Below, piece by piece: positions 1 to 64,000 of a stretch of 64,000 bases of DNA. The stretch lies in the NCBI RefSeq assembly GCF_041911615.1, contig NZ_JAYROR010000089.1:2131-66130 (forward strand). Reading direction: 5' to 3'. The stretch comes from Zoogloea sp. (GTDB lineage Bacteria > Pseudomonadota > Gammaproteobacteria > Burkholderiales > Rhodocyclaceae). A model generated the notes under the pieces. That model was not told the DNA's origin, did not search any database, and saw nothing but the letters and a program-made list of their open reading frames with translations. Numbering within the stretch: position 1 is the stretch's first letter; each line of letters opens with the position of its first letter. The translations under genes were made by a program, and so were the position numbers.

Positions 1-2045
<2,045 letters not shown>

Positions 2046-2423
2046 GGTGTCGTTCGAGCGATTTTCCCGGGCCGGTTGTGGGCTGGGCCGCGCGCGAGGC
2101 GGCCCGTGGCAGGACAAGGCTGCCAGATGCACGCCGCCTTGGCGAGAGGTAGACGGCGCGCGCGCGTGGGACTTGAGTGGGTTAGGGGGCTGATTCGTCA
2201 AATTCTACAATTTTGTTATTTTCGTTACAGCATGAAAAAACGCAACCTGCGCCGGAGCCCGCCCGCGGCTGCCGTCCGGGCACGCGCGGGTAAAGTCTGT
2301 GCCGTCCCGGCCGTGGTTTGTGAAGGGCGTGCGTCGATTGCGCGCGCCCGCCCGACGCCCCCTGTTGCCGCGCGAATGACGGCAGTATGATCCGGGGCCG
2401 GGCGGAGCCTTGAGGGGAGAGTC

Positions 2424-3527
2424 ATGTCGCGCATGAGGTGGGGGGTGGTGCTCGCGAGCAGCCTGATTTTGCTGGGCTGCGGACCCGAGGCGCCGCTGCG
2501 TATCGGGTTCATCGGCGGCCTTTCGGATCGCAACTCGGACGTCGGCCAGGCGGGCCACAACGGGGTGTTGCTCGCCGTCGAGCAGGCCAACCGCGCCGGC
2601 GGCATCGGGGGGCACAAGATCGAGCTGGTGTCCCGCGACGATGCGCAGGACGCGGAGATCGCCGCCAAGTCCGCCGCCGAGCTGGCCGCCGAGAAGGTCG
2701 AGGCGGTGATCGGTCCCTTCACCAGCGGCATGGCGGCGGCCGTCGTGCCGGTCCTGGCGAGGCGCAACACCCTGGCGATCAGTCCGACCCTCACGTCGAT
2801 GGATTTCCACGGCAAGGACGACAACCTCATTCGTATCAACCGCAGCACCCGCGACAACGCCGAGGATTACGCCCGCGTGCTGTTCGGCCGCGGTCAGCGC
2901 CGCATCGCGGTGGCCTACGACGTGCGCAACCGCTCGTTCTCCGAGTCGTGGCTGGGCGAGTTCCGCAAGGCTTTCGCGGCCCTCGGCGGCACGCTGGCGG
3001 CTGAAGTGGCCTACGAATCGCGCCCCGACGTCGACTTCGGCGCGGTGGTGGCGGCGATGCTCAAAGGTCAGCCGGACGGGCTGTTCTTCATCTCCGGCGG
3101 CATCGACGTGGCGCGCCTTGCCCAGCAGTCGCGCCGACAGGCGCCGGGGCTGCCGATCGGTGCGTCCGAGTGGGCGGCCAGCGAACAACTCATCGAATTG
3201 GGTGGCAAGGTGGTCGATGGCCTGGTGATCGTCCAGAACTACAACCGGGAGGACGATTCGCCGCGCTATCGCGAGTTTCGCGAGGCTTATTTCAAACGCT
3301 TCCAGAAGAACCCCGGCTACAGTTCGGTATCGGCCTACGACGCGGCGACGGTGCTGTTCGACGCGCTCGCCCGACGTACCGCCGGCGAGTCGGTCAAGAT
3401 GGCGGTGCTGCGCCACGGGCCCTACCAGGGCCTGCAGCAGCAGATCGTCTTCGACGCCAACGGCGACACCCAACGCAAGGTGTTCTTCACGGAAATCCGC
3501 GACGGGCGCTTCGTGCTCCTCAAATGA
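2424..3527 (+). CDS. LivJ/LivK-like (type 1) periplasmic binding lipoprotein
   Basis: Lipobox-like [50 protein letters not shown]; GA-rich RBS upstream. Confidence 0.85.
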
Positions 3528-5317
3528 CGTCTTGCTGCGCCATGATCGACACCATCGAGATTTTTCCCTGGAACGCCAACTTTGAAACCGGCATTGCGGA
3601 GATCGACGTCCAGCATCGACGCCTCGTCGAACTGCTCAACCAGCTGGTCGGCCACCTGACCCGTCAGGCGGACGCGCCGACGCTCAAGTCGGTCTTCGAC
3701 GCCCTGGCGCGTTACGCGCTCGAGCACTTCGAGTCCGAGGAGGCGATCTGGCGCGAGGCCTTCCAGGGCGACCCCTGGGAGACCGGGCACTCCGAGTCTC
3801 ACCAGCGCTTCGTCGACGCCGTCGGAAAACTCCAGGCCGAGGCGGATTCCCGGCCCTACGAGGACGTGCTCACCGATGTGGTGGGCTTCCTGACCCACTG
3901 GCTGGCGCTGCACATCATCGAGTCCGACCGCCGCATGGCGCTGGCGGTGCTGGCGCTGCGCGAGGGCGCCGACGTGGCGTCGGCCAAGCGCATCGCCGAC
4001 GCGCGGATGTCCGGGGCGGCCCGGGCGCTGATCGAGACGGTGATGGGGATGTACGACAAGCTGGCCAGCCGCACCGTCCAGCTGACCCGCGAGATCCACG
4101 CGCGCCGGCGCGCCGAGAAGGCGCTTCAGCTCGCCCACGCGGCGCTCGCCCAGGCCAAGGAGGAGGCCGAGGCGGCCAACCGCGCCAAGTCCGATTTCCT
4201 GGCCAGCATGAGCCACGAGATCCGCACCCCGATGAACACCATTGCCGGCGTCGTGCAGCTGATGCGCCGCGACGGCGTGTCGCCGCGCCAGGCCGAGCAC
4301 CTGGGCCGCCTGCAGGATGCCTCCGGGCATCTGCTGGCGGTGATCAACGACATCCTCGATCTGTCGAAGATCGAGGCCGGCAAGCTCAGCCTCGAGGAAC
4401 TGCCGGTGGATATCGCCGGCATCGCCGAGGGCGTCGCCTCGATGCTCTCCGAGCGGGTCCGCGAAAAAGGCCTCGCCATGACGGTGCGCGTCGAACTGCC
4501 GCCGGTGGCGCTGCTTGGCGATCCGACCCGGCTCAAGCAGGCGCTGCTCAACTACGCCACCAACGCGGTCAAGTTCACCGACGCCGGCAGCATCGCGCTG
4601 TGCGTCCGGGCGGTGGAAGAGGACGCCGGCAGCGTGTTGCTGCGCATCGAGGTGACCGATACCGGCATCGGGATTGCGCCGGAGGCGCTGGCCCGGCTGT
4701 TTGCCCGCTTCGAACAGGCCGAGGCGACGACATCCCGCGAATATGGCGGTTCCGGTCTCGGGCTGGTCATCACCCGTCGGCTGGCGCGCCTGATGGGCGG
4801 CGAGACCGGTGCCCGGAGCACGCCCGGGGCCGGCAGCACGTTCTGGTTTACCGCCCGTCTGCGCAAGGGGGCGGCGCAGGTCGGGCCGTCCGCGCCGGTC
4901 GATGTGGAGTCGGCGGAGCTGCGGCTGCGCCGCGATTTCGCCGGCCGTCGCATCCTGCTGGTCGAGGATAACGAGATCAACCGCGAGATCGCCGTCGACC
5001 TGCTCGCCGATGCCGGGCTGGCCGTCGAGTGCGCCGAGGACGGCGTCGAGGCCGTGGCGATGGCGGGGGCCGGCGATTACGCGCTGATCCTGATGGACAT
5101 GCAGATGCCGCGCATGGATGGGCTGGAGGCGACCCGGCGCATCCGCGCGGCGGCCTGGGGGCGCGACGTGCCGATTGTGGCGATGACCGCCAACGCGTTT
5201 TCGGAGGACCGGGAGATGTGCCTCGCCGCCGGCATGAACGATTTTGTCGTCAAGCCCGTGGACCCGGACGTGCTGTTCGGCGCGCTGCTGCGCTGGCTGG
5301 CGCCGCCGCGGGGCTGA
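3524..5317 (+). CDS. Bacteriohemerythrin-domain hybrid histidine kinase (hemerythrin-HisKA-HATPase-REC)
   Basis: Start ATG 3524 (ATGA overlap with upstream stop) or 3542. Di-iron ligands QH, HFESEE, HSESH, HIIESD; H-box [10 protein letters not shown]; N box NAVKFT; DTGIGI; GSGLGL; REC with LMDMQMP. Confidence 0.9.
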
Positions 5318-5332
5318 AGGGGCGCGCCGGCC

Positions 5333-5776
5333 TCAGCGGTCGATGGGCAGGTTGCGGCGCAGCACCACCGGCACGCCGCCGAGCTTCTTCTTGGCCAGCC
5401 ACTGGGCGAGAGCCGAATCCAGGTAGTCGGCGTGGCTCGGGAACCAGTTGGCGAGCGCGGTGGCAAACTCCCGGCCCACCGCCAGTTCGCCGTCCTTCAC
5501 CAGCTGTTCGACCTGATAGGCCGATTCCATCACCGCGTTGTGATCGTCGACGTGACAGTCCCGCGGGGGGAAGTCGGTCGCTTCCATCCAGTCCTTTTCC
5601 TGTCCGAAATGGGCTTCGGCGTGGATGATGAAGTCGTGCATCGCACCGGCCAAGTCGGCGTCGGCGCAGGTCAGCAGGCGGTCGACGATGTCGACGAACT
5701 CCCGGTGGGTGTCGTCCATCGCGTCGAAACCGAGCAGGAACGCGTCGGTCCACTGCAGGCCCTGTTGATCGGTCAT
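5333..5776 (-). CDS. Stand-alone bacteriohemerythrin
   Basis: W-x4-LG-x3-MDDTH, HFGQE, HVDDH, WFPSHADYLD: complete H/HxxxE/HxxxH/HxxxxD ligand set. Confidence 0.9.
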   Translation of the reverse strand: MTDQQGLQWTDAFLLGFDAMDDTHREFVDIVDRLLTCADADLAGAMHDFIIHAEAHFGQEKDWMEATDFPPRDCHVDDHNAVMESAYQVEQLVKDGELAVGREFATALANWFPSHADYLDSALAQWLAKKKLGGVPVVLRRNLPIDR

Positions 5777-5886
5777 GTTCTGTCTACTCCTGGCATGTCA
5801 TTCTTCGATCCGCTGCGGGATCACGGAATCAAGGATAACCCGCCGCTCCGCCGGGATTGTTTGTGGTTAGTGAGCAATCCCCGGTA

Positions 5887-5900
5887 TTGATTTCGATCAG
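5887..5900. promoter_or_regulatory. FNR/ANR-type box TTGAT-TTCG-ATCAG
   Basis: 9/10 match to TTGAT-N4-ATCAA in the divergent region between the hemerythrin and MFS genes. Confidence 0.6.
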
Positions 5901-5926
5901 ACAACAATGAGACGAGACTTCGCACG

Positions 5927-7135
5927 ATGAAAGCGCGCGCCACGGATTCCGCTCCCGCCGTCCCGACCCGTCTGCCGCCCGGCATCTGGGCGCTGGGTCT
6001 GGTGTCGATGCTGATGGACATCTCGTCCGAGATGATCCACGCCTTGTTGCCGGTTTATCTGGTCGGCGCCCTCGGCGCATCGACCTTGGCGGTGGGCTTC
6101 ATCGAAGGTGTGGCGGAGGCCACCGCGGCGATCACCAAGGTTTTTTCCGGCGCGTTGTCGGACTGGCTGGGGCGGCGCAAGCTGCTGGCCGCCATCGGCT
6201 ACGGCCTGGCGGCGTGCACCAAGCCGGTGTTCCCGCTGGCCGATTCGGTGGGCTGGGTGGTGGCCGCACGTTTTGTGGACCGGATCGGCAAGGGCATCCG
6301 CGGCGCCCCGCGGGACGCGCTGATCGCCGATCTGGCGCCGCCGGGCCTGCGCGGGGCAGCCTTCGGGCTGCGCCAGTCCCTCGATACCGCGGGCGCCTTC
6401 CTCGGGCCCTTGCTGGCGATCGGGCTGATGGCGGCGTCGGGCGGCGACATCCGGCTGGTGTTCTGGGTGGCGGTGGTGCCGGCCTGCGGGGCGTTTGCGC
6501 TGATCGCGCTGGCGGTGCGCGATGCGCCCCGGCCCGGTCTCGAGGCGCCGCGCGCGCCCTTGTCGCGAGCCGAACTGGGGCGACTGCCGGCGGCCTACTG
6601 GTGGGTGGTGGGCATCGCCGCGGTGTTCACGGTGGCGCGCTTCAGCGAGGCCTTCCTGGTGCTTCGGGCACAGGAGCTGGGCGTCGCGACGATGTGGATT
6701 CCGGCGGTGCTGGTGGTGATGAACGTGGTCTATTCGCTGTCGTCCTACCCGATCGGCGTGCTGGCCGATCGGATGCGCCGCGGCACCCTGCTGGCGCTCG
6801 GTTTCGCGATGCTGGTGGCGGCCGATCTGGCGTTGGCGCTGTTGCCCGGACTGGTCGGGCTGGCCCTCGGCGTGGCGCTGTGGGGGCTGCACATGGGCAT
6901 GACCCAGGGCCTGCTGGCGACGCTGGTGGCCGATGTGGCGCCGGACAACCTGCGCGGCACCGCCTTCGGCGTGTTCAATCTGGCGGGGGGCGTGGCCTTG
7001 CTGCTGGCCAGCGTGCTGGCCGGCGGGCTGTGGGACGCCTTCGGGTCCCGGGCGACCTTCCTGGCAGGGGCGGCCTTCGCGGCGCTGGCCCTGGTCGGGC
7101 TGGTGGGGTGGTCGAGGCGCGGCGCGATGGGCTGA
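5927..7135 (+). CDS. MFS transporter
   Basis: About 12 hydrophobic segments; motif-A-like GALSDWLGRRKLL and GVLADRMRRGTLL; RFVDRIGKGIRGAPRDALIAD. Confidence 0.9.
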   Translation: MKARATDSAPAVPTRLPPGIWALGLVSMLMDISSEMIHALLPVYLVGALGASTLAVGFIEGVAEATAAITKVFSGALSDWLGRRKLLAAIGYGLAACTKPVFPLADSVGWVVAARFVDRIGKGIRGAPRDALIADLAPPGLRGAAFGLRQSLDTAGAFLGPLLAIGLMAASGGDIRLVFWVAVVPACGAFALIALAVRDAPRPGLEAPRAPLSRAELGRLPAAYWWVVGIAAVFTVARFSEAFLVLRAQELGVATMWIPAVLVVMNVVYSLSSYPIGVLADRMRRGTLLALGFAMLVAADLALALLPGLVGLALGVALWGLHMGMTQGLLATLVADVAPDNLRGTAFGVFNLAGGVALLLASVLAGGLWDAFGSRATFLAGAAFAALALVGLVGWSRRGAMG

Positions 7136-7159
7136 CGCGACGCGGACGCGCGGACGGGC

Positions 7160-8995
7160 TCAGGCGCTCCAGCGCGCCCGGCCGGTGTTCTTGGCGCGAT
7201 ACATGGCGTGATCGGCGGCGCTGAGCAGGCGTTCGGCGTTCTCGCCGTCGGCCGGGAAGCGCGCCACCCCGACGCTGCAGGCGATGCGCAGGGTGTGGCC
7301 TTCGACTTCGAAGGGCTGCGACAGCGCATCGACGACCTTCGCGGCGGTGGGGCCGACGGCGGTGCTGCCGGCCTGGGCGGGCATCGCCACCACGAACTCG
7401 TCGCCGCCCAGCCGGGCCACCGTGTCCTCGTCGCGGAACAGGCGCTGCAGCCGCTTGGCGACCTGCTGCAGGAGCAGGTCGCCGATGTCGTGGCCGAAGC
7501 TGTCGTTCACCGGCTTGAAACGGTCGAGGTCGATGAACAGCACGACGACCTCGGCGTGCTGGCGCTTGGCGTGATGGACCATGCTCTCGAGGCGGTCGTT
7601 GATCAGCGAGCGGTTGGGCAGCCCGGTGAGCCGGTCGAAGTTGGCCCGCTGCCAGATCTCGCCGTCGCGCCGGCGCAGTTCGGTGACGTCGGAGATCAGC
7701 GCGACCCGGTGGGTGACGTGGTTTTCGGCGTCGAGCACGGCGGAAATCATCGCGTGGCCGGTGTAGGCCTCGCCGTCGCGGCGGCGGCCGTCGAAGTCGC
7801 CGCGCTGGTGGTGCAGTTCGGCGGGGCCGAGGAGTTCGGCCAGACTGCAGCCGCCGGCGCGGCCGGCGGGCAGGGTCGAGATGTGCTGGCCGCGCAGTTC
7901 GTCGATGCCGAAGCCGGTGATCGCGCTGAAGGCCGGATTGATGTCGACGATGCGGTTTTCGGTGTCGATGATCATGATGCCCTCGGCCATGTTGTCGAGC
8001 ACGCCGCGCAGGTGCGCTTCGTGGCTGGCCAGGTCGTGGACGACCCGTTCGTAGCGGCGCAGCGCCACCAGCAGCGCACCGATCACCAGCATGAAGAGCA
8101 GGCTGAACATCGCGCCGCGCTCGAGCGCCCAGGCGTTCTGGGCGCGCATCGGTGCCAGGGCGTCGTCGAGGGCGATGCCGGACATCATCACCAGCCCCGA
8201 CGGCAGGCGCGTCCAGCCGTACTGCCGCAGGATGCCGTCCACAGTGGCGTGGGCCACGTAGTCGCCTTCGCGCAGATCGGGGCGGGTGATGTACTCGCGT
8301 TGCTGGGGCGCCTGCTTGCCGTAGTGGGCGCCGGGGTCGAGGGTGCGCAGCAGCACATGGCCGGTGGCGTCCACGAGGGTCAGGGTGTCGTGGGGGGCGG
8401 ATTCGAAACGGGCCAGCTGGGCCGTCCAGGCGTCGGGCGACACCGCCAGCGACACCACGCCGTCGAATTGCCCGTTGCGGCGTACCGCGCGGGCGATCTG
8501 CAGGCTCCACTTGCCGGTCAGCCGGCCCAGCACCGGGGGGCTGATCACCAGCGAATCGCCGGCGTCGCTGGCCAGCCGGGTGAAGTAGGCCCGGTCGCCG
8601 AGGAAGTTGCGCGGCGCCTCGCCGAGGGACGAATAGCTCAGGTAGCCGGCGGCGTCGATGCGGAACAGCTGCAGGATGAGGTCCGACGGCATCGCGGCGG
8701 CCAGCACCTGCTCGCGCAGCGTCTCGATGGCGAGCCGGTCGCCGGCCGAGGCGCGGGCGGTGCGCAGTACGAAGTCGAAGCGATCGAGTGTCGCCTGCAC
8801 GGTTTCGGCGGCGACCCGGGACTGCAGCAGGGCCTGGGCGCGGACCCGCGCGCGGGTGTCGTATTCGTTCTGCTCGACCGACTGGAGCAGGTCGTACCAG
8901 GCGATACCCAGGGCCAGCAGGGTGGCGCCGGCGATGCCCAGGCGGATGAGTTGCAGCGGCTGGGTGGACAGTTTCGGGAAAAGCCGGGAAATCAT
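7160..8995 (-). CDS. Diguanylate cyclase (TM-Cache-TM-PAS-GGDEF)
   Basis: Probable start MISRLFPK at 8995. DRLTGLPNR, LFIDLDRFKPVNDSFGHDIGD, RDED I-site five residues before intact GGDEF. Confidence 0.9.
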   Translation of the reverse strand: MISRLFPKLSTQPLQLIRLGIAGATLLALGIAWYDLLQSVEQNEYDTRARVRAQALLQSRVAAETVQATLDRFDFVLRTARASAGDRLAIETLREQVLAAAMPSDLILQLFRIDAAGYLSYSSLGEAPRNFLGDRAYFTRLASDAGDSLVISPPVLGRLTGKWSLQIARAVRRNGQFDGVVSLAVSPDAWTAQLARFESAPHDTLTLVDATGHVLLRTLDPGAHYGKQAPQQREYITRPDLREGDYVAHATVDGILRQYGWTRLPSGLVMMSGIALDDALAPMRAQNAWALERGAMFSLLFMLVIGALLVALRRYERVVHDLASHEAHLRGVLDNMAEGIMIIDTENRIVDINPAFSAITGFGIDELRGQHISTLPAGRAGGCSLAELLGPAELHHQRGDFDGRRRDGEAYTGHAMISAVLDAENHVTHRVALISDVTELRRRDGEIWQRANFDRLTGLPNRSLINDRLESMVHHAKRQHAEVVVLFIDLDRFKPVNDSFGHDIGDLLLQQVAKRLQRLFRDEDTVARLGGDEFVVAMPAQAGSTAVGPTAAKVVDALSQPFEVEGHTLRIACSVGVARFPADGENAERLLSAADHAMYRAKNTGRARWSA

Positions 8996-9122
8996 GGGGG
9001 CGCCGCATCCTCGCGTGGCACACCGCGCCTCTTGCGGCCGATGCCTGCCAGTGCGGCAGTGTGCCTCAAGTTGGCCGCGGGGTGGATAATCGAGGTCCCG
9101 CTTCGAGCGAAGGCGATACGGA

Positions 9123-9941
9123 ATGCGACTCCCCCGGTGTTTTCTCGCAACGATTTCGGCGCTCCTCGTCGCCGCCCAGGCCGTGGCGGCGCCCGACCCC
9201 ACCCTCGCGCCGTGGATCGACGGTCCCCAGCGCAGCGAGGCCAATCGTGCCCGCGACGGGGCCCGGCAGCCGGCGGCGACGCTGGCCTTCTTCGGGCTGC
9301 GACCCGACCAGACGGTGGTCGAAATCTGGCCCAGCGTGGGCTTGTGGTGGTTCGAAATCCTCGCGCCCTATCTGCGCGAGCGGGGTGGCTATGTCGCGGC
9401 CCTACATGCTGGCGCCCCTAATCCGGCGGCCGCGCGGGCCGAGCAGGCCGCGGTGGCGGCGCGGATGGCCGCCGATCCCGCGCGTTTCGGTGCAGTCCGG
9501 CTGGCGCACAGCCCAGGGCTGGGCGAGACGGTGCCGGACGATTCGGTGGATGTGGTGCTGACCTTCTCGAACCTGCACAACTGGATCGTCGATGGCAACG
9601 TCGGCGACGTGCTGCGGGAGTTCCAGCGGGCGCTCAAGCCGGGAGGTGTGCTCGGGGTGGTGGATCATCGCGGACGCGACGACATCCCGCAGGCCGTCCA
9701 GCTCAAGGCGGGTTACCTGCGCGAGGACGAAGTGGTGGCGCTGATCGAGCGGGCCGGCTTCCGCCTCGTGGCGCGGGGCGACATGGCGGCGAATCCCCGC
9801 GATACGAAGGATCACCCGGCCGGTGTGTGGACCCTGCCGCCGAGCCTGCGCCTCAAGGACGTCGAGCGCGACAAATATCTGGCGATCGGGGAAAGCGACA
9901 AATTCACCCTGAAGTTCGTCAAGGTGGGGCGACCGGATTGA
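9123..9941 (+). CDS. Predicted class I SAM-dependent methyltransferase-like protein with signal peptide (COG4798-like)
   Basis: Signal peptide ending AQAVA; RDGARQPAATLAFFGLRPDQTVVEIWP; DVVLTFSNLHNW; LKPGGVLGVVDHR; NPRDTKDHPAGVWTLPPSL. Confidence 0.75.
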   Translation: MRLPRCFLATISALLVAAQAVAAPDPTLAPWIDGPQRSEANRARDGARQPAATLAFFGLRPDQTVVEIWPSVGLWWFEILAPYLRERGGYVAALHAGAPNPAAARAEQAAVAARMAADPARFGAVRLAHSPGLGETVPDDSVDVVLTFSNLHNWIVDGNVGDVLREFQRALKPGGVLGVVDHRGRDDIPQAVQLKAGYLREDEVVALIERAGFRLVARGDMAANPRDTKDHPAGVWTLPPSLRLKDVERDKYLAIGESDKFTLKFVKVGRPD

Positions 9942-9993
9942 CGAAGGCGTCAGGACGGTGTGTGCGTGATGCTGAGGAGAGGGGGAGGAAAGC

Positions 9994-10068
9994 TGGTGCT
10001 CATGGGCAGGATTGAACTGCCGACCTCTCCCTTACCAAGGGAGTGCTCTGCCACTGAGCTACATGAGC
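9994..10068 (-). tRNA. tRNA-Thr (anticodon GGT), CCA encoded
   Basis: Reverse complement GCTCATGTAGCTCAGTGGCAGAGCACTCCCTTGGTAAGGGAGAGGTCGGCAGTTCAATCCTGCCCATGAGCACCA folds as a cloverleaf with a 7-bp acceptor stem and GGT anticodon. Confidence 0.97.
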
Positions 10069-10164
10069 ACTGCTGTCGGAACCGCTGAAGGCGGCCCGGC
10101 GGGTCTGTGGCGTGGCATCTGGCCAAGTGGCCCGATGTCCAACAACCCGTCTGGAGCGGCGCGC

Positions 10165-10193
10165 ATGGTAGCAAGACCAATGGCCGGCCGCAA
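10165..10193 (-). promoter_or_regulatory. Putative sigma70 promoter of the tRNA-Thr
   Basis: Minus strand TTGCGG-N17-TACCAT followed by GC-rich discriminator GCGCGCC. Confidence 0.5.
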
Positions 10194-10279
10194 GGATGTC
10201 TGCTGCATCTTTGCGAGAAATACGGCGATATTTCACGTTTCGGCACAGGCGAGGGGGCGCCGGGGCGAATCGGAGGGGG

Positions 10280-10923
10280 TCAGCGGGCGTCGGCGGCCGG
10301 ACTGGATTGGCGGCGCTGCATCTCGCGGATCATTGCCGAGAATTGCTCGGCGGTCTCGTGGCGGGCTACCGCCGGGCCGATGAGGGGGGGAGCCAGAAGC
10401 CCGGCTGGGCTTCGGAGTGGTAGTGCAGGCGGGTTCCCGTTCCCTCGGCTTCCAGTTGCATCAGGCTCTCGACCTGACGGATGTTGCCGCCGATGCCGCG
10501 GGAGCGGATCTCGCGCAGCGGCACCAGGTGAATCTCGCGCACCGATTCGAAATCCGCCGAAAAGAAGCCGTAGCGGCCGGTGCCCTTCTGGTGCACGGTG
10601 AGCAGCGTGTCCTGCCGGGCGGTCACGCGACTGAAGCTCAGGTTGGGGACGAAGTCGGTCATGTGCTCGAAATCGGTCAGCACGGCCCAGGCGAGGGCTG
10701 GCGGCACCGGGGCGTGCATGACCGCATCGACCACGAAGCGCTTGCCGCTCTTGTAGGCGGTCACGTCGTCCTCGCTCACCGCCGGGGCAGCGTCGAAAGC
10801 GCCGGCGGCGGCGGTCAAGGTCACGGCGAGGAGGGCGGCGGGTAGCACGCGCGGCAGGCGCCGCAGCGCATGGGCGAAGGGCTGGCGAGGCATCGGTTTG
10901 GGGCCGGTCCGGTCGGCGTTCAT
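10280..10923 (-). pseudogene. SRPBCC/START-fold (polyketide cyclase-like) exported protein, frameshifted in a C7 run
   Basis: AWAVLTDFEHMTDFVPNLSFSRV is SRPBCC-like. At ...PGFWLPP the frame shifts within G7 (10384-10390); one extra C restores LIGPAVARHETAEQFSAMIREMQRRQSSPAADAR* ending at 10280. Start at 10923 or 10893. Confidence 0.7.
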
Positions 10924-11058
10924 CGTTTTCGTCAGAGGCGTCGCGGCGCGATTTTGTTCAACGGGGGCGGTACAAACAAAAAGGCCCTCGCCGCCATCGG
11001 CAAGGGCCTTGCTGTGCTTGCGCCGTGTCTCGCGGGGCACGCTGCCCTGCGGCGAGGC

Positions 11059-11322
11059 TCAGTAGCGGCGGGCGGGCGCGGGGGCCGGGGCGCCGTTGCG
11101 GGCGGGCAGATGGCGGAACGTGATACGGCCCTTGGAGAGGTCGTAGGGCGACATCTCGAGGGTCACCTCGTCGCCGGCGATGATGCGGATGTGGTTCTTC
11201 TTGAGCTTGCCGCCTGCGTAGGCGATGAGCATGTGCTCGTTGTCGAGGGTCACGCGGTAACGTCCGTCGGGCAGGACTTCGGTGACCTTGCCGTGCATTT
11301 CGATGAGTTCTTCCTTGGCCAT
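11059..11322 (-). CDS. infA: Translation initiation factor IF-1 (paralog-type, with C-terminal tail)
   Basis: [18 protein letters not shown]...[27 protein letters not shown]; RBS AAGGAG upstream of ATG 11322. Confidence 0.92.
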
Positions 11323-11549
11323 GTCGGGCTCCTTGTGGGTGGCCGGGGGGTGCCCCTGTGGTGCGCGGAGCATGTCGGCCGTGGCCCGCCACCGCCTTGG
11401 TGGGCCAGATTTCGCCGCGGCCCGGGTGGGGCAGGGCAGTCGGATGTCGGCGCGGATATCGGCGGGCCGGCGCGTGCAGTGTCTGCGCTCAGTGTCGCAG
11501 GCGAAGATGAACGTCGCTGTGTGCTGCCGTTGCGCGGTGCCCCCGGCGG

Positions 11550-11580
11550 AAAAAAATTAGGCCGACGCAGGGTCGACCTA
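11550..11580 (-). terminator. Intrinsic terminator in the infA upstream leader
   Basis: Minus strand UAGGUCGAC-CCUGC-GUCGGCCUA then A and U7; the stem includes a G.U pair only on the minus strand. Confidence 0.6.
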
Positions 11581-11680
11581 GTTTTCCGGGCGCGTGCGGT
11601 TGAACTGACCTACCGATCGCTGGATCGGTCGGACATCCCCTGTTTGGGGGGGGGCAACGCAAGGCTGCAGGCGATCCGCC

Positions 11681-11709
11681 ATTTTCTTCGTTTTGGTGCG
11701 GTGCGTCAA
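11681..11709 (-). promoter_or_regulatory. Putative leftward sigma70 promoter (infA leader or sRNA)
   Basis: Minus strand TTGACG-N17-GAAAAT. Confidence 0.45.
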
Positions 11710-11732
11710 GAAAAGACTGCGCTAGCCCGGGT

Positions 11733-11774
11733 TTGAGCTGGCTCAAATCCGGGCCGCGTGGACTCGCATACGCT
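11733..11774 (+). promoter_or_regulatory. FNR/DNR-family box TTGAG-CTGG-CTCAA with class II-spaced -10 (TACGCT)
   Basis: TTGA-N6-TCAA palindrome at 11733-11746; -10-like TACGCT at 11769-11774 places the box centre near -41.5. Confidence 0.55.
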
Positions 11775-11842
11775 GTGAAGGCTTGCCAGAAGCCGTGCGT
11801 CGCAGCGTATGCGCCGATACCAACGATATCCAAGGAGACCGC

Positions 11843-12382
11843 ATGATTGATCTGAACCGCACCGACGGCGTTGCCCCGATCGAGGATTTCTCCCAGTGCC
11901 ACGCCGGCATCGTGTCCCACCTGGAGCAGCTCGATGAACTTGCTCCGCTGCTCGAGCCGGCGATGCGCGCGCGCCGGCTGGCAGCCGAGGCGCTGCGTTT
12001 TTTTCGCAGCGCGTTATTCGAGCATCACACCGACGAGGAGCGCGAGCTTTTTCCGTCCGTGCTCGCCCACGCCGGCAAGGGCGAGGAGCGCGAGCGCGTG
12101 CAGGGGCTCGTCGACCGGTTGGTGCGCGAGCATCGCTATCTCGAATCTCTCTGGTCGAAACTCGAGCCCGAGCTGCAGGCGGTGGCCACCGGCGGGCAGG
12201 CTGAGGTGGAGGTGTCGGTAATGCGTCAGCTGGTGACGCATTACCAGGCCCATGCCCAGTTCGAGGAGCAGCACTTCCTGCCGCTCGCGCGCGGCATCCT
12301 CGGTCGCGAGGGCGAGCATCTCGCCGCACTTGGCCTGCGCCTGCACATGCGCCACACGCCGCTGCAGCAGACGCCGTTCTGA
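11843..12382 (+). CDS. Hemerythrin-like HHE cation-binding domain protein
   Basis: RBS AAGGAG before ATG 11843; CHAGI, HHTDEERELFP, EHRYLE, HAQFEEQHFLP (repeated H/HxxxE pattern). Confidence 0.85.
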   Translation: MIDLNRTDGVAPIEDFSQCHAGIVSHLEQLDELAPLLEPAMRARRLAAEALRFFRSALFEHHTDEERELFPSVLAHAGKGEERERVQGLVDRLVREHRYLESLWSKLEPELQAVATGGQAEVEVSVMRQLVTHYQAHAQFEEQHFLPLARGILGREGEHLAALGLRLHMRHTPLQQTPF

Positions 12383-12493
12383 CTCGCGGCGCCATAGCGT
12401 CGCCGGCCTGCCTTCGCGCGGGCCGGTTTTTCGGGAGCGGCGTGCCGTGGGGGCGCCATCCGGCAAGCGCCCGCTTTGCGTGAAAAGCTCGGG

Positions 12494-12502
12494 TGATATA
12501 AT
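12494..12502 (+). promoter_or_regulatory. Extended -10 promoter (TGaTATAAT) of hemA-prfA-prmC
   Basis: Consensus TGnTATAAT ending 38 nt upstream of the hemA ATG. Confidence 0.65.
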
Positions 12503-12540
12503 CGCCGGCTGAAAAATTCCGCCCTCGCCCGGTGTTGCGC

Positions 12541-13791
12541 ATGCAACTCTTCGCCCTCGGACTCAATCATCATACCGCGCCTGTCTCGATCCGCGAGCAG
12601 GTGGCCTTCCGGCCGGAACTGCTCGTGCAGGCGCTGGGTGATCTCGTGCGCGCGAAGCCGGTCAAGGAGGCCGCGATCATCTCCACCTGCAATCGCACCG
12701 AGCTCTACTTCGCGACGGAGAAGCCCCATTACGCGGCCGACTGGTTCGCCGAATATCACCGCGTCGCGCTGCAGGATCTGTCGCCTTACCTCTACACTTT
12801 TCCCCAGCGGGACGCCGTGCGTCACGTGTTCAGGGTTGCCAGCGGGCTCGACTCGATGGTCATCGGCGAGCCGCAGATCCTCGGCCAGGTCAAGGATGCG
12901 GTGCGCCACGCGGAGCAGGCCGGGACCCTCGGCACCACGCTGCACAAGCTTTTCCAGCGTACGTTCTCGGTAGCCAAGGAAGTCCGCTCCACCACCGCGA
13001 TCGGCGCCAACATCGTGTCGATGGCGGCGGCGGCGGTGCACTTGTCCGAGCGCATCTTCGAGCGGGTGCGCGACCAGCGCGTGCTGTTCGTCGGCGCCGG
13101 CGAGATGATCGAGTTGTGCGCCGCCCATTTCTGCGGCGAGCAGCCGCGCAAGGTGAGCATCGCCAACCGCACCGCGGCCCGCGCCGAGTCGCTGGCCGGA
13201 CGCTTCGGCGCCGACGTACTGCGCCTCGATCAGGTTGGCGAGGCGCTGGCGGGTTACGACATCGTGGTCTCGTGTACCGGCAGTCCGCTGCCGATCATCG
13301 GCCTCGGCATGGTCGAGCGGGCGCTCAAGGCCCGTCGTCACCGCCCGATGGTGATGGTCGACCTGGCCGTTCCGCGCGACATCGAGCCCGAAGTGGCGGC
13401 GCTGGGCGACGTCTTCCTCTACACCGTCGACGATCTGGCCAAGGTCGTCGATTCCGGGCTGGAATCGCGCCAGCAGGCGGTGATCGAAGCCGAGAACATC
13501 ATCGACGAGCGCGTCGACGGTTTCCTGCACTGGCTCGACAGCCGCGGCACGGTGCCGACCATCCGCGCCCTCCGGGAACACGCCGACCACCTGCGTCAGG
13601 CTGAGGTCGAGCGGGCGCTGCGCCTGCTCGCCAAGGGCGAAGACCCGCACAAGGTGATCGAAGCCCTCAGTCATGGCCTTACCAACAAGTTTCTCCACGC
13701 CCCGACGCGCTTCCTCAATGACGCCGACGGCGCGCCGGGCGACTGTGCCGAACTGGTCCAGCGCCTCTTCAACCTCGACAAGAACCACTAG
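12541..13791 (+). CDS. hemA: Glutamyl-tRNA reductase
   Basis: [50 protein letters not shown]; upstream of prfA. Confidence 0.98.
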
Positions 13792-13836
13792 CCCGCCCGG
13801 GCGTCTCCCCCGCCTGCGCCCGCAGGCCGCCTTCCC

Positions 13837-14914
<1,078 letters not shown>

Positions 14915-14922
<8 letters not shown>

Positions 14923-15754
14923 CCGCGCGCTGCCGGCCAGCTTCGGCGAAGCCCTCGCCGCCGCCCGAGGCCGCATCCCGGCCAGCGAGGCGCGCCTGTT
15001 CCTGCGCGAGGTGAGCGGCGCCAGTGCGGCCCAGATCGCTGCCTGGCCGGAACGTACGCTCAGCGCCGAGCAGGCTGCCCGCTTCGCCGACCTGCTCGCC
15101 CGCCGCGTCGCCGGCGAGCCGGTGGCCTACCTGCTCGGCGTGCGGGAGTTCTACGGACGCGATTTCCAGGTTGGCCCGGCGGTGCTGATCCCTCGACCCG
15201 AAACCGAGCTGATCGTCGATCTGGTGCTGGCCCGGGTTGTGCCGGGGGCAGCCCCCGCCATCCTCGATCTCGGCACCGGCAGCGGTGCGCTGGCGGTGAC
15301 GCTGGCGCTGGAGCGGCCGGCGGCGACCGTGACGGCGGTGGATTTCTCGCCGGCCGCGCTGGCGATTGCACGGGCCAACGCGGCGGCGCTGGGCGCCAGC
15401 GTGCGCTGCGTCGAGAGCGACTGGTTCGCGGCGCTGGATGCGGGCGAGCGCTTCGATTTCATCGTCAGCAACCCGCCCTACATCGTCGACGGCGACCCCC
15501 ACCTGTCGCAGGGCGACGTCCGCTTCGAGCCCGCCTCCGCGCTGGCCTCGGGGCCGGCCGGGCTGGACGACATCCGCCGCATCGTCGCGGCGGCGGCGGC
15601 TTTCCTGCTGCCCGGCGGGTGGCTGATGCTGGAGCATGGCTACGACCAGGCCGAGGCGGTGCGCGGATTGCTGCGGGGCGCGGGCTTCGGTGAGGTGGCG
15701 TCCGAGCGCGATCTGGCGGGTATCGAGCGCGTCACCTGCGGCCGTCGCCCTTGA
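14915..15754 (+). CDS. prmC: Release factor glutamine methyltransferase
   Basis: [32 protein letters not shown]. Confidence 0.97.
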
Positions 15755-15779
15755 CGCGATCCGTTGGCGGGCCTAGACT
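15751..15779 (+). promoter_or_regulatory. sigma70 promoter of grxD
   Basis: TTGACG-N17-TAGACT overlapping the prmC stop. Confidence 0.7.
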
Positions 15780-15803
15780 TTTCCGACTGAATTGCTCAAC
15801 TAT
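15779..15803. promoter_or_regulatory. Putative IscR (type 1) operator
   Basis: TTTTCCGACTGAATTGCTCAACTAT matches 20 of 25 positions of ATASYYGACTRwwwYAGTCRRSTAT by manual alignment and covers the expected start site. Confidence 0.5.
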
Positions 15804-15818
15804 TTTTGCGAGATCACG

Positions 15819-16127
15819 ATGGACGTTCAAAAGATCATTGACGAACAGGTTAAATCCCACCCGGTGGTGCTCTACATGAAGGGTTCCCCGTCGATGCCGC
15901 GCTGCGGCTTCTCGGCAACCGCCGTGCAGATCCTGCAGGCCTGTGGCGTGGGCGAAGTGTTCGCGGTGGACGTGCTGGCCGACGAGGGCATCCGCCAGGG
16001 CATCAAGGAATATTCCAACTGGCCGACCATCCCGCAGCTTTACGTCAAGGGCGAGTTCGTCGGCGGCTCCGACATCATGCGAGAGATGTTCCAGTCCGGC
16101 GAGCTGCAGCAGATGCTGAGCGCCTGA
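15819..16127 (+). CDS. grxD: Monothiol glutaredoxin (Grx4)
   Basis: [31 protein letters not shown]. Confidence 0.97.
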
Positions 16128-16141
16128 GTGCGGTTCGACAC

Positions 16142-16169
16142 AAAAAAGCGGCTCAGGCCGCTTTTTTTT
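16142..16169. terminator. Bidirectional intrinsic terminator
   Basis: A6-GCGGC-TCAG-GCCGC-T8 between convergent grxD and nucleotidyltransferase genes. Confidence 0.85.
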
Positions 16170-17277
16170 CGCCTTTAGGCAGCGTGACCTGCTCGGTGGA
16201 TAGTGGGTGGGTCGGCTGTTCGGGCGGGAAGATCGCCTTGTGGGCCAGGTGATAGGCGAGCAGCAGCGGCGGCATCCGCAGCCAGTGGGCGCGGATGTAG
16301 AGGCTGCGGCGGGCGAGCGGGGTCAAGGCGTCGGCGGTGCTCGGATGTTGCGGGCGCAGCACACGGGCGTAGATGCCGTCGAGGGCGCGCTGGCCGATGC
16401 CGCCGCGCTCCAGGCAGCGGCTGCGGGCGATCACGGCTTCCGGCAACGGTGTGTCGAGCAGGCTGCGGCAGTAGCGCAGTGCGAGACGCAGCGGGCCGGC
16501 GAGTTGCAGCCGCTCGGCGCGGTCGAGGAGCTGCGTCCAGGCGCCGTCGTCCTGGTCCAGGTGACGGAGCAGCAGATCGAGGTCGGTGAGATCGCGCAGC
16601 AGGTTGTCCGGTTCGCCCTCGTGGAACAGGTGGGAGGCGCTGTGCAGGATCAGGTCGGGCAGCGAGAGGGTGCGCACGCCGGGCAGGTCGGGCAGCGGCA
16701 CGCTGGCGTCGATCAGCAGCCGGGCGTCGGGCTTGAGACGGGCGGTAGGCGGCAGGATGGTGTGGTGCACGTCGAGCGCCGAGCCGCGGAAGACGTGGCG
16801 CATTGCGGGCAGTTCGTGCATCCAGCGGCGATAGTAGCGCTGGTCGTAGGCGTCGGTGGCGGTGCTCGCCCAGCCCTTGAGCTGCAGCGCCGATTCGGCG
16901 TCGGCGAGGCGATCCTTGGGTAGCAGGATGTCGATGTCGGAGAACAGCCTTCCTCGGGCCGCGGGTAGCCCGGCGGCCACGTAGGCGGCACCCTTGAGCA
17001 GGATCACCGGGATGCCGGCGGGTGCGAGTGCTTCACGCAGGAAGCGTGCTTCGCGGCGGATCGCGTGGCGTTGTTCGCCGGCCATCACCGCGCCCGAGAG
17101 CAGGTGGTTGCGCGGCCGCTCGGGAATCTCGGCTTCGAGGCCGGCGGCCTGCAGGCGCAGGAACAGGCGCCCGAGCAGATTGGCGTGACGGGCCTGGCGT
17201 ACCAGCAGGTCCCAGTCGGCGGCGCCGAGCTGGCGGATCGAGTCGGGCTGGCGGTAGGCGCCAAGCAGCAGGTTCAT
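16153..17277 (-). CDS. Uncharacterised nucleotidyltransferase family protein (NTP_transf_5-like)
   Basis: Start MNLLLGAY overlaps the kinase stop (ATGA); ILLKGAAY...RLFSDIDILL DxD motif; LDVHHTI; DLILHSASHLF...LRDLTDLDLL. Confidence 0.82.
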   Translation of the reverse strand: MNLLLGAYRQPDSIRQLGAADWDLLVRQARHANLLGRLFLRLQAAGLEAEIPERPRNHLLSGAVMAGEQRHAIRREARFLREALAPAGIPVILLKGAAYVAAGLPAARGRLFSDIDILLPKDRLADAESALQLKGWASTATDAYDQRYYRRWMHELPAMRHVFRGSALDVHHTILPPTARLKPDARLLIDASVPLPDLPGVRTLSLPDLILHSASHLFHEGEPDNLLRDLTDLDLLLRHLDQDDGAWTQLLDRAERLQLAGPLRLALRYCRSLLDTPLPEAVIARSRCLERGGIGQRALDGIYARVLRPQHPSTADALTPLARRSLYIRAHWLRMPPLLLAYHLAHKAIFPPEQPTHPLSTEQVTLPKGEKKAA

Positions 17278-18191
17278 GCGCCGGCCTCCGTGGCGAGACG
17301 GTCGAACACGGCGATGGCGTCGTCGAGCCGGCTGTATTCGAAGCTGTAATTGTCGCAGCGGTCGGTGGTGGCGCCGACCGCCGCGAAGCCGCGCGGACCG
17401 AGCACGTGGTAGTTCATCGCGTTGTCGGCGAGCTGCATGAAGGCGGCGCCGCTGCCCATCGGGGTCAGGACGGCTTCGCTGCCGGCACGGTAGCGGGGTA
17501 GCACCATCCAGCGCGGCTGCGCCCATTCGCCGACGGCGTCGACGCTGGCCCGGGTGGGGGCCATCAGCGCCACGGTGCCCTTCGTGGTGTCCTTGACCGG
17601 GCGGGTCAGGAAGGCATCAGGGGCGTAGGCGCGGATGATGTCGATGCTGGCGTTCTTGAGGTTGACCGGCCGGGCGAGGCCCATGATCTCGCCGGTGTCG
17701 AGGCGGATCAGGGTGAGTTCGTCCGACAGCAGGCGCCAGCCGCGGTTGACCAGCGCAGCGCACAGCGTGCTCTTGCCCGAACCGGGGGGCGCCGGCAGGA
17801 TCGCGGCGTGCCTGCCGCGGGCGACGCTGGCGGCGTGGACCACCAGGATGTGATGGCTGTAGGCGGTGACGCACCAGTTGAGACCCCATTCCAGCATCGC
17901 CAGGGCCTGGTTGCGGGGCAGCGGCGTGAAGGGCTCGACCGCGTCCACGACGAAGCGGGCCTGAGGCGCCAGCCAGCGGCGCAGCCCGTGGCCGGGCCGG
18001 ACGGCGACATGGAAATCGGTGAAATCGGCAGCGTCCACAAGGCGGTGGTGCGCGTAGAGCTGAGCCAGTTCGTCGGCGATTTCGGGGATGCCACTTTGCA
18101 GGCGGCAGTTGAACGGGCCAGCCGCCAGCCGCAGGCCGTCCCCTGTCAGCCGGGCGCGAAATTCGGCCGGGGAGAGGTCACGGATTTTCAA
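17274..18191 (-). CDS. HprK-related kinase (HprK-related kinase A type)
   Basis: VVHAASV, P-loop PAPPGSGKSTL, GWRLLSDE; lacks the DRTGG N-domain of true HprK. Confidence 0.85.
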   Translation of the reverse strand: MKIRDLSPAEFRARLTGDGLRLAAGPFNCRLQSGIPEIADELAQLYAHHRLVDAADFTDFHVAVRPGHGLRRWLAPQARFVVDAVEPFTPLPRNQALAMLEWGLNWCVTAYSHHILVVHAASVARGRHAAILPAPPGSGKSTLCAALVNRGWRLLSDELTLIRLDTGEIMGLARPVNLKNASIDIIRAYAPDAFLTRPVKDTTKGTVALMAPTRASVDAVGEWAQPRWMVLPRYRAGSEAVLTPMGSGAAFMQLADNAMNYHVLGPRGFAAVGATTDRCDNYSFEYSRLDDAIAVFDRLATEAGA

Positions 18192-18510
18192 GGGCGGGGC
18201 TCGATTCGACGCGGATCAGGTGGGCCTTGACGAGGGCGTCGAGGGCAATCGCGACGAGGCGCTGGCAGTCTTCGGGGGCTGCGTCGGGTTCTTCGTGCAG
18301 GATGGCGCGGACGAGATGCTGCCCGGTCAGGCGGCGGCCGGGAACGGTCAGCTGGTCGAGCACGAAGCGGGTGAGCGGGGCGAGCAGCAGGGTCTCGCCG
18401 GCGGATGGATCGTAGCGGACCCATCCTTCATCGACTTCTTTCCAGAGTACTTCGGCCAGCCCTTCGAACAGGGTTTCAGAGGCGATGTACGACGTGCCGG
18501 CCGTGAGCAA
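18178..18510 (-). CDS. PqqD/RRE-like peptide chaperone (HPr-rel-A system type)
   Basis: About 110 aa; WVRYDPSAGETLLLAPLTRFVLDQL and terminal LDALVKAHLI fit the PqqD beta-hairpin/helix pattern; directly upstream of the kinase. Confidence 0.72.
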   Translation of the reverse strand: MLTAGTSYIASETLFEGLAEVLWKEVDEGWVRYDPSAGETLLLAPLTRFVLDQLTVPGRRLTGQHLVRAILHEEPDAAPEDCQRLVAIALDALVKAHLIRVESSPALENP

Positions 18511-18528
18511 GACGCGAAGCGGGGCGAA

Positions 18529-19101
18529 TCAGGGGTTGGCCAGCACGTAATCCAGGTATTGCTCGACCTGGGACGCGGTCCAGGCGATGCTCGGCACGCT
18601 GGGGTTCGGCACGAAGTGATTGCTGACGATGCCTTCGTTCCACATGCGGATCGCGGTGGCTTCGGTGAACAGCGAAGGGCTGGCCTTGGCGCTGAGCCAG
18701 GCAGCGATGATCTTCTTCTGGAGCGGCGAGCCGCTGACGGTGAGAACCTTGCGGATGCTGTCGGTGACGGTGGAGGAGAACACGTCGCCGAAGTTCTTGT
18801 TGTCCAGATCGTCGATGACGTTGGGCGGATTCGGGTTGGCGGCGGCGTAGTCCTGCCAGAACTTGACGCCGTTCATCTTCGGCGAGCAGGGCGTGGTGCC
18901 GTTCTGGCTCAGGTTGCCGGAGGCCGAGAAGCCGGAGGGTTGCTTGCACTCGGCCGCCAGCGCGGGAACGCTGGTGAGCGCCAGCAGCACGGGGGCGCCG
19001 GCGAGGCCGGTCTGGATGAGCTTGCGACGGGTTGCCTGGGGTGCGGAGCTGCTGCTGACGTGTTGCGGCTCGGCGGTTTTTTCGGAGTGTTCCAGCTTCA
19101 T
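18529..19101 (-). CDS. Hypothetical exported protein with twin-arginine-like signal and Ser/Gly/Cys-rich mature N-terminus
   Basis: TRRKLIQTGLAGAPVLLALTSVPALA|AECKQPSGFSASGNLSQNGTTPC; high-GC3 codon usage; RBS-like GAGG upstream. Confidence 0.75.
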   Translation of the reverse strand: MKLEHSEKTAEPQHVSSSSAPQATRRKLIQTGLAGAPVLLALTSVPALAAECKQPSGFSASGNLSQNGTTPCSPKMNGVKFWQDYAAANPNPPNVIDDLDNKNFGDVFSSTVTDSIRKVLTVSGSPLQKKIIAAWLSAKASPSLFTEATAIRMWNEGIVSNHFVPNPSVPSIAWTASQVEQYLDYVLANP

Positions 19102-19211
19102 CCTAAACCTCGTTGAACTGACGCTCCGGGGGAGCGCGGTTGAGTGCAGTATAGGCGGGCCCGTTTTGCGGCGGTGTGACGTGGGTCCGCTTTTTGGTCA
19201 AAATAGGCAAA

Positions 19212-19226
19212 GCAAATTTTGTTCCG
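19212..19226 (-). promoter_or_regulatory. Putative sigma54 (-24/-12) promoter
   Basis: Minus strand CGGAAC-AAAAT-TTGC gives exact GG-N10-GC spacing in an AT-rich intergenic region. Confidence 0.5.
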
Positions 19227-19309
19227 GATTTTTGGGCTCGTTTTAGGATTCTGATTCTAAAGGAAATAAAGTCCAACGGAGAAAACCGCCGGCAAAATCG
19301 GCAAGCATG

Positions 19310-19340
19310 TGTAAAAAATGCCGACAAAATTGGTGTCGGC
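19310..19340. promoter_or_regulatory. Putative enhancer-binding-protein sites
   Basis: TGT-N11-ACA (19310-19326) overlapping a perfect inverted repeat GCCGACA-N7-TGTCGGC (19320-19340), about 85 bp upstream of the -24 element. Confidence 0.4.
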
Positions 19341-19352
19341 GCAGGGCGGAGG

Positions 19353-20633
19353 TCAGACGCTGGCGATGCGGCTGTTGGCGAGCGACAGCCGGCTGGCGAG
19401 GACTTCGAGAAAGCCCTTGTAGAAGTGCATCTGGCACAGGCTCGACGCGCGCAGCAGCGCGGGTGCGCGGATGGTGAGGATGCGTGTCTCGGTGACGGTT
19501 TCGACCGACGCGGTGCGCGCCCCGCGCCCGGCGGCGAACAGCGCCATCTCGCCGAAGCAGTCCCCCGGGCTGAGGGTGTTGAGCAGGTGGCCCTTCTTGA
19601 CGATGCGCAGCTCTCCGGCGATCACGTAGCAGAAGTAGTTGCCGGGTTCGCCTTCCTTCATGACCACCGTTCCGGGCGGAATCAGGCGCCATTCGCCGAA
19701 GCGGACGATCTCCCAGATCTCGATGTCCGAAAATTCACGGAAGAAATGAAAGGCGCGCAGGCGCTCGAATTTCTCGCTGTCGGGCAGTTCGCCGGGGGTG
19801 GCGGCGAGGCTGCGGTTGCGGTAGGCCTGGGCGAGGTCGTGGGAGAACTCGAGCCAGGTGGCGTAGCGGGCGGCCGGGTCGCGCTGCATGGCGCGGCGCA
19901 CGATGGCGTCGAGTTCCGGTGGAATCTCGGGGCGAATGCTGGCCGGCGGCGGCGGGGTTTCGTGGGCGATCTGGTACAGCAGGTTGACGTTGCTGCTGCC
20001 TTCGAAGGGCAGGCGGCCGGTGAGCAGCTGGTACATCACCACGCCGAGGGAGTAGATGTCGGTGCGGTGGTCGAGCGGCTGTTCTCGCACCTGCTCGGGC
20101 GCCATGTAGGCCGGCGAGCCGAGGCCGGCGAGCTGGGTGGTTTCGGTGGCGGTGAAGATGGCTGCGCCGAAATCGGAGAGCTTGATGTCCTGGCCGTCGG
20201 GCGAGACGAGCAGGATGTTGGCCGGCTTGATGTCCCGGTGGGTGACGCCCTGCAGGTAGGCGTAGTCGAGCGCCCGGGTGCACTTGAAGATGATCTCGAC
20301 CAGGCGCTCGAACGGCAGCAGGTGGCCGGGCCGGGCGAAGGCTTCGAGGGTGCCGCCGGGGACGTATTCCATCACCACGTAGGCGTCGCGCTCGTCGATC
20401 ACCGCGTCGTGGATCTGGACGATGTGCGGGTGCTGCAGCTTGCCTGCGAGGGCGGCCTCGTTGAGCAGCATGTGGTGGTACAGCGTGGTGTGGTCGGTGA
20501 CGCGCAGCATCTCGGGATGCAGTCGTTTGATGGCCACCTCGCGCTGGGCGAAAGGATCGAAGCCGAGGTAGACGACACTGGTGCCGCCTTCGCCCAGCGG
20601 CCGCCTGATCTCGTACTTGCCGATCCTTTCCAT
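19353..20633 (-). CDS. Hanks-type Ser/Thr kinase with C-terminal cNMP-binding domain
   Basis: Start MERIGKY at 20633; GEGGTSVVY, VAIK, HRDIKPAN, SDFG, GSPAYMAPE; C-terminal GDCFGEMALF...RTASV. Confidence 0.92.
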   Translation of the reverse strand: MERIGKYEIRRPLGEGGTSVVYLGFDPFAQREVAIKRLHPEMLRVTDHTTLYHHMLLNEAALAGKLQHPHIVQIHDAVIDERDAYVVMEYVPGGTLEAFARPGHLLPFERLVEIIFKCTRALDYAYLQGVTHRDIKPANILLVSPDGQDIKLSDFGAAIFTATETTQLAGLGSPAYMAPEQVREQPLDHRTDIYSLGVVMYQLLTGRLPFEGSSNVNLLYQIAHETPPPPASIRPEIPPELDAIVRRAMQRDPAARYATWLEFSHDLAQAYRNRSLAATPGELPDSEKFERLRAFHFFREFSDIEIWEIVRFGEWRLIPPGTVVMKEGEPGNYFCYVIAGELRIVKKGHLLNTLSPGDCFGEMALFAAGRGARTASVETVTETRILTIRAPALLRASSLCQMHFYKGFLEVLASRLSLANSRIASV

Positions 20634-20644
20634 GGGTGAGCTCC

Positions 20645-22099
<1,455 letters not shown>

Positions 22100-22183
22100 A
22101 ATTAAAAATGCTCTCTGCGATAAAGGGGGGCTATCTGCGGCGAGAATCCCGTGGATTCAAGGTTTTGGCCCGGATTTCGATTC

Positions 22184-23203
22184 ATGAGTATAAAGCAAAA
22201 AGCACGCCCCGCCGGCTGGAGCCGGCATCCGGCGAGCCTGCCCGACTTCCGCAACCTCGGCGTGGTGCTGCGTATCCTGCTGCTGGTGAACGCGCTGGCG
22301 CTCGCCGCGCTGCTGGTGCGCAACAGCGCGCTCGCGGCATTGCCGGCGGAAGGCATGGAGATGGCGGTGCGCGTCGAGTTTCCCCTGATTCTCGGCGTCG
22401 CGGCCCTGTTCCTGCTGCAGCCGTTGCTGCGTCGGCTGCCCTACGTCGCCGGCGTGGCGGTGGTGCTCGGCGTGGTGCTGACGGTGGCGGCGGCGAGCCA
22501 GGTGTTGCTGGCACCCGTGGAGGTGGACGAGGCGCCGCGGGCGCTGATCTGGTCGTTGACGGTGGCGCTGGCGGTGCTGGCCTACTTCCACCAGCGTAAC
22601 GCGGCCCAGGCGCCGGCGCTGGCCGAGGCGCGGCTCTTGGCGCTGACTGCCCGCATCCGCCCGCATTTCCTGTTCAACAGCCTGAACGGCGTGCTCGGCG
22701 TGCTGCGCCGCGATCCGCGACGGGCCGAGGAGGGCCTGGAGGAGCTGGCCGACCTGTTCCGCGCCCTGATGCAGGATAATCGCGAGCTCGTTCCGCTGGC
22801 CGACGAGATCGTCCTGTGCGAACGCTACCTGAGCCTCGAGCGCCTGCGCCTGGGCGAGCGCCTGCAGGTGAGCTGGCAGCGCGACGGGGCGGCCGACGCG
22901 GCGCTGGTGCCGCCGCTGCTGCTCCAGCCGCTGGTCGAGAACGCCGTCTATCACGGCATCGAGCCGGCGGCGGTGCCGGGCACGGTTTCGATTACCATCG
23001 CCCGGCGCGGCCCGGAGGTGCTCATCGGCATCGCCAACCCGCGCCTCGACGCGGCGAGCCACCACACGGGCAACCGCATGGCCCTCGACAACATTCGTGA
23101 GCGACTGATGCTTTTCTACGACCTCGAAGCCACCCTCGACACCGAACAGGATGCGGACGCCTTCCGGGTGCGCATCCGCCTGCCCTTCAGGAGCGAACGA
23201 TGA
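22184..23203 (+). CDS. algZ: AlgZ/FimS-like LytS-type sensor
   Basis: Four TM segments, ARIRPHFLFNSLN, LQPLVENAVYHGIE, GNRMALDNIRERL; divergent from argH and coupled to a LytTR regulator. Confidence 0.85.
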   Translation: MSIKQKARPAGWSRHPASLPDFRNLGVVLRILLLVNALALAALLVRNSALAALPAEGMEMAVRVEFPLILGVAALFLLQPLLRRLPYVAGVAVVLGVVLTVAAASQVLLAPVEVDEAPRALIWSLTVALAVLAYFHQRNAAQAPALAEARLLALTARIRPHFLFNSLNGVLGVLRRDPRRAEEGLEELADLFRALMQDNRELVPLADEIVLCERYLSLERLRLGERLQVSWQRDGAADAALVPPLLLQPLVENAVYHGIEPAAVPGTVSITIARRGPEVLIGIANPRLDAASHHTGNRMALDNIRERLMLFYDLEATLDTEQDADAFRVRIRLPFRSER

Positions 23204-23982
23204 GCGGTGCCGTCGAACACGCCTTCGCGCCGCTGTCGGTGCTGATCGTCGACGACGAGGCGCCGGCTCGCGAGCGTATCGCCGATCTGCTCGGCGACAT
23301 CGCCGATACCCAGCCCACCCGGATCGCCGGCACGGCGGCCAACGGCGTCGAGGCGCTGGCGGTGCTCGAGCGCGAAGCGGTGGATCTGGTCCTCACCGAC
23401 ATCCAGATGCCGGCGATGGACGGCATCGAGCTGGCCCGTCACCTGGGGCGGCTCGAGCGGGCGCCGGCGGTGATCTTCACCACCGCCTACGACGAGTACG
23501 CGGTGCGCGCCTTCGAGCTGGCGGCGGTCGATTACCTGCTCAAGCCGGTGCGCGCCGCGCGGCTCGCCGAGGCCGTCGCCAAGGCGCGCCGCCTGCGACC
23601 GCCGGCCGACGAGATCCTGCGTCGGATGGCGCCGGCGACGCGCAGCCATTTCAGCATCAACGAGCGCGGGCGCATCCTGCTGGTGCCGGTGGCCGACGTG
23701 CGCTACCTGAAGGCCGAGCAGAAATACGTGGTGGCCCGCAGCGTGGCGCGGGAATATCTCCTCGACGAATCGCTGGTGCAACTGGAGGAGGAGTTCTCCG
23801 GGCGTTTTCTGCGCATCCACCGCAACTGCCTGATTGCCCGCGACGCCGTGAAGGGCGTGGCGCGCGCCACCACCGGCGTGGATGGCGAGGCGCATTGGGT
23901 GATCCTGCTCGAAGGCATTCCCGAGCAGTTGCCGGTGAGCCGGCGGCAGTGGCCGGCGGTCAAGGAGGCGCTCGGGGTGTGA
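23200..23982 (+). CDS. algR: AlgR-like LytTR response regulator
   Basis: LIVDDE, TDIQMP, FTTAY, DYLLKPV, YLKAEQKY, FLRIHRNCL, LPVSRRQ. Confidence 0.88.
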   Translation: MSGAVEHAFAPLSVLIVDDEAPARERIADLLGDIADTQPTRIAGTAANGVEALAVLEREAVDLVLTDIQMPAMDGIELARHLGRLERAPAVIFTTAYDEYAVRAFELAAVDYLLKPVRAARLAEAVAKARRLRPPADEILRRMAPATRSHFSINERGRILLVPVADVRYLKAEQKYVVARSVAREYLLDESLVQLEEEFSGRFLRIHRNCLIARDAVKGVARATTGVDGEAHWVILLEGIPEQLPVSRRQWPAVKEALGV

Positions 23983-24101
23983 AGTTCCCGGGTGCCGATG
24001 CCCCGCCGCCAACTTTGTCACGGCCGCGTCACGAACGGCGGCCGGTTTGTCTGTAATAAAATGTAAATTCTCCGCTCGCATATGACAGTGGGAGCGGTGG
24101 C

Positions 24102-25187
24102 GTGGGGCGGTCCTTTTCGATCTACCTCGATCTGATACGTTTTGCGGCAGCGTTTCTTGTCTATCTGTATCACTCGAATCAGCGTTTCCTGAGCACCTCC
24201 GAAGTCCCTTTCAGCGGATTCGGCCACAGTGCGGTGGTGGTGTTCTTCGTGCTGTCGGGCTTCGTCATCCGCCACGTCACCGACAGCAAGGAAGCGCACT
24301 GGGCGGACTACGTCGCCAGCCGCATCGCGCGCATCTTCTCGGTGACCGTGCCGGCGATCTTCCTGACCCTGCTGTTCGATACTGTCGGGCGCGCCTTCGC
24401 GCCCGAAATCTACGCCCACAGCGCTTCGGACCAGGTGCTGGCGCGCGTCGTGCTGAGCCTGCTGCTGCTCAACGAGGTGTGGCTGCTGTCGGTGATGAGC
24501 TTCTCGAACCTGCCGTTCTGGTCGATCTGCGTCGAGTTCTGGTACTACGCTGCCTTTGCGCTGGTGATCTTCCTGCCCCGACGGGTGGGCTGGGTCGCCG
24601 CCGCGCTGCTCGCCCTGGCGCTCGGGCCGAAGTTCATCCTGCTCGCGCCGATCTGGTGGGCGGGCGTGCTGCTCTACCGCTGGCGGATGCCGCCCTGGCT
24701 GGGCCGGCGCTCGGCGCTGGCGATGGTCGGGTTCAGCCTCACCGGCTTCTGGCTGTTCCACGCCCTCAAGATCGACCGCTGGGGTTGTCTGTGGCTCAAG
24801 GCTGCGCTCGGCCAGGACGTCGCCCAGTATCTCGGCTTTGCCAACTACGTGGTCGGCGACTACCTGCTGACGCTGCTGGTGTGCCTGAACTTCGCCGGGA
24901 TGCGGGCGCTGCTGGCCGGCTCGGGCGGCTGGTTGATCGCGCTGGAACGCCCGATACGGCAGGTGGCCGGCTGCACCTTCACGCTCTACCTGCTGCATCT
25001 GCCCTTGTTCCTGATGTGGAGCGCGATCGTGCGCGGCAACCCCGCGCAGCCGTGGTACTGGCTGACGGTGACCGCCCTGGTCTTTGCCAGCGTGGTGCTC
25101 GTCAGCCGCCAGACCGAGGCGCACCGCTACCGCCTGCGCGGGTGGCTGCTGGCCCTGTTCGCTCGGCGGGGCGTGATGGCGGCCTGA
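24102..25187 (+). CDS. Acyltransferase-3 (OafA-like membrane O-acyltransferase)
   Basis: [13 protein letters not shown]-x3-[37 protein letters not shown]. Confidence 0.88.
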
Positions 25188-25255
25188 CCCCGCTCGCGGG
25201 CGGGAACGTCCGCTTTCGCGGGTGTTCCAAGGAGGGCTCCCGTACAATCGCGCCC

Positions 25256-27427
<2,172 letters not shown>

Positions 27428-27640
27428 GCTCTCGTCGCGAACGCGACGTGCTGCACGTCGCGCCGGCGCGCTGCCGGGTATCATGCGGCGCCCATGTCAC
27501 GTGGGTTCCCGGCGCCCGCGGCCGTGTCGCACCGATCGCGGCGGCTGCGGCGGTTTGTAACAGTCCATCGTTAAGTTAAATGCTGTTACGCTGCCGTGGG
27601 GGCGCTGCCGTTTCAATGTCCCGTCATTCGTTGGTGAAAA

Positions 27641-28255
27641 GTGGAAAAGCTAGTCTATCGTTCGAGCCTCAGCGGGCGGATCGCCTCGCTGATCGATGTC
27701 GGTTTCGGCACCTTCCGGGGGTTCGTGCGGTTGGTCCTGGGGGAGCTGGCCTTCGTTGGTGGCGGCCTGCGGCCTTTCGTGCAGATTCGCCCCCGTGAGG
27801 TGAAGCGCCTGGTCTTCGTGTGCCTGGGCAACATCAACCGTAGTGCCTTCGGGCACGCCGTGGCCGACAAGCTCGGTGCCCAGGTGGCGTCCCTCGGCTT
27901 GTCCACCACCACCGGCGCGCCGGCCTTCGAGAAGGCGATCGCTGCGGCCCCGGTGTACGGCATCGATCTGGGCGCCCATCGCGCCACCGATTTCACGGAT
28001 TTCCGTTACCAGCCCGGCGACCTGCTGCTGGCGATGGAGGTCCGCCACGTGCACGAGCTGATCCGCCGCGGCATTCCGGCCGACGCGATCGCCCTGCTGG
28101 GACACTGGTCGCGTCCGCACCGCATCCACATCCACGACCCCCACCTGCACACCGACCAGTATTTCCGTACCTGCTTCGCCATCATCCACTCGGCAGTGGC
28201 CAATCTGGTCGAGGAACTGCGCCTGGGAGAAAGCCCGTGTCTGAGCAAAAAGTGA
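27641..28255 (+). CDS. Low-molecular-weight phosphotyrosine phosphatase-like protein (variant P-loop)
   Basis: FVCLGNINRSAF (CX5R), SLGL, HRA, LLAME, IHDPH. Confidence 0.78.
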   Translation: MEKLVYRSSLSGRIASLIDVGFGTFRGFVRLVLGELAFVGGGLRPFVQIRPREVKRLVFVCLGNINRSAFGHAVADKLGAQVASLGLSTTTGAPAFEKAIAAAPVYGIDLGAHRATDFTDFRYQPGDLLLAMEVRHVHELIRRGIPADAIALLGHWSRPHRIHIHDPHLHTDQYFRTCFAIIHSAVANLVEELRLGESPCLSKK

Positions 28256-29211
28256 ATGTCTACCTGACCTTCGACATCGAGGTCTGGTGCGGCGGCTGGA
28301 ACAACCTCGACGGCAACTTCCCGGGCAGCTTCGAGCGCTACGTCTATGGCCGCTCGCCGAAGGGCGACTACGCGCTGCCGAAGACCCTCGAAATCCTCGA
28401 CCGCAACGGCCTCAAAGGGGTGTTCTTCGTCGAGCCGCTGTTCGCGGCGCGCTTCGGCGTGGACAAGCTGGCGGTGATCGTCGACCTGATCCGCGCCGGC
28501 GGCCACGACGTGCAGCTGCATCTGCACCCCGAGTGGTCGGACGAGCTGACCCCGCTGCCGTTTCCCGGCGCCAGCCGCAAGCGCCAGCACCTGGCCTTCT
28601 ACACCCTCGAGGAGCAGACCATCCTGATCCGGATGGGCCTCGACCTGCTGGCCCAGGTGGGCTGCGCCCCGATCACGGCCTTCCGGGCCGGCAGCTTCGC
28701 GGCCAACGCCGATACCTTCCGCGCCCTGCGCGCCTGCGGACTGACGGTGGATTTCAGCCTCAACGAAGTGTGCGCCGACAGCGGTCCCGACCTGCGCGGC
28801 AAGGTCGACTTCCTGAATCCCCAGCGCATCGACGGCGTGCAGAGCGTGCCGATGACGATCTTCCGCGACGGCACCGGGCGCCTGCGTCCGGCGCAGCTGG
28901 GCGCCTGCAGCGTCGCCGAACTGTGTGGCGCGCTCGAATCGGCGCGCGGGCGCGGTGTCGAGCACTTCGTCATGCTGTCGCACAACTTCGAGATGCTCAA
29001 GCAGGGGCGCAGCGAGCCGGATGCCATCGTGGTGCGGCGGTTTGAAAAAATATGCAAATTTTTGGCGCGCCGGCGTGATGAATTTACTGTCGCCACCGCG
29101 GCTATGCTGCCAACATTCCACCCCGGTTCGCAGCCCCGCCTTCCGGTTGCCAGCCTGCCCGCAACGCTCTGGCGCCACGGGGAGCAGCTGGCTCGCCGCT
29201 TCCTCGGATGA
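28237..29211 (+). CDS. Polysaccharide deacetylase (NodB/CE4-like)
   Basis: YLTFDIE, KGVFFVE, VQLHLHPEW, FRAGSF. Confidence 0.8.
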   Translation: MSEQKVNVYLTFDIEVWCGGWNNLDGNFPGSFERYVYGRSPKGDYALPKTLEILDRNGLKGVFFVEPLFAARFGVDKLAVIVDLIRAGGHDVQLHLHPEWSDELTPLPFPGASRKRQHLAFYTLEEQTILIRMGLDLLAQVGCAPITAFRAGSFAANADTFRALRACGLTVDFSLNEVCADSGPDLRGKVDFLNPQRIDGVQSVPMTIFRDGTGRLRPAQLGACSVAELCGALESARGRGVEHFVMLSHNFEMLKQGRSEPDAIVVRRFEKICKFLARRRDEFTVATAAMLPTFHPGSQPRLPVASLPATLWRHGEQLARRFLG

Positions 29212-29345
29212 CGCTCCCGGCCCATGGTCGGGTGTTTTCCTGATCGTGTCGCCCGCGCACCGCTCTTGCTCCGACTTCCCGAGGCCTTCATGACGCGCAT
29301 CCCTTTCTTCCGACCGGTCTGCGCCCGCCTCGCCGGAGGACGGCC

Positions 29346-29768
29346 GTGAGCGACGGGGCCGACGTCCGGCCGCCGCCGCTGCTGCGGGATCGCCGCCGTG
29401 CCGCCGCGGTCCGTTATGCCATCACCGGCGTGGCGCTGCTGCTGCTCGACATGGCGGTGTTCTTCGTGCTGGCGCGCGGACTGCAGGTCGAGCCGGCCCT
29501 GGCGCAGTTCGCGGCCCGCGCGGCCGGTGCGGTGGCGGGCTTCTTCGGTCACAAGAATTTCTCCTTCCGCAACACCGGCGACGGGCCGGCGATGCCGCTG
29601 CGCCAGGTGCTGCTTTATGCCACCGTGACCGCGATCACCCTCTGCGTGTCGCCGCTGGTGCTGGTCGGGTTGCTGGCGTTGTCGGACAACCTCGTGGCCG
29701 CCAAGCTCGGCACCGAGGTGGTGATGGTGGCCTTCAATTATTTTTGCCTCAGTAGGGTGTTCCGATGA
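29346..29768 (+). CDS. GtrA family membrane protein
   Basis: About 140 aa, four TM; VRYAITG, FFGHKNFSF, AKLGTEV-x4-FNYF. Confidence 0.82.
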   Translation: MSDGADVRPPPLLRDRRRAAAVRYAITGVALLLLDMAVFFVLARGLQVEPALAQFAARAAGAVAGFFGHKNFSFRNTGDGPAMPLRQVLLYATVTAITLCVSPLVLVGLLALSDNLVAAKLGTEVVMVAFNYFCLSRVFR

Positions 29769-30775
29769 AACTGGATACGGACAGGGTTGAGGTGTCGGTC
29801 GTCGTGCCGGCCTTCAACGAAGCCGAGGGGCTGCCCCGCTTTCTCGAAGAGATCGACCGGGTGATCGCGTCCCTCGATGTGCGCGCCGAGCTGGTTTTCG
29901 TGAACGATGGCTCGCAGGACGGCACCGAAGCGGTGTTGCAAGACATCGCACGTTTCCGGCCCGACGTGGTGCCGGTCAATTTTGCGCGCAACTTCGGCAA
30001 GGAAGCCGCGATGGCCGCCGGGCTCGCGGTGGCGAGCGGCGAGTGCGTGGTGTTCATGGACGCCGATCTGCAGCATCCGCCGCAGATCCTCGGCGAACTG
30101 CTCGCCAAGTGGCGCGAGGGCTACGACGTGGTGAATGGCCGCAAGCGCCGCCGCGGACAAGAGCCGGCCGTGTATCGCGCCTTCGCCAACCTGTTCAACG
30201 GCCTCATGAGCCGCGCGGTGGGGGGCGACATGGCTGGCGCCAGCGACTTCAAGCTGCTCGACCGCCAGGTGGTGGACACCCTGCTGCAGTTCCCCGAGCG
30301 CAATCGTTTTTTCCGCGGCATGGTGACCTGGGTTGGCTTCCGGGTGGCGGACGTGGAGTTCGACGTGCAGGAGCGCGAGATCGGCGCCACCAAGTGGTCG
30401 CTCGGTTCGCTGATGCGCTACTCGCTCAACAACCTGCTGGCCTTCTCGTCGATGCCACTGGTTGCGGTGGCCTACGTGGGCTTCGCCACCGTCGGCCTCG
30501 GCAGCCTGCTGCTGCTGCAGACGTTGTACCGTTACTTCGCCGGCACCGCGGCGATCGGCTTCACCACCGTGATCGCCGTGCAGGTGATGCTCGGCGGCAT
30601 GATCCTGATGGCGCTGGGCGTCATCTCGATCTACATGGCGCGCATGTACGACGAGCAGAAGCAGCGCCCGATGTTCATCATCCGTCGCCCGCGTCCGCGC
30701 CAGGCGAGCCGCGGCGGCGTGGACCGCAGCCCGCTGACCATCGCCGGCGGGCGCGATTTCGGAGACGGCCAATGA
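29765..30775 (+). CDS. GT2 polyprenol-phosphate glycosyltransferase (GtrB/ArnC-like)
   Basis: SVVVPAFNE, FVNDGSQD, RNFGKEAAMAAG, DADLQHPP, SDFKLLDR, RFFRGM, two C-terminal TM, QKQRP. Confidence 0.92.
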   Translation: MKLDTDRVEVSVVVPAFNEAEGLPRFLEEIDRVIASLDVRAELVFVNDGSQDGTEAVLQDIARFRPDVVPVNFARNFGKEAAMAAGLAVASGECVVFMDADLQHPPQILGELLAKWREGYDVVNGRKRRRGQEPAVYRAFANLFNGLMSRAVGGDMAGASDFKLLDRQVVDTLLQFPERNRFFRGMVTWVGFRVADVEFDVQEREIGATKWSLGSLMRYSLNNLLAFSSMPLVAVAYVGFATVGLGSLLLLQTLYRYFAGTAAIGFTTVIAVQVMLGGMILMALGVISIYMARMYDEQKQRPMFIIRRPRPRQASRGGVDRSPLTIAGGRDFGDGQ

Positions 30776-32580
30776 TCGGGCTCACCCGCAGTGAATCGCC
30801 GCTGACGCTGGCGGAAGGCGTCAAGGCCTTCGGGGTATTCCTGGTGCTCGCGCTGGTGCTGCATTTCCCGCACTACGGTTCGCACTACGGCGACCCCAAC
30901 TTCGACTTCTACCTGCACTACCACTGGGCGAAGGAATACGCCGAGAGCGTCGCCCATGGCTGGTGGTATCCGCGCTGGACCTTCTTCGCCCGCTTCGGCC
31001 TGGGCGAGCCGGTGTTCGTGTTCTACTCGCCGCTCTACTACCTGCTGTCGGCGCTGCTGGCGCTGGGCGGAATGACCGTCTGGAACGCGATGCACGTGGT
31101 CGAGGTGCTGAGCAACGCGGTGTTCGGGCTGTTCGTCTATCTCACCTGCCGTCACTACGCGAGCAACCGGCTGGCCCTGGTGGCCGGCTTCGCGGCGTCG
31201 CTCAACCCCTTTCTGGTGATGCTGCATTACAAGTTCCAGGGCTTCGCCTGGGCGTCGGTGGGCTACGCGGCCCACGGGATGCTGCTGTGGGCGATGTTCC
31301 GACCCAAGGCCGACCCGGCGCGCATCAACCTGCTTGCCGCGGTGGCCCTCGGCATCGCAGTGGTCGGCCACACGATGAGCACCCTGGTGATGCTGGTCTG
31401 CTACTCGGCGGCGGTGTTCGTCGCGCCGGCGGGCGGCGGCGAAGTGCGGGTGGCGGGGCTGCCGCGGCGTCTCGTCGCCTGGGGCTGCACCGTGGCACTG
31501 GGCCTCGGCATGGGGGCGATCTACCTGTTGCCGGCACTCGGTTCCCAGTCGCTGATCAATACCGACGCCTGGACCGGCCCGCACATCCTGCAGGCCTTCG
31601 CCTGGCCGACCTTCTCGGCGGTGATCCACGGCGTGCAGTGGTTCTCCTTCCAGTGGCCGCTGGCGGTGCCGGTGCTGGCCTTGCTGGTGGTGCAGGCGTG
31701 GTTCCTGTTCAAGTTGAAGGGTGCCGACGGGCAGCCGATCCGGCCGTTGCTGATGCAGCTCTTCCTGGTGCTGGCGGTGGCGGTGTTCTTCGCCTCGGAG
31801 CTGTCGTACCCGCTGTGGACGATCCAGTCGCCGCTGCTGCGCATCCAGTTGCCTTATCGCTTCCTGTCGGTGGCCTATGTGATGGTGATCGTCATCGGTG
31901 TGCTGGCGGCCCAGGCGGCGCGGGCCCGAGGCCGTCGCGGCTGGGAGATCGGCCTGGTCCGCTCGGTGGCGGCGGTGGGCGTGCTGGGGCTGTTGATCGC
32001 CGCCAAGGCGACTTACCTGGACGGTGGCAAGCTGCTGCCGGCGATGGCCCGCGACCAGTATTCGTTCGAGCTGCTGCCCCAGTGGTCGCGCACGCCCGAC
32101 GGGGGCTTCGCCTGCGCTGTCGACCGCAATGCCTGCCTGCGTCTGCCGCTGAGTGCGGGGGCTTTCCGCGGTACGCCGGAATACGCCACCAAGCACGCCA
32201 CGCCGGCGTTCTTCGACTGGGCGATGGCGGGCTTCGCGAAGGAGTGCGCGCAGCGCGGCGCGGTGTGCGGTCCGGCCCGCTACGTGTCCAACACCGTCGG
32301 CTGGCACATCGAGGCGCGCGCGGCGACGCCGCTGCGTCTGCCGGTGTTCCTGTTCCCGATGTGGGCGGTCGAGGTGGATGGCAAGCCCGTCCCGGCGGTG
32401 CACGACCCCGAAACAGGCTTGATCCAGGTCGAACTCGCACCCGGCGCCCACGAGGTGCGGCTCGAATGGACGGAGACGCCGCTGTTCGCGATGGCACGCT
32501 GGGTCACAATCGTTTCCATCGGTGTGTTGATCGTGCTCGGGCTTGCTGGCAGAGTTCGACGTGGTGCCCATTTCGGGTAG
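30772..32580 (+). CDS. Polytopic membrane protein, GT-C-like (PTPS-related/YfhO-like N-terminus)
   Basis: Start MIGLTRSE overlaps the GT2 stop; HGWWYPRW...GLGEPVFVFYSPLYY, many TM segments, IQLPYRF, C-terminal periplasmic domain (LPVFLFPMW...PGAHEVRL). Confidence 0.75.
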   Translation: MIGLTRSESPLTLAEGVKAFGVFLVLALVLHFPHYGSHYGDPNFDFYLHYHWAKEYAESVAHGWWYPRWTFFARFGLGEPVFVFYSPLYYLLSALLALGGMTVWNAMHVVEVLSNAVFGLFVYLTCRHYASNRLALVAGFAASLNPFLVMLHYKFQGFAWASVGYAAHGMLLWAMFRPKADPARINLLAAVALGIAVVGHTMSTLVMLVCYSAAVFVAPAGGGEVRVAGLPRRLVAWGCTVALGLGMGAIYLLPALGSQSLINTDAWTGPHILQAFAWPTFSAVIHGVQWFSFQWPLAVPVLALLVVQAWFLFKLKGADGQPIRPLLMQLFLVLAVAVFFASELSYPLWTIQSPLLRIQLPYRFLSVAYVMVIVIGVLAAQAARARGRRGWEIGLVRSVAAVGVLGLLIAAKATYLDGGKLLPAMARDQYSFELLPQWSRTPDGGFACAVDRNACLRLPLSAGAFRGTPEYATKHATPAFFDWAMAGFAKECAQRGAVCGPARYVSNTVGWHIEARAATPLRLPVFLFPMWAVEVDGKPVPAVHDPETGLIQVELAPGAHEVRLEWTETPLFAMARWVTIVSIGVLIVLGLAGRVRRGAHFG

Positions 32581-32601
32581 ATGTTCGGTTGAAGAGTGTC
32601 C

Positions 32602-33813
32602 ATGACAGAAAAGTCAGTCCGTCCGCCGTGCTACGTGCTCGGCATCGAAACCCAGATCGGCCTGAGCCTGGTTCGCGAACTGGGCGAAGCGGGCGTCCCG
32701 GTGATCGGCATCGCCGCCCGGGACGACGCCATCGGGCTGCAGTCCCGTTACCTGACCCACGGCGAAGTGTTGCGCCACCCGCGCACCGACCAGGGCCTGG
32801 CCGAGCTGCGAGCCATCGGCGAAGGTCACGGTGCGGGTTATCTGCTGACCGTCTCGGAGGCCAATACCACCTGGCTCATCGATAACCGCGACCGCCTCGG
32901 GGTGCTGCAGCCGCTGCTGCCGTCGAAGGAGGCCTTCGAGGTGGTGCTCGACAAGGAGCGCACCCTCGAGGTGGCCGAGGCGGTGGGCATCGAGGTGCCG
33001 CAAAGCGCCAACCCGACCTCCTGGGACGAGGTCGAGGCGCTGGCCCGCAGCTTCCCTTTCCCGGCGGTATTGAAGTGGGCCGACCCCAACGGCGTGGCCC
33101 CGGCGCTGCACGCCAAAGGCATCGAGCTGGTCAAGGCCGAGTACGTCTATACCGCCGAGGAGTTCCTGCGCGTGGCCGGGCGCTATCGGCCGGTGGGCGT
33201 CTGGCCGCTGGTGCAGGCGTACTGCGCCGGGGTTGGCCTGGGTCAGTTCTTCTTCATGCACCGGGGCAAGGCGGTGCGGCGCTTCCAGCATCTGCGGGTG
33301 GCCGAGTGGCCGCCCGAGGGTGGGTTTTCGAGCGTCTGCGACGCGGTGCCGCTGGAGCGCTTCCGCGAATTGCAGGCGCTGTCGATCCGTCTGCTCCAGG
33401 CGATCGGCTGGGAGGGCGTGGCGATGGTCGAATACCGCTACGATCCGGCGAGTGGGCGGGCCGTGCTGATGGAAGTGAACGGCCGCTTCTGGGGAAGCTT
33501 CCCGCTGGCGATGTACTGCGGGGCGGGCTTCGGTCTGCTCGCCTACAGCCTGCAGGGGCAGGGCTTGATGCCCGAGCTGCCGCCGCTGCGCGAGAACCTG
33601 CGCTGCCGCATGGTGGCGACCGAGATCAAGCGCCTGAAGCGCATCCTGCTCGAGCCGGGGCAGATCCGCGACCGCAGTTTCCGCGTCCGGCCGGTGCGCG
33701 AGGTGTTGCGTTTCGCGGTGGATTTCCTGCGCCCGTCGGTGCGCTACTACGTCTGGAGCCTGCGCGACATCAAGCCCTTCTTCCGCGACGTGAAGAACGC
33801 GCTGGGCATCTGA
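32602..33813 (+). CDS. ATP-grasp carboxylate-amine ligase family protein
   Basis: LDKERTLEVAEAVGIEVP, FPAVLK, LVQAYCAG, GVAMVEYR, LMEVNGRFWGS. Confidence 0.85.
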   Translation: MTEKSVRPPCYVLGIETQIGLSLVRELGEAGVPVIGIAARDDAIGLQSRYLTHGEVLRHPRTDQGLAELRAIGEGHGAGYLLTVSEANTTWLIDNRDRLGVLQPLLPSKEAFEVVLDKERTLEVAEAVGIEVPQSANPTSWDEVEALARSFPFPAVLKWADPNGVAPALHAKGIELVKAEYVYTAEEFLRVAGRYRPVGVWPLVQAYCAGVGLGQFFFMHRGKAVRRFQHLRVAEWPPEGGFSSVCDAVPLERFRELQALSIRLLQAIGWEGVAMVEYRYDPASGRAVLMEVNGRFWGSFPLAMYCGAGFGLLAYSLQGQGLMPELPPLRENLRCRMVATEIKRLKRILLEPGQIRDRSFRVRPVREVLRFAVDFLRPSVRYYVWSLRDIKPFFRDVKNALGI

Positions 33814-33852
33814 CCCGGCGTCGGCCGCCATCCGGCCGGGCGTGAACGAAAC

Positions 33853-33882
33853 CAGCCGGGCGCGCGCCCGGCTGTTTTCGTT
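33853..33882. terminator. Intrinsic terminator (probably bidirectional)
   Basis: CAGCCGGGC-GCGC-GCCCGGCTG followed by TTTTCGTTT, between convergent genes. Confidence 0.75.
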
Positions 33883-33913
33883 TCAGGGGCGCCGTGGCCC
33901 TTGCTTGGTGGGA

Positions 33914-34462
33914 TCAGCGTCCGAAATGGGCCTTGACGCGCGCGACGCACTGGTCCTTGGCGTCGCCGGCGAGGGCGTCGCACTTTTCCTTTTCGGTGGC
34001 GTAGGCCGCGTCGTTCTTGGCCTCGGCGGCGTCATGCCAGGCTTCCTGGGTCTTCAGGCGGGCCTTGGCGTCTTCCTGGGCGTGCACGTAGGCTTCCTTG
34101 GCTTCCTTCTTGCACACGTCCTTGGCGTTGCCGGTCTTGTCGTCGCACATTTCCTTGGCGAGCTTGTAGTCCGCTTCGGCGATTTCCTTGCGGGCGTCGT
34201 AGGCCGCGGCTGCGGTGCCCTTGGCGCGGGCGTGGGCACTTTCGACCGTGCGGGTGCGCTCGGCCTTGGCCTTCAGCTTGCACACGTCGGCGCCGTTGCC
34301 GGAGAGCTTGGCGCATTCCTTCAGGGCGGCGTCGTAGGTCTGCTCGGCCTGCTGCTTGGTGGCGTCGTAGGGGGCGGTGCTGCTCGCCGCGAAGGCGGGA
34401 GCGGCCGTCAGGGCGGCGACGGCGAAGGCGGGCAGGATGCGGCGGGCGAAGTGGGAAATCAT
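33914..34462 (-). CDS. Secreted Ala/Lys-rich helical protein with three C-x10-C repeats
   Basis: Signal peptide ending PAFA; repeats CAKLSGNGADVC, CDDKTGNAKDVC, CDALAGDAKDQC; strong codon bias. Confidence 0.8.
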   Translation of the reverse strand: MISHFARRILPAFAVAALTAAPAFAASSTAPYDATKQQAEQTYDAALKECAKLSGNGADVCKLKAKAERTRTVESAHARAKGTAAAAYDARKEIAEADYKLAKEMCDDKTGNAKDVCKKEAKEAYVHAQEDAKARLKTQEAWHDAAEAKNDAAYATEKEKCDALAGDAKDQCVARVKAHFGR

Positions 34463-34706
34463 GGCGTTGCTCCTTGTCGTGTTGGCTGAGGTCGGTGGCG
34501 CGGTGTCGCGGCGGGGGGCCGGCGGCTGCGTCACTGGCTGTCAGATTACGGATCGGCGCGGGTCGCCACCGCCGGCGTGCGCCTACAGCCCCTGCCGGGG
34601 AAGGCCGAAAAGCGCGTAAGCCGATGCCTACGCGTGGTGGGCGGACGCCGGACGTGAAAACGGCCAGCCCAAGGGCCGGCCGTTGCGGAGCCGCGAAGCG
34701 CAGGCT

Positions 34707-37469
34707 TCAGCCGCTGTTGCGCAGGCCCGCGGCGACGCCGTTGATCGACAGCAGGATACCGCGCCGCACGCGCTCGTCCTGGTGACCGTCGCGGTAGCGG
34801 TGGAGGAGTTCGACCTGCACGTGGTTGAGCGGATCGAGGTACGGGAAGCGGTTGTGGATCGAGCGCTTGAGGAGCGGGTTGGCGTCGAGCAGCGCGCCCT
34901 GGCCGGAGATGGTGAGCAGGGCCTGCAGGGTGTCGGCGTGTTCCTGCTCGATGCGCGGGAAGATCGCCTCGCGCAGCGCGCCGTCCTTCACCAGATCGGC
35001 GTAGCGGCTGGCGATGGCGATGTCGCTCTTGGCGAGCACCATGTCCATGTTGGAGAGCAGGGTGGCGAAGAACGACCATTCCTTGTGCATCGCCTTGAGG
35101 CGCGCGAGGCCGGCGTCGCCGTGCTTCGCCAGGTAGGCCTGCACCGCGGAACCGAAGCCGTACCAGCCCGGCAGCATCAGCCGGCACTGGGCCCAGCTGA
35201 ACACCCACGGGATCGCCCGCAGGTCTTCGATGGCCGTCGACTTTTTGCGCGAGGCGGGGCGGCTGCCGATGTTGAGGGCGGCGATTTCGGAGATCACGGT
35301 GGATTCCCAGAAATAGCGCTCGAAGCCGTCGGTCTCGTAGACCAGGTTGCGGTAGGCCTTGAAGGCGCCGTCGGAGAGCTCGTCCATCGCCTCGAGGTAT
35401 TCGGGGCGCGGGGCCGGGTCGCGCGGGGCGAAGAGGGTGGCTTCGAGCGTGGCGGCGGCGAGCACCTCCAGGTTGCGGCGGCCGACTTCCGGGTTGGCGT
35501 ACTTGGAGGCAATCACCTCGCCCTGCTCGGTGAGGCGGATCTGGCCTTGCACGGCGCCGCCCGGCTGGGCCAGGATCGCCTGGTAGCTGGGGCCGCCGCC
35601 GCGGCCGACCGAGCCGCCGCGGCCGTGGAACAGGCGCAGGCGCACGTTGTGGCGGGCGAAGGTGTCCACGAGGCCGATCTCGGCCTTGTAGAGCTCCCAG
35701 CCGGAGGTGAGGAAGCCGCCGTCCTTGTTGCTGTCGGAGTAGCCGAGCATCACTTCCTGCTCCCGCTTGCGGGATTCCAGCAGCGCCATGTAGGCGGGGA
35801 TGGCGAACAGCCGGTCCATCACGCCAGCGGCGTTCTGCAGGTCGCCGATGGTCTCGAAGAGCGGGATGATGTTCACGTCGAGCACGCCTTCGGCCGGGCG
35901 CAGCAGGCCGGCTTCCTTGGCGAGCACGGCGACCTCCAGCAGGTCGGAGACGTCGTCGGTCTTGGAGATGATGCAGTTGGGCACCGCGGCCTTGCCGTAG
36001 CGCAGGTGGGCGGCGCGGGCGGCGCGGAAGATCGCCAGCTCGCCGCGGGTCTCGTCGGAGTAATCGAGCCACGGCGAGGCGAGCAGGCGCGGGCTGGCGA
36101 GCTCATCGAGCAGCATCTCGACGCGGCCGGCCTCGTCGAGCGCGAGGTAGTCGCGGGCGGGGTCGATGGACTTGATGAGTTCGGCCACCACGCGTTCATG
36201 CACGTCGGAGTTCTGGCGCAGGTCGATGGGCGCCAGATGGAAGCCGAACACCGACACCGCCCGGCGCAGCAGGCGCAGGCGGCCGCGGGCGAGGCTGCCC
36301 AGGCCGTTGGCGGTGAGGGAGCGGTGGATCACCTCCAACTCGTCGGCCAGCGCCTCGGGGCTGTCGTAGGGCGCGGCCGGGGCAACGGCGTGGCGCGGCG
36401 GCTGGTGGCCGAGCAGGCGCGCGTAGGTGGCGGCGAGGCGCGCATACACGCCGGTGAGCGCGCGCCGGTAGGGCTCGTCGGCGCGGTGCGGCGAGCCGTC
36501 CGGCGAGGCTTCGGCGAGGCGCAGCAGCGCGTCGGAGGCGCTCACCAGGCCCTGGGCGATGGACAGCTGCGAGCCCAGGGTGTGCACCTCGTCCATGTAG
36601 AAGGTGAGGACCTTCTCGGCCTGCACGGCGAGCGCCTTTTCGAGGATTTCGGCGGTGACGAAGGGGTTGCCGTCCCGGTCGCCGCCGATCCAGCTGCCCA
36701 CCTTCATGAAGTTGGGCAGCTCCAGCGCGCCCCAGCTACGGTCGTGGGCGGCGAGGCGGTCCTCGACGCCGGCGTAAAGACGCGGCAGCTCGCGCAGGAA
36801 GGTGTAGTCGAAGTACGACAGGCCGTTGGTGACTTCGTCCATCACCGACAGCTTCTCGGTGCGCAGCATCCGCGTCTGCCACAGGGTGAGCACGGCACGG
36901 CGCAGCGCTTCGTCGTTGGCGTCCTGCTCCTCGGGCGTGAGCTGCATGCGGTCGCGCTCGTCGAGCAGGCGGGCGATCGCCATCTGGCAGTTGAGGATGC
37001 TCTTGCGCTGCACTTCGGTCGGGTGGGCGGTGAGCACCGGCACCACGTTGGCGGTTTCGAAGAAGGCGGACAGCTCCGGCGCCGCCATGCCGGCGTCGAA
37101 GGCGCGCTGCAGGGCGTGGGCGAGGCTGCCCTCGCGCGGCGCGGAGCCGGCGATCTGGTGGGCGCGGGAGCGGCGGATGTGGTGCTGGTCCTCGGCGATG
37201 TTGGCCAGGTGCGAGAAGTAGCTGAAGGCCCGCACCACGTCGATGGTCTGGTCGCGGGAGAGGGAGTCCAGCGTGGCTTCGAGTTCGCGGCGGGCGGCGT
37301 GGTCTTCGTGGCGGCGGAAGCGGATCGAGCACTGGCGGATCGCCTCGACCAGATCGAACACGGCCTCGCCCTCCTGGGCGCGCACGGTGTCGCCGAGAAT
37401 GCGGCCGAGCAGGCGGATGTCGTCGCGCAGGGGGAGGTCTTTGTCGTCGCTCTTGTTGTGTTCGCTCAT
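34707..37469 (-). CDS. ppc: Phosphoenolpyruvate carboxylase
   Basis: [60 protein letters not shown]. Confidence 0.98.
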
Positions 37470-37659
37470 CGGAAATCCTGTCCAGTCGGTTGCGGTCGGC
37501 GCGGGAGGCGCAGCAGGGGGCCATGCTAGAATCCCGGCCCGGATGCCCGCCATAGGTGGCTACCCTGATGCTGCACTGCAGAAGCCGCAGATTGCCGCCC
37601 GAGCCCGCCGCTGTCCATCCTCGCGTCACCACCATCAACCCTTGCCGAGCCCGAATACC

Positions 37660-38589
37660 GTGAGCGCCCCTACGCCCGACCGCATCGTCATCGCCACCCG
37701 TGAAAGCCGCCTCGCCCTGTGGCAGGCCGAGCACGTCAAGGCCCGCCTCGAAGCCCTCTACCCGTCCTGCAAGGTCGAACTGCTGGGCATGACCACCCGC
37801 GGCGACCAGATCCTCGACCGGCCGCTGGCCAAGGTCGGCGGCAAGGGCCTGTTCGTCAAGGAACTCGAAACCGCGCTCCTCGACCGCGCCGCCGACATCG
37901 CCGTGCATTCGATGAAGGACGTGCCGATGACCCTCGCGCCCGAGTTCGCGCTGGTGGCCATCGCCGAGCGCGAGGTGCCGCTCGACGCCTTCGTCTCCAA
38001 CAAGTACGAGAGCCTCGACGACATGCCACCGGGCGCCGTGGTGGGCACCTCCAGCCTGCGCCGCGAATCCCAGATCCACGCCCAGTACCCGATGCTGGCC
38101 GTCACCAGCCTGCGCGGCAACCTCGACACCCGCCTGCGCAAGCTCGACGAAGGCCAGTACGACGCGATCATCCTCGCCGCCGCCGGCCTGACCCGCCTGG
38201 GCCTCGCCAGCCGCATCCGCGCCACGCTGTCGTCCGACGTGTCCCTGCCGGCCGCCGGCCAGGGTGCGCTGGGCATCGAGGCGCTGTCCGACCGGCCCGA
38301 AGTCGCTGCTTGGATCGCCCCGCTCGCCGACGCCAACTCCGCTGCCTGCGTCCGCGCCGAGCGCGCCACCTCCCGCGCCCTGGCCGGCAGCTGCGAAGTG
38401 CCGCTGGGCGCCTACGCCGAAGTGAAGGACGGCGAACTGTGGCTGCGCGGCTTCGTCGCCCTGCCCGACGGCTCGCGCATCGCCCGCGCCGAGCGCCGCG
38501 GCCCGATCGACCAGCCCGAAGCCCTCGGCCTCGCGCTGGCCGAAGACCTGCGCGCCGACGGCGCCGACGACATCCTCGCCGGCCTGTAA
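37660..38589 (+). CDS. hemC: Porphobilinogen deaminase
   Basis: [46 protein letters not shown] start. Confidence 0.98.
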
Positions 38590-38598
38590 GCCCGCGAC

Positions 38599-39390
38599 AT
38601 GGCCGGCCAGCCGCTCGCCGGGCGCAGCGTCGTCGTCACCCGTCCAGCCGGGCAGGCCGATGCGCTGTGCGCGGCGCTGGCCGCGCTGGGCGCCGAGCCG
38701 TTGCGCTTTCCGCTGCTCACCATCGCGCCCGTGGCCGATCCGGCGCCGCTGGTGGCGATGGCGCGTCGCCTCGCCGATTTCTCCCTCGCCTTCTTCGTCA
38801 GTCCCAACGCCGTCCAGTTCGCCCTCGACGCCATGCTGCCGGTGGCGCCGTGGCCCGCTTCGACGCGTGTCGCCACCGTCGGCAAGGGCAGTGAGGCGGC
38901 GTTGGCGGCACGCGGTTTCGCCGACGTGATCGCGCCCCAGTACGGCTTCGACAGCGAAGCGGTGCTCGCCCTGCCGGCCTTCCAGCCTGCCGCCGTGGCA
39001 GGCCGGCGCGTGCTGATCCTGCGTGGCGACGGTGGTCGCGACCTGCTCGGTGACACCCTGGTCCGTCGCGGCGCCACCGTCGAATACCTCACCTGCTACC
39101 ACCGTGGCGGCCCGGTGGACGACCCGGCGCCCCTCGTCGCCCGTGCCCGCCGCGGCCGCCTCGACGCCCTGACCCTCACCAGCAGCGAGGGCGTCGGTCA
39201 TCTGCTCGCCCTGCCAGGTGTCGAGGCGCTGCGCTCGGTGCCGGTGTTCGCGCCCCATCCGCGCATCGCCGCCGCCGCCCGCGACGCCGGATTCGCCACC
39301 GTCATCGCCACCGACGCCGCCGACCGGGGCCTGCTCGACGGCCTCGTCGCCCATTTTTCCGCGCCCAACCTCAAGGCCCATCCGGGTTAA
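38599..39390 (+). CDS. hemD: Uroporphyrinogen-III synthase
   Basis: VVTRP, FVSPNAV, VGKGS, DSEAVL, LRGDGGRD, TSSEG. Confidence 0.95.
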   Translation: MAGQPLAGRSVVVTRPAGQADALCAALAALGAEPLRFPLLTIAPVADPAPLVAMARRLADFSLAFFVSPNAVQFALDAMLPVAPWPASTRVATVGKGSEAALAARGFADVIAPQYGFDSEAVLALPAFQPAAVAGRRVLILRGDGGRDLLGDTLVRRGATVEYLTCYHRGGPVDDPAPLVARARRGRLDALTLTSSEGVGHLLALPGVEALRSVPVFAPHPRIAAAARDAGFATVIATDAADRGLLDGLVAHFSAPNLKAHPG

Positions 39391-39399
39391 ACTCCACCC

Positions 39400-40488
39400 A
39401 TGAGCAGCGAAAACCCCAGCCTCCCGCCCCCCGATTCCGCCCGGCCGGCGCCTGCGCCGTCGGCGTGGCGTCGTCCTTCCGCCTTCATCGCCGCCGCCGC
39501 GCTGGCCCTGCTCGGCTGGCAGTGGCTCGAAACCCGTGGCCGTGTCGCCGACATGCAGGAAGACCTGGCGCGCCGCCTCGCCGACAGCGACACCGTCGCC
39601 AAGGAAAGCCGCGCGCTGGCCAAGCAGGCCCAGGAAAACCTCCAGGACCTGCAAGGCAAGGTCGGCGCCCTCGAGGCCCGCTTCTCCGAATCCCAGGGGC
39701 AGCAGGTGGCCCTGGAGGCGATGTACCAGGAATTCTCCCGGTCCCGCGACGATCGCCTGCTCGCCGAGGTCGAACAGGCGATCGTCATCGCCGCCCAGCA
39801 GCTTCAACTGGCTGGCAACGTGCAGGCCGCGCTGTTCGCCCTGCAGACCGCCGAGGCGCGCCTCGGCAGCGTCGACCGGCCCCACTGGCTGCCGCTGCGC
39901 AAGGCCATCTCGGGCGACCTGGACGCCCTCAAGGCGTTGCCCCAGGTCGATGCGGCCAGCGTCGCGCTCAAGCTCGAGAGCCTGATCGGCCGCCTCGACA
40001 CCTTGCCCCTGGCCTTCGAGGCCAAGCCGCGCGCCGAGGCCACCAAGGCCGACGAGCCGCCGCCGTCCTGGGCCCGGCGCCTGTGGCTGGATTTCTGGAC
40101 CGAGTTCAGCCAGCTGGTGCGCGTCGAGCGCATGGATCGCCCCGATCCGGCGCTGCTCGCGCCGAGCAATGCGGTGTTCCTGCGCGAGAACCTCAAGCTG
40201 CGCCTCATGAACGCCCGTCTGGCCCTGCTCTCCCGTGACGGCAACACCTTCCGCGAAGACGTGCGCATCTCGGCCGACTGGCTGGCACGTTACTTCGACG
40301 TCAAGAACGCCGGTGTCGGCGCCGCCCGCGACGATCTCGCCGAGCTCCAGAAAACGCCGGTCGGCGTCGATCTGCCCAATCTCCAGGCCAGCCTCACCGC
40401 CCTGCACAGCCTGCAGTCGGTGCCCGAGCGGCGCATCGACGCGCCCGCGCCCGACAAGCCCGTCGCCGCCCCGGCGAAGAAGAACTGA
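39400..40488 (+). CDS. hemX: HemX family protein
   Basis: N-terminal TM, coiled coil, LAEVEQ-x5-QQL, FLRENLKLRL-x2-ARLALL; hemCDXY order. Confidence 0.9.
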   Translation: MSSENPSLPPPDSARPAPAPSAWRRPSAFIAAAALALLGWQWLETRGRVADMQEDLARRLADSDTVAKESRALAKQAQENLQDLQGKVGALEARFSESQGQQVALEAMYQEFSRSRDDRLLAEVEQAIVIAAQQLQLAGNVQAALFALQTAEARLGSVDRPHWLPLRKAISGDLDALKALPQVDAASVALKLESLIGRLDTLPLAFEAKPRAEATKADEPPPSWARRLWLDFWTEFSQLVRVERMDRPDPALLAPSNAVFLRENLKLRLMNARLALLSRDGNTFREDVRISADWLARYFDVKNAGVGAARDDLAELQKTPVGVDLPNLQASLTALHSLQSVPERRIDAPAPDKPVAAPAKKN

Positions 40489-40496
40489 GGCCGGCC

Positions 40497-41672
40497 ATGC
40501 GCGGATTGCTGTGGTTGCTCGGCCTTTTCGCCCTCGCCGCCGCCCTGGCGGTGGCCGGCCGTTACAACGAGGGCTACGCCCTGCTGGTGTGGCCGCCGTA
40601 TCGGGTCCAGATTTCCCTCAACCTGCTGATCGTGCTGCTGGTGGGCGGCTTCGCGGCGCTGTACGCGCTGTCGCGGCTGGTCTCGCGAACCCTCGCGCTA
40701 CCCCGCGCGGTGCAGCAGTTCCGGGCCCGCAAGGGGCGCGAGCGGGCGGCTCAGGCGATCTACGACGCCGTCCGCCTGCGCATCGAGGGGCGCTTCGGGC
40801 AGGCGCTCAAGCAGGCCACCGCCGCCTATGAGGCCGGCGAGTCGCCCGGGCTCGCGGCCCTGCTGGCGGCCCGCGCGGCCCATTCGCTGCGCGACGAGAC
40901 GCGCTACCGATACTGGCTCGGCAAGGTGGCCGAGCACGACGCCGAGATGCGCCTGGCGCGGCTGATGACCGAAGCCAAGCTCGCCGTCGAGGAGCGCCGC
41001 TTCGACGAGGCCGCGGAGCGCATCGACGAACTCAATGCGGGTGGCCAGCGCCACATCGCCGCGCTGCGTCTTGCCCTGCGCACGGCCCAGGCCCGCGGCA
41101 ACTGGGCCGAGGCGGTGCGCGTGGTGCGCCAGCTGGTCAAGGTCAAGGCGCTCACCGTCGAGCAGGCCGAGCCGGTCAAGCGCCGCGCCCACCAGGAAGG
41201 CCTGCGCCAGCGCGCCGGCGACGCCCAGGCGCTCGCCGCCTACTGGCAGGAGGTGCCCCGCGACGAGCAGCGCGATGCCCGCCTCGTCGCAGCCCTGGCC
41301 CGCGCGCTGATCGCTGCGGACGACGGCGACGCCGCCCAGAAGATCATCGAAACGCAGCTCGCCTTCGGTTGGGATTCCGTGCTTGCGGGCATTTACGGGC
41401 GTTGCGAGGGCGGTGACGTGCGCAGTCGTCTGGCCCACGCCGAGGACTGGCTCAAGCAGGAACCTCGCGATCCCCAGTTGCTGCTGACCCTCGGCCGCCT
41501 GTGCGTGCAGTCGCAGCTATGGGGCAAGGCCGAGAGTTACCTCGAGGCTGCGCTGGCCGTCGAGCCGGGCTGGGAGGCCCACGTCGAGCTGGCCCACCTG
41601 GCCGAACGCGTCGGGCGCACCGACGATGCCAACCGTCATTACCGGGCGGCGGCCGAACTCTCCCGGCGCTGA
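40497..41672 (+). CDS. hemY: HemY family TPR membrane protein (proteobacterial type)
   Basis: N-terminal TMs, EGRF, TPR-like helices, LLLTLGRLC-x4-LWGKA. Confidence 0.9.
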   Translation: MRGLLWLLGLFALAAALAVAGRYNEGYALLVWPPYRVQISLNLLIVLLVGGFAALYALSRLVSRTLALPRAVQQFRARKGRERAAQAIYDAVRLRIEGRFGQALKQATAAYEAGESPGLAALLAARAAHSLRDETRYRYWLGKVAEHDAEMRLARLMTEAKLAVEERRFDEAAERIDELNAGGQRHIAALRLALRTAQARGNWAEAVRVVRQLVKVKALTVEQAEPVKRRAHQEGLRQRAGDAQALAAYWQEVPRDEQRDARLVAALARALIAADDGDAAQKIIETQLAFGWDSVLAGIYGRCEGGDVRSRLAHAEDWLKQEPRDPQLLLTLGRLCVQSQLWGKAESYLEAALAVEPGWEAHVELAHLAERVGRTDDANRHYRAAAELSRR

Positions 41673-41778
41673 TGTCGCCGCGTCGGCAGATTGCAGGGAC
41701 GGCGGAAGCGGCCCGTCTTCCCTGTTTCAAATTAGCGGAATAACATAGTCCGCTCGGGGTTCGCTCAGCGCTGGGTTG

Positions 41779-41844
41779 ATAGCTTCAGACAATCCATATC
41801 ATTTCATCAATCAATTTGAACGATATGATGCGCGGCCCTATCAT
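41779..41844 (+). promoter_or_regulatory. OxyR site and sigma70 promoter of ahpC
   Basis: ATAG-N7-CAAT-N7-ATTT-N7-CAAT (41779-41815) abuts TTGAAC-N17-TATCAT. Confidence 0.8.
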
Positions 41845-41880
41845 GTGGCTTTCCCATCCCAACCAGTGAAGGAAACATCA

Positions 41881-42444
<564 letters not shown>

Positions 42445-42455
42445 GCCGCGCCCAG

Positions 42456-42508
42456 GCAGCTTCGCTGCTTTTTCAGACGCCCGGGCGCCCTCTGGCCCCG
42501 GGCGTTTT
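42456..42508 (+). terminator. Two tandem terminator-like hairpins between ahpC and ahpF
   Basis: GCAGC-TTC-GCTGC-T5 then ACGCCCGGG-N11-CCCGGGCGT-TTT. Confidence 0.55.
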
Positions 42509-42542
42509 CACATTCACGAACCGGTAGTTGGAAGGATCCGTC

Positions 42543-44087
42543 ATGCTCGATGCCACCCTCAAGACCCAGTTGCAAGCCTACCTGACCCGGGTGACCCGTC
42601 CGGTCGAGATGGTTGCGTCCCTCGACGACAGCGCCAGCGCCCGCGAGATGCGCGAACTGCTGCAGGAGATCGCGAGCCTGTCGCCGCTGGTCAGCTTCGT
42701 CGAGCGCGAGGACGGCGCCGAGCGAAAGCCGTCGTTCCGGATCGCCCAGCCGGGGGCCGACACCGCGATCCGCTTTGCGGCGATCCCGCTCGGGCACGAA
42801 TTCACCTCGCTGGTGCTGGCCTTGCTGCAGGTCGGCGGCCACCCGCCGAAGGTGAGCGACGAAGTGCTCGAACAGATTCGCAACCTCGATGGCGAGTTCA
42901 ATTTCGTCACCTACATCTCGCTGTCGTGCCAGAACTGCCCCGAGGTAGTGCAGTCGCTCAACCTGATGGCGTTGATCAATCCGAAGATCCGCCACGAGAC
43001 GGTGGATGGCGCGCTGTTCCAGGACGAGGTCACGCGGCTGCAGATCATGGCGGTACCGACGGTGTTCCTGAACGGCCAGGCGTTCGGCCAGGGGCGGATG
43101 GAGCTGGAACAGATCCTCGCCAAGGTGGATTCCGGCTCCGACGCCCGCGCGGCTGCGAAGCTGGCGGCAAAGGACGCGTTCGACGTGCTGGTGGTGGGCG
43201 GTGGGCCGGCGGGTGCCGCGGCGGCGATCTACGCGGCGCGCAAGGGGATTCGCACCGGCGTGGTCACGGAGCGCTTCGGCGGTCAGGTGCTCGACACCCT
43301 GGCGATCGAGAACTTCATCTCGGTGAAGGAAACCGAGGGACCGCGTCTTGCCGCCGCGCTGGAAGAACACGTCCGCCAATACGACGTGGACATCATGAAC
43401 TTGCAGCGCGCCGAGGCCCTGGTGCCCGGCGAGCTGATCGAGGTGAAGCTGGCGAGCGGCGCCAGCCTGCGCTCGAAGACGGTGATCCTGTCCACCGGCG
43501 CGCGCTGGCGTGACATGAACGTGCCGGGCGAAACCGAGTACCGCACCAAGGGCGTGACCTACTGCCCGCACTGCGACGGCCCGCTCTTCAAGGGCAAGCC
43601 GGTGGCGGTGATCGGCGGCGGCAATTCGGGCGTCGAGGCGGCGATCGACCTGGCCGGCGTGGTCGATCACGTGACGCTGCTGGAGTTCGACAGCAAGCTG
43701 CGTGCGGATGCGGTGTTGGTGGCCAAGCTCGAGAGCCTGCCCAACGTGAAGATCATCGTGAATGCCCAGACCACCGAGGTGAAGGGTGACGGCCAGAAGG
43801 TGACCGGCCTCATCTACAAGGATCGGGTCTCCGGCGAGATGCACGCGCTCGCGCTCGCCGGCATCTTCGTGCAGATCGGCCTCCTGCCCAACACCGGCTG
43901 GCTGAAGGGTACGGTGGAGCTGTCGCCCCGTGGCGAGATCGTCGTCGATGCCCACGGTCGCACGTCGGTGCCCGGTGTGTTTGCGGCCGGCGATGTGACC
44001 ACGGTGCCGTTCAAGCAGATCATCATCGCGATGGGCGAGGGGGCGAAGGCGTCGCTGTCGGCCTTCGATCATCTGATCCGCAACTGA
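42543..44087 (+). CDS. ahpF: Alkyl hydroperoxide reductase subunit F
   Basis: SCQNCP, GGGPAG, CPHCDGP, GGGNSG, FAAGD. Confidence 0.98.
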
Positions 44088-44104
44088 TCCGGGTTTCCGT
44101 GCCC

Positions 44105-44135
44105 AAAAAAAACCGCCGGGTTTGCGCCCGGCGGT
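44105..44135 (-). terminator. Intrinsic terminator (hemF side)
   Basis: ACCGCCGGG-N6-CCCGGCGGT with A8 on the left, giving U8 on the minus strand. Confidence 0.8.
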
Positions 44136-44147
44136 CGTGCTTTTAGG

Positions 44148-45056
44148 TCAGGCCCAGTCCTTGTGGATCAGGAAGTCGGTGTAGAGCCGCGCTTCCGGGC
44201 TGCCGGCTTCCGGCTGCCAGTCGTAGCGCCATTTGACGATGGGCGGCATCGACATGAGGATGGATTCGGTGCGCCCGCCCGATTGCAGGCCGAACAGCGT
44301 GCCGCGGTCGAAGACCAGGTTGAACTCGACGTAGCGGCCGCGGCGATAGGCCTGGAAATCGCGTTCGCGATCAAAGTAGGGCGTGTCCCGGCGACGCTCG
44401 ACGATGGGCAGGTAGGCGGGCAAAAATGCGTCGCCGACGCTGCGGGTCAGCGCGAAGGCAGCGTCGAAATCCACCTTGCCGTCGGCGCCGTGGTCGTCGA
44501 AGAACAGGCCGCCAACGCCGCGGGGCTCGTTGCGGTGCTTGAGGAAGAAGTAGCGGTCGCACCAGTCCTTGAGGCGCTGGTATTCGGGTTCGCCCCAGGG
44601 CAGCACGGCGGCCTTGCAGGTGGCGTGGAAGTGGCGGACGTCTTCCTCGAAGGGGTAGTAGGGGGTGAGATCCATGCCGCCGCCGAACCACCAGACGTCG
44701 TCCTTGCCGGGCGCCGAGGCGATGAAGAAGCGCACGTTCATGTGCACGGTGGGGCAGTACGGGTTGCGTGGGTGGAGCACCAGCGAGACGCCCATCGCCT
44801 CGTAGCTGCGGCCGGCGAGCTCGGGCCGGGCGGCGGTGGCGGAGGGCGGCAGGCCTTCGCCCATCACATGGGAGAAGTTGCAGCCGCCGCGTTCGAAGAA
44901 ATTGCCTTCCTCGATCAGGCGGGTGAGGCCGCCGCCGCCGGCCGGGCGGGTCCAGCTGTCGGTGACGAAGGGCTTGCCGTCGAAGGCTTCGAGGGCGGCG
45001 ACGATGCGGGCCTGAAGGTCGAGAAGATAGGCTTTGACAGCGGCGCGGTCAGGCAT
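44148..45056 (-). CDS. hemF: Oxygen-dependent coproporphyrinogen III oxidase
   Basis: [68 protein letters not shown]. Confidence 0.98.
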
Positions 45057-45105
45057 GGGGTGGGCTCCGGGGATGGAAAAAACCGGCCAGCGGCCGGCGG
45101 ATGAA

Positions 45106-45471
45106 TCAGGCGCCGGGAATGAGGCGCTTCGAGTAGGTGTCGCGATCCATGTCGCGGGCTTCGGAGGTGATCTGCACCACCTGGGGGCCGGGTGCGACGA
45201 GGGGCGCGATGGCCTCCACAAGAGCGGCGGTGAGGCGCTGCTTGGTGGCGCTGTCACGGCCGGACAGCAGCGCCAGGCCGGCGTGGATGAAGCCGTGGTC
45301 GGCGCCGCTGCCGACCCGGAAGTGCTCGACCGGGAACAGCCGCGCCTTGATGGCGTCGGCCGGGGCGAACACGCCGCTTGCCACCAGCGCATCGGTGGTG
45401 GCCGTCAGCACCGCGGCCGGATCGAACCGGCCGGCGATGTTGGTGCTGTACTCGATGCGCAGGTGGGGCAT
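45106..45471 (-). CDS. 5-carboxymethyl-2-hydroxymuconate isomerase-like tautomerase
   Basis: N-terminal MPHLRIEYS (catalytic Pro1), [16 protein letters not shown]. Confidence 0.82.
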
Positions 45472-45474
45472 GGT

Positions 45475-46764
45475 TCAGCCTTTGCGACCGACGGCGCGGT
45501 AGCCGATGTCGCGGCGGCACTGCATGCCGTCGAAGTGGATCTGGTCGAGCTGCTCGTAGGCACGCTTCTGGGCGCTCTTCACGTTGTCACCCAGCGCGGT
45601 GACGCACAGCACGCGGCCACCGTTGGTGACCACCTGACCGTCCGCCTCGGTGGTGCCAGCGTGGAAGACATGCACGTCTTCCGTTGCGGTGCCGGGTAGA
45701 CCGTGGATCGCGTCGCCCTTGCGGGGGCTGTCCGGGTAGCCGGCGGCGGCCATCACCACGCCGAGGGCGAAGCGGCGGTCCCATTCGGCTTCGATCTTGT
45801 CGAGCTTGCCGGCGATGGCGGCTTCGACGAGATCGACCAGATCGGTCTTGAGCCGCATCATGATCGGCTGGGTTTCCGGGTCGCCCATGCGGCAGTTGAA
45901 CTCGACGACGCGGGGCGCGCCCTTGGCGTCGATCATCAGGCCGGCGTACAGGAAGCCGGTGTAGGGCAGCCCTTCGGCGGCCATGCCGGCGAGGGTCGGC
46001 ATGATGATCTCGCGCATGGCGCGGGCGTGGACTTCGGGGGTGACCACCGGGGCGGGCGAGTAGGCGCCCATGCCGCCGGTGTTGGGGCCCTGGTCGGCAT
46101 CCTTGAGGCGCTTGTGATCCTGGGAGGTGGCCAGCGGCAGAGCGTGGCGGCCGTCGGCCATCACGATGAAGCTGGCTTCCTCGCCGTCCATGAACTCCTC
46201 GATCACCACCCGCGGGCCGCGCTCGTCGTACTGCACGCCCAGGGTGTTGTGGGTGAGCATGGCGTCGATGGCGGCGTGGGCTTCGTCCGTGGTCATCGCG
46301 ACCACCACACCCTTGCCGGCGGCGAGGCCATCGGCCTTGATGACGATCGGCGCCCCTTCGGCGTCCACGTAGGCGTGGGCGGCGGCGGAGTCGGAGAAGG
46401 TCTGGTACTTGGCCGTCGGAATCTTGTGGCGGATCAGGAACTGCTTGGCAAAATCCTTGGAGCTCTCGAGCTGGGCGGCGAGCTTGGTCGGCCCGAAGAT
46501 CGGCAGCCCGGCGGCACGGAAGGCATCCACCACGCCGGCGGCCAGCGGTGCTTCGGGGCCGACGACGGTGAGGGCGATCTGCTCGCGGCGGGCGAGTTCG
46601 ATGAGCTCGGGGATCGCGGTGACGGCGACGTTCTCGATGCCGGGCTCACGGGCGGTGCCCGGGTTGCCCGGGGCAACCAGCACCTTCTGCACGCGCGGCG
46701 AACGGGAGAGCTTCCAGGCCAGCGCGTGTTCGCGTCCGCCGGAGCCGATGACGAGGATCTTCAT
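45475..46764 (-). CDS. purD: Phosphoribosylamine-glycine ligase
   Basis: GSGGREHA, VVGPE, KADGLAAGKGV, QDHKR, GPNTGGMG, EFNCRMGDPE. Confidence 0.98.
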   Translation of the reverse strand: MKILVIGSGGREHALAWKLSRSPRVQKVLVAPGNPGTAREPGIENVAVTAIPELIELARREQIALTVVGPEAPLAAGVVDAFRAAGLPIFGPTKLAAQLESSKDFAKQFLIRHKIPTAKYQTFSDSAAAHAYVDAEGAPIVIKADGLAAGKGVVVAMTTDEAHAAIDAMLTHNTLGVQYDERGPRVVIEEFMDGEEASFIVMADGRHALPLATSQDHKRLKDADQGPNTGGMGAYSPAPVVTPEVHARAMREIIMPTLAGMAAEGLPYTGFLYAGLMIDAKGAPRVVEFNCRMGDPETQPIMMRLKTDLVDLVEAAIAGKLDKIEAEWDRRFALGVVMAAAGYPDSPRKGDAIHGLPGTATEDVHVFHAGTTEADGQVVTNGGRVLCVTALGDNVKSAQKRAYEQLDQIHFDGMQCRRDIGYRAVGRKG

Positions 46765-46777
46765 GGGGGTGCCCGGA

Positions 46778-48346
46778 TCAGTGACGGAAGTGGCGGAAGC
46801 CGGTGAGGACCATCGCGATGCCCTGCTCGTCGGCCGCGGCGATCACCTCGGCGTCGCGCATCGAGCCACCCGGCTGGATGACGGCGGTGGCGCCGGCCTG
46901 GGCCAGCACGTCGAGGCCGTCACGGAACGGGAAGAAGGCGTCGGACGCCACCACGCAGCCGGGGATCACGAGACCGGCGTTCTCGGCCTTGATCTTGGCG
47001 ATGCGGGCGGAATCGACACGGCTCATCTGGCCGGCGCCGACGCCGATGGTCATGCCGTCCTTGCAGTAGACGATGGCGTTTGACTTGACGTACTTGGCCA
47101 CGCGCCAGGCGAACAGCAGGTCGCCGAGCTCTTGTTCGGTGGGCGCGCGCTTGGTGACGACCTTCAGATCGGCCGCGGTGATCGGGGCGAAGTCGGCGCT
47201 CTGCACCAAGAGGCCGCCGCCGACGCGCTTGTAATCGGGCTGGCGGACGGTGCCCAGCGGATTGACCAGCACGCGGACGTTCTGCTTGGCCTTGAGGAGC
47301 TCGAGGGCTTCGTCGGTGTAGGCGGGGGCGATCAGCACTTCGAGGAACTGGGCGCTGACGGCTTCGGCCGCGGCGCGGTCGACGGTGGTGTTGAAGGCGA
47401 TGATGCCGCCGAAGGCCGAGGTCGGGTCGGTGGAGAAGGCCTTCTTGTAGGCTTCCAGCGGGCTGGCGGCAACGGCCACGCCACACGGGTTGGCGTGCTT
47501 GACGATGACGCAGGCAACGCCGTCGAAGGCCTTGACGCATTCCCAGGCGGCGTCGGAGTCGGCGATGTTGTTGTACGACAGCTCCTTGCCCTGCAGCTGG
47601 GTGTAGGCAGCGATGCTGCCGGCCTGGGGCTGGGATTCGCGGTAGAAGGCGGCGGTCTGGTGGGGGTTCTCGCCGTAGCGGAGGTCCTGCACCTTGTCGA
47701 AGGCGAGCTGGAAGCGTTCCGGGTAGGCCTGCTTGCTGCCGTCGTCGGCGAGGGCGGTGAGGTGGTTGGAGATCGCCGAGTCGTAGCGGGCGGTGTGGGT
47801 GAAGGCCTTGCGGGCGAGGTCGAAGCGGGTCTTGTAGGACAGGGCGCCGTTGCCCGTCTTGAGCTCGGCGACAATCGCAGCGTAGTCGGCCGGATCGGTC
47901 ACGATGCCGACGCCGCCGGCTTCGTTGCCGTGGTTCTTGGCCGCGGCGCGGACCATGGTCGGGCCGCCGATGTCGATGTTCTCGATGGCGTCTTCAAGCG
48001 TGCATTCGGGCTTGGCGACGGTGGCCTGGAAGGGGTAGAGGTTGACCACCACGAGGTCGATGCGCGGGATCTGGTGCTCGTCGAGCTTGGCCAGGTGCTC
48101 CGGCAGGTCGCGACGGGCGAGGATGCCGCCATGGACCTTGGGGTGCAGCGTCTTCACGCGGCCGTCGAGCATCTCGGGGAAGCCGGTGTAGTCGGACACG
48201 TCGGTGACCGGCAGGCCCGCGTCACGCAGGGACTTGGCGGTGCCGCCGGTGGACAGCAGGGCGATGCCGAGGGCGGACAGTTCACGGGCGAATTCGACGA
48301 CGCCGGTCTTGTCGGAGACGCTGAGCAGGGCTTGGGTGACTTTCAT
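46778..48346 (-). CDS. purH: Bifunctional AICAR transformylase/IMP cyclohydrolase
   Basis: [39 protein letters not shown]. Confidence 0.98.
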
Positions 48347-48395
48347 GGGTATCTCGAAAAGGCCGCCGGGGCGGCGCGAAAAACGGAAATCGGTA

Positions 48396-48635
48396 TTACA
48401 GGAGTTCGTGCTCGGAGAGCTTGCGGCGCAGGGTGTTGCGGTTGATGCCGAGCATCTCGGCGCACAGCGTCTGGTTGCCGCCGGCCTGCTTGAGGACGAA
48501 CTCGAGCATCGGACGCTCGACGTTCTTGATCACCATCGCGTACAGGGCGTTGGGCTTTTCGCCGTCGAGGTCGCGGAAATAGGTGTCCAGCGCGCGACAG
48601 ACAGAGTCGGCGATGTCATTGCTGGTGCTGCTCAT
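48396..48635 (-). CDS. fis: Fis-like DNA-binding protein
   Basis: VERPML-x7-GNQ-x2[15 protein letters not shown]; dusB-fis-purH order. Confidence 0.93.
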
Positions 48636-49660
48636 GCTGCAAGCTCCTGGGGGAATTCTTCGGGGTCGGTGTAGACCAGTCGGCTGTCTCTGTCGGCGAG
48701 CCGGCCGAAGAACTCGTCAATGGCGGCAATTTGTTCTTGTACGGTGGGCAGGGTGTTCATGACGTGGCGGAACTGTGCCGACCCGACCAGACCCTTGGTG
48801 TACCAGCTGATGTGCTTGCGGGCGATCTTGACGCCGGTATCCTCACCGTAGAAGGCGTAGAGGTCGGCGAGGTGCTCCTTGCACACCTGCAGGATCTCGG
48901 AAACCAGCGGCGGCGGAAGCTGCTCGCCGGTGGCGAGGAAATGCTCGATCTCGCGGAAGATCCACGGGCGGCCCTGGGCCGCGCGGCCGATCATCACACC
49001 GTCGGCGCCGGTGTAGTCCAGCACGAACTTGGCCTTTTGCGGCGTGGTGATGTCACCGTTGGCGATCAGCGGGATGCGCACCCGGGTCTTCACGTCGGCG
49101 ATGGTGTCGTACTCGGCGTCGCCGGTGTACTGGCAGGCGCGGGTGCGGCCGTGGATGGCGATCAGCTGGATGCCGGACTCTTCGGCGATCCGCGCGACGG
49201 TGGCGGCGTTCTTGTTGGCCTTGTTCCAGCCGGTGCGGAACTTGAGGGTGACCGGGGTGTTGCCGGCAGCGCCGACGACGGCCTCGAGGATGCGCGCGAC
49301 CAGCGGCTCGTCCTGCATCAGCGCGGAGCCAGCCATCACGTTGCAGACCTTCTTGGCCGGGCAGCCCATGTTGATGTCGATGATCTGGGCGCCGCGGTCG
49401 ATGTTGTGGCGGGCGGCCTCGGCCATCATGGCCGGGTCGGCGCCGGCGATCTGCACGGAGATCGGATCGGCCTCGCCGTCGTGGTTGGCACGGCGCTGGG
49501 TCTTGGTGCTGCCGTACAGCAGGGAGTTGGACGTGACCATCTCGGACACGGCGAGTCCGGCCCCCATCTTCTTGCACAGCTGGCGGAAAGGGCGGTCCGT
49601 CACACCGGCCATGGGCGCAACGAACAGGTTGTTTCGCAAGGTGAATCCGGCGAATTGCAT
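48632..49660 (-). CDS. dusB: tRNA-dihydrouridine synthase B
   Basis: APMAGVTD, IDINMGCPAKKV, IHGRT, ANGDI, MIGRAAQGRPW. Confidence 0.96.
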   Translation of the reverse strand: MQFAGFTLRNNLFVAPMAGVTDRPFRQLCKKMGAGLAVSEMVTSNSLLYGSTKTQRRANHDGEADPISVQIAGADPAMMAEAARHNIDRGAQIIDINMGCPAKKVCNVMAGSALMQDEPLVARILEAVVGAAGNTPVTLKFRTGWNKANKNAATVARIAEESGIQLIAIHGRTRACQYTGDAEYDTIADVKTRVRIPLIANGDITTPQKAKFVLDYTGADGVMIGRAAQGRPWIFREIEHFLATGEQLPPPLVSEILQVCKEHLADLYAFYGEDTGVKIARKHISWYTKGLVGSAQFRHVMNTLPTVQEQIAAIDEFFGRLADRDSRLVYTDPEEFPQELAA

Positions 49661-49758
49661 CGGGGGAGGGCGCGACTTGGAAAACATAGCATTCTACCCG
49701 AAGGGGCGTTCGGCGGGCAGGGGCTGTGACGTCGCTAGGCGGGGCGCGGGGGCGCCGT

Positions 49759-50451
49759 TCAGGGCACTTCGGCGTACTGCATGCGGCCCTGGATGCGTGC
49801 CGCGTGGGCGGCGAGGCGTGGGCCGAAGCTCTTCTCGTACTTGCGCGGGTTGGGCAGCATCACCGCCATCCGGGCGGCCTGGGCGGGGGCCAGCTGGGCA
49901 GCGGGAATGCGGTAGTAGCGCTGGGCGGCGGCCTCGCAGCCGAAGATGCCGTTGCCCCATTCGACCACGTTGAGGTAGACCTCGAGGATGCGTCGCTTGT
50001 CCCACAGGGCTTCGATCATCACGGTGATGAGGGCTTCCTCGGCCTTGCGGAAGTAGCTGCGGGTCGGGGTGAGGAAGAGGTTCTTGGCGAGCTGCTGGCT
50101 GATCGTCGATCCACCCGCGACGGGTTTGCCCTTTTTCTGGTTTTTCTCGATGGCTTTCTGGATGCCGTCCCAGTCGAAGCCCTCGTGGTCCACGAACTTG
50201 TCGTCCTCGGCGGCGATGACGGCGCGCTTGAGGTGGATCGAGATGTTCTCGTAGGGCACCCAGCGGTAGTGAAGCTCGGCGTCGGGTTTGTCGGCGCTGA
50301 GCTCGTCGAGGCGCAGGCTCATGAAACTGGTGGCGGCCGGCGGGTTCCACTTCCACCACAGCACGTGGCCGAGCAGCCACACCTGGTAGCCGATGAACAG
50401 CAGGACCAGGGCGAGGAGGGCGCGGCGCGTCCAGCGCCAGAGGTGGAGCAT
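49759..50451 (-). CDS. mtgA: Monofunctional peptidoglycan transglycosylase
   Basis: AAEDDKFVDHEGFD, GGSTISQQLAKNLFL, RKAEEA, YLNVVEWG. Confidence 0.95.
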   Translation of the reverse strand: MLHLWRWTRRALLALVLLFIGYQVWLLGHVLWWKWNPPAATSFMSLRLDELSADKPDAELHYRWVPYENISIHLKRAVIAAEDDKFVDHEGFDWDGIQKAIEKNQKKGKPVAGGSTISQQLAKNLFLTPTRSYFRKAEEALITVMIEALWDKRRILEVYLNVVEWGNGIFGCEAAAQRYYRIPAAQLAPAQAARMAVMLPNPRKYEKSFGPRLAAHAARIQGRMQYAEVP

Positions 50452-50462
50452 CGCCGCCCGGC

Positions 50463-51284
50463 TCAGAGGTCGGCGCGGAGTGCGGTGAGCACCGGCGCCG
50501 TGTCTGGGCGAACCCCGCGCCACAGGGCGAAGCTCTCGGCGGCCTGTTCGACGAGCATCCCGAGGCCGTCGGCGAGGCGCGCGGCGCCTTGGGCGCGGGC
50601 CGCAGCGAGAAAGGGTGTGTCACCCTTGCCGTACATCATGTCGTAGGCGAGGCTGCCCGGGGCGTAGAGGCCCGGCGGCAGATCGGGGGCGGCGTCGGCG
50701 AGGCTGGCGCTGGTGGCGTTGATGACCACGTCGAAGCGGCGGCCGGCGAGCGCCGCGAAGCCGCAGCCGGTGGGCGCCAGGCGGCCTGGGGTGGCAAAGG
50801 CGGCGGCCAGGTCGACGGCTTTTGCGGCGGTACGATTGGCGACGACGAGCTCGGCCGGTGCGGCGTCCAGCAGCGGCAGGACGGTGCCGCGGGCGGCGCC
50901 GCCGGCGCCGAGCAGCAGCACCCGTTTGCCGGCGATCGGGCAGCCGAGGTTGACGGTGATGTCGCGCAGGATGCCGGCACCGTCGGTGTTGTCGCCGAGG
51001 ATGCCGTCGGCGCCGAAAGCGAGGGTGTTCACCGCGCCCGCGGCCTCGGCGCGCGGCGTGCGCCGGTCGGCCAGGGCGAAGGCTTCGAGCTTGAACGGGA
51101 CGGTGACGTTGAGGCCGCGGCCGCCCCCGTCGCGGAAGTCGAGGGCCGTCGCGACGAAACCGTCGAGGGGCGCCCGCAGGGCGTCGTAGCGGAGCTGCTG
51201 GCCGGTCTGGGCGGCGAAGGCGGCGTGGATGCGCGGCGATTTGCTGTGGCCGATCGGATTGCCGATCACGGCGTAACGGTCCAT
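50463..51284 (-). CDS. aroE: Shikimate dehydrogenase
   Basis: GNPIGHSKSP, NVTVPFK, AVNTL, DNTDG, GAGGAAR, GMLVEQAA. Confidence 0.96.
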   Translation of the reverse strand: MDRYAVIGNPIGHSKSPRIHAAFAAQTGQQLRYDALRAPLDGFVATALDFRDGGGRGLNVTVPFKLEAFALADRRTPRAEAAGAVNTLAFGADGILGDNTDGAGILRDITVNLGCPIAGKRVLLLGAGGAARGTVLPLLDAAPAELVVANRTAAKAVDLAAAFATPGRLAPTGCGFAALAGRRFDVVINATSASLADAAPDLPPGLYAPGSLAYDMMYGKGDTPFLAAARAQGAARLADGLGMLVEQAAESFALWRGVRPDTAPVLTALRADL

Positions 51285-51291
51285 GGTCGGG

Positions 51292-52242
51292 TTACTCCCG
51301 CTTTGCCGAGGTGCGCAGCATGTCGGCGTTGGTGAAGGTCCAGGTACGGATGATTTCGATCTCGTCGGTGTCCTTGCGGATGTCCGGCGGGAAGGCGGCG
51401 TAGGGGGCGGCGAGCTCGACGATGCGACGGGCCGCGTCGTCGAGCACCTTGTAGCCCGACGAGCGCTGGATCTCGACGTTCCTGACACTGCCGTCGGCGC
51501 GGATGGTCACCGACAGCAGCAGGCTGCCGTAGAGCTTGCCGCGGGCGGCGTCGGGGTAGTTGAGGGTGCCGACGCGCTCGATCTTCTGGCGCCAGTCCTC
51601 GGCGTATTGGGCGAAGCGGTATTCCTGGGCGCGGGCGCCGACGAACTTGCGGCGCGGGCGGGCCGCGTATTCCATCAGATCCTTGTCGATCTGCGCCTCG
51701 ATGCGGGCCACTGCCGCCGAGCTGTCGAGGAGGTCGTAGCCGCTGACCGGCCGCGGCGCCTCGGTGGGACTCACCTGCTGGGGATCGACCGCGAGCGCCG
51801 TCTTGCCCTTCGGGGCGGTCATGGCCTGCATCTGGGCGGCCTGTTCGGGTTCGCTGCGACGTTGGGCCTCGACGAGGTTGTCGCCCTGGCGGGTCTGCTC
51901 CTGGGGAGGCAGCGGTGTGGACGGGCGGGCCTTGGCGTCGTTGGTGCCGCCGGCGTCGAGGTTGGTCTGGGCGAGGATGTCGGCGGCATCGGGTCGCTGG
52001 GCGTGACGGGAGTTCACCAGCACGACTTCCAGGCCCTTGTCGTTGCGCTTGAACTTGGCCGGATCGGGCATCACGAAATGCACCGAGAGCAGGATGGCGT
52101 GCGCCAGCAGCGAGAGTCCGACGCCCCATTCGAGCGCGTAGCGGGCCGAGCGGCCGGTGAAAACCGGCCACGGGGCGCCGCCGCCGGCCGAGAGGGCTGG
52201 CGGCGCGGGCTGGACGGGAGGACGTTGAAGCGGCTGCTGCAT
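51292..52242 (-). CDS. TonB C-terminal domain protein
   Basis: TM SLLAHAILL, C-terminal NYP-x2-ARGKLYG...SSG-x2-LDDAA TonB_C pattern. Confidence 0.85.
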   Translation of the reverse strand: MQQPLQRPPVQPAPPALSAGGGAPWPVFTGRSARYALEWGVGLSLLAHAILLSVHFVMPDPAKFKRNDKGLEVVLVNSRHAQRPDAADILAQTNLDAGGTNDAKARPSTPLPPQEQTRQGDNLVEAQRRSEPEQAAQMQAMTAPKGKTALAVDPQQVSPTEAPRPVSGYDLLDSSAAVARIEAQIDKDLMEYAARPRRKFVGARAQEYRFAQYAEDWRQKIERVGTLNYPDAARGKLYGSLLLSVTIRADGSVRNVEIQRSSGYKVLDDAARRIVELAAPYAAFPPDIRKDTDEIEIIRTWTFTNADMLRTSAKRE

Positions 52243-52248
52243 TGCGGA

Positions 52249-54213
52249 TCAGGCGGTGGGGCTGGCCTCGGCGGCTTCGGCGGGCGGCGGGGCGGCGTCG
52301 GTGGGCAGGGCGGCGTCGAGTTCGTCGTCGAGGGGGGCTGGCTCGCCGCTGCCCGGTGCGAGGGTTTCGAGGTAAGTCGCGCGCACGTCCACGTCGATGA
52401 GGTCGGTGCTGTCGATGGCGAGCTGGACCCGGGTGCCGGTCGGCAGCGTGGGCATCGACGGCACCTTGAAGATCAGGGGAATTTCCTCGAGGCGGACCAG
52501 GCTTTCGCGCAGCACGCGGGCGCTCATCGTGGGGTGGCCTTGCTGACGCAGCCAGCGCAGGCACCAGTAGCGCTCCATGCCGCGCTGGAACTCCGCGTAG
52601 GCGGCGTAGGTGAGCTCGAAGTCGCGCATTGCGGCGATCAGCTCGGGCGACTTGGACGGGAATACCGGCGGGCTCTGCTGCAGCCAGCTGATGAGCTGCC
52701 ACTGATTGACCAGATCGACGTAGCGCCGTAGCGGCGAGCTGGACCAGGCGTAGCAATCGACGCCGAGGCCCTCGTGGGGTGCGGCGGCGGTGGTCATGCG
52801 CACCTTGCCGCCGGTCTGGGCGCGGTACAGCGCCGGGATGCCGGCCTCGGAGAGCGCCTTGCCCCAGGTGCTGTTGGCGGCAATCATCAGCTCGGCCACC
52901 AGCTTGTCGAGGGGCGAGCCGCGCGGGCGGCGGCCGATCTCGATGCGGCCGGGGCCGTCGGCGGTGGTTTCGGTCCAGTCGACGCTGAAGTTGTAATCGA
53001 CGAGATTCTGATTGGCGGCGGGCTTGCCGCGGCCGGCTTCGAGCACGGTGGCGAGTTCCCACAGCAGGGTGAGTTCGGACTTCCAGGGGAAATCCGGCCC
53101 GCCGTCGGCCAGAGTGGTTTCGTTGAACACCGGCTCGATGTCGTGATGGCGCAGGTTGGCGGCGATCGGCACGCGCTCGACCCGCGAATGGTGGCCGGTC
53201 ACCACCAGATCGCGGCTCACCTCGAGATAGAGCGACAGGGCCGGACAATCGCGCCCCTCGGCGAGGGTGAAGCGCTCGACGATGGCGTCGGGCAGCATGG
53301 TGATCTTGTTGCCCGGCATGTAGACCGTCGACAGGCGTGCGCGGGCGATGGCGTCGAGTTCGGAGTCGCGCCCGAAGCCGAGGCCCGGCGCGGCGATGTG
53401 GATGCCGATGCGCCAGCCGCCCTCGACGGGGGTGACCGAAAAGGCGTCGTCGATCTCGGTGGTGGCGGCGTCGTCGATGGAGAAGGCGCGCACGTCGGCG
53501 AGCGGCAGGTCGTCCGGCTCGCGCGGGGCGTCGACGCACGGGAAGCCGGTGCCGTCGGGGAAATACTCGAACAGGAAACGGTCGAAGTGCAGCTCGTGGG
53601 AGGAGGCCAGGGCGCCGCAGGCGAGCAGCAGACGGGCCGGCGATTTGCCGCTGTCGGCACAGGCGGCTTCGAGCGCCTTGGTCTCGAGGCGATTGCGGTC
53701 GGGCTTGTAGAGCAACTGGCGGACCAGCGGCTTGAGTTCGTCGGGGAGCGTGCCGGCGAGCAGTTCGTCGCGCATCCGCTCGATGGCCGCGGCTTGCTGG
53801 CGTTTCTTTTCGAGCCCGGCGAGGGCGGCCTGGAGGATTTCCGGCGGCGCCTTGCGGAAGCGGCCGCGGCCCTTGCGGTGGAAGTAGATCGGCGCGGCGT
53901 GCAGGCGCAGCAGCACGGCGGCGGATTCGACGGGGCTGGGTTCATGACCGAAGTAGTCGCGGGCGAAGTCGGCAAAGCCGAACTCGTCGTCGGTGCAGAC
54001 TTCCCACAGGAATTCGGTGTCGAGGCCCTCGGCTTCGGCTTCGGCGCGGTCGAGAAGCTCGCCCGCGGCCGGCTGGGCGAAGCGCATCAGGACGTGGTTG
54101 CTCTTCAGCTTGAGGCGCTTGCCGTGGGGTGTTTCCACCTGCAGGGAGGCGTCATTGTCGGTCAGGATGGTGCCGGTCTTGAAGGCGCCATCCTCTTCGA
54201 AGAGCAGATTCAT
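52249..54213 (-). CDS. rnb: Ribonuclease II family (RNB domain) protein
   Basis: FSIDDAATTEIDDAFS, IHIAAP, STVYMPG, SSPLRRYVDLVNQ. Confidence 0.88.
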   Translation of the reverse strand: MNLLFEEDGAFKTGTILTDNDASLQVETPHGKRLKLKSNHVLMRFAQPAAGELLDRAEAEAEGLDTEFLWEVCTDDEFGFADFARDYFGHEPSPVESAAVLLRLHAAPIYFHRKGRGRFRKAPPEILQAALAGLEKKRQQAAAIERMRDELLAGTLPDELKPLVRQLLYKPDRNRLETKALEAACADSGKSPARLLLACGALASSHELHFDRFLFEYFPDGTGFPCVDAPREPDDLPLADVRAFSIDDAATTEIDDAFSVTPVEGGWRIGIHIAAPGLGFGRDSELDAIARARLSTVYMPGNKITMLPDAIVERFTLAEGRDCPALSLYLEVSRDLVVTGHHSRVERVPIAANLRHHDIEPVFNETTLADGGPDFPWKSELTLLWELATVLEAGRGKPAANQNLVDYNFSVDWTETTADGPGRIEIGRRPRGSPLDKLVAELMIAANSTWGKALSEAGIPALYRAQTGGKVRMTTAAAPHEGLGVDCYAWSSSPLRRYVDLVNQWQLISWLQQSPPVFPSKSPELIAAMRDFELTYAAYAEFQRGMERYWCLRWLRQQGHPTMSARVLRESLVRLEEIPLIFKVPSMPTLPTGTRVQLAIDSTDLIDVDVRATYLETLAPGSGEPAPLDDELDAALPTDAAPPPAEAAEASPTA

Positions 54214-54263
54214 GGATCGATCGCGGGGGAAAACGACCGATTATAGCCAAGCCGGAGCCCGGC

Positions 54264-54291
54264 CCGGACGAAAGCCGACGCTTTCGTCCGG
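54264..54291. repeat. Perfect 12-bp hairpin after chpA
   Basis: CCGGACGAAAGC-CGAC-GCTTTCGTCCGG directly after the chpA stop; no U tract. Confidence 0.7.
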
Positions 54292-54292
54292 A

Positions 54293-57200
54293 TCAGTTCG
54301 CGCGGCGGGTGACGAAATCGCGAATCAGCTGCAGCAGCACGTCCTCGTCGTAGGGCTTGCCGAGGTAGTGATTCACGCCGATCTCCTCGGCATAGCGCTT
54401 GTGCTTGTCGGCGGTGCGGGAGGTGATCATGATGATCGGCACGGCCTTCAGGCGGGCGTCGGCACGGATGTTGCGGGTCAGGTCGAAGCCGTCCATCCGC
54501 GGCATCTCGATGTCGGCGATGATGACGTCGGGGGTCGCGGTGAGCAGCTGCTCGAGGGCGTCCACGCCGTCCTTGGCGGTGATGACCCGGTAGCCTTCCC
54601 GTTCGAGCAGGCGGCCGGTGATCTTGCGCACGGTGAGCGAGTCGTCCACCACCATCACGGTGGGCAGGGCCGGCACGGCGGGAGCCTGGGGCCGCGCCGG
54701 CGCGTCGTTGTCGAGGAAGGCCGGGCTGCGACCGGCGAGGGCGACCGGGTTGAGGATCAGCACGATCTCGCCGTCGCCGAGCACCGTGGCGCCCGAATAG
54801 CCGACCATCCGGGCATATTGCGGACCGGCGTTCTTGACGACGATTTCCTGGTTGCCGCGCAGGGTGTCCACGTGCAGGGCCAGGGTTTCGCTGCCGGCGC
54901 GCAGGAGCAGCACCCAGTTGAAGCGGTCGAGCTGCGGCTGCGACTCGCGGTCGCCGAGCAGGCGCGGCAGGTAGCGATAGCTGAAGTGTTCGCCGAGCCA
55001 CTCGGTGCCCTGGTTGGCGCGGATTTCCTGCAATGCTTCGGGCTTGAGCTCGAGCACCTGGGCGACCATCGAGGAGGGGATCGCGAAGGTGCGGCCGCCG
55101 GCGCGGATCAGCAGCGCCTGGGTGACCGCCAGCGTGAGCGGCAGGTGGATGCGGAAGGTGGTGCCCTGACCGGCTTCGGTGGCGACGCTGATGCGTCCAC
55201 CGACGGCGGCGGTTTCGCTCTTCACCACGTCCATGCCGACGCCGCGGCCGGCGAGGCTGGACAGGCTGGCGGTGGTGAAGCCAGGCACGAAGATCAGGTT
55301 GGTGAGGCGCTTGTCGTCGGTTTCCTCGTCGGGCGCGATCAGGCCGGTTTCGATGGCCTGGGCGCGGATGCGCGCGAAGTCGAGGCCGGCGCCGTCGTCG
55401 CGGAACTCGATCACCACGTCGTTGCCTTCGTGGGTGACGCGCAGGGTGATCTGACCGATCTCGGGCTTGCCGGCGGCCCGGCGTGCCTCGGGTGCCTCGA
55501 TGCCGTGGGCGACGGCGTTGCGCACCAGATGGCCGAGCGGGCCGGTCATGGCTTCGAGCACGCTGCGGTCGATTTCGATCTGACCGCCGACGATGTCGAG
55601 GTTGGCGCGCCGGCCGAGTTCCTTGGCGGTCTGGCGGACCAGGCGGTAGAGGCGCTCGGCGAGGCTGTCGAACGGCACCATCCGCACGTACATCAGCGAC
55701 TGCTGAAGCTCGCGGGCCATGCGCGACTGGGCGTGCAGGGCGGATTCGGCACCGTCGAGGTTCTTGAGCAGGTTCTGCTGGACGGTGGTCACGTCGCCGA
55801 CGCTCTCGGCCATCATCCGGGTGAGTTCCTGGAGGCGCGTGTAGCGGTCCATCTCCAGGGGGTCGAACTCGGTGTGGTGGGTTTCGACCTGGGAGAGGCG
55901 CGACTGCATCTGGGTGTCGGCCTGGATCTCGACCTCGCGCAGCTGATTGCGCAGGCGGATGACGTTTTCGGTCAGGTCGAGCAGCGAGCGGCGCAGGGTG
56001 CGCAGTTCGCCCTCGATGCGGGTTCGGGCGATGGAGATTTCGCCGGCTTCGTTCACGAACTGGTCGATCCGGCTGGCCTCGATCCGCAGCTGGGTGCGGG
56101 CCGCCTGGGCGAGGGCTTCGCCGGGCTGGGCCGGTGCGTCGTCGACGGCGATGGCGGTTTCGACCACGTTGGCGGGCGCCGCGGCGGGCTCGGCCGCTGC
56201 CGTGGCCGGGTGTTCGAGGAGGTCGAGTGCCTGGCGGGTCTGGTCGAGGGCGGTTTCGAGCTCGTCGAGGATTTCGGTGCTGCCCGGGTCCTGGCTGCGG
56301 GCGCGCTCGAGGCGGGTTTCGAGATCGTGCAGGCTTTGGCCGAGGGTCATCGCGCCGACCATCCGCGCGCTGCCCTTCAGGGTGTGCAGCAGGCGGGCGA
56401 TGCCGGCGGGGTGGGCCGGGTCGGTGGGGGCGTCGCGCCAGTTGCGTACGGCGGTGTCGAGTTGGTCGAGGAGCTCCTGACCTTCGTCCAGGAAGATCGG
56501 CAGCAGCTCGGTGTCGATCTCGTCGCGCAGCTGCGGGGCCGGCGTGCTGGGTTCGGCGGCCGGACGCGGGCTGACGATCGGGGTGGTGACGAGGGCCGAG
56601 GGCGCGTCGGGGCGCAGGTTGATGACTTCGGCCAGATGCGCGGCGAGGATGTCGTCGAGCTGTTCGACGAGCTCGGGAACGGCTTCCGGCAGCACCCGGG
56701 CGGCCAGCTGCACCAACATGCTTTCGAGGGCGCTGGCGGCGGCGCCCAGCAGGGTGGCCTGTTCGGCGGCGGGGGCGCGGTCGTGGTCGGCGAGGCGCTG
56801 CTGGGCCAGTTCGAGTGCCTTGGCGAGGCGCTGCGGGGCGATGAAGCGCGCGGTGCCGGAGATGCCCGCCAGGGTGTGCGCGGCGCGAATGGCGGCCTGC
56901 GGCGGCACGAGGGTCGGATTGACCGACAGGCGGGCCAGCTCATGACGCAGGGTGGCGACGTGCTGGCGGGCTTCGACGAGATAGAGGTCGAACAGCGGAC
57001 GCGACAGGGTGACGTCGCCGAGGCGGACTTCGTCCGGATCGCCGGCGTCGGATTCGTCGTCCGGCTCGGGCGGGCGGGGTTGGTCGGCTTCGTCCGTCGC
57101 GACGGCTTCATCGGCGGAAAACGCCTCGACGTAGAGGTCGTCGATGTCGTCAAGAGGCGGTGAGGCGGTGTCGATCGGCGCTGCGTGAAAGGTCGGCAGC

Positions 57201-60200
57201 TCGAAGACGGGGGCGTCGTCGGCGAGAATTTCGGGAACGGAGGGCTCGGGGGCGTCGGAGGCGACCGGTTCGGGAAGTGTGACGTGGGCCTCCAGATCGG
57301 CCAGGGCTTCTTCGACGGTCAGCGGCGCGTCGGCCAGGTCGGGCAGGGCGTCGAGTTCGGCTTCCAGCTCGACCTCGGCGGCGCCGAGCGTGTCGAGCCC
57401 GACCGGTTGCGGCGCAATCGGGGCCGCGGTGGGGACGTCGAAAGCCGGCTGTTCGAGCGGCGGGCGATCGATGGGCTCGGCATCGGTCGGCAGCGCGAAG
57501 GCGAGGGGTTCGACGGCCGTCGCGGCCGGTGGGGCGGCGACGCTGACACGGGGCGCCTCGGGCGTGGCCTCCACATCGATCGCCGGGCCGTCGTCGATGG
57601 GGATGTCGATCACCGGCGACAGGGCGGTCTCGCTGAAGCTGAGGTCGGGGAAATCGAGGGCCAGTGCCGGGGCCGGCGTTTCGGCGACAGGGGTGTCGTC
57701 GAAGCGCGGAATCGGCGTGCCGATGTCGGTTTCGGTGAAGTCGTGATCGGGCACGACCACGGTGGCTTCGAGGTTGAAGACTTCTGCGGCCAGGTCGTCC
57801 ACCACCGGGAATGGAGTGGGGATGGCCGGGGCCGGGGCGACGGCGGGCGTAGCCACCGGTGCGGCTTCGTCCTCGCTGCGCAGGCGCTCGGCGTCGGCGA
57901 GCAACGCGTCAACGTTCTTGTGGGTGCCGGCGCCGGCCTTGATCTGGTCGATCCAGGCGGAGAAGGCGGCGTGGGCGTCGGCGATCAGGGCGAGGAGATC
58001 GGCGCCGACGGGCAGTTCGAGGCGCAGCCAGTGGTTGAGCGTCTGCTCCATGCCCCACGCGGCTTCGCCGAAATCCTTGAGGCCGACCATGCGGCCGCTG
58101 CCCTTGAGGGTGTGGAAGCTGCGCCGGATGGTGGTGAGCACATCCACGTCGTGGGGGCGCTCGCGCAGTTCGACGAGCTTGGCGGCGATGGTGGTGCGGA
58201 CATCGATGGCCTCTTCGATGAAGATGGCCAGCAGTTCGGCGTCGATTTCTTCTTCGGAGGCGTCGAGCAGGCGGCTCGCCGCATCGGACAGGGCCGGCGC
58301 TTCGGGGGCGGCGGCGATGGGGGCTTCGGCGGTGAACAGCTCGCCGGCGTCGAGCATCGTGAGCGCCTGGCGGGCCTGTTTTTCGAGTTCGAGGTCGGCG
58401 GTGAGCGAGGCGTCCTGGCGCAGGCTCTCGAGGTTGAGCTGCAGTTCGGTGCGCAGGCCGATGTCGTCGGGGTTGTCTTTGAGCGCGGCGGTGAGGGCCG
58501 CGGTCTCGCGCTTCTGCTGGGCCAGTTCGGCTTCGACGGTGTCGGTGGCGGCGGGGCCGGTGTCGGGGCGCAGGATGCGGTCGAGATCGGCGGGGCCGTG
58601 TTGCAGCGCTTCGATGTAGACGCCGAGGGCCGACAGGCGGTGGGCGATCTCCTCGAACGCGCGGGTGTCTCCGCTGGCGTCGTCGGGGGTGAGGGCTGCG
58701 ATGCGGGTGGCGGCATCCTGGACCAGTCGCACGGCACCGTCCTCGTTCATGACCGACAGGGCGCCTTCGACCTGCTTGAGCGGGGCGCGGACGGCGTCGA
58801 GGATGTCCAGACGGCTGGGCGAACGGAAGAAGCTGTCGAGGCTCTGCTCGACTTCCGACAGGTTGGTGAGGATTTCGTGGGCGAGCTGACGGTTGACCTG
58901 GCGCGCCTGGGAGTCGGGCTCGGCGATGGCCAGCGGGGCGAGTTGTTCGCCGCGCTGGTGGGCCGTCAAGCGCTGCAGCAGGACTTCGATCTGGGCGTCT
59001 TCCTGGACGTCGGCGCGGGCGTGGGCGTCGAGGCGGGTGTCGAGCACCAGCATCGTGGTGGCGACGTCCATCGACAGGGCTTCGGTGAGGCGCAGCGGAT
59101 CCTGCCGCAGCCAGCGGGCGAGTTCGCCGAGTGCGCTGGCGAGATCGGCGACTTCGGGCTGGCCCAGGGTGCGGGCGTCGCCGATGACGAGGGCGATGGT
59201 GTCCTGGAAGCGCGGCAATCCGATGGCGCCGCCCTTGGAGAACTGGTCCCAGGCCTCGCGGGCGTCGGACAGGTTTTCGCGCAGCTTGCGCAACACCGGC
59301 GCGAGAGGCTTGTCGCTCAGCGGGCGATCGGCGCCGGGGATCAGTTCGCCGAGCCGGTAGGCGTCGCGCGTGGCATCGATGACCGGCGATTGGGCGGCGG
59401 CGGTGGCGACGTGGTAGAGCACGTCGCGCATCAGCCGCTCCGCGACGATCGCCGAGCCTTCCATGACGCGCCGCATCTGGGCGTCGATGCGGCCGCACAG
59501 GCGCTTGGTGGCGGCGTCGGGGGCGATGTCGCCCTGGCCGAGGGCGTCGAAGAACGCGGTGGCGGCGAACCAGAAGGCGCGTGAGGCGGGCACGCCCTGC
59601 AGTTGTTCGATGCCGGCGACGGAGTCGCGCATCTCTTGCGGGCCGGTCGGGTCATCGCCGTTGCGGAACCACTTGAGCAGGCCGCGCTCGAAGCGCCCGC
59701 GCAGCGCGCGCAGACGCTTGGGGTCGTCGCTGGTGTCGGCCGGTCGGGTGAAGGTCGGGCGCAGGGAGAGGTCGGGGAAGAACAGTTCGCCGGCGGTGGG
59801 GGGCTCCTGGCCGCGGGCCTGGGCGAGCTCGAGGTAGAGCCCGAGGAGGCGCAGGGCCTGGTCGGGCTGGCCGCGGGTGAGCTCGTCGAGATAGTTGCCG
59901 ATGGCGGCGATGCTGCGCGTGGCGAGGCGCAGGGTGTCGGGCGTGGTGGTGACCTGACCGCCGGCCATCTCGCCGAGCAGCCGGTCGAGTTGCTCGGAGA
60001 ACTGGGTGAGGCCGTCGAGACCGACGATCGACAGGGCACCGTGGGCTTGGTGCAGGTGGGTCTGGGCGAATTTGACCTTGCCGGAGCGGTCCGGTGCGGT
60101 GGCGGCTTCGGCGAGCGCCGCCGCGGCCCGCTCGAGGGCCAGATCGATTTCGCCTTTGACCCAGGTCAGCGGACCCAGGTCGAGTTCGTGTGCAGAGCTC

Positions 60201-60202
60201 AT
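54293..60202 (-). CDS. chpA: ChpA/PilL-type chemosensory CheA-like hybrid kinase
   Basis: Hpt motifs LHQAHGAL, FHTLKGSGRM, AHTLAGIS, LHTLKGSARM; RNAVAHGIE HATPase; CheW domain; C-terminal REC (ADIEMP). Confidence 0.92.
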   Translation of the reverse strand: MSSAHELDLGPLTWVKGEIDLALERAAAALAEAATAPDRSGKVKFAQTHLHQAHGALSIVGLDGLTQFSEQLDRLLGEMAGGQVTTTPDTLRLATRSIAAIGNYLDELTRGQPDQALRLLGLYLELAQARGQEPPTAGELFFPDLSLRPTFTRPADTSDDPKRLRALRGRFERGLLKWFRNGDDPTGPQEMRDSVAGIEQLQGVPASRAFWFAATAFFDALGQGDIAPDAATKRLCGRIDAQMRRVMEGSAIVAERLMRDVLYHVATAAAQSPVIDATRDAYRLGELIPGADRPLSDKPLAPVLRKLRENLSDAREAWDQFSKGGAIGLPRFQDTIALVIGDARTLGQPEVADLASALGELARWLRQDPLRLTEALSMDVATTMLVLDTRLDAHARADVQEDAQIEVLLQRLTAHQRGEQLAPLAIAEPDSQARQVNRQLAHEILTNLSEVEQSLDSFFRSPSRLDILDAVRAPLKQVEGALSVMNEDGAVRLVQDAATRIAALTPDDASGDTRAFEEIAHRLSALGVYIEALQHGPADLDRILRPDTGPAATDTVEAELAQQKRETAALTAALKDNPDDIGLRTELQLNLESLRQDASLTADLELEKQARQALTMLDAGELFTAEAPIAAAPEAPALSDAASRLLDASEEEIDAELLAIFIEEAIDVRTTIAAKLVELRERPHDVDVLTTIRRSFHTLKGSGRMVGLKDFGEAAWGMEQTLNHWLRLELPVGADLLALIADAHAAFSAWIDQIKAGAGTHKNVDALLADAERLRSEDEAAPVATPAVAPAPAIPTPFPVVDDLAAEVFNLEATVVVPDHDFTETDIGTPIPRFDDTPVAETPAPALALDFPDLSFSETALSPVIDIPIDDGPAIDVEATPEAPRVSVAAPPAATAVEPLAFALPTDAEPIDRPPLEQPAFDVPTAAPIAPQPVGLDTLGAAEVELEAELDALPDLADAPLTVEEALADLEAHVTLPEPVASDAPEPSVPEILADDAPVFELPTFHAAPIDTASPPLDDIDDLYVEAFSADEAVATDEADQPRPPEPDDESDAGDPDEVRLGDVTLSRPLFDLYLVEARQHVATLRHELARLSVNPTLVPPQAAIRAAHTLAGISGTARFIAPQRLAKALELAQQRLADHDRAPAAEQATLLGAAASALESMLVQLAARVLPEAVPELVEQLDDILAAHLAEVINLRPDAPSALVTTPIVSPRPAAEPSTPAPQLRDEIDTELLPIFLDEGQELLDQLDTAVRNWRDAPTDPAHPAGIARLLHTLKGSARMVGAMTLGQSLHDLETRLERARSQDPGSTEILDELETALDQTRQALDLLEHPATAAAEPAAAPANVVETAIAVDDAPAQPGEALAQAARTQLRIEASRIDQFVNEAGEISIARTRIEGELRTLRRSLLDLTENVIRLRNQLREVEIQADTQMQSRLSQVETHHTEFDPLEMDRYTRLQELTRMMAESVGDVTTVQQNLLKNLDGAESALHAQSRMARELQQSLMYVRMVPFDSLAERLYRLVRQTAKELGRRANLDIVGGQIEIDRSVLEAMTGPLGHLVRNAVAHGIEAPEARRAAGKPEIGQITLRVTHEGNDVVIEFRDDGAGLDFARIRAQAIETGLIAPDEETDDKRLTNLIFVPGFTTASLSSLAGRGVGMDVVKSETAAVGGRISVATEAGQGTTFRIHLPLTLAVTQALLIRAGGRTFAIPSSMVAQVLELKPEALQEIRANQGTEWLGEHFSYRYLPRLLGDRESQPQLDRFNWVLLLRAGSETLALHVDTLRGNQEIVVKNAGPQYARMVGYSGATVLGDGEIVLILNPVALAGRSPAFLDNDAPARPQAPAVPALPTVMVVDDSLTVRKITGRLLEREGYRVITAKDGVDALEQLLTATPDVIIADIEMPRMDGFDLTRNIRADARLKAVPIIMITSRTADKHKRYAEEIGVNHYLGKPYDEDVLLQLIRDFVTRRAN

Positions 60203-60251
60203 CGGTGCGTGCAGGTCGGATTCCGTTCCGGGGCGTGGGTGCGGCTGAGGT

Positions 60252-62375
60252 TCAGACCTTGAAGCCGGACACCGAGCCCTTGAGTTCGACGGCCAGATCG
60301 GCCAGTTCGCCGATGGAGACGGCGGTCTGCTGGGTGCCGGTGGTGGTGCGGTCGGTGATGGCGAGAATGCTGCGCATCTTCTCCGCCACCTGGGTGGCGG
60401 CCTTGGCCTGGACCTCGGTACTGACCGAGATGCGTTCGATCAGCGCGGCGGTTTCGGCAGACACGCGTTCGATCTCGGCGAGTTCCTGGCCGGCGGTTTC
60501 GGACAGGCGGGCACCGTCGACCACGTCGCGAGTGGCGTTTTCCATGGCGGTCACGGCGTCGCCGGTATCGGTCTGAATGGTCTTCACGATCGCGCCGATC
60601 TGCTTGGTGGCTTCGGCGGAGCGTTCGGCGAGGCGCTGCACTTCTTCGGCAACCACCGAGAAGCCGCGACCGGCTTCACCGGCCGAGGCGGCCTGGATGG
60701 CGGCATTCAGGGCCAGCACGTTGGTTTGTTCGGTAATGTCGGAAATCAGTTCCACGATTTCGCCGATCTCCTGAGAGGATTCGCCGAGGCGCTTGATGCG
60801 CTTGGAGGTTTCCTGGATCTTCTCGCGGATGTCGTTCATGCCCTTGATGGTGTCCTCCACCGCGGCGGCGCCCTTCTGGGCGGCTTCGAGGGAGCGACGG
60901 GCCACCTGGGCGGACTGCATCGCGTCCTCGGAGGCGGCGCTCATGGAGCTGGCCATGCTCTGCGCGGTTTCGCCGGCCAGGCGCAGTTCCTGGGCCTGGC
61001 GTTCGGTGGCGGACAGCAGTTCGTCCGAGGTGCGCTGGGCGGATTCGGTGGCACTGGTCACGCGCAGGGCGGCGTCGTTGATGCGGCGCACCAGCACGGA
61101 GAGTTCCTCAATCGTGTAGTTGACCGAGTCGGCAATGGCGCCGGTGATGTCCTCGGTGACGGTGGCGCGCACGGTGAGGTCGCCGTCGGCGAGGTCGCCC
61201 ATCTCGTTCATCAGGCGAAGGATGGCCTGCTGGGTGCCGTTGCGCTCGTTTTCGGCCGCTTCGCGCAGTTGTTCGGAGGCCTGGCGGCGGCGCGCGATGT
61301 CGTCGTTGTAGGTCTTGGCCATCAGTGCCAGGCAGGCGAGGGCGAGCAGCGCGCTGAGGATGATCGCCAGGCTCACCCAGGTGAAGAAGCCGGTGTAGGC
61401 GTTGTTGTAGCCGTTGGCGAGGGCGGTGGTCTTCTCGAGCAGCGGGGTGGAGTCGCGGAAGATGTGGCTGCCGGCTTCCTTCGCCTTTACGAGGAGCTGG
61501 ATGTTGTTGAGGATGGTCTGGACGGCGGTGAGGTTTTCCTTGCCAGCGCTTTCGAGTTCGGAGAGCTTGGCTTTGGTGTCGGTGCCGTCGCCGGTCATCT
61601 TCTGGAGCTGGTCGATCTGCTCGCGGAAGGTGATGGTGTCCTTGCCGAGCAGGAAGGCCACTTCGGGGTCGATGGCGCTGGCAATGAGCAGCGCGTTGGC
61701 GTTCTTGGCGATGCGCTGGGTGAGCATCACGACCTGGTTGGCCGTCGCGATCTCGCGGGCGGAGGCGCCGCCCTGCAGCTTGAGTGCGGCGACCTGCTCG
61801 GACAGTTCGAGCAGGTGGGGGTTCTTGCCGTTGATGGTGGCCACCGCCTTGCCCAGACCGGTGAGGTTGGTTTCTTCCTTGATCAGCTTGTCGGCATCGG
61901 CCGCGGTCTTCTTCCAGAGGGTCGAGACGGCCTCGAGTTCCTCGGCCACGGCTCCGCTGCCGCCGGGCACGTGGGTGCCGTCGATCTCGCCGCCGTCGGT
62001 GAGGACTTCGCGCAGCTGCTCGAACTGGGTGCGGCTTTCCTTGAGTTCGGCGAACGCGGCGGTATCGCCCTGCAGGGCGAGCTGGCTGGCCTTGGCGATC
62101 TGCTGCGACAGGGTGCGCATCTTGCCGGCGGCGGTGACGTAGGCGGTGCCGATGCCGTTGTCGCGGATCTGGTAGAGCACCAGCGCGGCGGTGATGGCGG
62201 AGAAGATCAGGAAGGGAACGCGCAGGACGCGCAGTTGCTCGGACGCGCTCTTGCCGGCCAGGAACGGAAGGGCCGCGCCGGGCTGCGTGCCGTCGCCGGC
62301 TTCGATGATCGTATCCACGTTGGTCGAAGCAGCCTTATTGCCGCCCAGCGAGAATCCCGGAAGCTTGAATGCCAT
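60252..62375 (-). CDS. pilJ: PilJ-type methyl-accepting chemotaxis protein
   Basis: [63 protein letters not shown]. Confidence 0.95.
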
Positions 62376-62422
62376 GTTTGTCGTCCTTGGGCGGTGCGGG
62401 CCGCCGCTCCTCCTGAATGGTT

Positions 62423-62938
62423 TTACGATTGCGCGGCGTCGAGAAAACGTGCGTTGTTCAGTAGTTCGCTCACCTTGAGCCGGGTCCAGGGGTTGCCGTA
62501 GGCATCCTGGAGCTGGTCGCCGATCCAGGGCTGGTCGGCATCGAAGGGGGTGGCGAGGGGTTCGAAGTCCTCGATGGCGCGCAGACCCAGGGCACGCGTG
62601 ACGAGGAGGGCGCAGTTGAGGTTGTGGCGCACGCCGACGAGCAGCAGCCGGGACTGACCGATCGGCGCGATCGGGGTGTCGCCGTGGAAGGCCGAGAAAT
62701 CGACGACCCCGAAGAGGTTGCCGCGCACGCTGGCCAGGCCGCGGAACCACGGCTGGCTGAGCGGGACGGTGGCCAGGGGAGGGACGGCGAGGATCTCGCC
62801 GGCCTCGGTGAGGTCCACCAGCCAGTTGCGCTTGCCGGCCTGGATGCCGAGGAGGGCCGATGCGCGGCTGTCGCGGGCATCGGCGAGGCGCCGGGCGAGC
62901 CCGGCCTGGAATTCGTGGAGGCTGATCCGCTTCGCCAT
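62423..62938 (-). CDS. pilI: CheW-like PilI
   Basis: [23 protein letters not shown]; position between pilH and pilJ. Confidence 0.88.
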
Positions 62939-62947
62939 GGGGAGTCG

Positions 62948-63313
62948 TCAGTTGAGTGCGCGGATTTTCTCGAGCAGGACCGCGTGATCGAGGGGCTTGA
63001 CCATGTAGTCGAAGGCCCCCTGGCGCATGCCCCAGATCTTGTCGGTCTCGAGACCCTTGCTGGTGCAGATGATGACGGGGATGTCGCGAGTGGCGTCGTC
63101 GCGCACGATGGTGCGGGTGGCCTGGTAACCGTTGGTGCCGGGCATCACGACGTCCATCAGGATCAGGTCGGGCAACTCGGCCTTGCTCTTGACCACGGCC
63201 TCTTCGCCACTGTCGGCGGTGATCACCTGGTAACCGTTCTTGACCAGCACTTCGGACAGGGCGAGCCGTTCTGTCGGGGAATCATCAACGACGAGGATTT
63301 TCTTGATCGGCAT
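62948..63313 (-). CDS. pilH: CheY-like PilH
   Basis: [34 protein letters not shown]. Confidence 0.93.
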
Positions 63314-63333
63314 GGAGGCGGCGTTTCGTGGGG

Positions 63334-63732
63334 TCAGTCGTGGGCGGAAAGCTGGCGGGCCTGGGTGTGGCTCGCGACCGAGCGCAGCAGGCTTTCCTTG
63401 GTGAAGGGCTTGGTGAGGTATTCGTCGGAGCCGGCGAGGCGGCCGCGGGCGCGGTCGAAGAGGCCGTCCTTGGAGGACAGCATGATCACCGGCGTGGCCT
63501 TGAGGCGGGGGTTCTTCTTGATGAGCGCGCAGGTCTGGTAGCCGTCCAGGCGCGGCATCATGATGTCCACGAAGATGAGGTCGGGCGCATGGTCGGCGAT
63601 CTTCGACAGGGCGTCGAAACCGTCCTCGGCGAGCACCACCTGGCAACCGGCCTGGGCGAGGAAGATCTCTGCGCTGCGGCGGATGGTGTTGCTGTCATCG
63701 ATGACCATGACCTTGATTCCGCTGAGATTCAC
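63334..63732 (-). CDS. pilG: CheY-like PilG
   Basis: VMVIDDSNTIRRSAE, FVDIMMPRLDGYQTC, LSSKDGLFDRARG. Confidence 0.95.
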   Translation of the reverse strand: MNLSGIKVMVIDDSNTIRRSAEIFLAQAGCQVVLAEDGFDALSKIADHAPDLIFVDIMMPRLDGYQTCALIKKNPRLKATPVIMLSSKDGLFDRARGRLAGSDEYLTKPFTKESLLRSVASHTQARQLSAHD

Positions 63733-63790
63733 CTTGACCCTCCGGGCTCCGTGCTGATGATGGTAGTGCCGTGCGCTGGCGGTCGAACCG

Positions 63791-63970
63791 TCAGAGCGCG
63801 ATCATTTCGAAATCGTCCTTGCGTGCACCGCACTCGGGACAGGTCCAGTTCGGAGGGATGTCTTCCCAGCGCGTTCCGGGGGCGATGCCCTCTTCGGGGG
63901 CGCCGGTTTCCTCGTTGTAGATATAACCGCAGATCAGGCACATCCAGGTTCGGTACGGAAGGCTTGCCAT
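63791..63970 (-). CDS. Rubredoxin
   Basis: Missed by the track (59 aa): MASLPYRTWMCLICGYIYNEETGAPEEGIAPGTRWEDIPPNWTCPECGARKDDFEMIAL*, two CxxC motifs. Confidence 0.96.
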   Translation of the reverse strand: MASLPYRTWMCLICGYIYNEETGAPEEGIAPGTRWEDIPPNWTCPECGARKDDFEMIAL

Positions 63971-64000
63971 GTGGGTGTGTCGCTTTGATTTCGGCTAGAA

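Follow-up and report, generated by a model that had tools for sequence, protein, structure and literature searches.

Gene Organization of the Locus

The window analyzed here, a 64,000-nt stretch of Zoogloea sp. DNA, contains four co-oriented minus-strand genes between positions 16153 and 19101. The first, g1 (18529-19101, minus strand), starts with ATG and encodes a 190-aa precursor protein that is the candidate substrate of the cassette. It is followed by g2 (18178-18510, minus strand, TTG start), which encodes a 110-aa PqqD-family RiPP recognition element (RRE) protein, and by g3 (17274-18191, minus strand, TTG start), which encodes a 305-aa HprK-related kinase A. The last gene, g4 (16153-17277, minus strand), encodes an NTP_transf_5 (Pol-beta-fold) nucleotidyltransferase-like enzyme of 374 aa when read from the ATG in an ATGA overlap, and its longest open reading frame extends to 17526. 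According to the junction sequences, g1 and g2 are separated by an 18-nt gap, g2 and g3 overlap by 14 nt, and g3 and g4 share the ATGA overlap; all of these reading frames and junctions are as described in an earlier sequence-only reading of this DNA. Each component of the cassette is present in one copy in the Zoogloea sp. genome.

The four genes are closed by a bidirectional intrinsic terminator (16142-16169, both strands) that is common to g4 and the convergent grxD. This element is a GCGGC-TCAG-GCCGC hairpin with A6 and T8 runs on its flanks and the g4 stop codon in its loop. It folds with -21.6 kcal/mol (z = -3.5), a stability reached by none of 200 shuffled sequences, and the terminator proposed earlier for this position is thus upheld. 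A simple terminator scan did not pick up the element at 16142-16169, probably because the A/T runs were counted into the stem.

Conservation of the Cassette

The four-gene arrangement is not a product of chance, since 79 of 80 loci fetched through the kinase alone have a g1 homologue and the one-strand gene order g1-g2-g3-g4. These loci are a phylogenetically non-independent set made up of the closest kinase relatives, mostly from Betaproteobacteria. A phylum-wide sample has the same order in 27 of 30 loci, and the kinase itself is carried by 62 of the 401 genomes sampled from the phylum. When approached from the side of g1, profile matches are found in 26 of 201 genomes of the order, all 26 of which also have TIGR04352, and no full-length g1 match in these 201 genomes is more than 2 kb away from the kinase. 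Full-length g1 homologues that occur independently of the trio were looked for in these genomes and none were found, and g1 and the other three genes thus go together when approached from either side.

No fifth gene is conserved beside the cassette: even the commonest neighbor accompanies it in 19 of 80 loci, and these loci have no conserved cyclase, protease or exporter adjoining the four genes. A profile search of the 90%-complete genome found no lasso leader peptidase (B2, PF13471) anywhere, in line with the earlier statement that a lasso cyclase and a leader protease are missing.

Promoter and PEP-CTERM Box

The PEP-CTERM box regulon has been defined by an intergenic composite ahead of the gene, in which a 17-nt motif 1 with TTTACA at its end is separated by 32-92 nt from a sigma-54 -24/-12 motif, with PrsK/PrsR as its predicted regulators (Haft et al., 2006; PMC1569441). 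Ahead of g1, an upstream activator site (TGTCGGCATTTTTTACA; 19310-19326, minus strand) matches this motif 1, or PEP-CTERM box (consensus TGTCGR-N5-YTTACA, 17 nt), which is the predicted PrsR site, and it shares nucleotides with the 3' arm of the hairpin that terminates the upstream Ser/Thr-kinase gene. It is followed, after 84 nt, by a sigma-54 type -24/-12 element (GGAACAAAATTTGCT; 19211-19225, minus strand) that is the predicted promoter of the g1 operon, and then by 109 nt to the g1 ATG. The full composite of motif 1, spacer and -24/-12 element is thus found at the g1 operon. This wiring of the cassette is new in the present analysis and had been missed by the earlier reading.

Both elements recur in related loci. 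Ahead of g1, 55 of 77 loci have GG-N8-TTGCW on the sense strand, as opposed to 6 with it on the antisense strand and an expectation of 2.65 by shuffling, and the family consensus of the sigma-54 element is TGGnAnGnnnnTTGCTT. In 44 of 56 related loci, a TGT-N11-ACA site precedes the -24 GG by 79-139 nt; other spacings are seen in 1-10 loci and the reversed motif in none. Read from these sequences, promoter and enhancer elements are conserved ahead of g1. The Zoogloea sp. genome has six other composite sites of box and sigma-54 element, four of which precede open reading frames with a PEP-CTERM-type tail. It also encodes PrsR (760.7 bits, cut-off 502.6), which is present in 13 of 13 same-class genomes that have the kinase and is the predicted regulator of the g1 operon. 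In one respect the locus departs from the regulon, in that the g1 protein placed under its control is not a PEP-CTERM protein: its C-terminus (...QVEQYLDYVLANP, ending YVLANP) has no PEP motif, transmembrane helix and basic tail, and C-termini are not conserved in the g1 family.

The HPr-rel-A Enzymes

The kinase encoded by g3 matches TIGR04352 with 375.6 bits (cut-off 200) over 280 of 280 profile positions, and it is single-copy in the genome. Its motifs G137-x-G139-K140-S141-T142 (the P-loop), S156-D157-E158, K179-N180 and T202-x-K204-G205 are present in at least 97% of 81 sequences. Likewise, g4 matches PF14907 (NTP_transf_5) with 188.1 bits (cut-off 31.2), and its motifs K95-G96, D114-x-D116 and D169-x-H171-H172 are found in at least 97% of 80 sequences. 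Judged by these alignments, the catalytic motifs of both enzymes are intact. A further match of g4 to AbiEii (E = 0.014, 15.7 bits) might suggest that g3 and g4 form a toxin-antitoxin or defense-type module whose neighbors are unrelated. However, this match is below the cut-off, and the cassette is a single-copy chromosomal unit with synteny across genera beside housekeeping genes, always includes an RRE and a protein with an export signal, and carries a PEP-CTERM box, all of which makes such a module hardly credible.

The product of g2 is more divergent, with a weak PqqD match of 19.7 bits to TIGR04353 that falls below the 35-bit cut-off, and 70 of the 71 proteins at the g2 position in related loci match this profile at E <= 0.01 (best 7e-22). 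The AF2 model of g2 (pLDDT 79.7) has as its top Foldseek PDB matches the lasso B1 proteins 6jx3_B and 5v1v_A together with PqqD (5sxy), at probability 1.0 and TM 0.67-0.70. The model resembles leader-bound lasso B1 RREs and PqqD, and on this structural ground g2 has an RRE fold, as had been supposed for the 110-aa protein. We propose that g2 binds the leader of g1.

In NCBIfam, the HPr-rel-A system pairs a TIGR04352 kinase with a TIGR04353 PqqD family peptide chaperone, and a PF14907 nucleotidyltransferase is usually found with them. The profile matches agree with the family numbers given in the sequence-only reading, as does the database with its remark that the trio is catalogued and its role unexplained. 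At the Zoogloea sp. locus, a kinase A far above its cut-off, an adjacent PqqD-family partner with an RRE fold at the TIGR04353 position and an adjacent PF14907 gene are all found; the full HPr-rel-A system is present, with g1 as its hitherto unnamed fourth gene. It differs from the catalogued system in the divergence of g2 and in that the catalogue names no substrate, whereas here a protein without a family accompanies the trio in all but one of the 80 loci. A weaker likeness exists to the SynChlorMet cassette, in which an HprK-like ScmC goes with a PqqD-like ScmD, with scores of 21 bits for g2 against ScmD and 22.5 bits for g3 against ScmC, and the kinase of relatives is tagged as ScmC (PF27840) in precomputed Pfam. 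These scores, however, fall far short of the cut-offs (100 and 125 bits), and radical-SAM/SPASM genes are absent from the cassette.

The Candidate Substrate

Profile searches gave no Pfam or NCBIfam family for g1, and a literature search found no publication describing a substrate or this protein family, which has 6108 representatives at E<=1e-3. The protein opens with a variable N-tail (residues 1-23), continues with a twin-arginine signal-like leader (24-50) and a serine loop bracketed by Cys52 and Cys72, and closes with a helical domain (75-190). The leader (18952-19032, minus strand), which is the proposed RRE-binding segment, runs from T-R-R-K-L-I-Q through a moderately hydrophobic stretch to A-L-A, and the loop (18886-18948, minus strand; C52-KQ-P-S56-GFSA-S61-GNL-S65-QNGTTP-C72) is the proposed site of modification. 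Across 70 aligned sequences, the only invariant residues are R25, R26, C52, S56 and S61; C72 is present in 62 and S65 in 50, and G32, T41, L42 and S44 of the leader are conserved at 81-89%. Leader and loop are better conserved than the helical domain, the leader being the most conserved segment of all (mean top-residue frequency 0.56 vs 0.36 for the helical domain). In the structural model, the helical domain has pLDDT >90, and residues 56-64 and 66-68 of the loop have pLDDT <50, the loop being without fixed structure. S56 and S61 stand just past the predicted signal cleavage site, between the two cysteines.

Given the conserved four-gene unit and its PEP-CTERM box, g1 is very probably the substrate of the HPr-rel-A enzyme trio, and we propose it as such. 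The family also has a second class (class A) with four cysteines, found in EPS loci, which lacks both the PSG...SGN serines and the PEP-CTERM box, and therefore the exact modification site and regulation are not universal. The setting of class A cassettes within glycosyltransferase/EPS loci fits a different reading, in which g1 is a co-regulated exported partner, such as a periplasmic or matrix protein, and the trio modifies another protein, a small unannotated peptide or an EPS/lipid-linked intermediate. PF14907 enzymes are also without a defined chemistry, and PsmN, a nucleotidyltransferase of lasso peptide tailoring, may merely supply substrate to a host glycosyltransferase. However, an RRE implies a peptide ligand, and g1 is the sole peptide-like gene that always accompanies g2. 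There is no space for a further open reading frame either, as 18 nt separate g1 from g2 and the 250 nt ahead of g1 are taken up by promoter and enhancer, and the strongest constraint on g1 falls on the leader and the disordered serine loop instead of the folded domain. A mere partner role for g1 thus appears unlikely.

By motif reading, g1 has an N-terminal twin-arginine motif of the R-R-x-F/L-L-K type, an h-region of moderate hydrophobicity and a c-region of the A-x-A type. The RR pair is present in 70 of 70 g1 sequences, followed by L/F in 43, then by L/A/T, and then by K/R in 30; it is separated from Cys52 by 22-37 residues with a median KD hydropathy of 0.94, and A, G or S occupies the third position before Cys52 in 50 of the 70. 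The genome encodes TatC (236 bits, cut-off 132.7). The Tat assignment rests on this motif reading because the Pfam TAT_signal profile, a very short model whose weak matches are dropped by HMMER filters, is listed for none of the 70 proteins even at E <= 10. The earlier description of g1 as a twin-arginine protein accordingly stands as far as the invariant RR and the signal-like layout are concerned, and finds no match in the profile. From these sequence features, export would most likely be via Tat.

The missing profile matches would also suit a true small-peptide RiPP, in which the RR segment is a leader only, the Cys52-Cys72 loop is the core, the helical domain is cut off as a carrier or follower, and export does not use Tat. 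Such a product would be in keeping with the conservation of leader and loop and with a helical domain that is a separable module found elsewhere. Against it, neither the cassette nor its surroundings have a conserved gene for a protease or an exporter, the spacing, hydropathy and small residue at Cys -3 give the layout of a signal peptide, and the confidently modeled helical domain is kept across the g1 family. Processing to a small peptide is consequently quite improbable, and a Tat-exported g1 is preferred.

Proposed Mechanism and Comparison With Known Systems

The closest guide to the chemistry is provided by lasso peptide tailoring. PadeK of paeninodin and PsmK of pseudomycoidin, both HPr-kinase homologues, phosphorylate a serine of the unfolded lasso precursor, and PsmN is required for a hexose on the Ser-phosphate and needs its catalytic DxD, a D134A/D136A double mutant being inactive. 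This literature agrees with the earlier remark that the same enzyme classes, including a kinase acting on a precursor Ser, accompany these lasso clusters. The cassette described here likewise combines an RRE/B1, an HPr-kinase homologue and a nucleotidyltransferase with a DxD motif, the classes being likened by description. It differs in that a lasso cyclase and a B2 peptidase are missing from the Zoogloea sp. genome and an ABC exporter from the cassette, and in that the 190-aa g1 with its export-type leader takes the place of a short precursor. The candidate serines of g1 are internal, directly after the leader, whereas the lasso kinases target a C-terminal serine; g1 has none, which is a point against the mechanism proposed below.

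In this mechanism, the operon would be transcribed from the sigma-54 promoter, activated through the PEP-CTERM box by the predicted regulator PrsR. The RRE protein g2 would hold the twin-arginine leader of g1 in the cytoplasm, where g3 would phosphorylate S56, S61 or both in the flexible Cys52-Cys72 loop just past the leader. g4 would then add a group to the Ser-phosphate, forming a hexose-type or nucleotide-type phosphodiester as in PsmK/PsmN; the modified residue and its chemistry, Ser phosphorylation followed by a phospho-linked group, are inferred. The modified, folded g1 would leave the cytoplasm, most likely via Tat, with cleavage after A-L-A, and a C52-C72 disulfide would then close the loop. 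Given the PEP-CTERM box and sigma-54 control, the g1 product would be made together with PEP-CTERM proteins, in the exopolysaccharide/floc program. Taken as a whole, from leader binding to regulation, this model appears moderately probable.

HprK/P is a bifunctional kinase/phosphorylase, and it is conceivable that phosphorylation by g3 is regulatory, a reversible switch resembling that of HprK/P on HPr that controls whether g1 is exported or active, g4 being an accessory or antagonist; the tight sigma-54 control of the trio would accord with such a switch. In characterized RRE-partnered relatives of this kinase branch, however, phosphorylation is stable, biosynthetic and later elaborated, and the PF14907 gene, with its nucleotidyltransferase fold, is retained as consistently as the kinase (79 of 80 related loci), so that a regulatory role is very improbable. 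TorD, DmsD and NapD, which are Tat proofreading chaperones, stay bound to twin-arginine signal peptides until maturation has finished. Under the biosynthetic model, g2 would resemble them as a small cytoplasmic holder of a twin-arginine leader until cytoplasmic maturation is done. It differs from them in its fold, which is that of RRE/PqqD and not of TorD or NapD, and in that the proposed maturation of g1 is a covalent serine modification and not cofactor insertion.

The trio is widespread and has so far had a database name without a substrate or function; a conserved candidate substrate with two invariant serines, together with a predicted regulator, makes it directly testable. If the model is correct, RRE-guided "RiPP logic" would extend to an exported protein of roughly 140 residues, one signal peptide would have two readers, and a new post-translational step would be added to the PEP-CTERM/exopolysaccharide program that underlies floc formation in activated sludge. 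A bolder version is that the Tat signal doubles as a RiPP-style leader read by the RRE, with g3 and g4 building a Ser-phosphate-linked glycan or nucleotide on the loop prior to export under a PrsK/PrsR switch shared with the PEP-CTERM proteins. This version is tentative and rather doubtful; were it true, the floc/EPS matrix would contain g1 as a previously unrecognized component that might serve as a primer or anchor.

A point against the model, absent from the sequence-only reading, is that the C-terminal helical part of g1 is a separate module, of which leaderless copies are found in large repeat proteins.

Gene Content and Genomic Setting

The best-supported reading of this cassette is that its first gene, g1, encodes the substrate of the HPr-rel-A trio formed by g2 (RRE/PqqD-type), g3 (kinase), and g4 (nucleotidyltransferase-like). 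The four co-oriented minus-strand ORFs lie at 16153-19101: g1 at 18529-19101 (190 aa), g2 at 18178-18510 (110 aa), g3 at 17274-18191 (305 aa), and g4 at 16153-17277 (374 aa), the start of g4 being set at the ATG overlapping the g3 stop codon, since the Pfam domain then starts at residue 19. Between g1 and g2 there is an 18-nt gap, g2 and g3 overlap by 14 nt, and g3 and g4 share an ATGA overlap. The operon and the convergent grxD gene have a terminator hairpin in common (A6-GCGGC-TCAG-GCCGC-T8, 16142-16169), with a fold of -21.6 kcal/mol (z = -3.5) and the g4 stop codon within its loop, although it was not picked up by the consensus terminator scan. Direct reading of the junctions and the hairpin thus confirms the arrangement given in the sequence-only reading, namely four co-oriented genes with this gap and these overlaps, closed by a bidirectional terminator.

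The genome carries one g1 and one kinase of this type. The gene order is argH, a Ser/Thr kinase with a cNMP-binding domain, and g1-g4, followed on the opposite strand by grxD, prmC, prfA, and hemA, and it is retained on four independent metagenome/MAG contigs on which g1 falls to 33% identity. Named g1 homologues come from Zoogloea sp., the nearest named relatives being Zoogloea, and the kinase of Z. oryzae NBRC 102407 is 89% identical to g3. In the flanks of 80 related loci fetched through the kinase, no fifth conserved gene (exporter, protease, or glycosyltransferase) was found beside the cassette, the commonest neighbors being prmC, prfA, and hemA at no more than 19 loci, with prmC highest at 19. 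The hemA-prfA-prmC block adjoins the cassette in 12-19 of these 80 loci (L038-L117), in several betaproteobacterial genera and in the window itself, and this adjacency probably reflects conserved chromosomal position (synteny) rather than function. The fusion of a Ser/Thr protein kinase and a cNMP-binding domain directly upstream of g1 (426 aa, 19353-20633, minus strand) is syntenic in every Zoogloea-lineage contig examined; it was rejected as a cassette member because its synteny is confined to that lineage and it has its own terminator.

Enzymes of the Trio

The g3 protein is an HprK-related kinase A (TIGR04352, 375.6 bits against a cut-off of 200) and g4 belongs to PF14907 (NTP_transf_5, 188 bits), while g2 gives weak PqqD-type matches (TIGR04353, 19.7 bits against a cut-off of 35; ScmD, 21 bits). 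Because 70 of the 71 proteins from the g2 position match TIGR04353 at E ≤ 0.01, the g2 of the window is regarded as a divergent member of that family. These matches of g2 and g3 show that the family calls made earlier, along with the TIGR04352 and TIGR04353 numbers cited with them, were correct. A model of g2 built from 71 sequences (pLDDT 79.7) has the three-strand, three-helix RRE layout, and its best PDB matches are the lasso B1 proteins 6jx3_B and 5v1v_A, both solved with leader peptides, followed by PqqD (5sxy) and other RRE domains (probability 1.0, target-normalised TM 0.67-0.70, E 1.5e-3). The RRE fold that had been proposed for this 110-aa protein is therefore upheld by its resemblance to lasso B1 and PqqD.

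In g3, the P-loop G-x-G-K-S-T (137-142), S156-D157-E158, K179-N180, and T202-x-K204-G205 are kept in at least 97% of 81 sequences, and in g4 the same holds for K95-G96, D114-x-D116, and D169-x-H171-H172 (at least 97%, n = 80). Two other roles for these conserved enzymes may be considered here: phosphorylation by g3 could be regulatory, which appears very improbable, or the enzymes could form a toxin-antitoxin module, which is barely conceivable. The reading carried forward is that the trio acts on g1 as its substrate.

Linkage of g1 to the Trio

In a phylum-wide sample, a kinase above the TIGR04352 cut-off was present in 62 of 401 genomes, and of the 30 loci returned, 27 had an ORF of 160-275 aa adjoining the PqqD and kinase genes, with Arg-Arg(-Arg), a hydrophobic segment, and a cleavage motif of small residues. 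A further 80 loci were fetched via the kinase alone and g1 was sought in them with an iterative profile seeded by the g1 of the window; a homologue was found in 79, on one strand and in the order g1-g2-g3-g4, these loci being the closest kinase relatives and not independent samples. In the reverse direction, a profile (A2) made from 70 g1 sequences was run on 201 genomes of the order and matched 26, all of which carry a kinase above the cut-off. Every full-length match shares the strand of the kinase and is less than 2 kb from it, and the only two unlinked matches are partial, covering the C-terminal domain within ORFs of 1597 and 2888 aa. Full-length g1 homologues independent of the trio, which would have counted against the sequence-only reading, were not seen in either direction. 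That g1 is a partner of the trio and not its substrate is a rival explanation that we consider unlikely; a substrate role is preferred.

A variant order, g3-g4-g1, occurs in one genus (contigs G497:C3 and G539:C9), where g1 follows the nucleotidyltransferase gene, about 1.3 kb downstream of the kinase, and does not precede the PqqD gene. At loci L075 and L096, the best g1, g2, g3, and g4 matches are about 3 kb apart, which suggests that each carries two tandem cassette copies.

The g1 Protein

Although the kinase and chaperone of the system have NCBIfam names, g1 is covered by no family: neither Pfam nor NCBIfam has one for g1 and four distant relatives, and 70 members of the g1 alignment gave no Pfam family and no TAT_signal match. 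Across these 70 sequences, which are 19-67% identical to the g1 of the window, only R25, R26, C52, S56, and S61 are invariant. The mean top-residue frequency is 0.56 in the leader (residues 24-50), 0.50 in a Cys-Ser loop (51-73), and 0.36 in the helical domain (74-190).

All 70 leaders have an Arg run of two to four residues, after which come L/F (43 of 70), L/A/T, and K/R (30 of 70); a moderately hydropathic stretch of 22-37 residues (median KD 0.94) is present, and A, G, or S occupies the third residue before Cys52 in 50 of 70. This layout is probably that of a Tat signal, and the genome has TatC. Because of this layout, cleavage is predicted after A-L-A, and the mature protein would then carry the Cys at about +3. 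The leader residues G32, T41, L42, and S44 are 81-89% conserved; they are not needed for Tat, and their conservation would fit a second reader of the leader. The loop has the pattern C52-x-x-P-S56-G-F-x-x-S61-G-N-L-S65-x6-C72.

The AlphaFold model has low confidence for residues 1-72 (pLDDT < 50 at 56-64 and 66-68) and a confidently predicted helical domain at 75-190 (pLDDT > 90). A Foldseek search of this model against the PDB gave nothing below E = 5, and the helical domain therefore offers no functional clue. Among 1.84 billion proteins, the g1 profile matched 6108 representatives at E ≤ 1e-3; because the top match (P0043, 808 aa) repeats the helical domain six times in tandem, with Cys bracketing every copy, the folded part of g1 is a separable module, and it is probably extracytoplasmic. 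Leaderless forms of the domain (GC-x-PGFW ... VAALLNA ... CP) occur in P0043 and at G497:C22:153544-153852 and G472:C65:762-1169, within the ORFs of 1597 and 2888 aa, and match neither a Pfam family nor a PDB fold. What sets cassette-linked proteins apart is the leader and serine loop.

Promoter and Regulon

In the 400 nt preceding the RR codon, 55 of 77 loci carry GG-N8-TTGCW on the sense strand, against 6 on the antisense strand and 2.65 expected from shuffles, and the family consensus of this sigma-54 promoter element upstream of g1 is TGGnAnGnnnnTTGCTT. At 44 of 56 loci, TGT-N11-ACA is found 79-139 nt upstream of the promoter GG (other spacings, 1-10 loci; reversed control, 0), with the extended consensus TGTCGR-N5-YTTACA. 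A 17-nt motif 1 ending in TTTACA precedes proteobacterial PEP-CTERM genes, followed by a 32-92 nt spacer and a sigma-54 motif, and its assigned regulator is PrsR (Haft et al., 2006, PMC1569441). The box upstream of g1 is identifiable, from its consensus, as this motif 1. In the window, it lies at 19310-19326 and the promoter at 19211-19225 (both minus strand), with a spacer of 84 nt and a further 109 nt from the promoter to the g1 ATG. The terminator hairpin of the upstream Ser/Thr kinase (19320-19340) supplies with its 3' arm the first half of the box. A 74-aa ORF at 19103-19327 overlies the promoter and enhancer and was treated as spurious.

A genome-wide scan found only seven composites of box and sigma-54 element, one being that of g1, and PEP-CTERM-tailed ORFs lie downstream of four of the remaining six (C45:11336, C95:13524, C115:33855, C120:38851, and, on the minus strand, C41:1065 and C142:21211). 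The frame at C41 is doubtful, and the contig end may truncate the ORF at C142. The putative regulator PrsR is encoded in the genome (760 bits) and in 13 of 13 same-class kinase-bearing genomes, compared with 36 of 401 overall; at E ≤ 1e-140, with only four candidates scored per genome, it was found in 0 of 42 kinase-positive genomes of other classes. The g1-g4 operon would thus be turned on together with the PEP-CTERM/EPS program.

Comparison With Lasso Peptide Systems

Literature on HprK-related kinase A/TIGR04352, PF14907, PqqD-kinase-nucleotidyltransferase combinations, and twin-arginine RiPPs yielded lasso-peptide work alone, and no published description of the four-gene system or its substrate was found. 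In lasso systems, the linear precursor is phosphorylated on a serine by homologues of HPr kinase, and the addition of one or two hexoses to this phosphate depends on the uncharacterised nucleotidyltransferase PsmN, whose D134A/D136A mutant is inactive. A lasso cluster was rejected here because the genome has no leader peptidase (B2), no cyclase or exporter stands beside the cassette, and there is no C-terminal Ser; the earlier observation that lasso cyclase and leader protease are missing holds to this extent. A true small-peptide RiPP is likewise a doubtful reading, somewhat more so than a partner role for g1.

With g1 as the substrate, the RRE-guided kinase and nucleotidyltransferase logic of lasso tailoring would be applied to a protein with an export signal and wired to the PEP-CTERM regulon. 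What the analysis establishes is the gene content, the co-occurrence, the fold, the conserved motifs, and the cis-elements. We infer that g2 would hold the g1 leader, that g3 would add phosphate to S56 and/or S61 of the flexible loop beside this leader, that the NTase-fold enzyme g4 would elaborate the serine phosphate, and that g1 would then be exported, probably via Tat.

A Second Class of First Genes

In other classes of the phylum, the same trio is accompanied by a different first gene, class A (L009, L013, L014, L016-L028, L034, L036, and L037), and the PrsR-type box was found at 0 of 19 of these cassettes. The class A protein lacks the PSG...SGN serines and features an RRRRLLKGL leader, four Cys, and a C-terminal SCW[ST]SF, and its cassettes lie behind a GT1 glycosyltransferase gene.

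Follow-up and report, generated by a model that had tools for sequence, protein, structure and literature searches.

HprK-related kinase A and the PqqD-like protein encoded with it are known as enzyme family models, and no target gene has been described for the cassette that they belong to. On what does this cassette act? We addressed this question in a 64,000-nucleotide stretch of Zoogloea sp. DNA (the window; contig NZ_JAYROR010000089.1), in which a gene of unannotated family, here called gene X, lies immediately 5' of such a cassette. We propose, with a probability of roughly 0.6, that gene X encodes the protein substrate, or precursor, of the 'HPr-rel-A' cassette 3' of it. Because its leader and loop are better conserved than its domain and because it stands directly before the cassette trio in nearly all genomes that have the trio, X is probably the trio's long-missing target, and its three invariant serines give the cassette a specific candidate target. 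Literature searches for HprK-related kinase A, or for PEP-CTERM together with HPr kinase and PqqD, found nothing relevant in the searchable literature.

Gene X and the cassette form one unit

The open reading frame of gene X (18529..19101, minus strand) translates into a proposed precursor of 190 residues, made up of a leader, a serine loop and an alpha-helical domain. It has a GAGG ribosome-binding site 6 nt 5' of its ATG and is present in a single copy in the genome. Neither the product nor its relatives matched any model in Pfam or NCBIfam 20.0, the product matched no PHROG family, and the family, with 1172 cluster representatives, is unannotated. Sequence and conservation delimit the leader as residues 1–49 (18955..19101, minus strand): a polar n-region, the motif T-R-R-K-L-I (19015-19032, minus strand), an uncharged h-region and A-L-A. 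The h-region carries invariant G32, A36-P37-x-L39, S44 and P46; residues G32 to 46 read G32-LAGAPVLLALTSVP-46, followed by A47-L48-A49, and the 22 residues from L28 to A49 are all uncharged, with a mean Kyte-Doolittle value of 1.59. Residues 52–72 (18886..18948, minus strand) form a Cys-bracketed serine loop, C-KQP-S-GFSA-S-G-N-L-S-QNGTTP-C, as delimited by conservation among 183 representatives. An earlier note, made from the letters of this DNA alone, had pointed to T24-R25-R26-K27-L28-I29, a hydrophobic stretch and an A-L-A ending at residue 49, all of which are found in the translation; its loop of 19 residues with four Ser and two Thr between C52 and C72, KQPSGFSASGNLSQNGTTP, is confirmed residue for residue.

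The same note had seen a globular-looking domain behind the loop, a description that holds because AlphaFold2 gives a confident all-alpha domain at residues ~75–190 (pLDDT >90) behind an N-terminus of low confidence. This C-terminal domain (residues 73–190; 18532..18885, minus strand) belongs to no assigned fold family, and a comparison with PDB folds returned no match (best E 1.3). Domains of this type also occur without leader or loop, as six tandem copies in one protein (P0082) and inside large open reading frames of other genomes. The protein ends in ...YLDYVLANP and, as had been noted, has no PEP-CTERM tail.

Three genes follow on the same strand. The first begins 18 nt after gene X in the same frame and encodes a PqqD-like RiPP recognition element (RRE) protein of 110 residues (18178..18510), assigned from a fold model and from matches that stay under the cut-off for both TIGR04353 (19.7 bits; cut-off 35) and TIGR04248 (21 bits). 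Its model has three strands and three helices (pLDDT 84–94) and matches the lasso B1 protein TbiB1 (5V1V; TM 0.69, probability 1.0), 6JX3 and PqqD (5SXY; TM 0.64). Overlapping it by 14 nt is the gene for HprK-related kinase A (17274..18191; 305 residues, P-loop GSGKST), which scores 375.6 bits against TIGR04352 (cut-off 200) and whose orthologues are called ScmC in Pfam (PF27840). An ATGA start/stop overlap joins the kinase gene to that of an NTP_transf_5 nucleotidyltransferase of 374 residues (16153..17277; PF14907, 187 bits), whose gene stands next to that of the kinase in each of the 15 further genera examined. Compared with the sequences of solved structures, these two enzymes yielded only a P-loop match to midasin, or nothing.

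Spaced by a gap of 18 nt and then by overlaps of 14 nt and of ATGA, gene X and the genes for the RRE, kinase and nucleotidyltransferase form one tightly packed unit, and this arrangement recurs in many genera. Zoogloea-like contigs preserve the block, including those in which a flank differs. The unit is bordered by argH, a Hanks kinase gene, glutaredoxin, prmC, prfA and hemA. No peptidase, ABC transporter or exporter is encoded in the window's unit or in orthologous loci.

Conservation centres on the leader and the loop

We took per-position frequency as the share of the commonest residue over 183 family representatives. Leader positions with high values are R25 (0.97), R26 (0.98), L28 (0.85), G32 (0.91), P37 (0.88), S44 (0.88) and P46 (0.90); those of the loop are C52 (0.97), P55 (0.90), S56 (0.98), S61 (0.98), N63 (0.86), S65 (0.96) and C72 (0.91), and W82 (0.93) stands out in the domain. 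Mean frequency per column falls from 0.66 in the leader (residues 24–49) to 0.58 in the loop (50–72) and 0.41 in the domain (73–190). The leader pattern RRxL..G...P and the core pattern C..SG..SGN.S, for which the note had suggested an alignment of homologues, are thereby the best-conserved parts of the family, and, as judged from this alignment, the pattern of leader and loop is not due to chance.

The leader gene accompanies the kinase across genomes

HprK-related kinase A, counted when it scored over the TIGR04352 cut-off, was present in 21 of the 301 genomes of a class sample (7%). Full-length X lay 0.4–1.6 kb upstream of the kinase on the same strand in 15 of these 21, and five had a gene with an X-type leader and another mature part. 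One kinase locus was cut by a contig end; at all 20 assessable loci a gene with an X-type leader stood just upstream of the PqqD-like gene. Full-length X was found in none of the 280 genomes of the class sample without the kinase, and the link between X and the cassette (20/21 kinase-positive against 2/279 kinase-negative genomes) had a Fisher p of 6e-28. Across a phylum sample of Pseudomonadota the kinase occurred in 62 of 401 genomes (15%); an X-profile match was present in 42 of the 62, mostly directly upstream, and 16 of the remaining 20 had an upstream open reading frame in which an uncharged stretch comes after RR.

The X-type leader is retained ahead of unrelated domains or short peptides, including mini-precursors of 74 and 87 residues; the alpha domain gives way to other domains or to cores of 11–40 residues, and the leader stays. 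RiPP precursors would be expected to show just such a pattern, and it supports the view that the cassette reads the leader and not the domain. As to the note's central proposal, that X is the missing substrate, conservation and the cassette link speak for it, and the Tat models and the fusion model described below do not.

Co-location by itself shows shared function and not an enzyme–substrate relation, and X might work with the cassette without being the substrate of its kinase. The PqqD-like protein would then be a Tat proofreading or holding chaperone, as TorD, DmsD and NapD are, and the enzymes would modify a sugar, a lipid carrier or a polysaccharide that X binds or carries outside. Such a role would suit the presence of the cassette in organisms with exosortase or exopolysaccharide systems, and the existence of the folded alpha domain apart from the cassette; furthermore, LppN, the nucleotidyltransferase-type protein of the related linear polyphosphorylated peptide (LPP) pathway, was inactive in the one system tested, with no detectable peptide-modifying activity (PMC13381572). 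We consider this alternative unlikely, although it deserves weight. All characterised pairs of an RRE and an HprK-like kinase modify the peptide that the RRE binds, the invariant residues of X are serines right behind the leader, and the alpha domain is dispensable in the sense that it is swapped while the leader stays.

Three serines in the loop are candidate modification sites

The six Ser and Thr residues that the note had counted in the loop fare differently: S56, S61 and S65 are conserved, and S59, T69 and T70 are variable. The invariant set of the loop comprises C52, S56, S61, (N63), S65 and C72, and we propose S56, S61 and S65 as candidate sites of modification by the cassette.

The element C-x-x-P-S-G-F-x-S-G-N-x-S...C could instead be an unmodified structural or ligand-binding loop, closed by a disulfide or serving as a metal or glycan site, in which N-x-S might be a sequon for an unrelated enzyme. 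Its two invariant Cys fit such a loop, as do the count of exactly two Cys behind the leader in about half of the family members, the short helix that AlphaFold2 places at residues 55–60 and the conservation of N63-x-S65. The serine loop is nevertheless confined to members linked to the cassette, being absent from the domain copies found elsewhere; in related cassettes a segment rich in Ser and Cys is retained behind the leader despite other mature parts, and no glycosyltransferase is encoded within the conserved unit in the Zoogloea-like contigs and other genera examined. A purely structural loop is improbable in our estimation, and we keep to the reading of the loop as the segment that the cassette would modify.

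Three further ideas were discarded. Pairing of C72 with the Cys of a C-terminal 'GCP' found in some relatives was dropped because that Cys is rare in the X subfamily (1 of 183). The sulfatase formylglycine motif C-x-P-x-R does not fit, as X reads C-K-Q-P-S-G, and the likeness between the HPr Ser46 region and an 'ALKS' that occurs in relatives was judged by eye to be a chance resemblance.

The leader resembles a twin-arginine signal

The leader sequence T24-R-R-K-L-I-Q fits a Tat motif of the S/T-R-R-x-F/L-L/I-K type after a polar n-region. Across the family the consensus is S/T-R-R-[RK]-L-[LI]-[KQR], followed by 18–22 uncharged residues, a Pro and A-x-A. At position 43 or 45 family members most often have a basic residue (K 0.40, R 0.40), of the 'Sec-avoidance' kind that Tat signals often contain; X of the Zoogloea window lacks this basic c-region residue of many relatives. 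The Tat models TIGR01409 and PF10518 did not match X and gave sub-threshold matches in 4 of 37 relatives (best E 0.008). TatC is encoded in the genome (244 bits), and motif rules together with tatC suggest that X would be exported by the Tat route. A lipoprotein was rejected: the lipobox [LVI][ASTVI][GAS]-C is absent, with A-A-E-C at C52 and N, T, Q, R or H before the Cys in relatives.

The RR leader might alternatively serve for RRE binding only and not function as a Tat signal, so that X would stay in the cytoplasm or leave it in another way. The Tat models below threshold point in this direction, as does conservation of G32, P37, S44 and P46 in the h-region far above what export alone would need. 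Set against this are the family consensus itself, with its match to the Tat motif, its uncharged run, Pro, frequent basic c-region residue and A-x-A; the lack of an exporter or peptidase of the cassette's own; conserved Cys pairs that suit an extracytoplasmic protein; and tatC in the genome. We regard a leader without Tat function as quite improbable.

Docking of the leader on the RRE was explored with a model of X fused to the PqqD-like protein by natural read-through of the TGA between them (same frame, P0210), folded by AlphaFold2 with the RRE alignment. The RRE folded well; the leader had a pLDDT of ~46 and no docked strand, and it has no counterpart to the aromatic residue in the [Y/W]xxP motif that lasso and LPP RREs read. 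Only tentatively, and at somewhat under even odds, do we suggest that the Tat signal doubles as a RiPP-style leader, with the RRE holding the pre-protein while the kinase and NTP_transf_5 modify serines at the junction before Tat transport. No description of such a dual role was found in the searchable literature.

A predicted promoter and a terminator-like hairpin lie between the cassette and the upstream kinase gene

The region upstream of gene X holds a sigma-54-type promoter candidate of the form GG-N10-GC, CCGGAACAAAATTTGCTT (19210..19227, minus strand), with GG at 19225-19224 and GC at 19213-19212. GG and TTGCTT are invariant across an alignment of five orthologous intergenic regions, and no sigma-70-like site was seen in the region upstream of X. 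The cassette is thus predicted to sit behind its own conserved sigma-54-type promoter. Further upstream, just 3' of the gene for a Ser/Thr kinase with a cNMP-binding domain, a terminator-like hairpin and T-run, GCCGACACCAATTTTGTCGGC followed by ATTTTTT (19310..19340, minus strand), is retained in orthologous loci as TGTCGG..TTTTTT; it is probably the terminator of that gene and would therefore separate it from the cassette.

That this Hanks-type kinase (about 19353-20640, minus strand) phosphorylates the Ser/Thr loop of X is hardly credible, and we rejected it as a cassette member: its gene immediately precedes X in every Zoogloea-like contig examined, but outside that clade it is not kept, since 15 other genera lack it within about 8 kb of the cassette, and a terminator-like hairpin and a separate promoter candidate lie between the two genes.

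Proposed role of gene X

In the reading of X as cassette substrate, the RRE protein would bind the X leader in the cytoplasm, probably at the invariant A-P-V-L..L.S.P of the h/c-region, and offer the segment right after the leader to the HprK-like kinase. By analogy with the LPP and lasso kinases (PMC13381572, PMC8498205), we infer that this kinase phosphorylates, and possibly polyphosphorylates, at least one of S56, S61 and S65; NTP_transf_5 may then place a sugar or nucleotidyl group on the phosphate, as in phosphoglycosylated lasso peptides. The leader would double as a twin-arginine signal, and Tat would export the folded, modified protein; passage of a polyanionic loop through Tat is part of this proposal. 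Housekeeping signal peptidase I would cleave after A-L-A49, a C52–C72 disulfide would close the loop outside the cytoplasm, and mature X would be a periplasmic or released protein with an anionic decoration. The genome encodes PrsR and an exosortase and the LPP analogues lie in polysaccharide loci, so mature X is probably tied to the floc or exopolysaccharide matrix.

If one leader does serve the RRE as well as the Tat translocase, two fields, Tat proofreading and the recognition of RiPP leaders, would become linked. Since the leader is common to >1000 protein clusters, ahead of several unrelated mature parts that range from 11-residue cores to 200-residue domains, the scheme, if true, would amount to a general 'modify, then export' route by which exopolysaccharide- and floc-forming Pseudomonadota handle secreted proteins and peptides.

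Relation to known systems

Members of the TorD/DmsD/NarJ family and NapD are small cytoplasmic proteins that bind Tat signal peptides until the substrates have matured, and they are encoded beside those substrates. These chaperones supervise cofactor insertion and have folds other than that of an RRE, whereas the leader binder proposed here shows the RRE fold of RiPP pathways and comes together with a kinase and a nucleotidyltransferase.

The kinase of the window clearly belongs to the 'HPr-rel-A system' of NCBIfam/TIGRFAMs (TIGR04352, TIGR04353), and the PqqD-like gene directly precedes the kinase gene. The catalogue models cover enzymes only, and X is not part of the system as described, because no NCBIfam 20.0 or Pfam model matches it. 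The SynChlorMet cassette likewise pairs an HprK-like protein (ScmC) with a PqqD-like one (ScmD). Matches of the window proteins to these are weak and lie far under the cut-offs (22.5 against a cut-off of 125, and 21 against one of 100), and that cassette includes radical SAM enzymes, which are lacking here.

The tailoring set of certain lasso peptides shares all three protein types with the X cassette, and the RRE model is structurally closest to a lasso B1 protein (TbiB1, TM 0.69). The HPr-kinase-like lasso kinases (PadeK, ThcoK and PsmK) and the nucleotidyltransferase PsmN produce a (poly)phospho-Ser and then add a hexose to the phosphate (PMC8498205). Unlike the loop proposed for X, the residue modified in lasso peptides is a short peptide's C-terminal Ser, and their leader does not serve as an export signal; the macrolactam synthetase (C) and the B2 protease are absent from the X unit and its flanks. 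More generally, the HprK-like kinases characterised from RiPP pathways modify a single Ser, which is either terminal in a peptide or at core position 3, whereas X would offer a loop within a folded protein of 140 residues.

Among characterised systems, the one that comes closest is the Bacillota pathway for LPP (Popov et al., Nat Commun 2026, PMC13381572). Its precursors have 35–200 residues, a conserved N-terminal leader and variable C-termini, and besides an RRE it has an NTP-transferase and a kinase of the HprK-like type; the kinase polyphosphorylates the core at Ser3, which adjoins a cleavage site of the signal-peptidase-I type, and the clusters lie in polysaccharide and biofilm loci (PMC13381572). 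Both systems thus match, type by type, in having, within one cluster, a stand-alone RRE, a kinase of the HprK-like type, an NTP-transferase and a precursor gene, and both leaders contain a P-x-V/L element, in X within L-A-G-A-P-V-L-L-A-L-T-S-V-P. The LPP leader motif YxxPxVLxHQxIxFETxxS is not found in X, with which it has only P-V-L in common, and X has no aromatic residue there. LPP clusters encode a peptidase of their own, the SipW-like, archaeal-type signal peptidase I LppS, as well as an exporter similar to MsbA, whereas the X cassette has neither and shows a Tat-type signal instead. Unlike the LPP precursors, the candidate substrate X is a folded protein of 140 residues whose three invariant Ser lie within a loop bracketed by Cys; its host is a member of the Pseudomonadota, and the LPP paper names neither Tat nor Proteobacteria (PMC13381572). 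If our reading is correct, the X cassette would be the Gram-negative counterpart of LPP, and what was discovered in 2026 for small Bacillota peptides would then extend to secreted, folded proteins made by Gram-negative floc formers that matter in activated sludge.

Gene order and upstream region

The 190-aa open reading frame studied here, X (19101-18529, minus strand), is the first of four tightly packed genes. The PqqD-like gene (18510-18178, minus strand) starts 18 nt after X and overlaps by 14 nt with the gene for HprK-related kinase A (18191-17274, minus strand; TIGR04352 score 375.6 bits, cut-off 200), which shares an ATGA overlap with the gene for an NTP_transf_5 nucleotidyltransferase (17277-16153, minus strand; PF14907, 187 bits). 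Further upstream on this strand lies argH (22099-20645), and the gene between it and the cassette (about 20640-19353) encodes a fusion of a cNMP-binding domain with a Hanks-type Ser/Thr kinase. This neighbourhood is conserved on Zoogloea-like contigs, but near the cassette in the 15 other genera examined the Hanks kinase was absent, which makes it a lineage-specific neighbour.

An AT-rich spacer of 250 nt separates the Hanks kinase gene from X. In it, a hairpin and T-run (GCCGACA-N7-TGTCGGC, 19340-19310, minus strand) follow the Hanks kinase gene and look like its terminator. Downstream of the hairpin is a candidate promoter element of the GG-N10-GC type (CCGGAAC-N5-TTGCTT, 19227-19210, minus strand), whose GG and TTGCTT do not vary among five orthologous spacers; no sigma-70-like site was found in the spacer. 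PrsR (TIGR02915, 760 bits) and an exosortase are encoded on other contigs of the genome. We also observed an inverted repeat (GCGGAC...GTCCGC, about 19150-19195, minus strand) downstream of the GG-N10-GC element and ahead of the X ribosome-binding site; it is kept in all five aligned orthologous spacers and could be a 5'-UTR hairpin.

Leader and serine loop are the best-conserved parts of X

An earlier note had proposed X as a candidate missing substrate, and translation confirmed its sequence observation. The leader carries T24-R-R-K-L-I and an A-L-A motif ending at residue 49, and is followed by C52, a loop of 19 residues with four serines and two threonines, and C72; there is no PEP-CTERM tail. 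X is present in one copy in its own genome and matched no family in Pfam, NCBIfam or PHROG. A word-indexed search returned 42 homologues, the named ones from Zoogloea sp., and an exhaustive profile search returned 1172 cluster representatives at E<=1e-3, 298 of them also passing E<=1e-10.

Among close homologues, the invariant residues are R25, R26, L28, G32, A36, P37, L39, L42, S44, P46, L48 and A49 in the leader; C52, K53, P55, S56, G57, F58, S59, S61, G62, N63, S65 and C72 in the loop; and W82 and three aromatic residues near the C terminus in the domain. Over 183 representatives, the commonest residue reached frequencies of 0.97 and 0.98 at R25 and R26, 0.91 at G32, 0.88 at P37 and S44, 0.90 at P46, 0.97 at C52, 0.90 at P55, 0.98 at S56 and S61, 0.86 at N63, 0.96 at S65 and 0.91 at C72. 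S59, T69 and T70 were not conserved across this set. Column means fell from 0.66 in the leader and 0.58 in the loop to 0.41 in the folded domain, so that the leader and serine core are the best-conserved parts of the family. Since mature domains usually evolve more slowly than signal peptides, this inversion calls for an explanation.

In the AlphaFold2 model, residues ~75-190 form an all-alpha domain at high confidence (pLDDT >90), and confidence is low for leader and loop. A PDB fold search with this domain gave no match, and Pfam holds no model for its family. The domain also occurs, free of leader and loop, in a metagenomic protein of 808 aa (P0082) with six tandem copies and within large open reading frames of other genomes; leader and loop are therefore an add-on specific to cassette-linked members. 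Each P0082 repeat begins with G-C-x-x-x-F-W and finishes with G-x-C-P.

A leader-bearing gene accompanies the cassette

The block of X, PqqD-like, kinase and NTP_transf_5 genes is intact on all contigs carrying an X homologue of 33-60% identity, even where the downstream flank differs. In a class-wide sample of 301 genomes, 21 were kinase-positive over the TIGR04352 cut-off. In fifteen of these the X profile matched at full length, on the kinase strand and 0.4-1.6 kb upstream, and in four more it matched a leader alone in that position; one locus was cut by a contig end, and inspection of the remaining complete locus revealed a leader-bearing gene too. Full-length X was found in none of the 280 kinase-negative genomes, and the association of X-type gene with kinase was strong (20/1 against 2/277, Fisher p = 6e-28). 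In a phylum-wide sample, 62 of 401 genomes were kinase-positive. X-profile matches, mostly directly upstream and mostly covering leader and loop only, were present in 42 of these, and 16 of the other 20 had an upstream open reading frame in which 13 or more uncharged residues come after RR. A simple filter found no obvious leader-bearing frame at the G337, G347, G606 and G633 loci.

The upstream genes share a leader of roughly S/T-R-R-[RK]-L-[LI]-K-x-G-x(3-4)-P-[VAIM]-[ILVM]-x-T-L, whereas what follows it varies. Serine loop plus alpha domain, as in X, is the majority mature part in the class sample, and at least two unrelated types of ~170-230 aa stand behind the leader at L018, L025, L028, L033 and most loci from outside the class. 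Two genes encode mini-precursors with the same RR leader. One (L026:778-1011, genome G076; 74 aa) ends in the core SACISCNASLI and precedes a PqqD/HprK-A pair; the second (L058:1946-2209, genome G257; 87 aa) has the core GGSNLSGNINC..., with a PqqD-like gene on one side and, on the other, an HprK-like gene scoring below the TIGR04352 cut-off. Nearly all types have a Ser/Thr-rich stretch and a Cys right behind the leader. RiPP precursors are marked by just this combination, a leader that is conserved and a core that varies, which argues that the cassette recognises the leader. At phylum-sample loci outside the class (L060-L079), the usual leader is RRRRLLKGLxGxGVxVPxIxTLQ, followed by ...FGS[NQ]QAC and an unrelated domain; in family f266 of that sample it reads RRRALMLGAxGASAIxSIRPALAQ...C.

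Cassette enzymes and predicted export

The P-loop of the kinase (GSGKST) is intact, and the nucleotidyltransferase carries an S-D-I-D motif. NTP_transf_5 was found alongside the kinase in each of the 15 further genera examined; at the variant-core loci L053, L054, L055 and L057 (G019, G129, G215 and G076) its gene sits divergently at the other end of the unit, on the opposite strand, and not behind the kinase. The PqqD-like protein scored 19.7 bits against TIGR04353, below the cut-off. Its model, a three-stranded sheet with three helices (pLDDT 84-94), had as its best PDB matches the leader-bound lasso B1 proteins TbiB1 (5V1V; probability 1.0, TM 0.69) and 6JX3, PqqD (5SXY) and another RiPP recognition element (RRE), 8T19. 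When we folded P0210, in which translation runs from X through the in-frame TGA (read as W) into the RRE, the leader was modelled at low confidence (pLDDT ~46) and formed no strand docked on the RRE.

By rule, the leader of X would be a good Tat signal: it combines the motif with an uncharged, moderately hydrophobic h-region (L28-A49, mean Kyte-Doolittle 1.59), a c-region proline and A-x-A. Relatives mostly also carry K or R at position 43 or 45, and the genome has tatC. Short curated Tat HMMs stayed below threshold for X, and among 37 relatives they gave sub-threshold matches, none better, in 4. Neither the unit in the window nor related contigs hold an exporter or peptidase within the cassette, which fits predicted export by the general Tat and signal-peptidase machinery.

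Comparison with known systems

Comparative genomics and analogy with a characterised pathway make it the best explanation, at a probability of about 0.6, that X is the missing substrate, its Tat leader doubling as the RRE tag; modification, binding and export are predicted. The closest characterised system is the linear polyphosphorylated peptide (LPP) pathway of Bacillota (PMC13381572). LPP precursors of 35-200 aa have a conserved N-terminal leader and variable C termini, and are served by a discrete RRE, an NTP-transferase and an HprK-like kinase; the kinase adds as many as four phosphates to core Ser3, right after the leader cleavage site, a signal-peptidase-I-type enzyme removes the leader, dependent on RRE presentation, and the clusters sit in polysaccharide loci (PMC13381572). 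Elsewhere, phospho- and phosphoglycosyl-Ser are made by lasso kinases and PsmN-type nucleotidyltransferases (PMC8498205). Tat and Proteobacteria both go unmentioned in the LPP paper (PMC13381572), and no account of the arrangement reported here turned up in our other literature searches. LPP and the X cassette share the enzyme trio and the leader/core logic. The X cassette differs in its host, Pseudomonadota rather than Bacillota, in lacking the dedicated peptidase and ABC exporter of LPP, in a Tat-signal-like leader without the aromatic residue of [Y/W]xxP, and in its predicted target, a folded protein whose Cys-bracketed loop carries three invariant serines.

Follow-up and report, generated by a model that had tools for sequence, protein, structure and literature searches.

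Our analysis indicates that the six genes at positions 27,641 to 33,813 of the window, a 64,000-nucleotide stretch of a Zoogloea genome, are a composite of two modules, and that the composite is on balance probably an accessory part of the XrtA/PEP-CTERM exopolysaccharide (EPS) system. The first module is a trio of genes for an LMW-PTP-like phosphatase, a divergent CE4-like amidohydrolase and an ATP-grasp ligase; the second is a GtrA-GT2-GT-C cassette that sits in a variable slot directly upstream of the ATP-grasp gene (Table 1). In Zoogloea and related bacteria, this system is the one behind the floc matrix. The trio itself is conserved but unstudied: its members are matched by no curated family, and our literature search found no paper that describes it. 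A first-pass annotation had read the block as a single six-gene pathway for glycan decoration. The gene types do fit decoration, and six co-oriented, tightly packed, terminator-ended genes of the types it named are present where it placed them. However, the single pathway does not hold, since only one Zoogloea group conserves all six together, since the trio occurs without the triad and the triad without the trio, and since the triad occupies a slot that usually holds an acyltransferase.

Table 1. Features of the gene block and its surroundings, in window positions.
Feature	Position	Strand	Basis or remark
Acyl_transf_3 membrane acyltransferase	24102..25187	+	PF01757, E 7.5e-21
Intergenic region upstream of the operon, 213 nt	27428..27640	+	no promoter found
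LMW-PTP-like phosphatase, trio member 1	27641..28255	+	Pfam LMWPc, E 1.1e-16
Divergent CE4 (NodB-fold) amidohydrolase, trio member 2	28237..29211	+	conserved residues, structure model
Swapped cassette GtrA-GT2-GT-C, boundaries	29212..32622	+	blastn against Zoogloea L015/L016
GtrA-family small membrane protein, putative helper/flippase for lipid-linked sugar	29346..29768	+	PF04138, E 1.4e-14, above cut-off
GtrB/ArnC/PgfS-like GT2, predicted polyprenyl-phosphate sugar synthase	29765..30775	+	Pfam GT2, E 5.6e-29
602-aa polytopic membrane protein, putative periplasmic glycosyltransferase	30772..32580	+	divergent PF10131 branch (GT-C clan)
ATP-grasp carboxylate-amine ligase, trio member 3	32602..33813 (alternative start 32596)	+	CPSase_L_D2, E 5.2e-6
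Bidirectional intrinsic terminator	33853..33874	.	9-bp GC stem, T-runs on both strands

All six open reading frames have a coding signature that matches the genome (third-position GC 0.84-0.90). Three neighboring pairs overlap, by 19, 4 and 4 nt; the CE4-like and GtrA genes are 134 nt apart, and the GT-C and ATP-grasp genes 15-21 nt. The strong terminator at the end of the block folds into a hairpin of -31.2 kcal/mol (z -3.85) and serves both the operon and a convergent small gene (33914-34534). Could such a block nevertheless be a chance juxtaposition of six functionally unrelated genes? Its flanks in Zoogloea are housekeeping genes, the radical-SAM gene ygiQ on the upstream side and ppc on the downstream side, and it lies far from the XrtA locus, as one might expect under this reading. 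However, the gene overlaps and the single strong terminator speak against chance, and recurrent co-location in dozens of genera and in several gene orders contradicts it, so that we regard it as hardly credible.

We compared 80 loci in genomes of Beta- and Gammaproteobacteria. The phosphatase, CE4-like and ATP-grasp genes lie together in 74 of them, or in 69 of 70 if only loci with enough flanking sequence are counted, and in most genera they are found within or near an XrtA/PEP-CTERM EPS locus. Moreover, the trio survives rearrangement: in Massilia the order is CE4-PTP-ATP-grasp, and in Cellvibrionales the phosphatase gene is on the opposite strand. At least two XrtA-locus marker genes (AsnB-type amidotransferase, CapK-like ligase, TIGR03097-like protein, TIGR03006-type deacetylase, GT4s) are found within 10 kb of the trio in 39 of the 80 loci, and XrtA itself lies within the flank in 11. 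Among 301 sampled genomes of the order, XrtA scores above cut-off in 92, and an orthologue of the ATP-grasp gene is present in eight, all of them XrtA-positive, although this is a small sample of genomes that are not phylogenetically independent. In six of the eight, XrtA is on the same contig, 18-56 kb from the ATP-grasp gene. The trio occurs in only about 9% of XrtA-positive genomes, which counts against the accessory-part reading.

In Zoogloea the trio module lies between ygiQ and ppc, unlinked to the XrtA locus. In the genome studied here, contig C66 carries a complete XrtA/PEP-CTERM EPS locus, with a flippase, a Wzy-like protein, a chain-length/tyrosine kinase pair and an exporter, as well as a TIGR03006 deacetylase, a TIGR03019 FemAB-like protein and a TIGR03108 amidotransferase. 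The first-pass annotation had remarked that the six-gene cluster contains no wzx, wzy, wzc or ABC exporter, which is borne out, and had proposed that its products act on EPS, LPS or glycoproteins made elsewhere. This proposal stands in part, in that the EPS machinery is indeed encoded on C66. However, since the CE4-like, ATP-grasp and phosphatase proteins all lack a signal peptide and the ligase depends on ATP, we expect the trio to act in the cytoplasm on precursors rather than on the finished polymer. The neighbourhood analysis it had suggested ties the trio to XrtA EPS loci across genera, but it yields two modules instead of one.

What the slot contains varies among the 80 loci: an Acyl_transf_3 gene in 31 and nothing in 24, together 55, and a GT-C gene in 7; GtrA-GT2-GT-C occupies it in one Zoogloea group. 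The exchange can be seen directly in the Zoogloea loci L015 and L016, which at the same ygiQ-ppc site carry a 1.26-kb Acyl_transf_3 gene in place of the cassette: blastn homology ends at the stop codon of the CE4-like gene (29211) and restarts at 32623-32626, inside the start of the ATP-grasp gene. In our window the orthologue of the slot acyltransferase is displaced to a place upstream of ygiQ, 2.4 kb upstream of the block, as it also is in loci L009, L010 and L093. Its sequence identity with the Zoogloea L015-L017 slot acyltransferase is 56-58%, and with those of some 30 other genera about 50%. It is a probable further member of the system, outside the coordinates originally annotated.

Such an alternation recalls serotype conversion, where a glycosylation triad and an Oac-type Acyl_transf_3 acyltransferase alternate at one place. 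The cassette resembles the GtrA/GtrB/GtrC O-antigen glucosylation triads of Shigella and Salmonella serotype-converting phages in having in a row a GtrA, a putative GtrB-like GT2 whose C-terminus is hydrophobic (two hydrophobic stretches in our translation) and a polytopic transferase of probable GT-C type. Unlike those triads, it has no prophage context, with no phage genes among its flanks (ygiQ, ppc and the trio genes), its transferase is of a divergent PF10131 branch, and it is embedded in a cytoplasmic three-enzyme module tied to XrtA EPS rather than O-antigen loci.

The GT-C-like protein itself has no match in Pfam or NCBIfam, none of its 64 homologues is named, and a profile search against the PDB gave no match. 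Its assignment comes from the family: 8 of 23 members match PF10131 (PTPS_related), which sits in the GT-C clan, CL0111 (PMC7801869), and none of the 23 matches the ArnT/PMT families (PF02366/PF13231) even at E up to 1. With some 12 predicted transmembrane helices, the protein carries an invariant D45 and H49 in the first predicted periplasmic loop, and a 159-aa periplasmic domain with two invariant Cys. Among 33 metagenome loci, 11 have a member of the family next to trio genes, including members only 31-41% identical and in differing gene orders; relatives lie in EPS loci, and some in loci without any XrtA marker. For the GT2, the best NCBIfam matches are full-length partial ones, PgfS at 252 bits and ArnC at 148 bits, both below the equivalog cut-offs.

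As PgfS is the best of these matches, the cassette might serve protein O-glycosylation, as Pgf does in Streptococcus mutans. The GtrB-like GT2 would then provide a lipid-linked sugar with which the GT-C glycosylates exported proteins, for example PEP-CTERM proteins, in the periplasm, and the trio would be a mere neighbor. Protein glycosyltransferases such as PMT, TMTC and STT3 are GT-C enzymes (PMC7801869), and many PEP-CTERM proteins are exported by the XrtA system (PMC1569441). However, the PgfS score is half of the equivalog cut-off, no target gene adjoins, the cassette shares its slot with an acyltransferase of glycan-modifying type, and the GT-C relatives that lack an XrtA marker do not fit well either. 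We consider protein glycosylation quite improbable.

The CE4-like protein reaches Pfam Polysacc_deac_1 only at E 0.007, below cut-off. In its family, residues of catalytic type (D13-x-E15, H95-x-H97, R150, H249 and E252) are invariant or near-invariant. The AlphaFold model (pLDDT 94) finds Salmonella ArnD (8t0j) as its best Foldseek match, with E 2.7e-9 and TM 0.51-0.60, followed by CE4 deacetylases at E-values close to that of ArnD. Is the operon then an Arn- or Lgm-type lipid-carrier aminosugar pathway? In such a pathway the GT2 would make Und-P-HexNAc, the CE4-like enzyme would deacetylate it on the cytoplasmic face (as do ArnD, LgmC and NaxD), the ATP-grasp enzyme would possibly re-acylate it, GtrA would flip it, and the GT-C would transfer the sugar to lipid A, the LPS core or another envelope glycan. 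Four Arn-type functions (ArnC, ArnD, ArnE/F, ArnT) do appear in one operon, as a GT2 lipid-sugar synthase, a CE4-type amidohydrolase, a small membrane helper and a GT-C, and besides the ArnD and ArnC matches we note that GT-C genes repeatedly adjoin trio genes in several gene orders. Relatives of Arn include LgmABC in Bordetella, FlmF2/NaxD/FlmK in Francisella and PpgS/Rv3632/Rv3779 in Mycobacterium. However, the genes that the CE4-like gene accompanies from genome to genome are those of the ATP-grasp enzyme and the phosphatase rather than GT2 and GT-C; among 12 genomes in which no GT-C adjoins the trio, 11 have no member of the GT-C family anywhere; and in most loci the slot holds an acyltransferase or is empty. 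Moreover, the GT-C is of PF10131 type rather than ArnT/PMT, ArnA- and ArnB-like genes are absent, the surrounding context is that of XrtA EPS loci and not lipid A, and the near-equality of the Foldseek E-values hardly separates ArnD from ordinary CE4 enzymes. An Arn-type pathway therefore appears rather unlikely to us.

The phosphatase has an intact CX5R(S) P-loop, CLGNINRS, and a DP general-acid motif within HDPH, and both are conserved in the family alignment. In Wzy-dependent EPS systems, pairs of an LMW-PTP and a BY-kinase are an established rule, and our genome has a TIGR03018 tyrosine autokinase in its XrtA locus and no phosphatase gene there. The phosphatase could thus be a Wzb-type partner of this kinase, acting on polymer length or export, with the CE4-like and ATP-grasp proteins as separate tailoring enzymes and no three-enzyme pathway. 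However, in the loci examined the phosphatase gene is never beside a BY-kinase gene (in our genome the two are on different contigs). It is instead translationally coupled to the CE4-like gene, here by the 19-nt overlap and also in other genera, and stays with the CE4-like and ATP-grasp genes through rearrangements. The protein scores 42.6 bits against the Wzb equivalog, far below the cut-off of 243, has about 45 additional N-terminal residues that are specific to its family, and carries a His after the DP motif, where classical LMW-PTPs have aromatic residues. Since it is also missing from more than 90% of XrtA-positive genomes, we think it unlikely that a Wzb-type role describes the phosphatase and dissolves the trio.

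The ATP-grasp ligase is the most conserved member of the trio, with 121 invariant columns and over 1600 homologues, whose identity across genera is about 60% and which bear the source names "carboxylate--amine ligase" or "ATP-dependent carboligase". It matches CPSase_L_D2, ATP-grasp_5 and ATPgrasp_Ter in Pfam, and its model (pLDDT 91) has an ATP-grasp fold resembling biotin carboxylase and PurK-type enzymes, a generic match (biotin carboxylase, PurK, CPS) that points to no particular substrate.

How might the two modules work within an XrtA accessory system? From the enzyme types we infer substrates, an order of steps and a place for the phosphatase. The CE4-like enzyme would act on a precursor of the XrtA polysaccharide, linked to a nucleotide or to undecaprenyl, and strip one of its amino sugars of an N-acyl group. 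Next, the ATP-grasp ligase would make a new amide, most likely by joining an amino acid or other small acid to the freed amine, or alternatively by joining an amine to a uronic-acid carboxylate. The phosphatase may strip phosphate from the ligated group or an intermediate, or it may reset the XrtA-associated tyrosine autokinase. The slot would encode a membrane-bound decorating enzyme that works on the polymer outside the cytoplasm, in most genomes the Acyl_transf_3 acyltransferase. In this Zoogloea group the GT2, with GtrA alongside, would load a sugar onto undecaprenyl phosphate, and the GT-C would move it in the periplasm to form a side-branch sugar on the polymer, though LPS or proteins could be the target instead of EPS. 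Since the cassette replaces the usual acyl-adding gene in this lineage, it probably sets a strain-specific decoration of the floc matrix.

The logic of deacetylation followed by aminoacylation, which had been suggested for these genes, has a published precedent in the Wbp/Vim pathway of Porphyromonas gingivalis and Tannerella forsythia. There a CE4 deacetylase (VimE) acts before a FemAB-like Ser/Gly transferase (VimA) attaches an amino acid to the sugar amine thus exposed, with WbpS as amidotransferase, to make a linking sugar; the authors of that work noticed this gene set in exosortase loci as well (PMC7468200). In our genome the homologous set is that of the core XrtA locus (TIGR03006, TIGR03019 and TIGR03108), with the FemAB-like gene at C66:39533-40522, apart from the cluster. 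The trio, unlike Wbp/Vim, has an ATP-grasp enzyme in the place of VimA, a CE4 enzyme of another, ArnD-like branch, and an extra phosphatase; as TIGR03019 is present in all eight trio genomes, the trio is additional to that gene and not a substitute for it. For the ATP-grasp/phosphatase pair a possible model, by analogy, is the Campylobacter jejuni HS:2 capsule, in whose synthesis the C-terminal ATP-grasp domain of the amidoligase Cj1438 amidates a sugar acid of the growing polysaccharide with a phosphorylated amine and the phosphatase Cj1435 then removes the phosphate (PMC11800379). However, Cj1438C is TupA-like and Cj1435 a HAD phosphatase, while the trio combines a CPSase/biotin-carboxylase-like ligase with an LMW-PTP fold. 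The Aslfm-type D-aspartate ligase, listed among ATP-grasp enzymes (PMC3249071), is by its description similar in adding an amino acid to an amine of an envelope glycan precursor, an ATP-dependent alternative to tRNA-dependent Fem, but its substrate class is the peptidoglycan precursor (cross-bridge synthesis). Lipid-linked repeat units of Vibrio VPS are tailored with amino acids (PMC13463779), and flocculation of Thauera requires de-N-acetylation of EPS (PMC4784049).

A bolder version, which we think very improbable, is that the trio equips the XrtA polysaccharide precursor with a second sugar bearing an amine, as an aminoacyl- or aminoalkyl-amide, and that this sugar serves as the exosortase A acceptor for PEP-CTERM proteins. 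The LMW-PTP-fold enzyme would then act on a glycan phosphate instead of phosphotyrosine, and the swappable acyltransferase or GtrABC cassette would tune or mask the site in a strain-specific manner. If this were true, the amine-bearing sugar would be the nucleophile for PEP-CTERM attachment, much like the Wbp/Vim linking sugar for T9SS cargo.

Regarding control of the operon, the 213 nt upstream contain neither a sigma-70-like nor a sigma-54-like or PEP-CTERM-box site, an alignment of Zoogloea upstream regions shows no TTTACA-type motif, and conservation of this region among Zoogloea loci is only patchy. Together with the missing linkage to the XrtA locus in Zoogloea, the lack of a sigma-54 or PEP-CTERM-box site counts against the XrtA reading as far as shared regulation with the floc genes is concerned. 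Within the operon, a hairpin in the 134-nt gap does not reach significance (z -1.7). The PEP-CTERM box, a PrsR enhancer with a sigma-54 promoter, belongs mainly to the PEP-CTERM protein genes themselves.

Our analysis indicates that the six co-oriented genes at 27641-33813 consist of two modules: a fixed trio, encoding an LMW-PTP-like phosphatase, a CE4-like protein and an ATP-grasp enzyme, and a GtrA-GT2-GT-C cassette that occupies a variable slot just upstream of the ATP-grasp gene. All six open reading frames lie on the plus strand and carry a genome-typical coding signature, with a GC content at codon position 3 of 0.84-0.90 (genome G+C, 68%). They overlap by 19, 4 and 4 nt, with gaps of 134 nt ahead of GtrA and about 21 nt ahead of the ATP-grasp gene. 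Both the unit and a convergent small gene downstream end at a 9-bp GC hairpin flanked by T-runs (fold -31.2 kcal/mol, z -3.85). An internal terminator in the 134-nt gap (29216-29232) was rejected, since the hairpin there is neither significant nor conserved. The reading frames, families, spacing, terminator and ygiQ/ppc flanks show that the first-pass annotation was correct in describing six genes without polymerase or export genes. Neither a PEP-CTERM box nor a sigma-54 site was seen upstream of the operon, and the idea of PrsR/sigma-54 control was therefore dropped.

Features of the six-gene unit and its surroundings (window coordinates)
Feature	Position	Strand	Basis or remark
Slot-acyltransferase orthologue	24102-25187		just upstream of ygiQ
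ygiQ (radical SAM)	25253-27427		upstream flank
LMW-PTP family protein	27641-28255	+	Pfam/NCBIfam
CE4-like protein	28237-29211	+	polysaccharide-deacetylase match sub-threshold only (Pfam/NCBIfam)
GtrA	29346-29768	+	Pfam/NCBIfam
GT2, GtrB/ArnC/PgfS type	29765-30775	+	Pfam/NCBIfam
602-aa GT-C-like protein	30772-32580	+	no Pfam/NCBIfam family match
ATP-grasp enzyme	32602-33813	+	Pfam/NCBIfam; alternative GTG start at 32596
Hairpin terminator	33853-33874		bidirectional
206-aa protein	33914-34534	-	no match in Pfam or NCBIfam
ppc	34707-37553	-	downstream flank

The division into two modules is seen in other genomes. Relatives of the ATP-grasp gene retain the phosphatase and CE4-like genes as neighbours: when one genome per species was scanned, 80 loci from Beta- and Gammaproteobacteria were obtained, of which 74 have the whole trio together (69/70 where the flank is sufficient). 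The trio also survives rearrangement, the order being CE4-PTP-ATP-grasp in Massilia and the PTP gene lying on the opposite strand in Cellvibrionales. The slot position in this survey is filled by an Acyl_transf_3 gene (31 loci), by the CE4-like gene itself, giving a contiguous trio (24), by the GT-C gene (seven Zoogloea loci) or by the PTP gene (seven Massilia-type loci). In L007, L025 and L033 a PF10131-type GT-C, GtrA and GT2 come after the ATP-grasp gene. Thus the co-oriented unit proposed earlier stands, but its reading as a single six-gene pathway does not, because the trio and the cassette keep separate neighbourhoods elsewhere.

Within Zoogloea the exchange can be followed at the nucleotide level. 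Every Zoogloea locus carries the module between ygiQ and ppc; the slot holds GtrA-GT2-GT-C in the window, in L009-L014 and L071, and in metagenome contigs L091-L095, and an acyltransferase in L015-L017. Between the two groups, DNA homology ends with the stop codon of the CE4-like gene (29211) and restarts at 32623, so that 29212-32622 stands in place of the 1.26-kb acyltransferase gene. An orthologue of the slot acyltransferase is kept just upstream of ygiQ in the window, L009, L010 and L093. Of these, L009 belongs to the culturable Zoogloea oryzae NBRC 102407.

How closely are the two modules tied? Among 12 trio genomes lacking an adjacent GT-C, 11 have no GT-C of this family anywhere in the genome. 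This counts against a strict dependence, and it weakens an Arn-like scheme in which the neighbouring GT2 supplies the substrate of the CE4-like protein. Conversely, when metagenomes were scanned with the GT-C alignment, trio genes adjoined the GT-C in 11 of the 33 loci found, against a rate of only about 3% for the trio among genomes of the order, which speaks for a real association. The trio-adjacent GT-Cs include proteins only 31-41% identical and in varied gene orders (L097, L099, L103, L105, L106, L108). The cassette, in our reading, is an optional addition to the trio, both working on one polymer. The sole one of the 12 genomes with a GT-C of this family elsewhere is Rhodoferax sp. OV413 (G601, C5:1443085-1444734); the match is in two pieces (15-401, 447-595) and, if C5 is the locus contig, lies ~20 kb from the trio.

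Which polymer might this be? In most genera the trio sits inside exosortase A (XrtA)/PEP-CTERM exopolysaccharide (EPS) loci, with the XrtA-system amidotransferase, GT4 enzymes, a CapK-like ligase, a TIGR03097-like protein, a TIGR03006-type deacetylase and XrtA itself as neighbours. A class-level genome sample (2/300) was too sparse, and the comparison was redone at order level with 301 genomes. Here XrtA scored over the cut-off in 92 genomes and the ATP-grasp orthologue occurred in 8, every one of them XrtA-positive; in six, the two genes share a contig at a distance of 18-56 kb. About one tenth of the XrtA-positive Burkholderiales genomes have the trio. In the genome from which the window comes, a single complete XrtA locus lies on another contig (C66). 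Besides XrtA and a MOP flippase, it encodes a TIGR03006 deacetylase, a TIGR03019 FemAB-like protein, three system glycosyltransferases, an amidotransferase, a CapK-like ligase, a TIGR03097-like protein, an AAC(3)-like acyltransferase, an export protein, a chain-length determinant, a tyrosine autokinase, an outer-membrane protein and an ATPase. No phosphatase, CE4-like or ATP-grasp gene lies within this locus. Taken together, the XrtA contexts, the co-occurrence and the C66 locus bear out the earlier suggestion of a polymer made elsewhere, which is most likely the XrtA exopolysaccharide. One could imagine the ATP-grasp enzyme replacing the FemAB-like TIGR03019 enzyme, but all 8 trio genomes carry TIGR03019, which rules this out for the family; the trio is an addition to the core deacetylase/FemAB-like pair.

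No curated Pfam or NCBIfam model names any trio member. The ATP-grasp family is highly conserved: 121 alignment columns are invariant and identity between genera is about 60%. Its homologues are named 'carboxylate--amine ligase' by their sources. A PDB sequence search gave nothing useful; the predicted structure (pLDDT 91) matches biotin carboxylase, PurK and carbamoyl-phosphate synthetase domains, and such model matches confirm the ATP-grasp fold, not the substrate. We looked for the gene on plasmids and found none. The phosphatase keeps the CX5R(S) loop (CLGNINRS) and DP motif; about 45 aa of conserved sequence extend its N-terminus, and its score falls far under that of Wzb equivalogs.

The CE4-like protein lacks a signal peptide. 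In a 29-member alignment D13-x-E15, H95-x-H97, R150, H249 and E252 are invariant or near-invariant, a pattern characteristic of a divergent, putative NodB-fold metal amidohydrolase. Its PDB sequence search was likewise of no use; the model (pLDDT 94) best matches Salmonella ArnD, with ordinary CE4 deacetylases next. Published primers for tmz1t_3249, the floc deacetylase of Thauera MZ1T, gave only 4-mismatch matches to the family. Thauera phenolivorans has a second, partial CE4-like copy (53% identity, 210 aa) between the CE4-like and ATP-grasp genes (L034:8376-9976), and in Chitinimonas taiwanensis DSM 18899 the CE4-like frame contains one in-frame stop codon (L030:7942-8895), either a pseudogene or a sequencing error.

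The 602-aa protein has only 64 detectable relatives, none named; no curated Pfam or NCBIfam model names it and a PDB search with its profile gave nothing useful. PF10131, a member of the GT-C clan (PMC7801869), is matched weakly by 8 of 23 aligned relatives. Hydropathy gives ~12 TM helices. Two residues, D45 and H49, are invariant and fall in the first loop predicted to be periplasmic, and a predicted periplasmic domain of 159 aa has two invariant cysteines. From these matches and this architecture we infer a GT-C-like protein of an unrecognised branch, with a periplasmic-type architecture. Among distant relatives (Competibacteraceae, Altererythrobacter, others) only GtrA and GT2 stay adjacent. 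Near the Competibacteraceae triads (L001:1051-4176, L002:10245-13325) a 620-aa protein, an acyl carrier protein and an AAC(3)-like N-acyltransferase are conserved and may form another amine-acylating tailoring set; an AAC(3)-like gene also lies in the window genome's XrtA locus (C66:54236-55090). On metagenome contig L108 (2052-2471) the GT2 upstream of the GT-C is truncated or split, with only 139 aa, the N-terminal half of the domain, overlapping the GT-C start.

How could these enzymes work together? The trio is placed in the cytoplasm by the absence of signal peptides and the ligase's requirement for ATP. The CE4-like protein would N-deacylate an amino sugar in a nucleotide- or lipid-linked precursor, and the ligase would form a new amide at the deacylated site, or on a uronic acid; the phosphatase may take phosphate off the ligated group or target the tyrosine autokinase. 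GT2 would load a sugar onto undecaprenyl phosphate, GtrA assisting flipping, and its extracytoplasmic attachment as a side branch would fall to the GT-C. Where a strain has the acyltransferase in the slot, that enzyme would attach an acyl group in place of the sugar branch. By analogy, published precedents fit each step: the Wbp/Vim linking-sugar pathway uses a CE4 deacetylase and then amino-acid transfer, and its authors noted homologous genes in exosortase loci (PMC7468200); Campylobacter capsule synthesis uses an ATP-grasp amidoligase and then a phosphatase (PMC11800379); lipid-linked VPS repeat units are tailored with glycine (PMC13463779); envelope ligases include the ATP-grasp D-aspartate ligase (PMC3249071); and Thauera flocculation requires EPS de-N-acetylation (PMC4784049).

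The enzyme kinds and the idea of glycan tailoring are already known. As far as we could find, no description exists of the fixed trio, its link with XrtA systems or the swappable slot: our literature search found no publication combining ATP-grasp, exosortase and deacetylase, and these genes go unmentioned in floc papers on Acidovorax and Curvibacter. In bacteria of activated sludge (Zoogloea, Thauera, Accumulibacter, Rhodoferax), floc formation rests on XrtA/PEP-CTERM polysaccharide systems. Our analysis defines a conserved, uncurated three-enzyme module and, beside it, a hot-swappable slot for an acyltransferase or GtrABC-like cassette that varies among congeneric Zoogloea genomes. With this variation, differences between strains in the chemistry of the floc matrix gain a genetic basis that can be tested; such differences could bear on settling, phage or predator recognition and episymbiont attachment. 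The analysis also names three enzyme families whose substrates merit determination.

The product of the small gene that shares the bidirectional terminator with the operon is rich in Lys, Ala and Glu, apparently carries a signal peptide and contains three repeat units of the form Cys-x(n)-Cys. Of the 80 loci, L071 alone has a counterpart (83% identity). Further out (20645-25187 and 37243-40488) lie argH (minus strand), a LytS-type histidine kinase with a LytTR response regulator (AlgZ/AlgR-like) and hemC-hemD-hemX, a set that resembles the argH-algZR-hemCDX neighbourhood of Pseudomonas. In the window it is split by ~13 kb holding the acyltransferase, ygiQ, the six-gene unit, the small gene and ppc.
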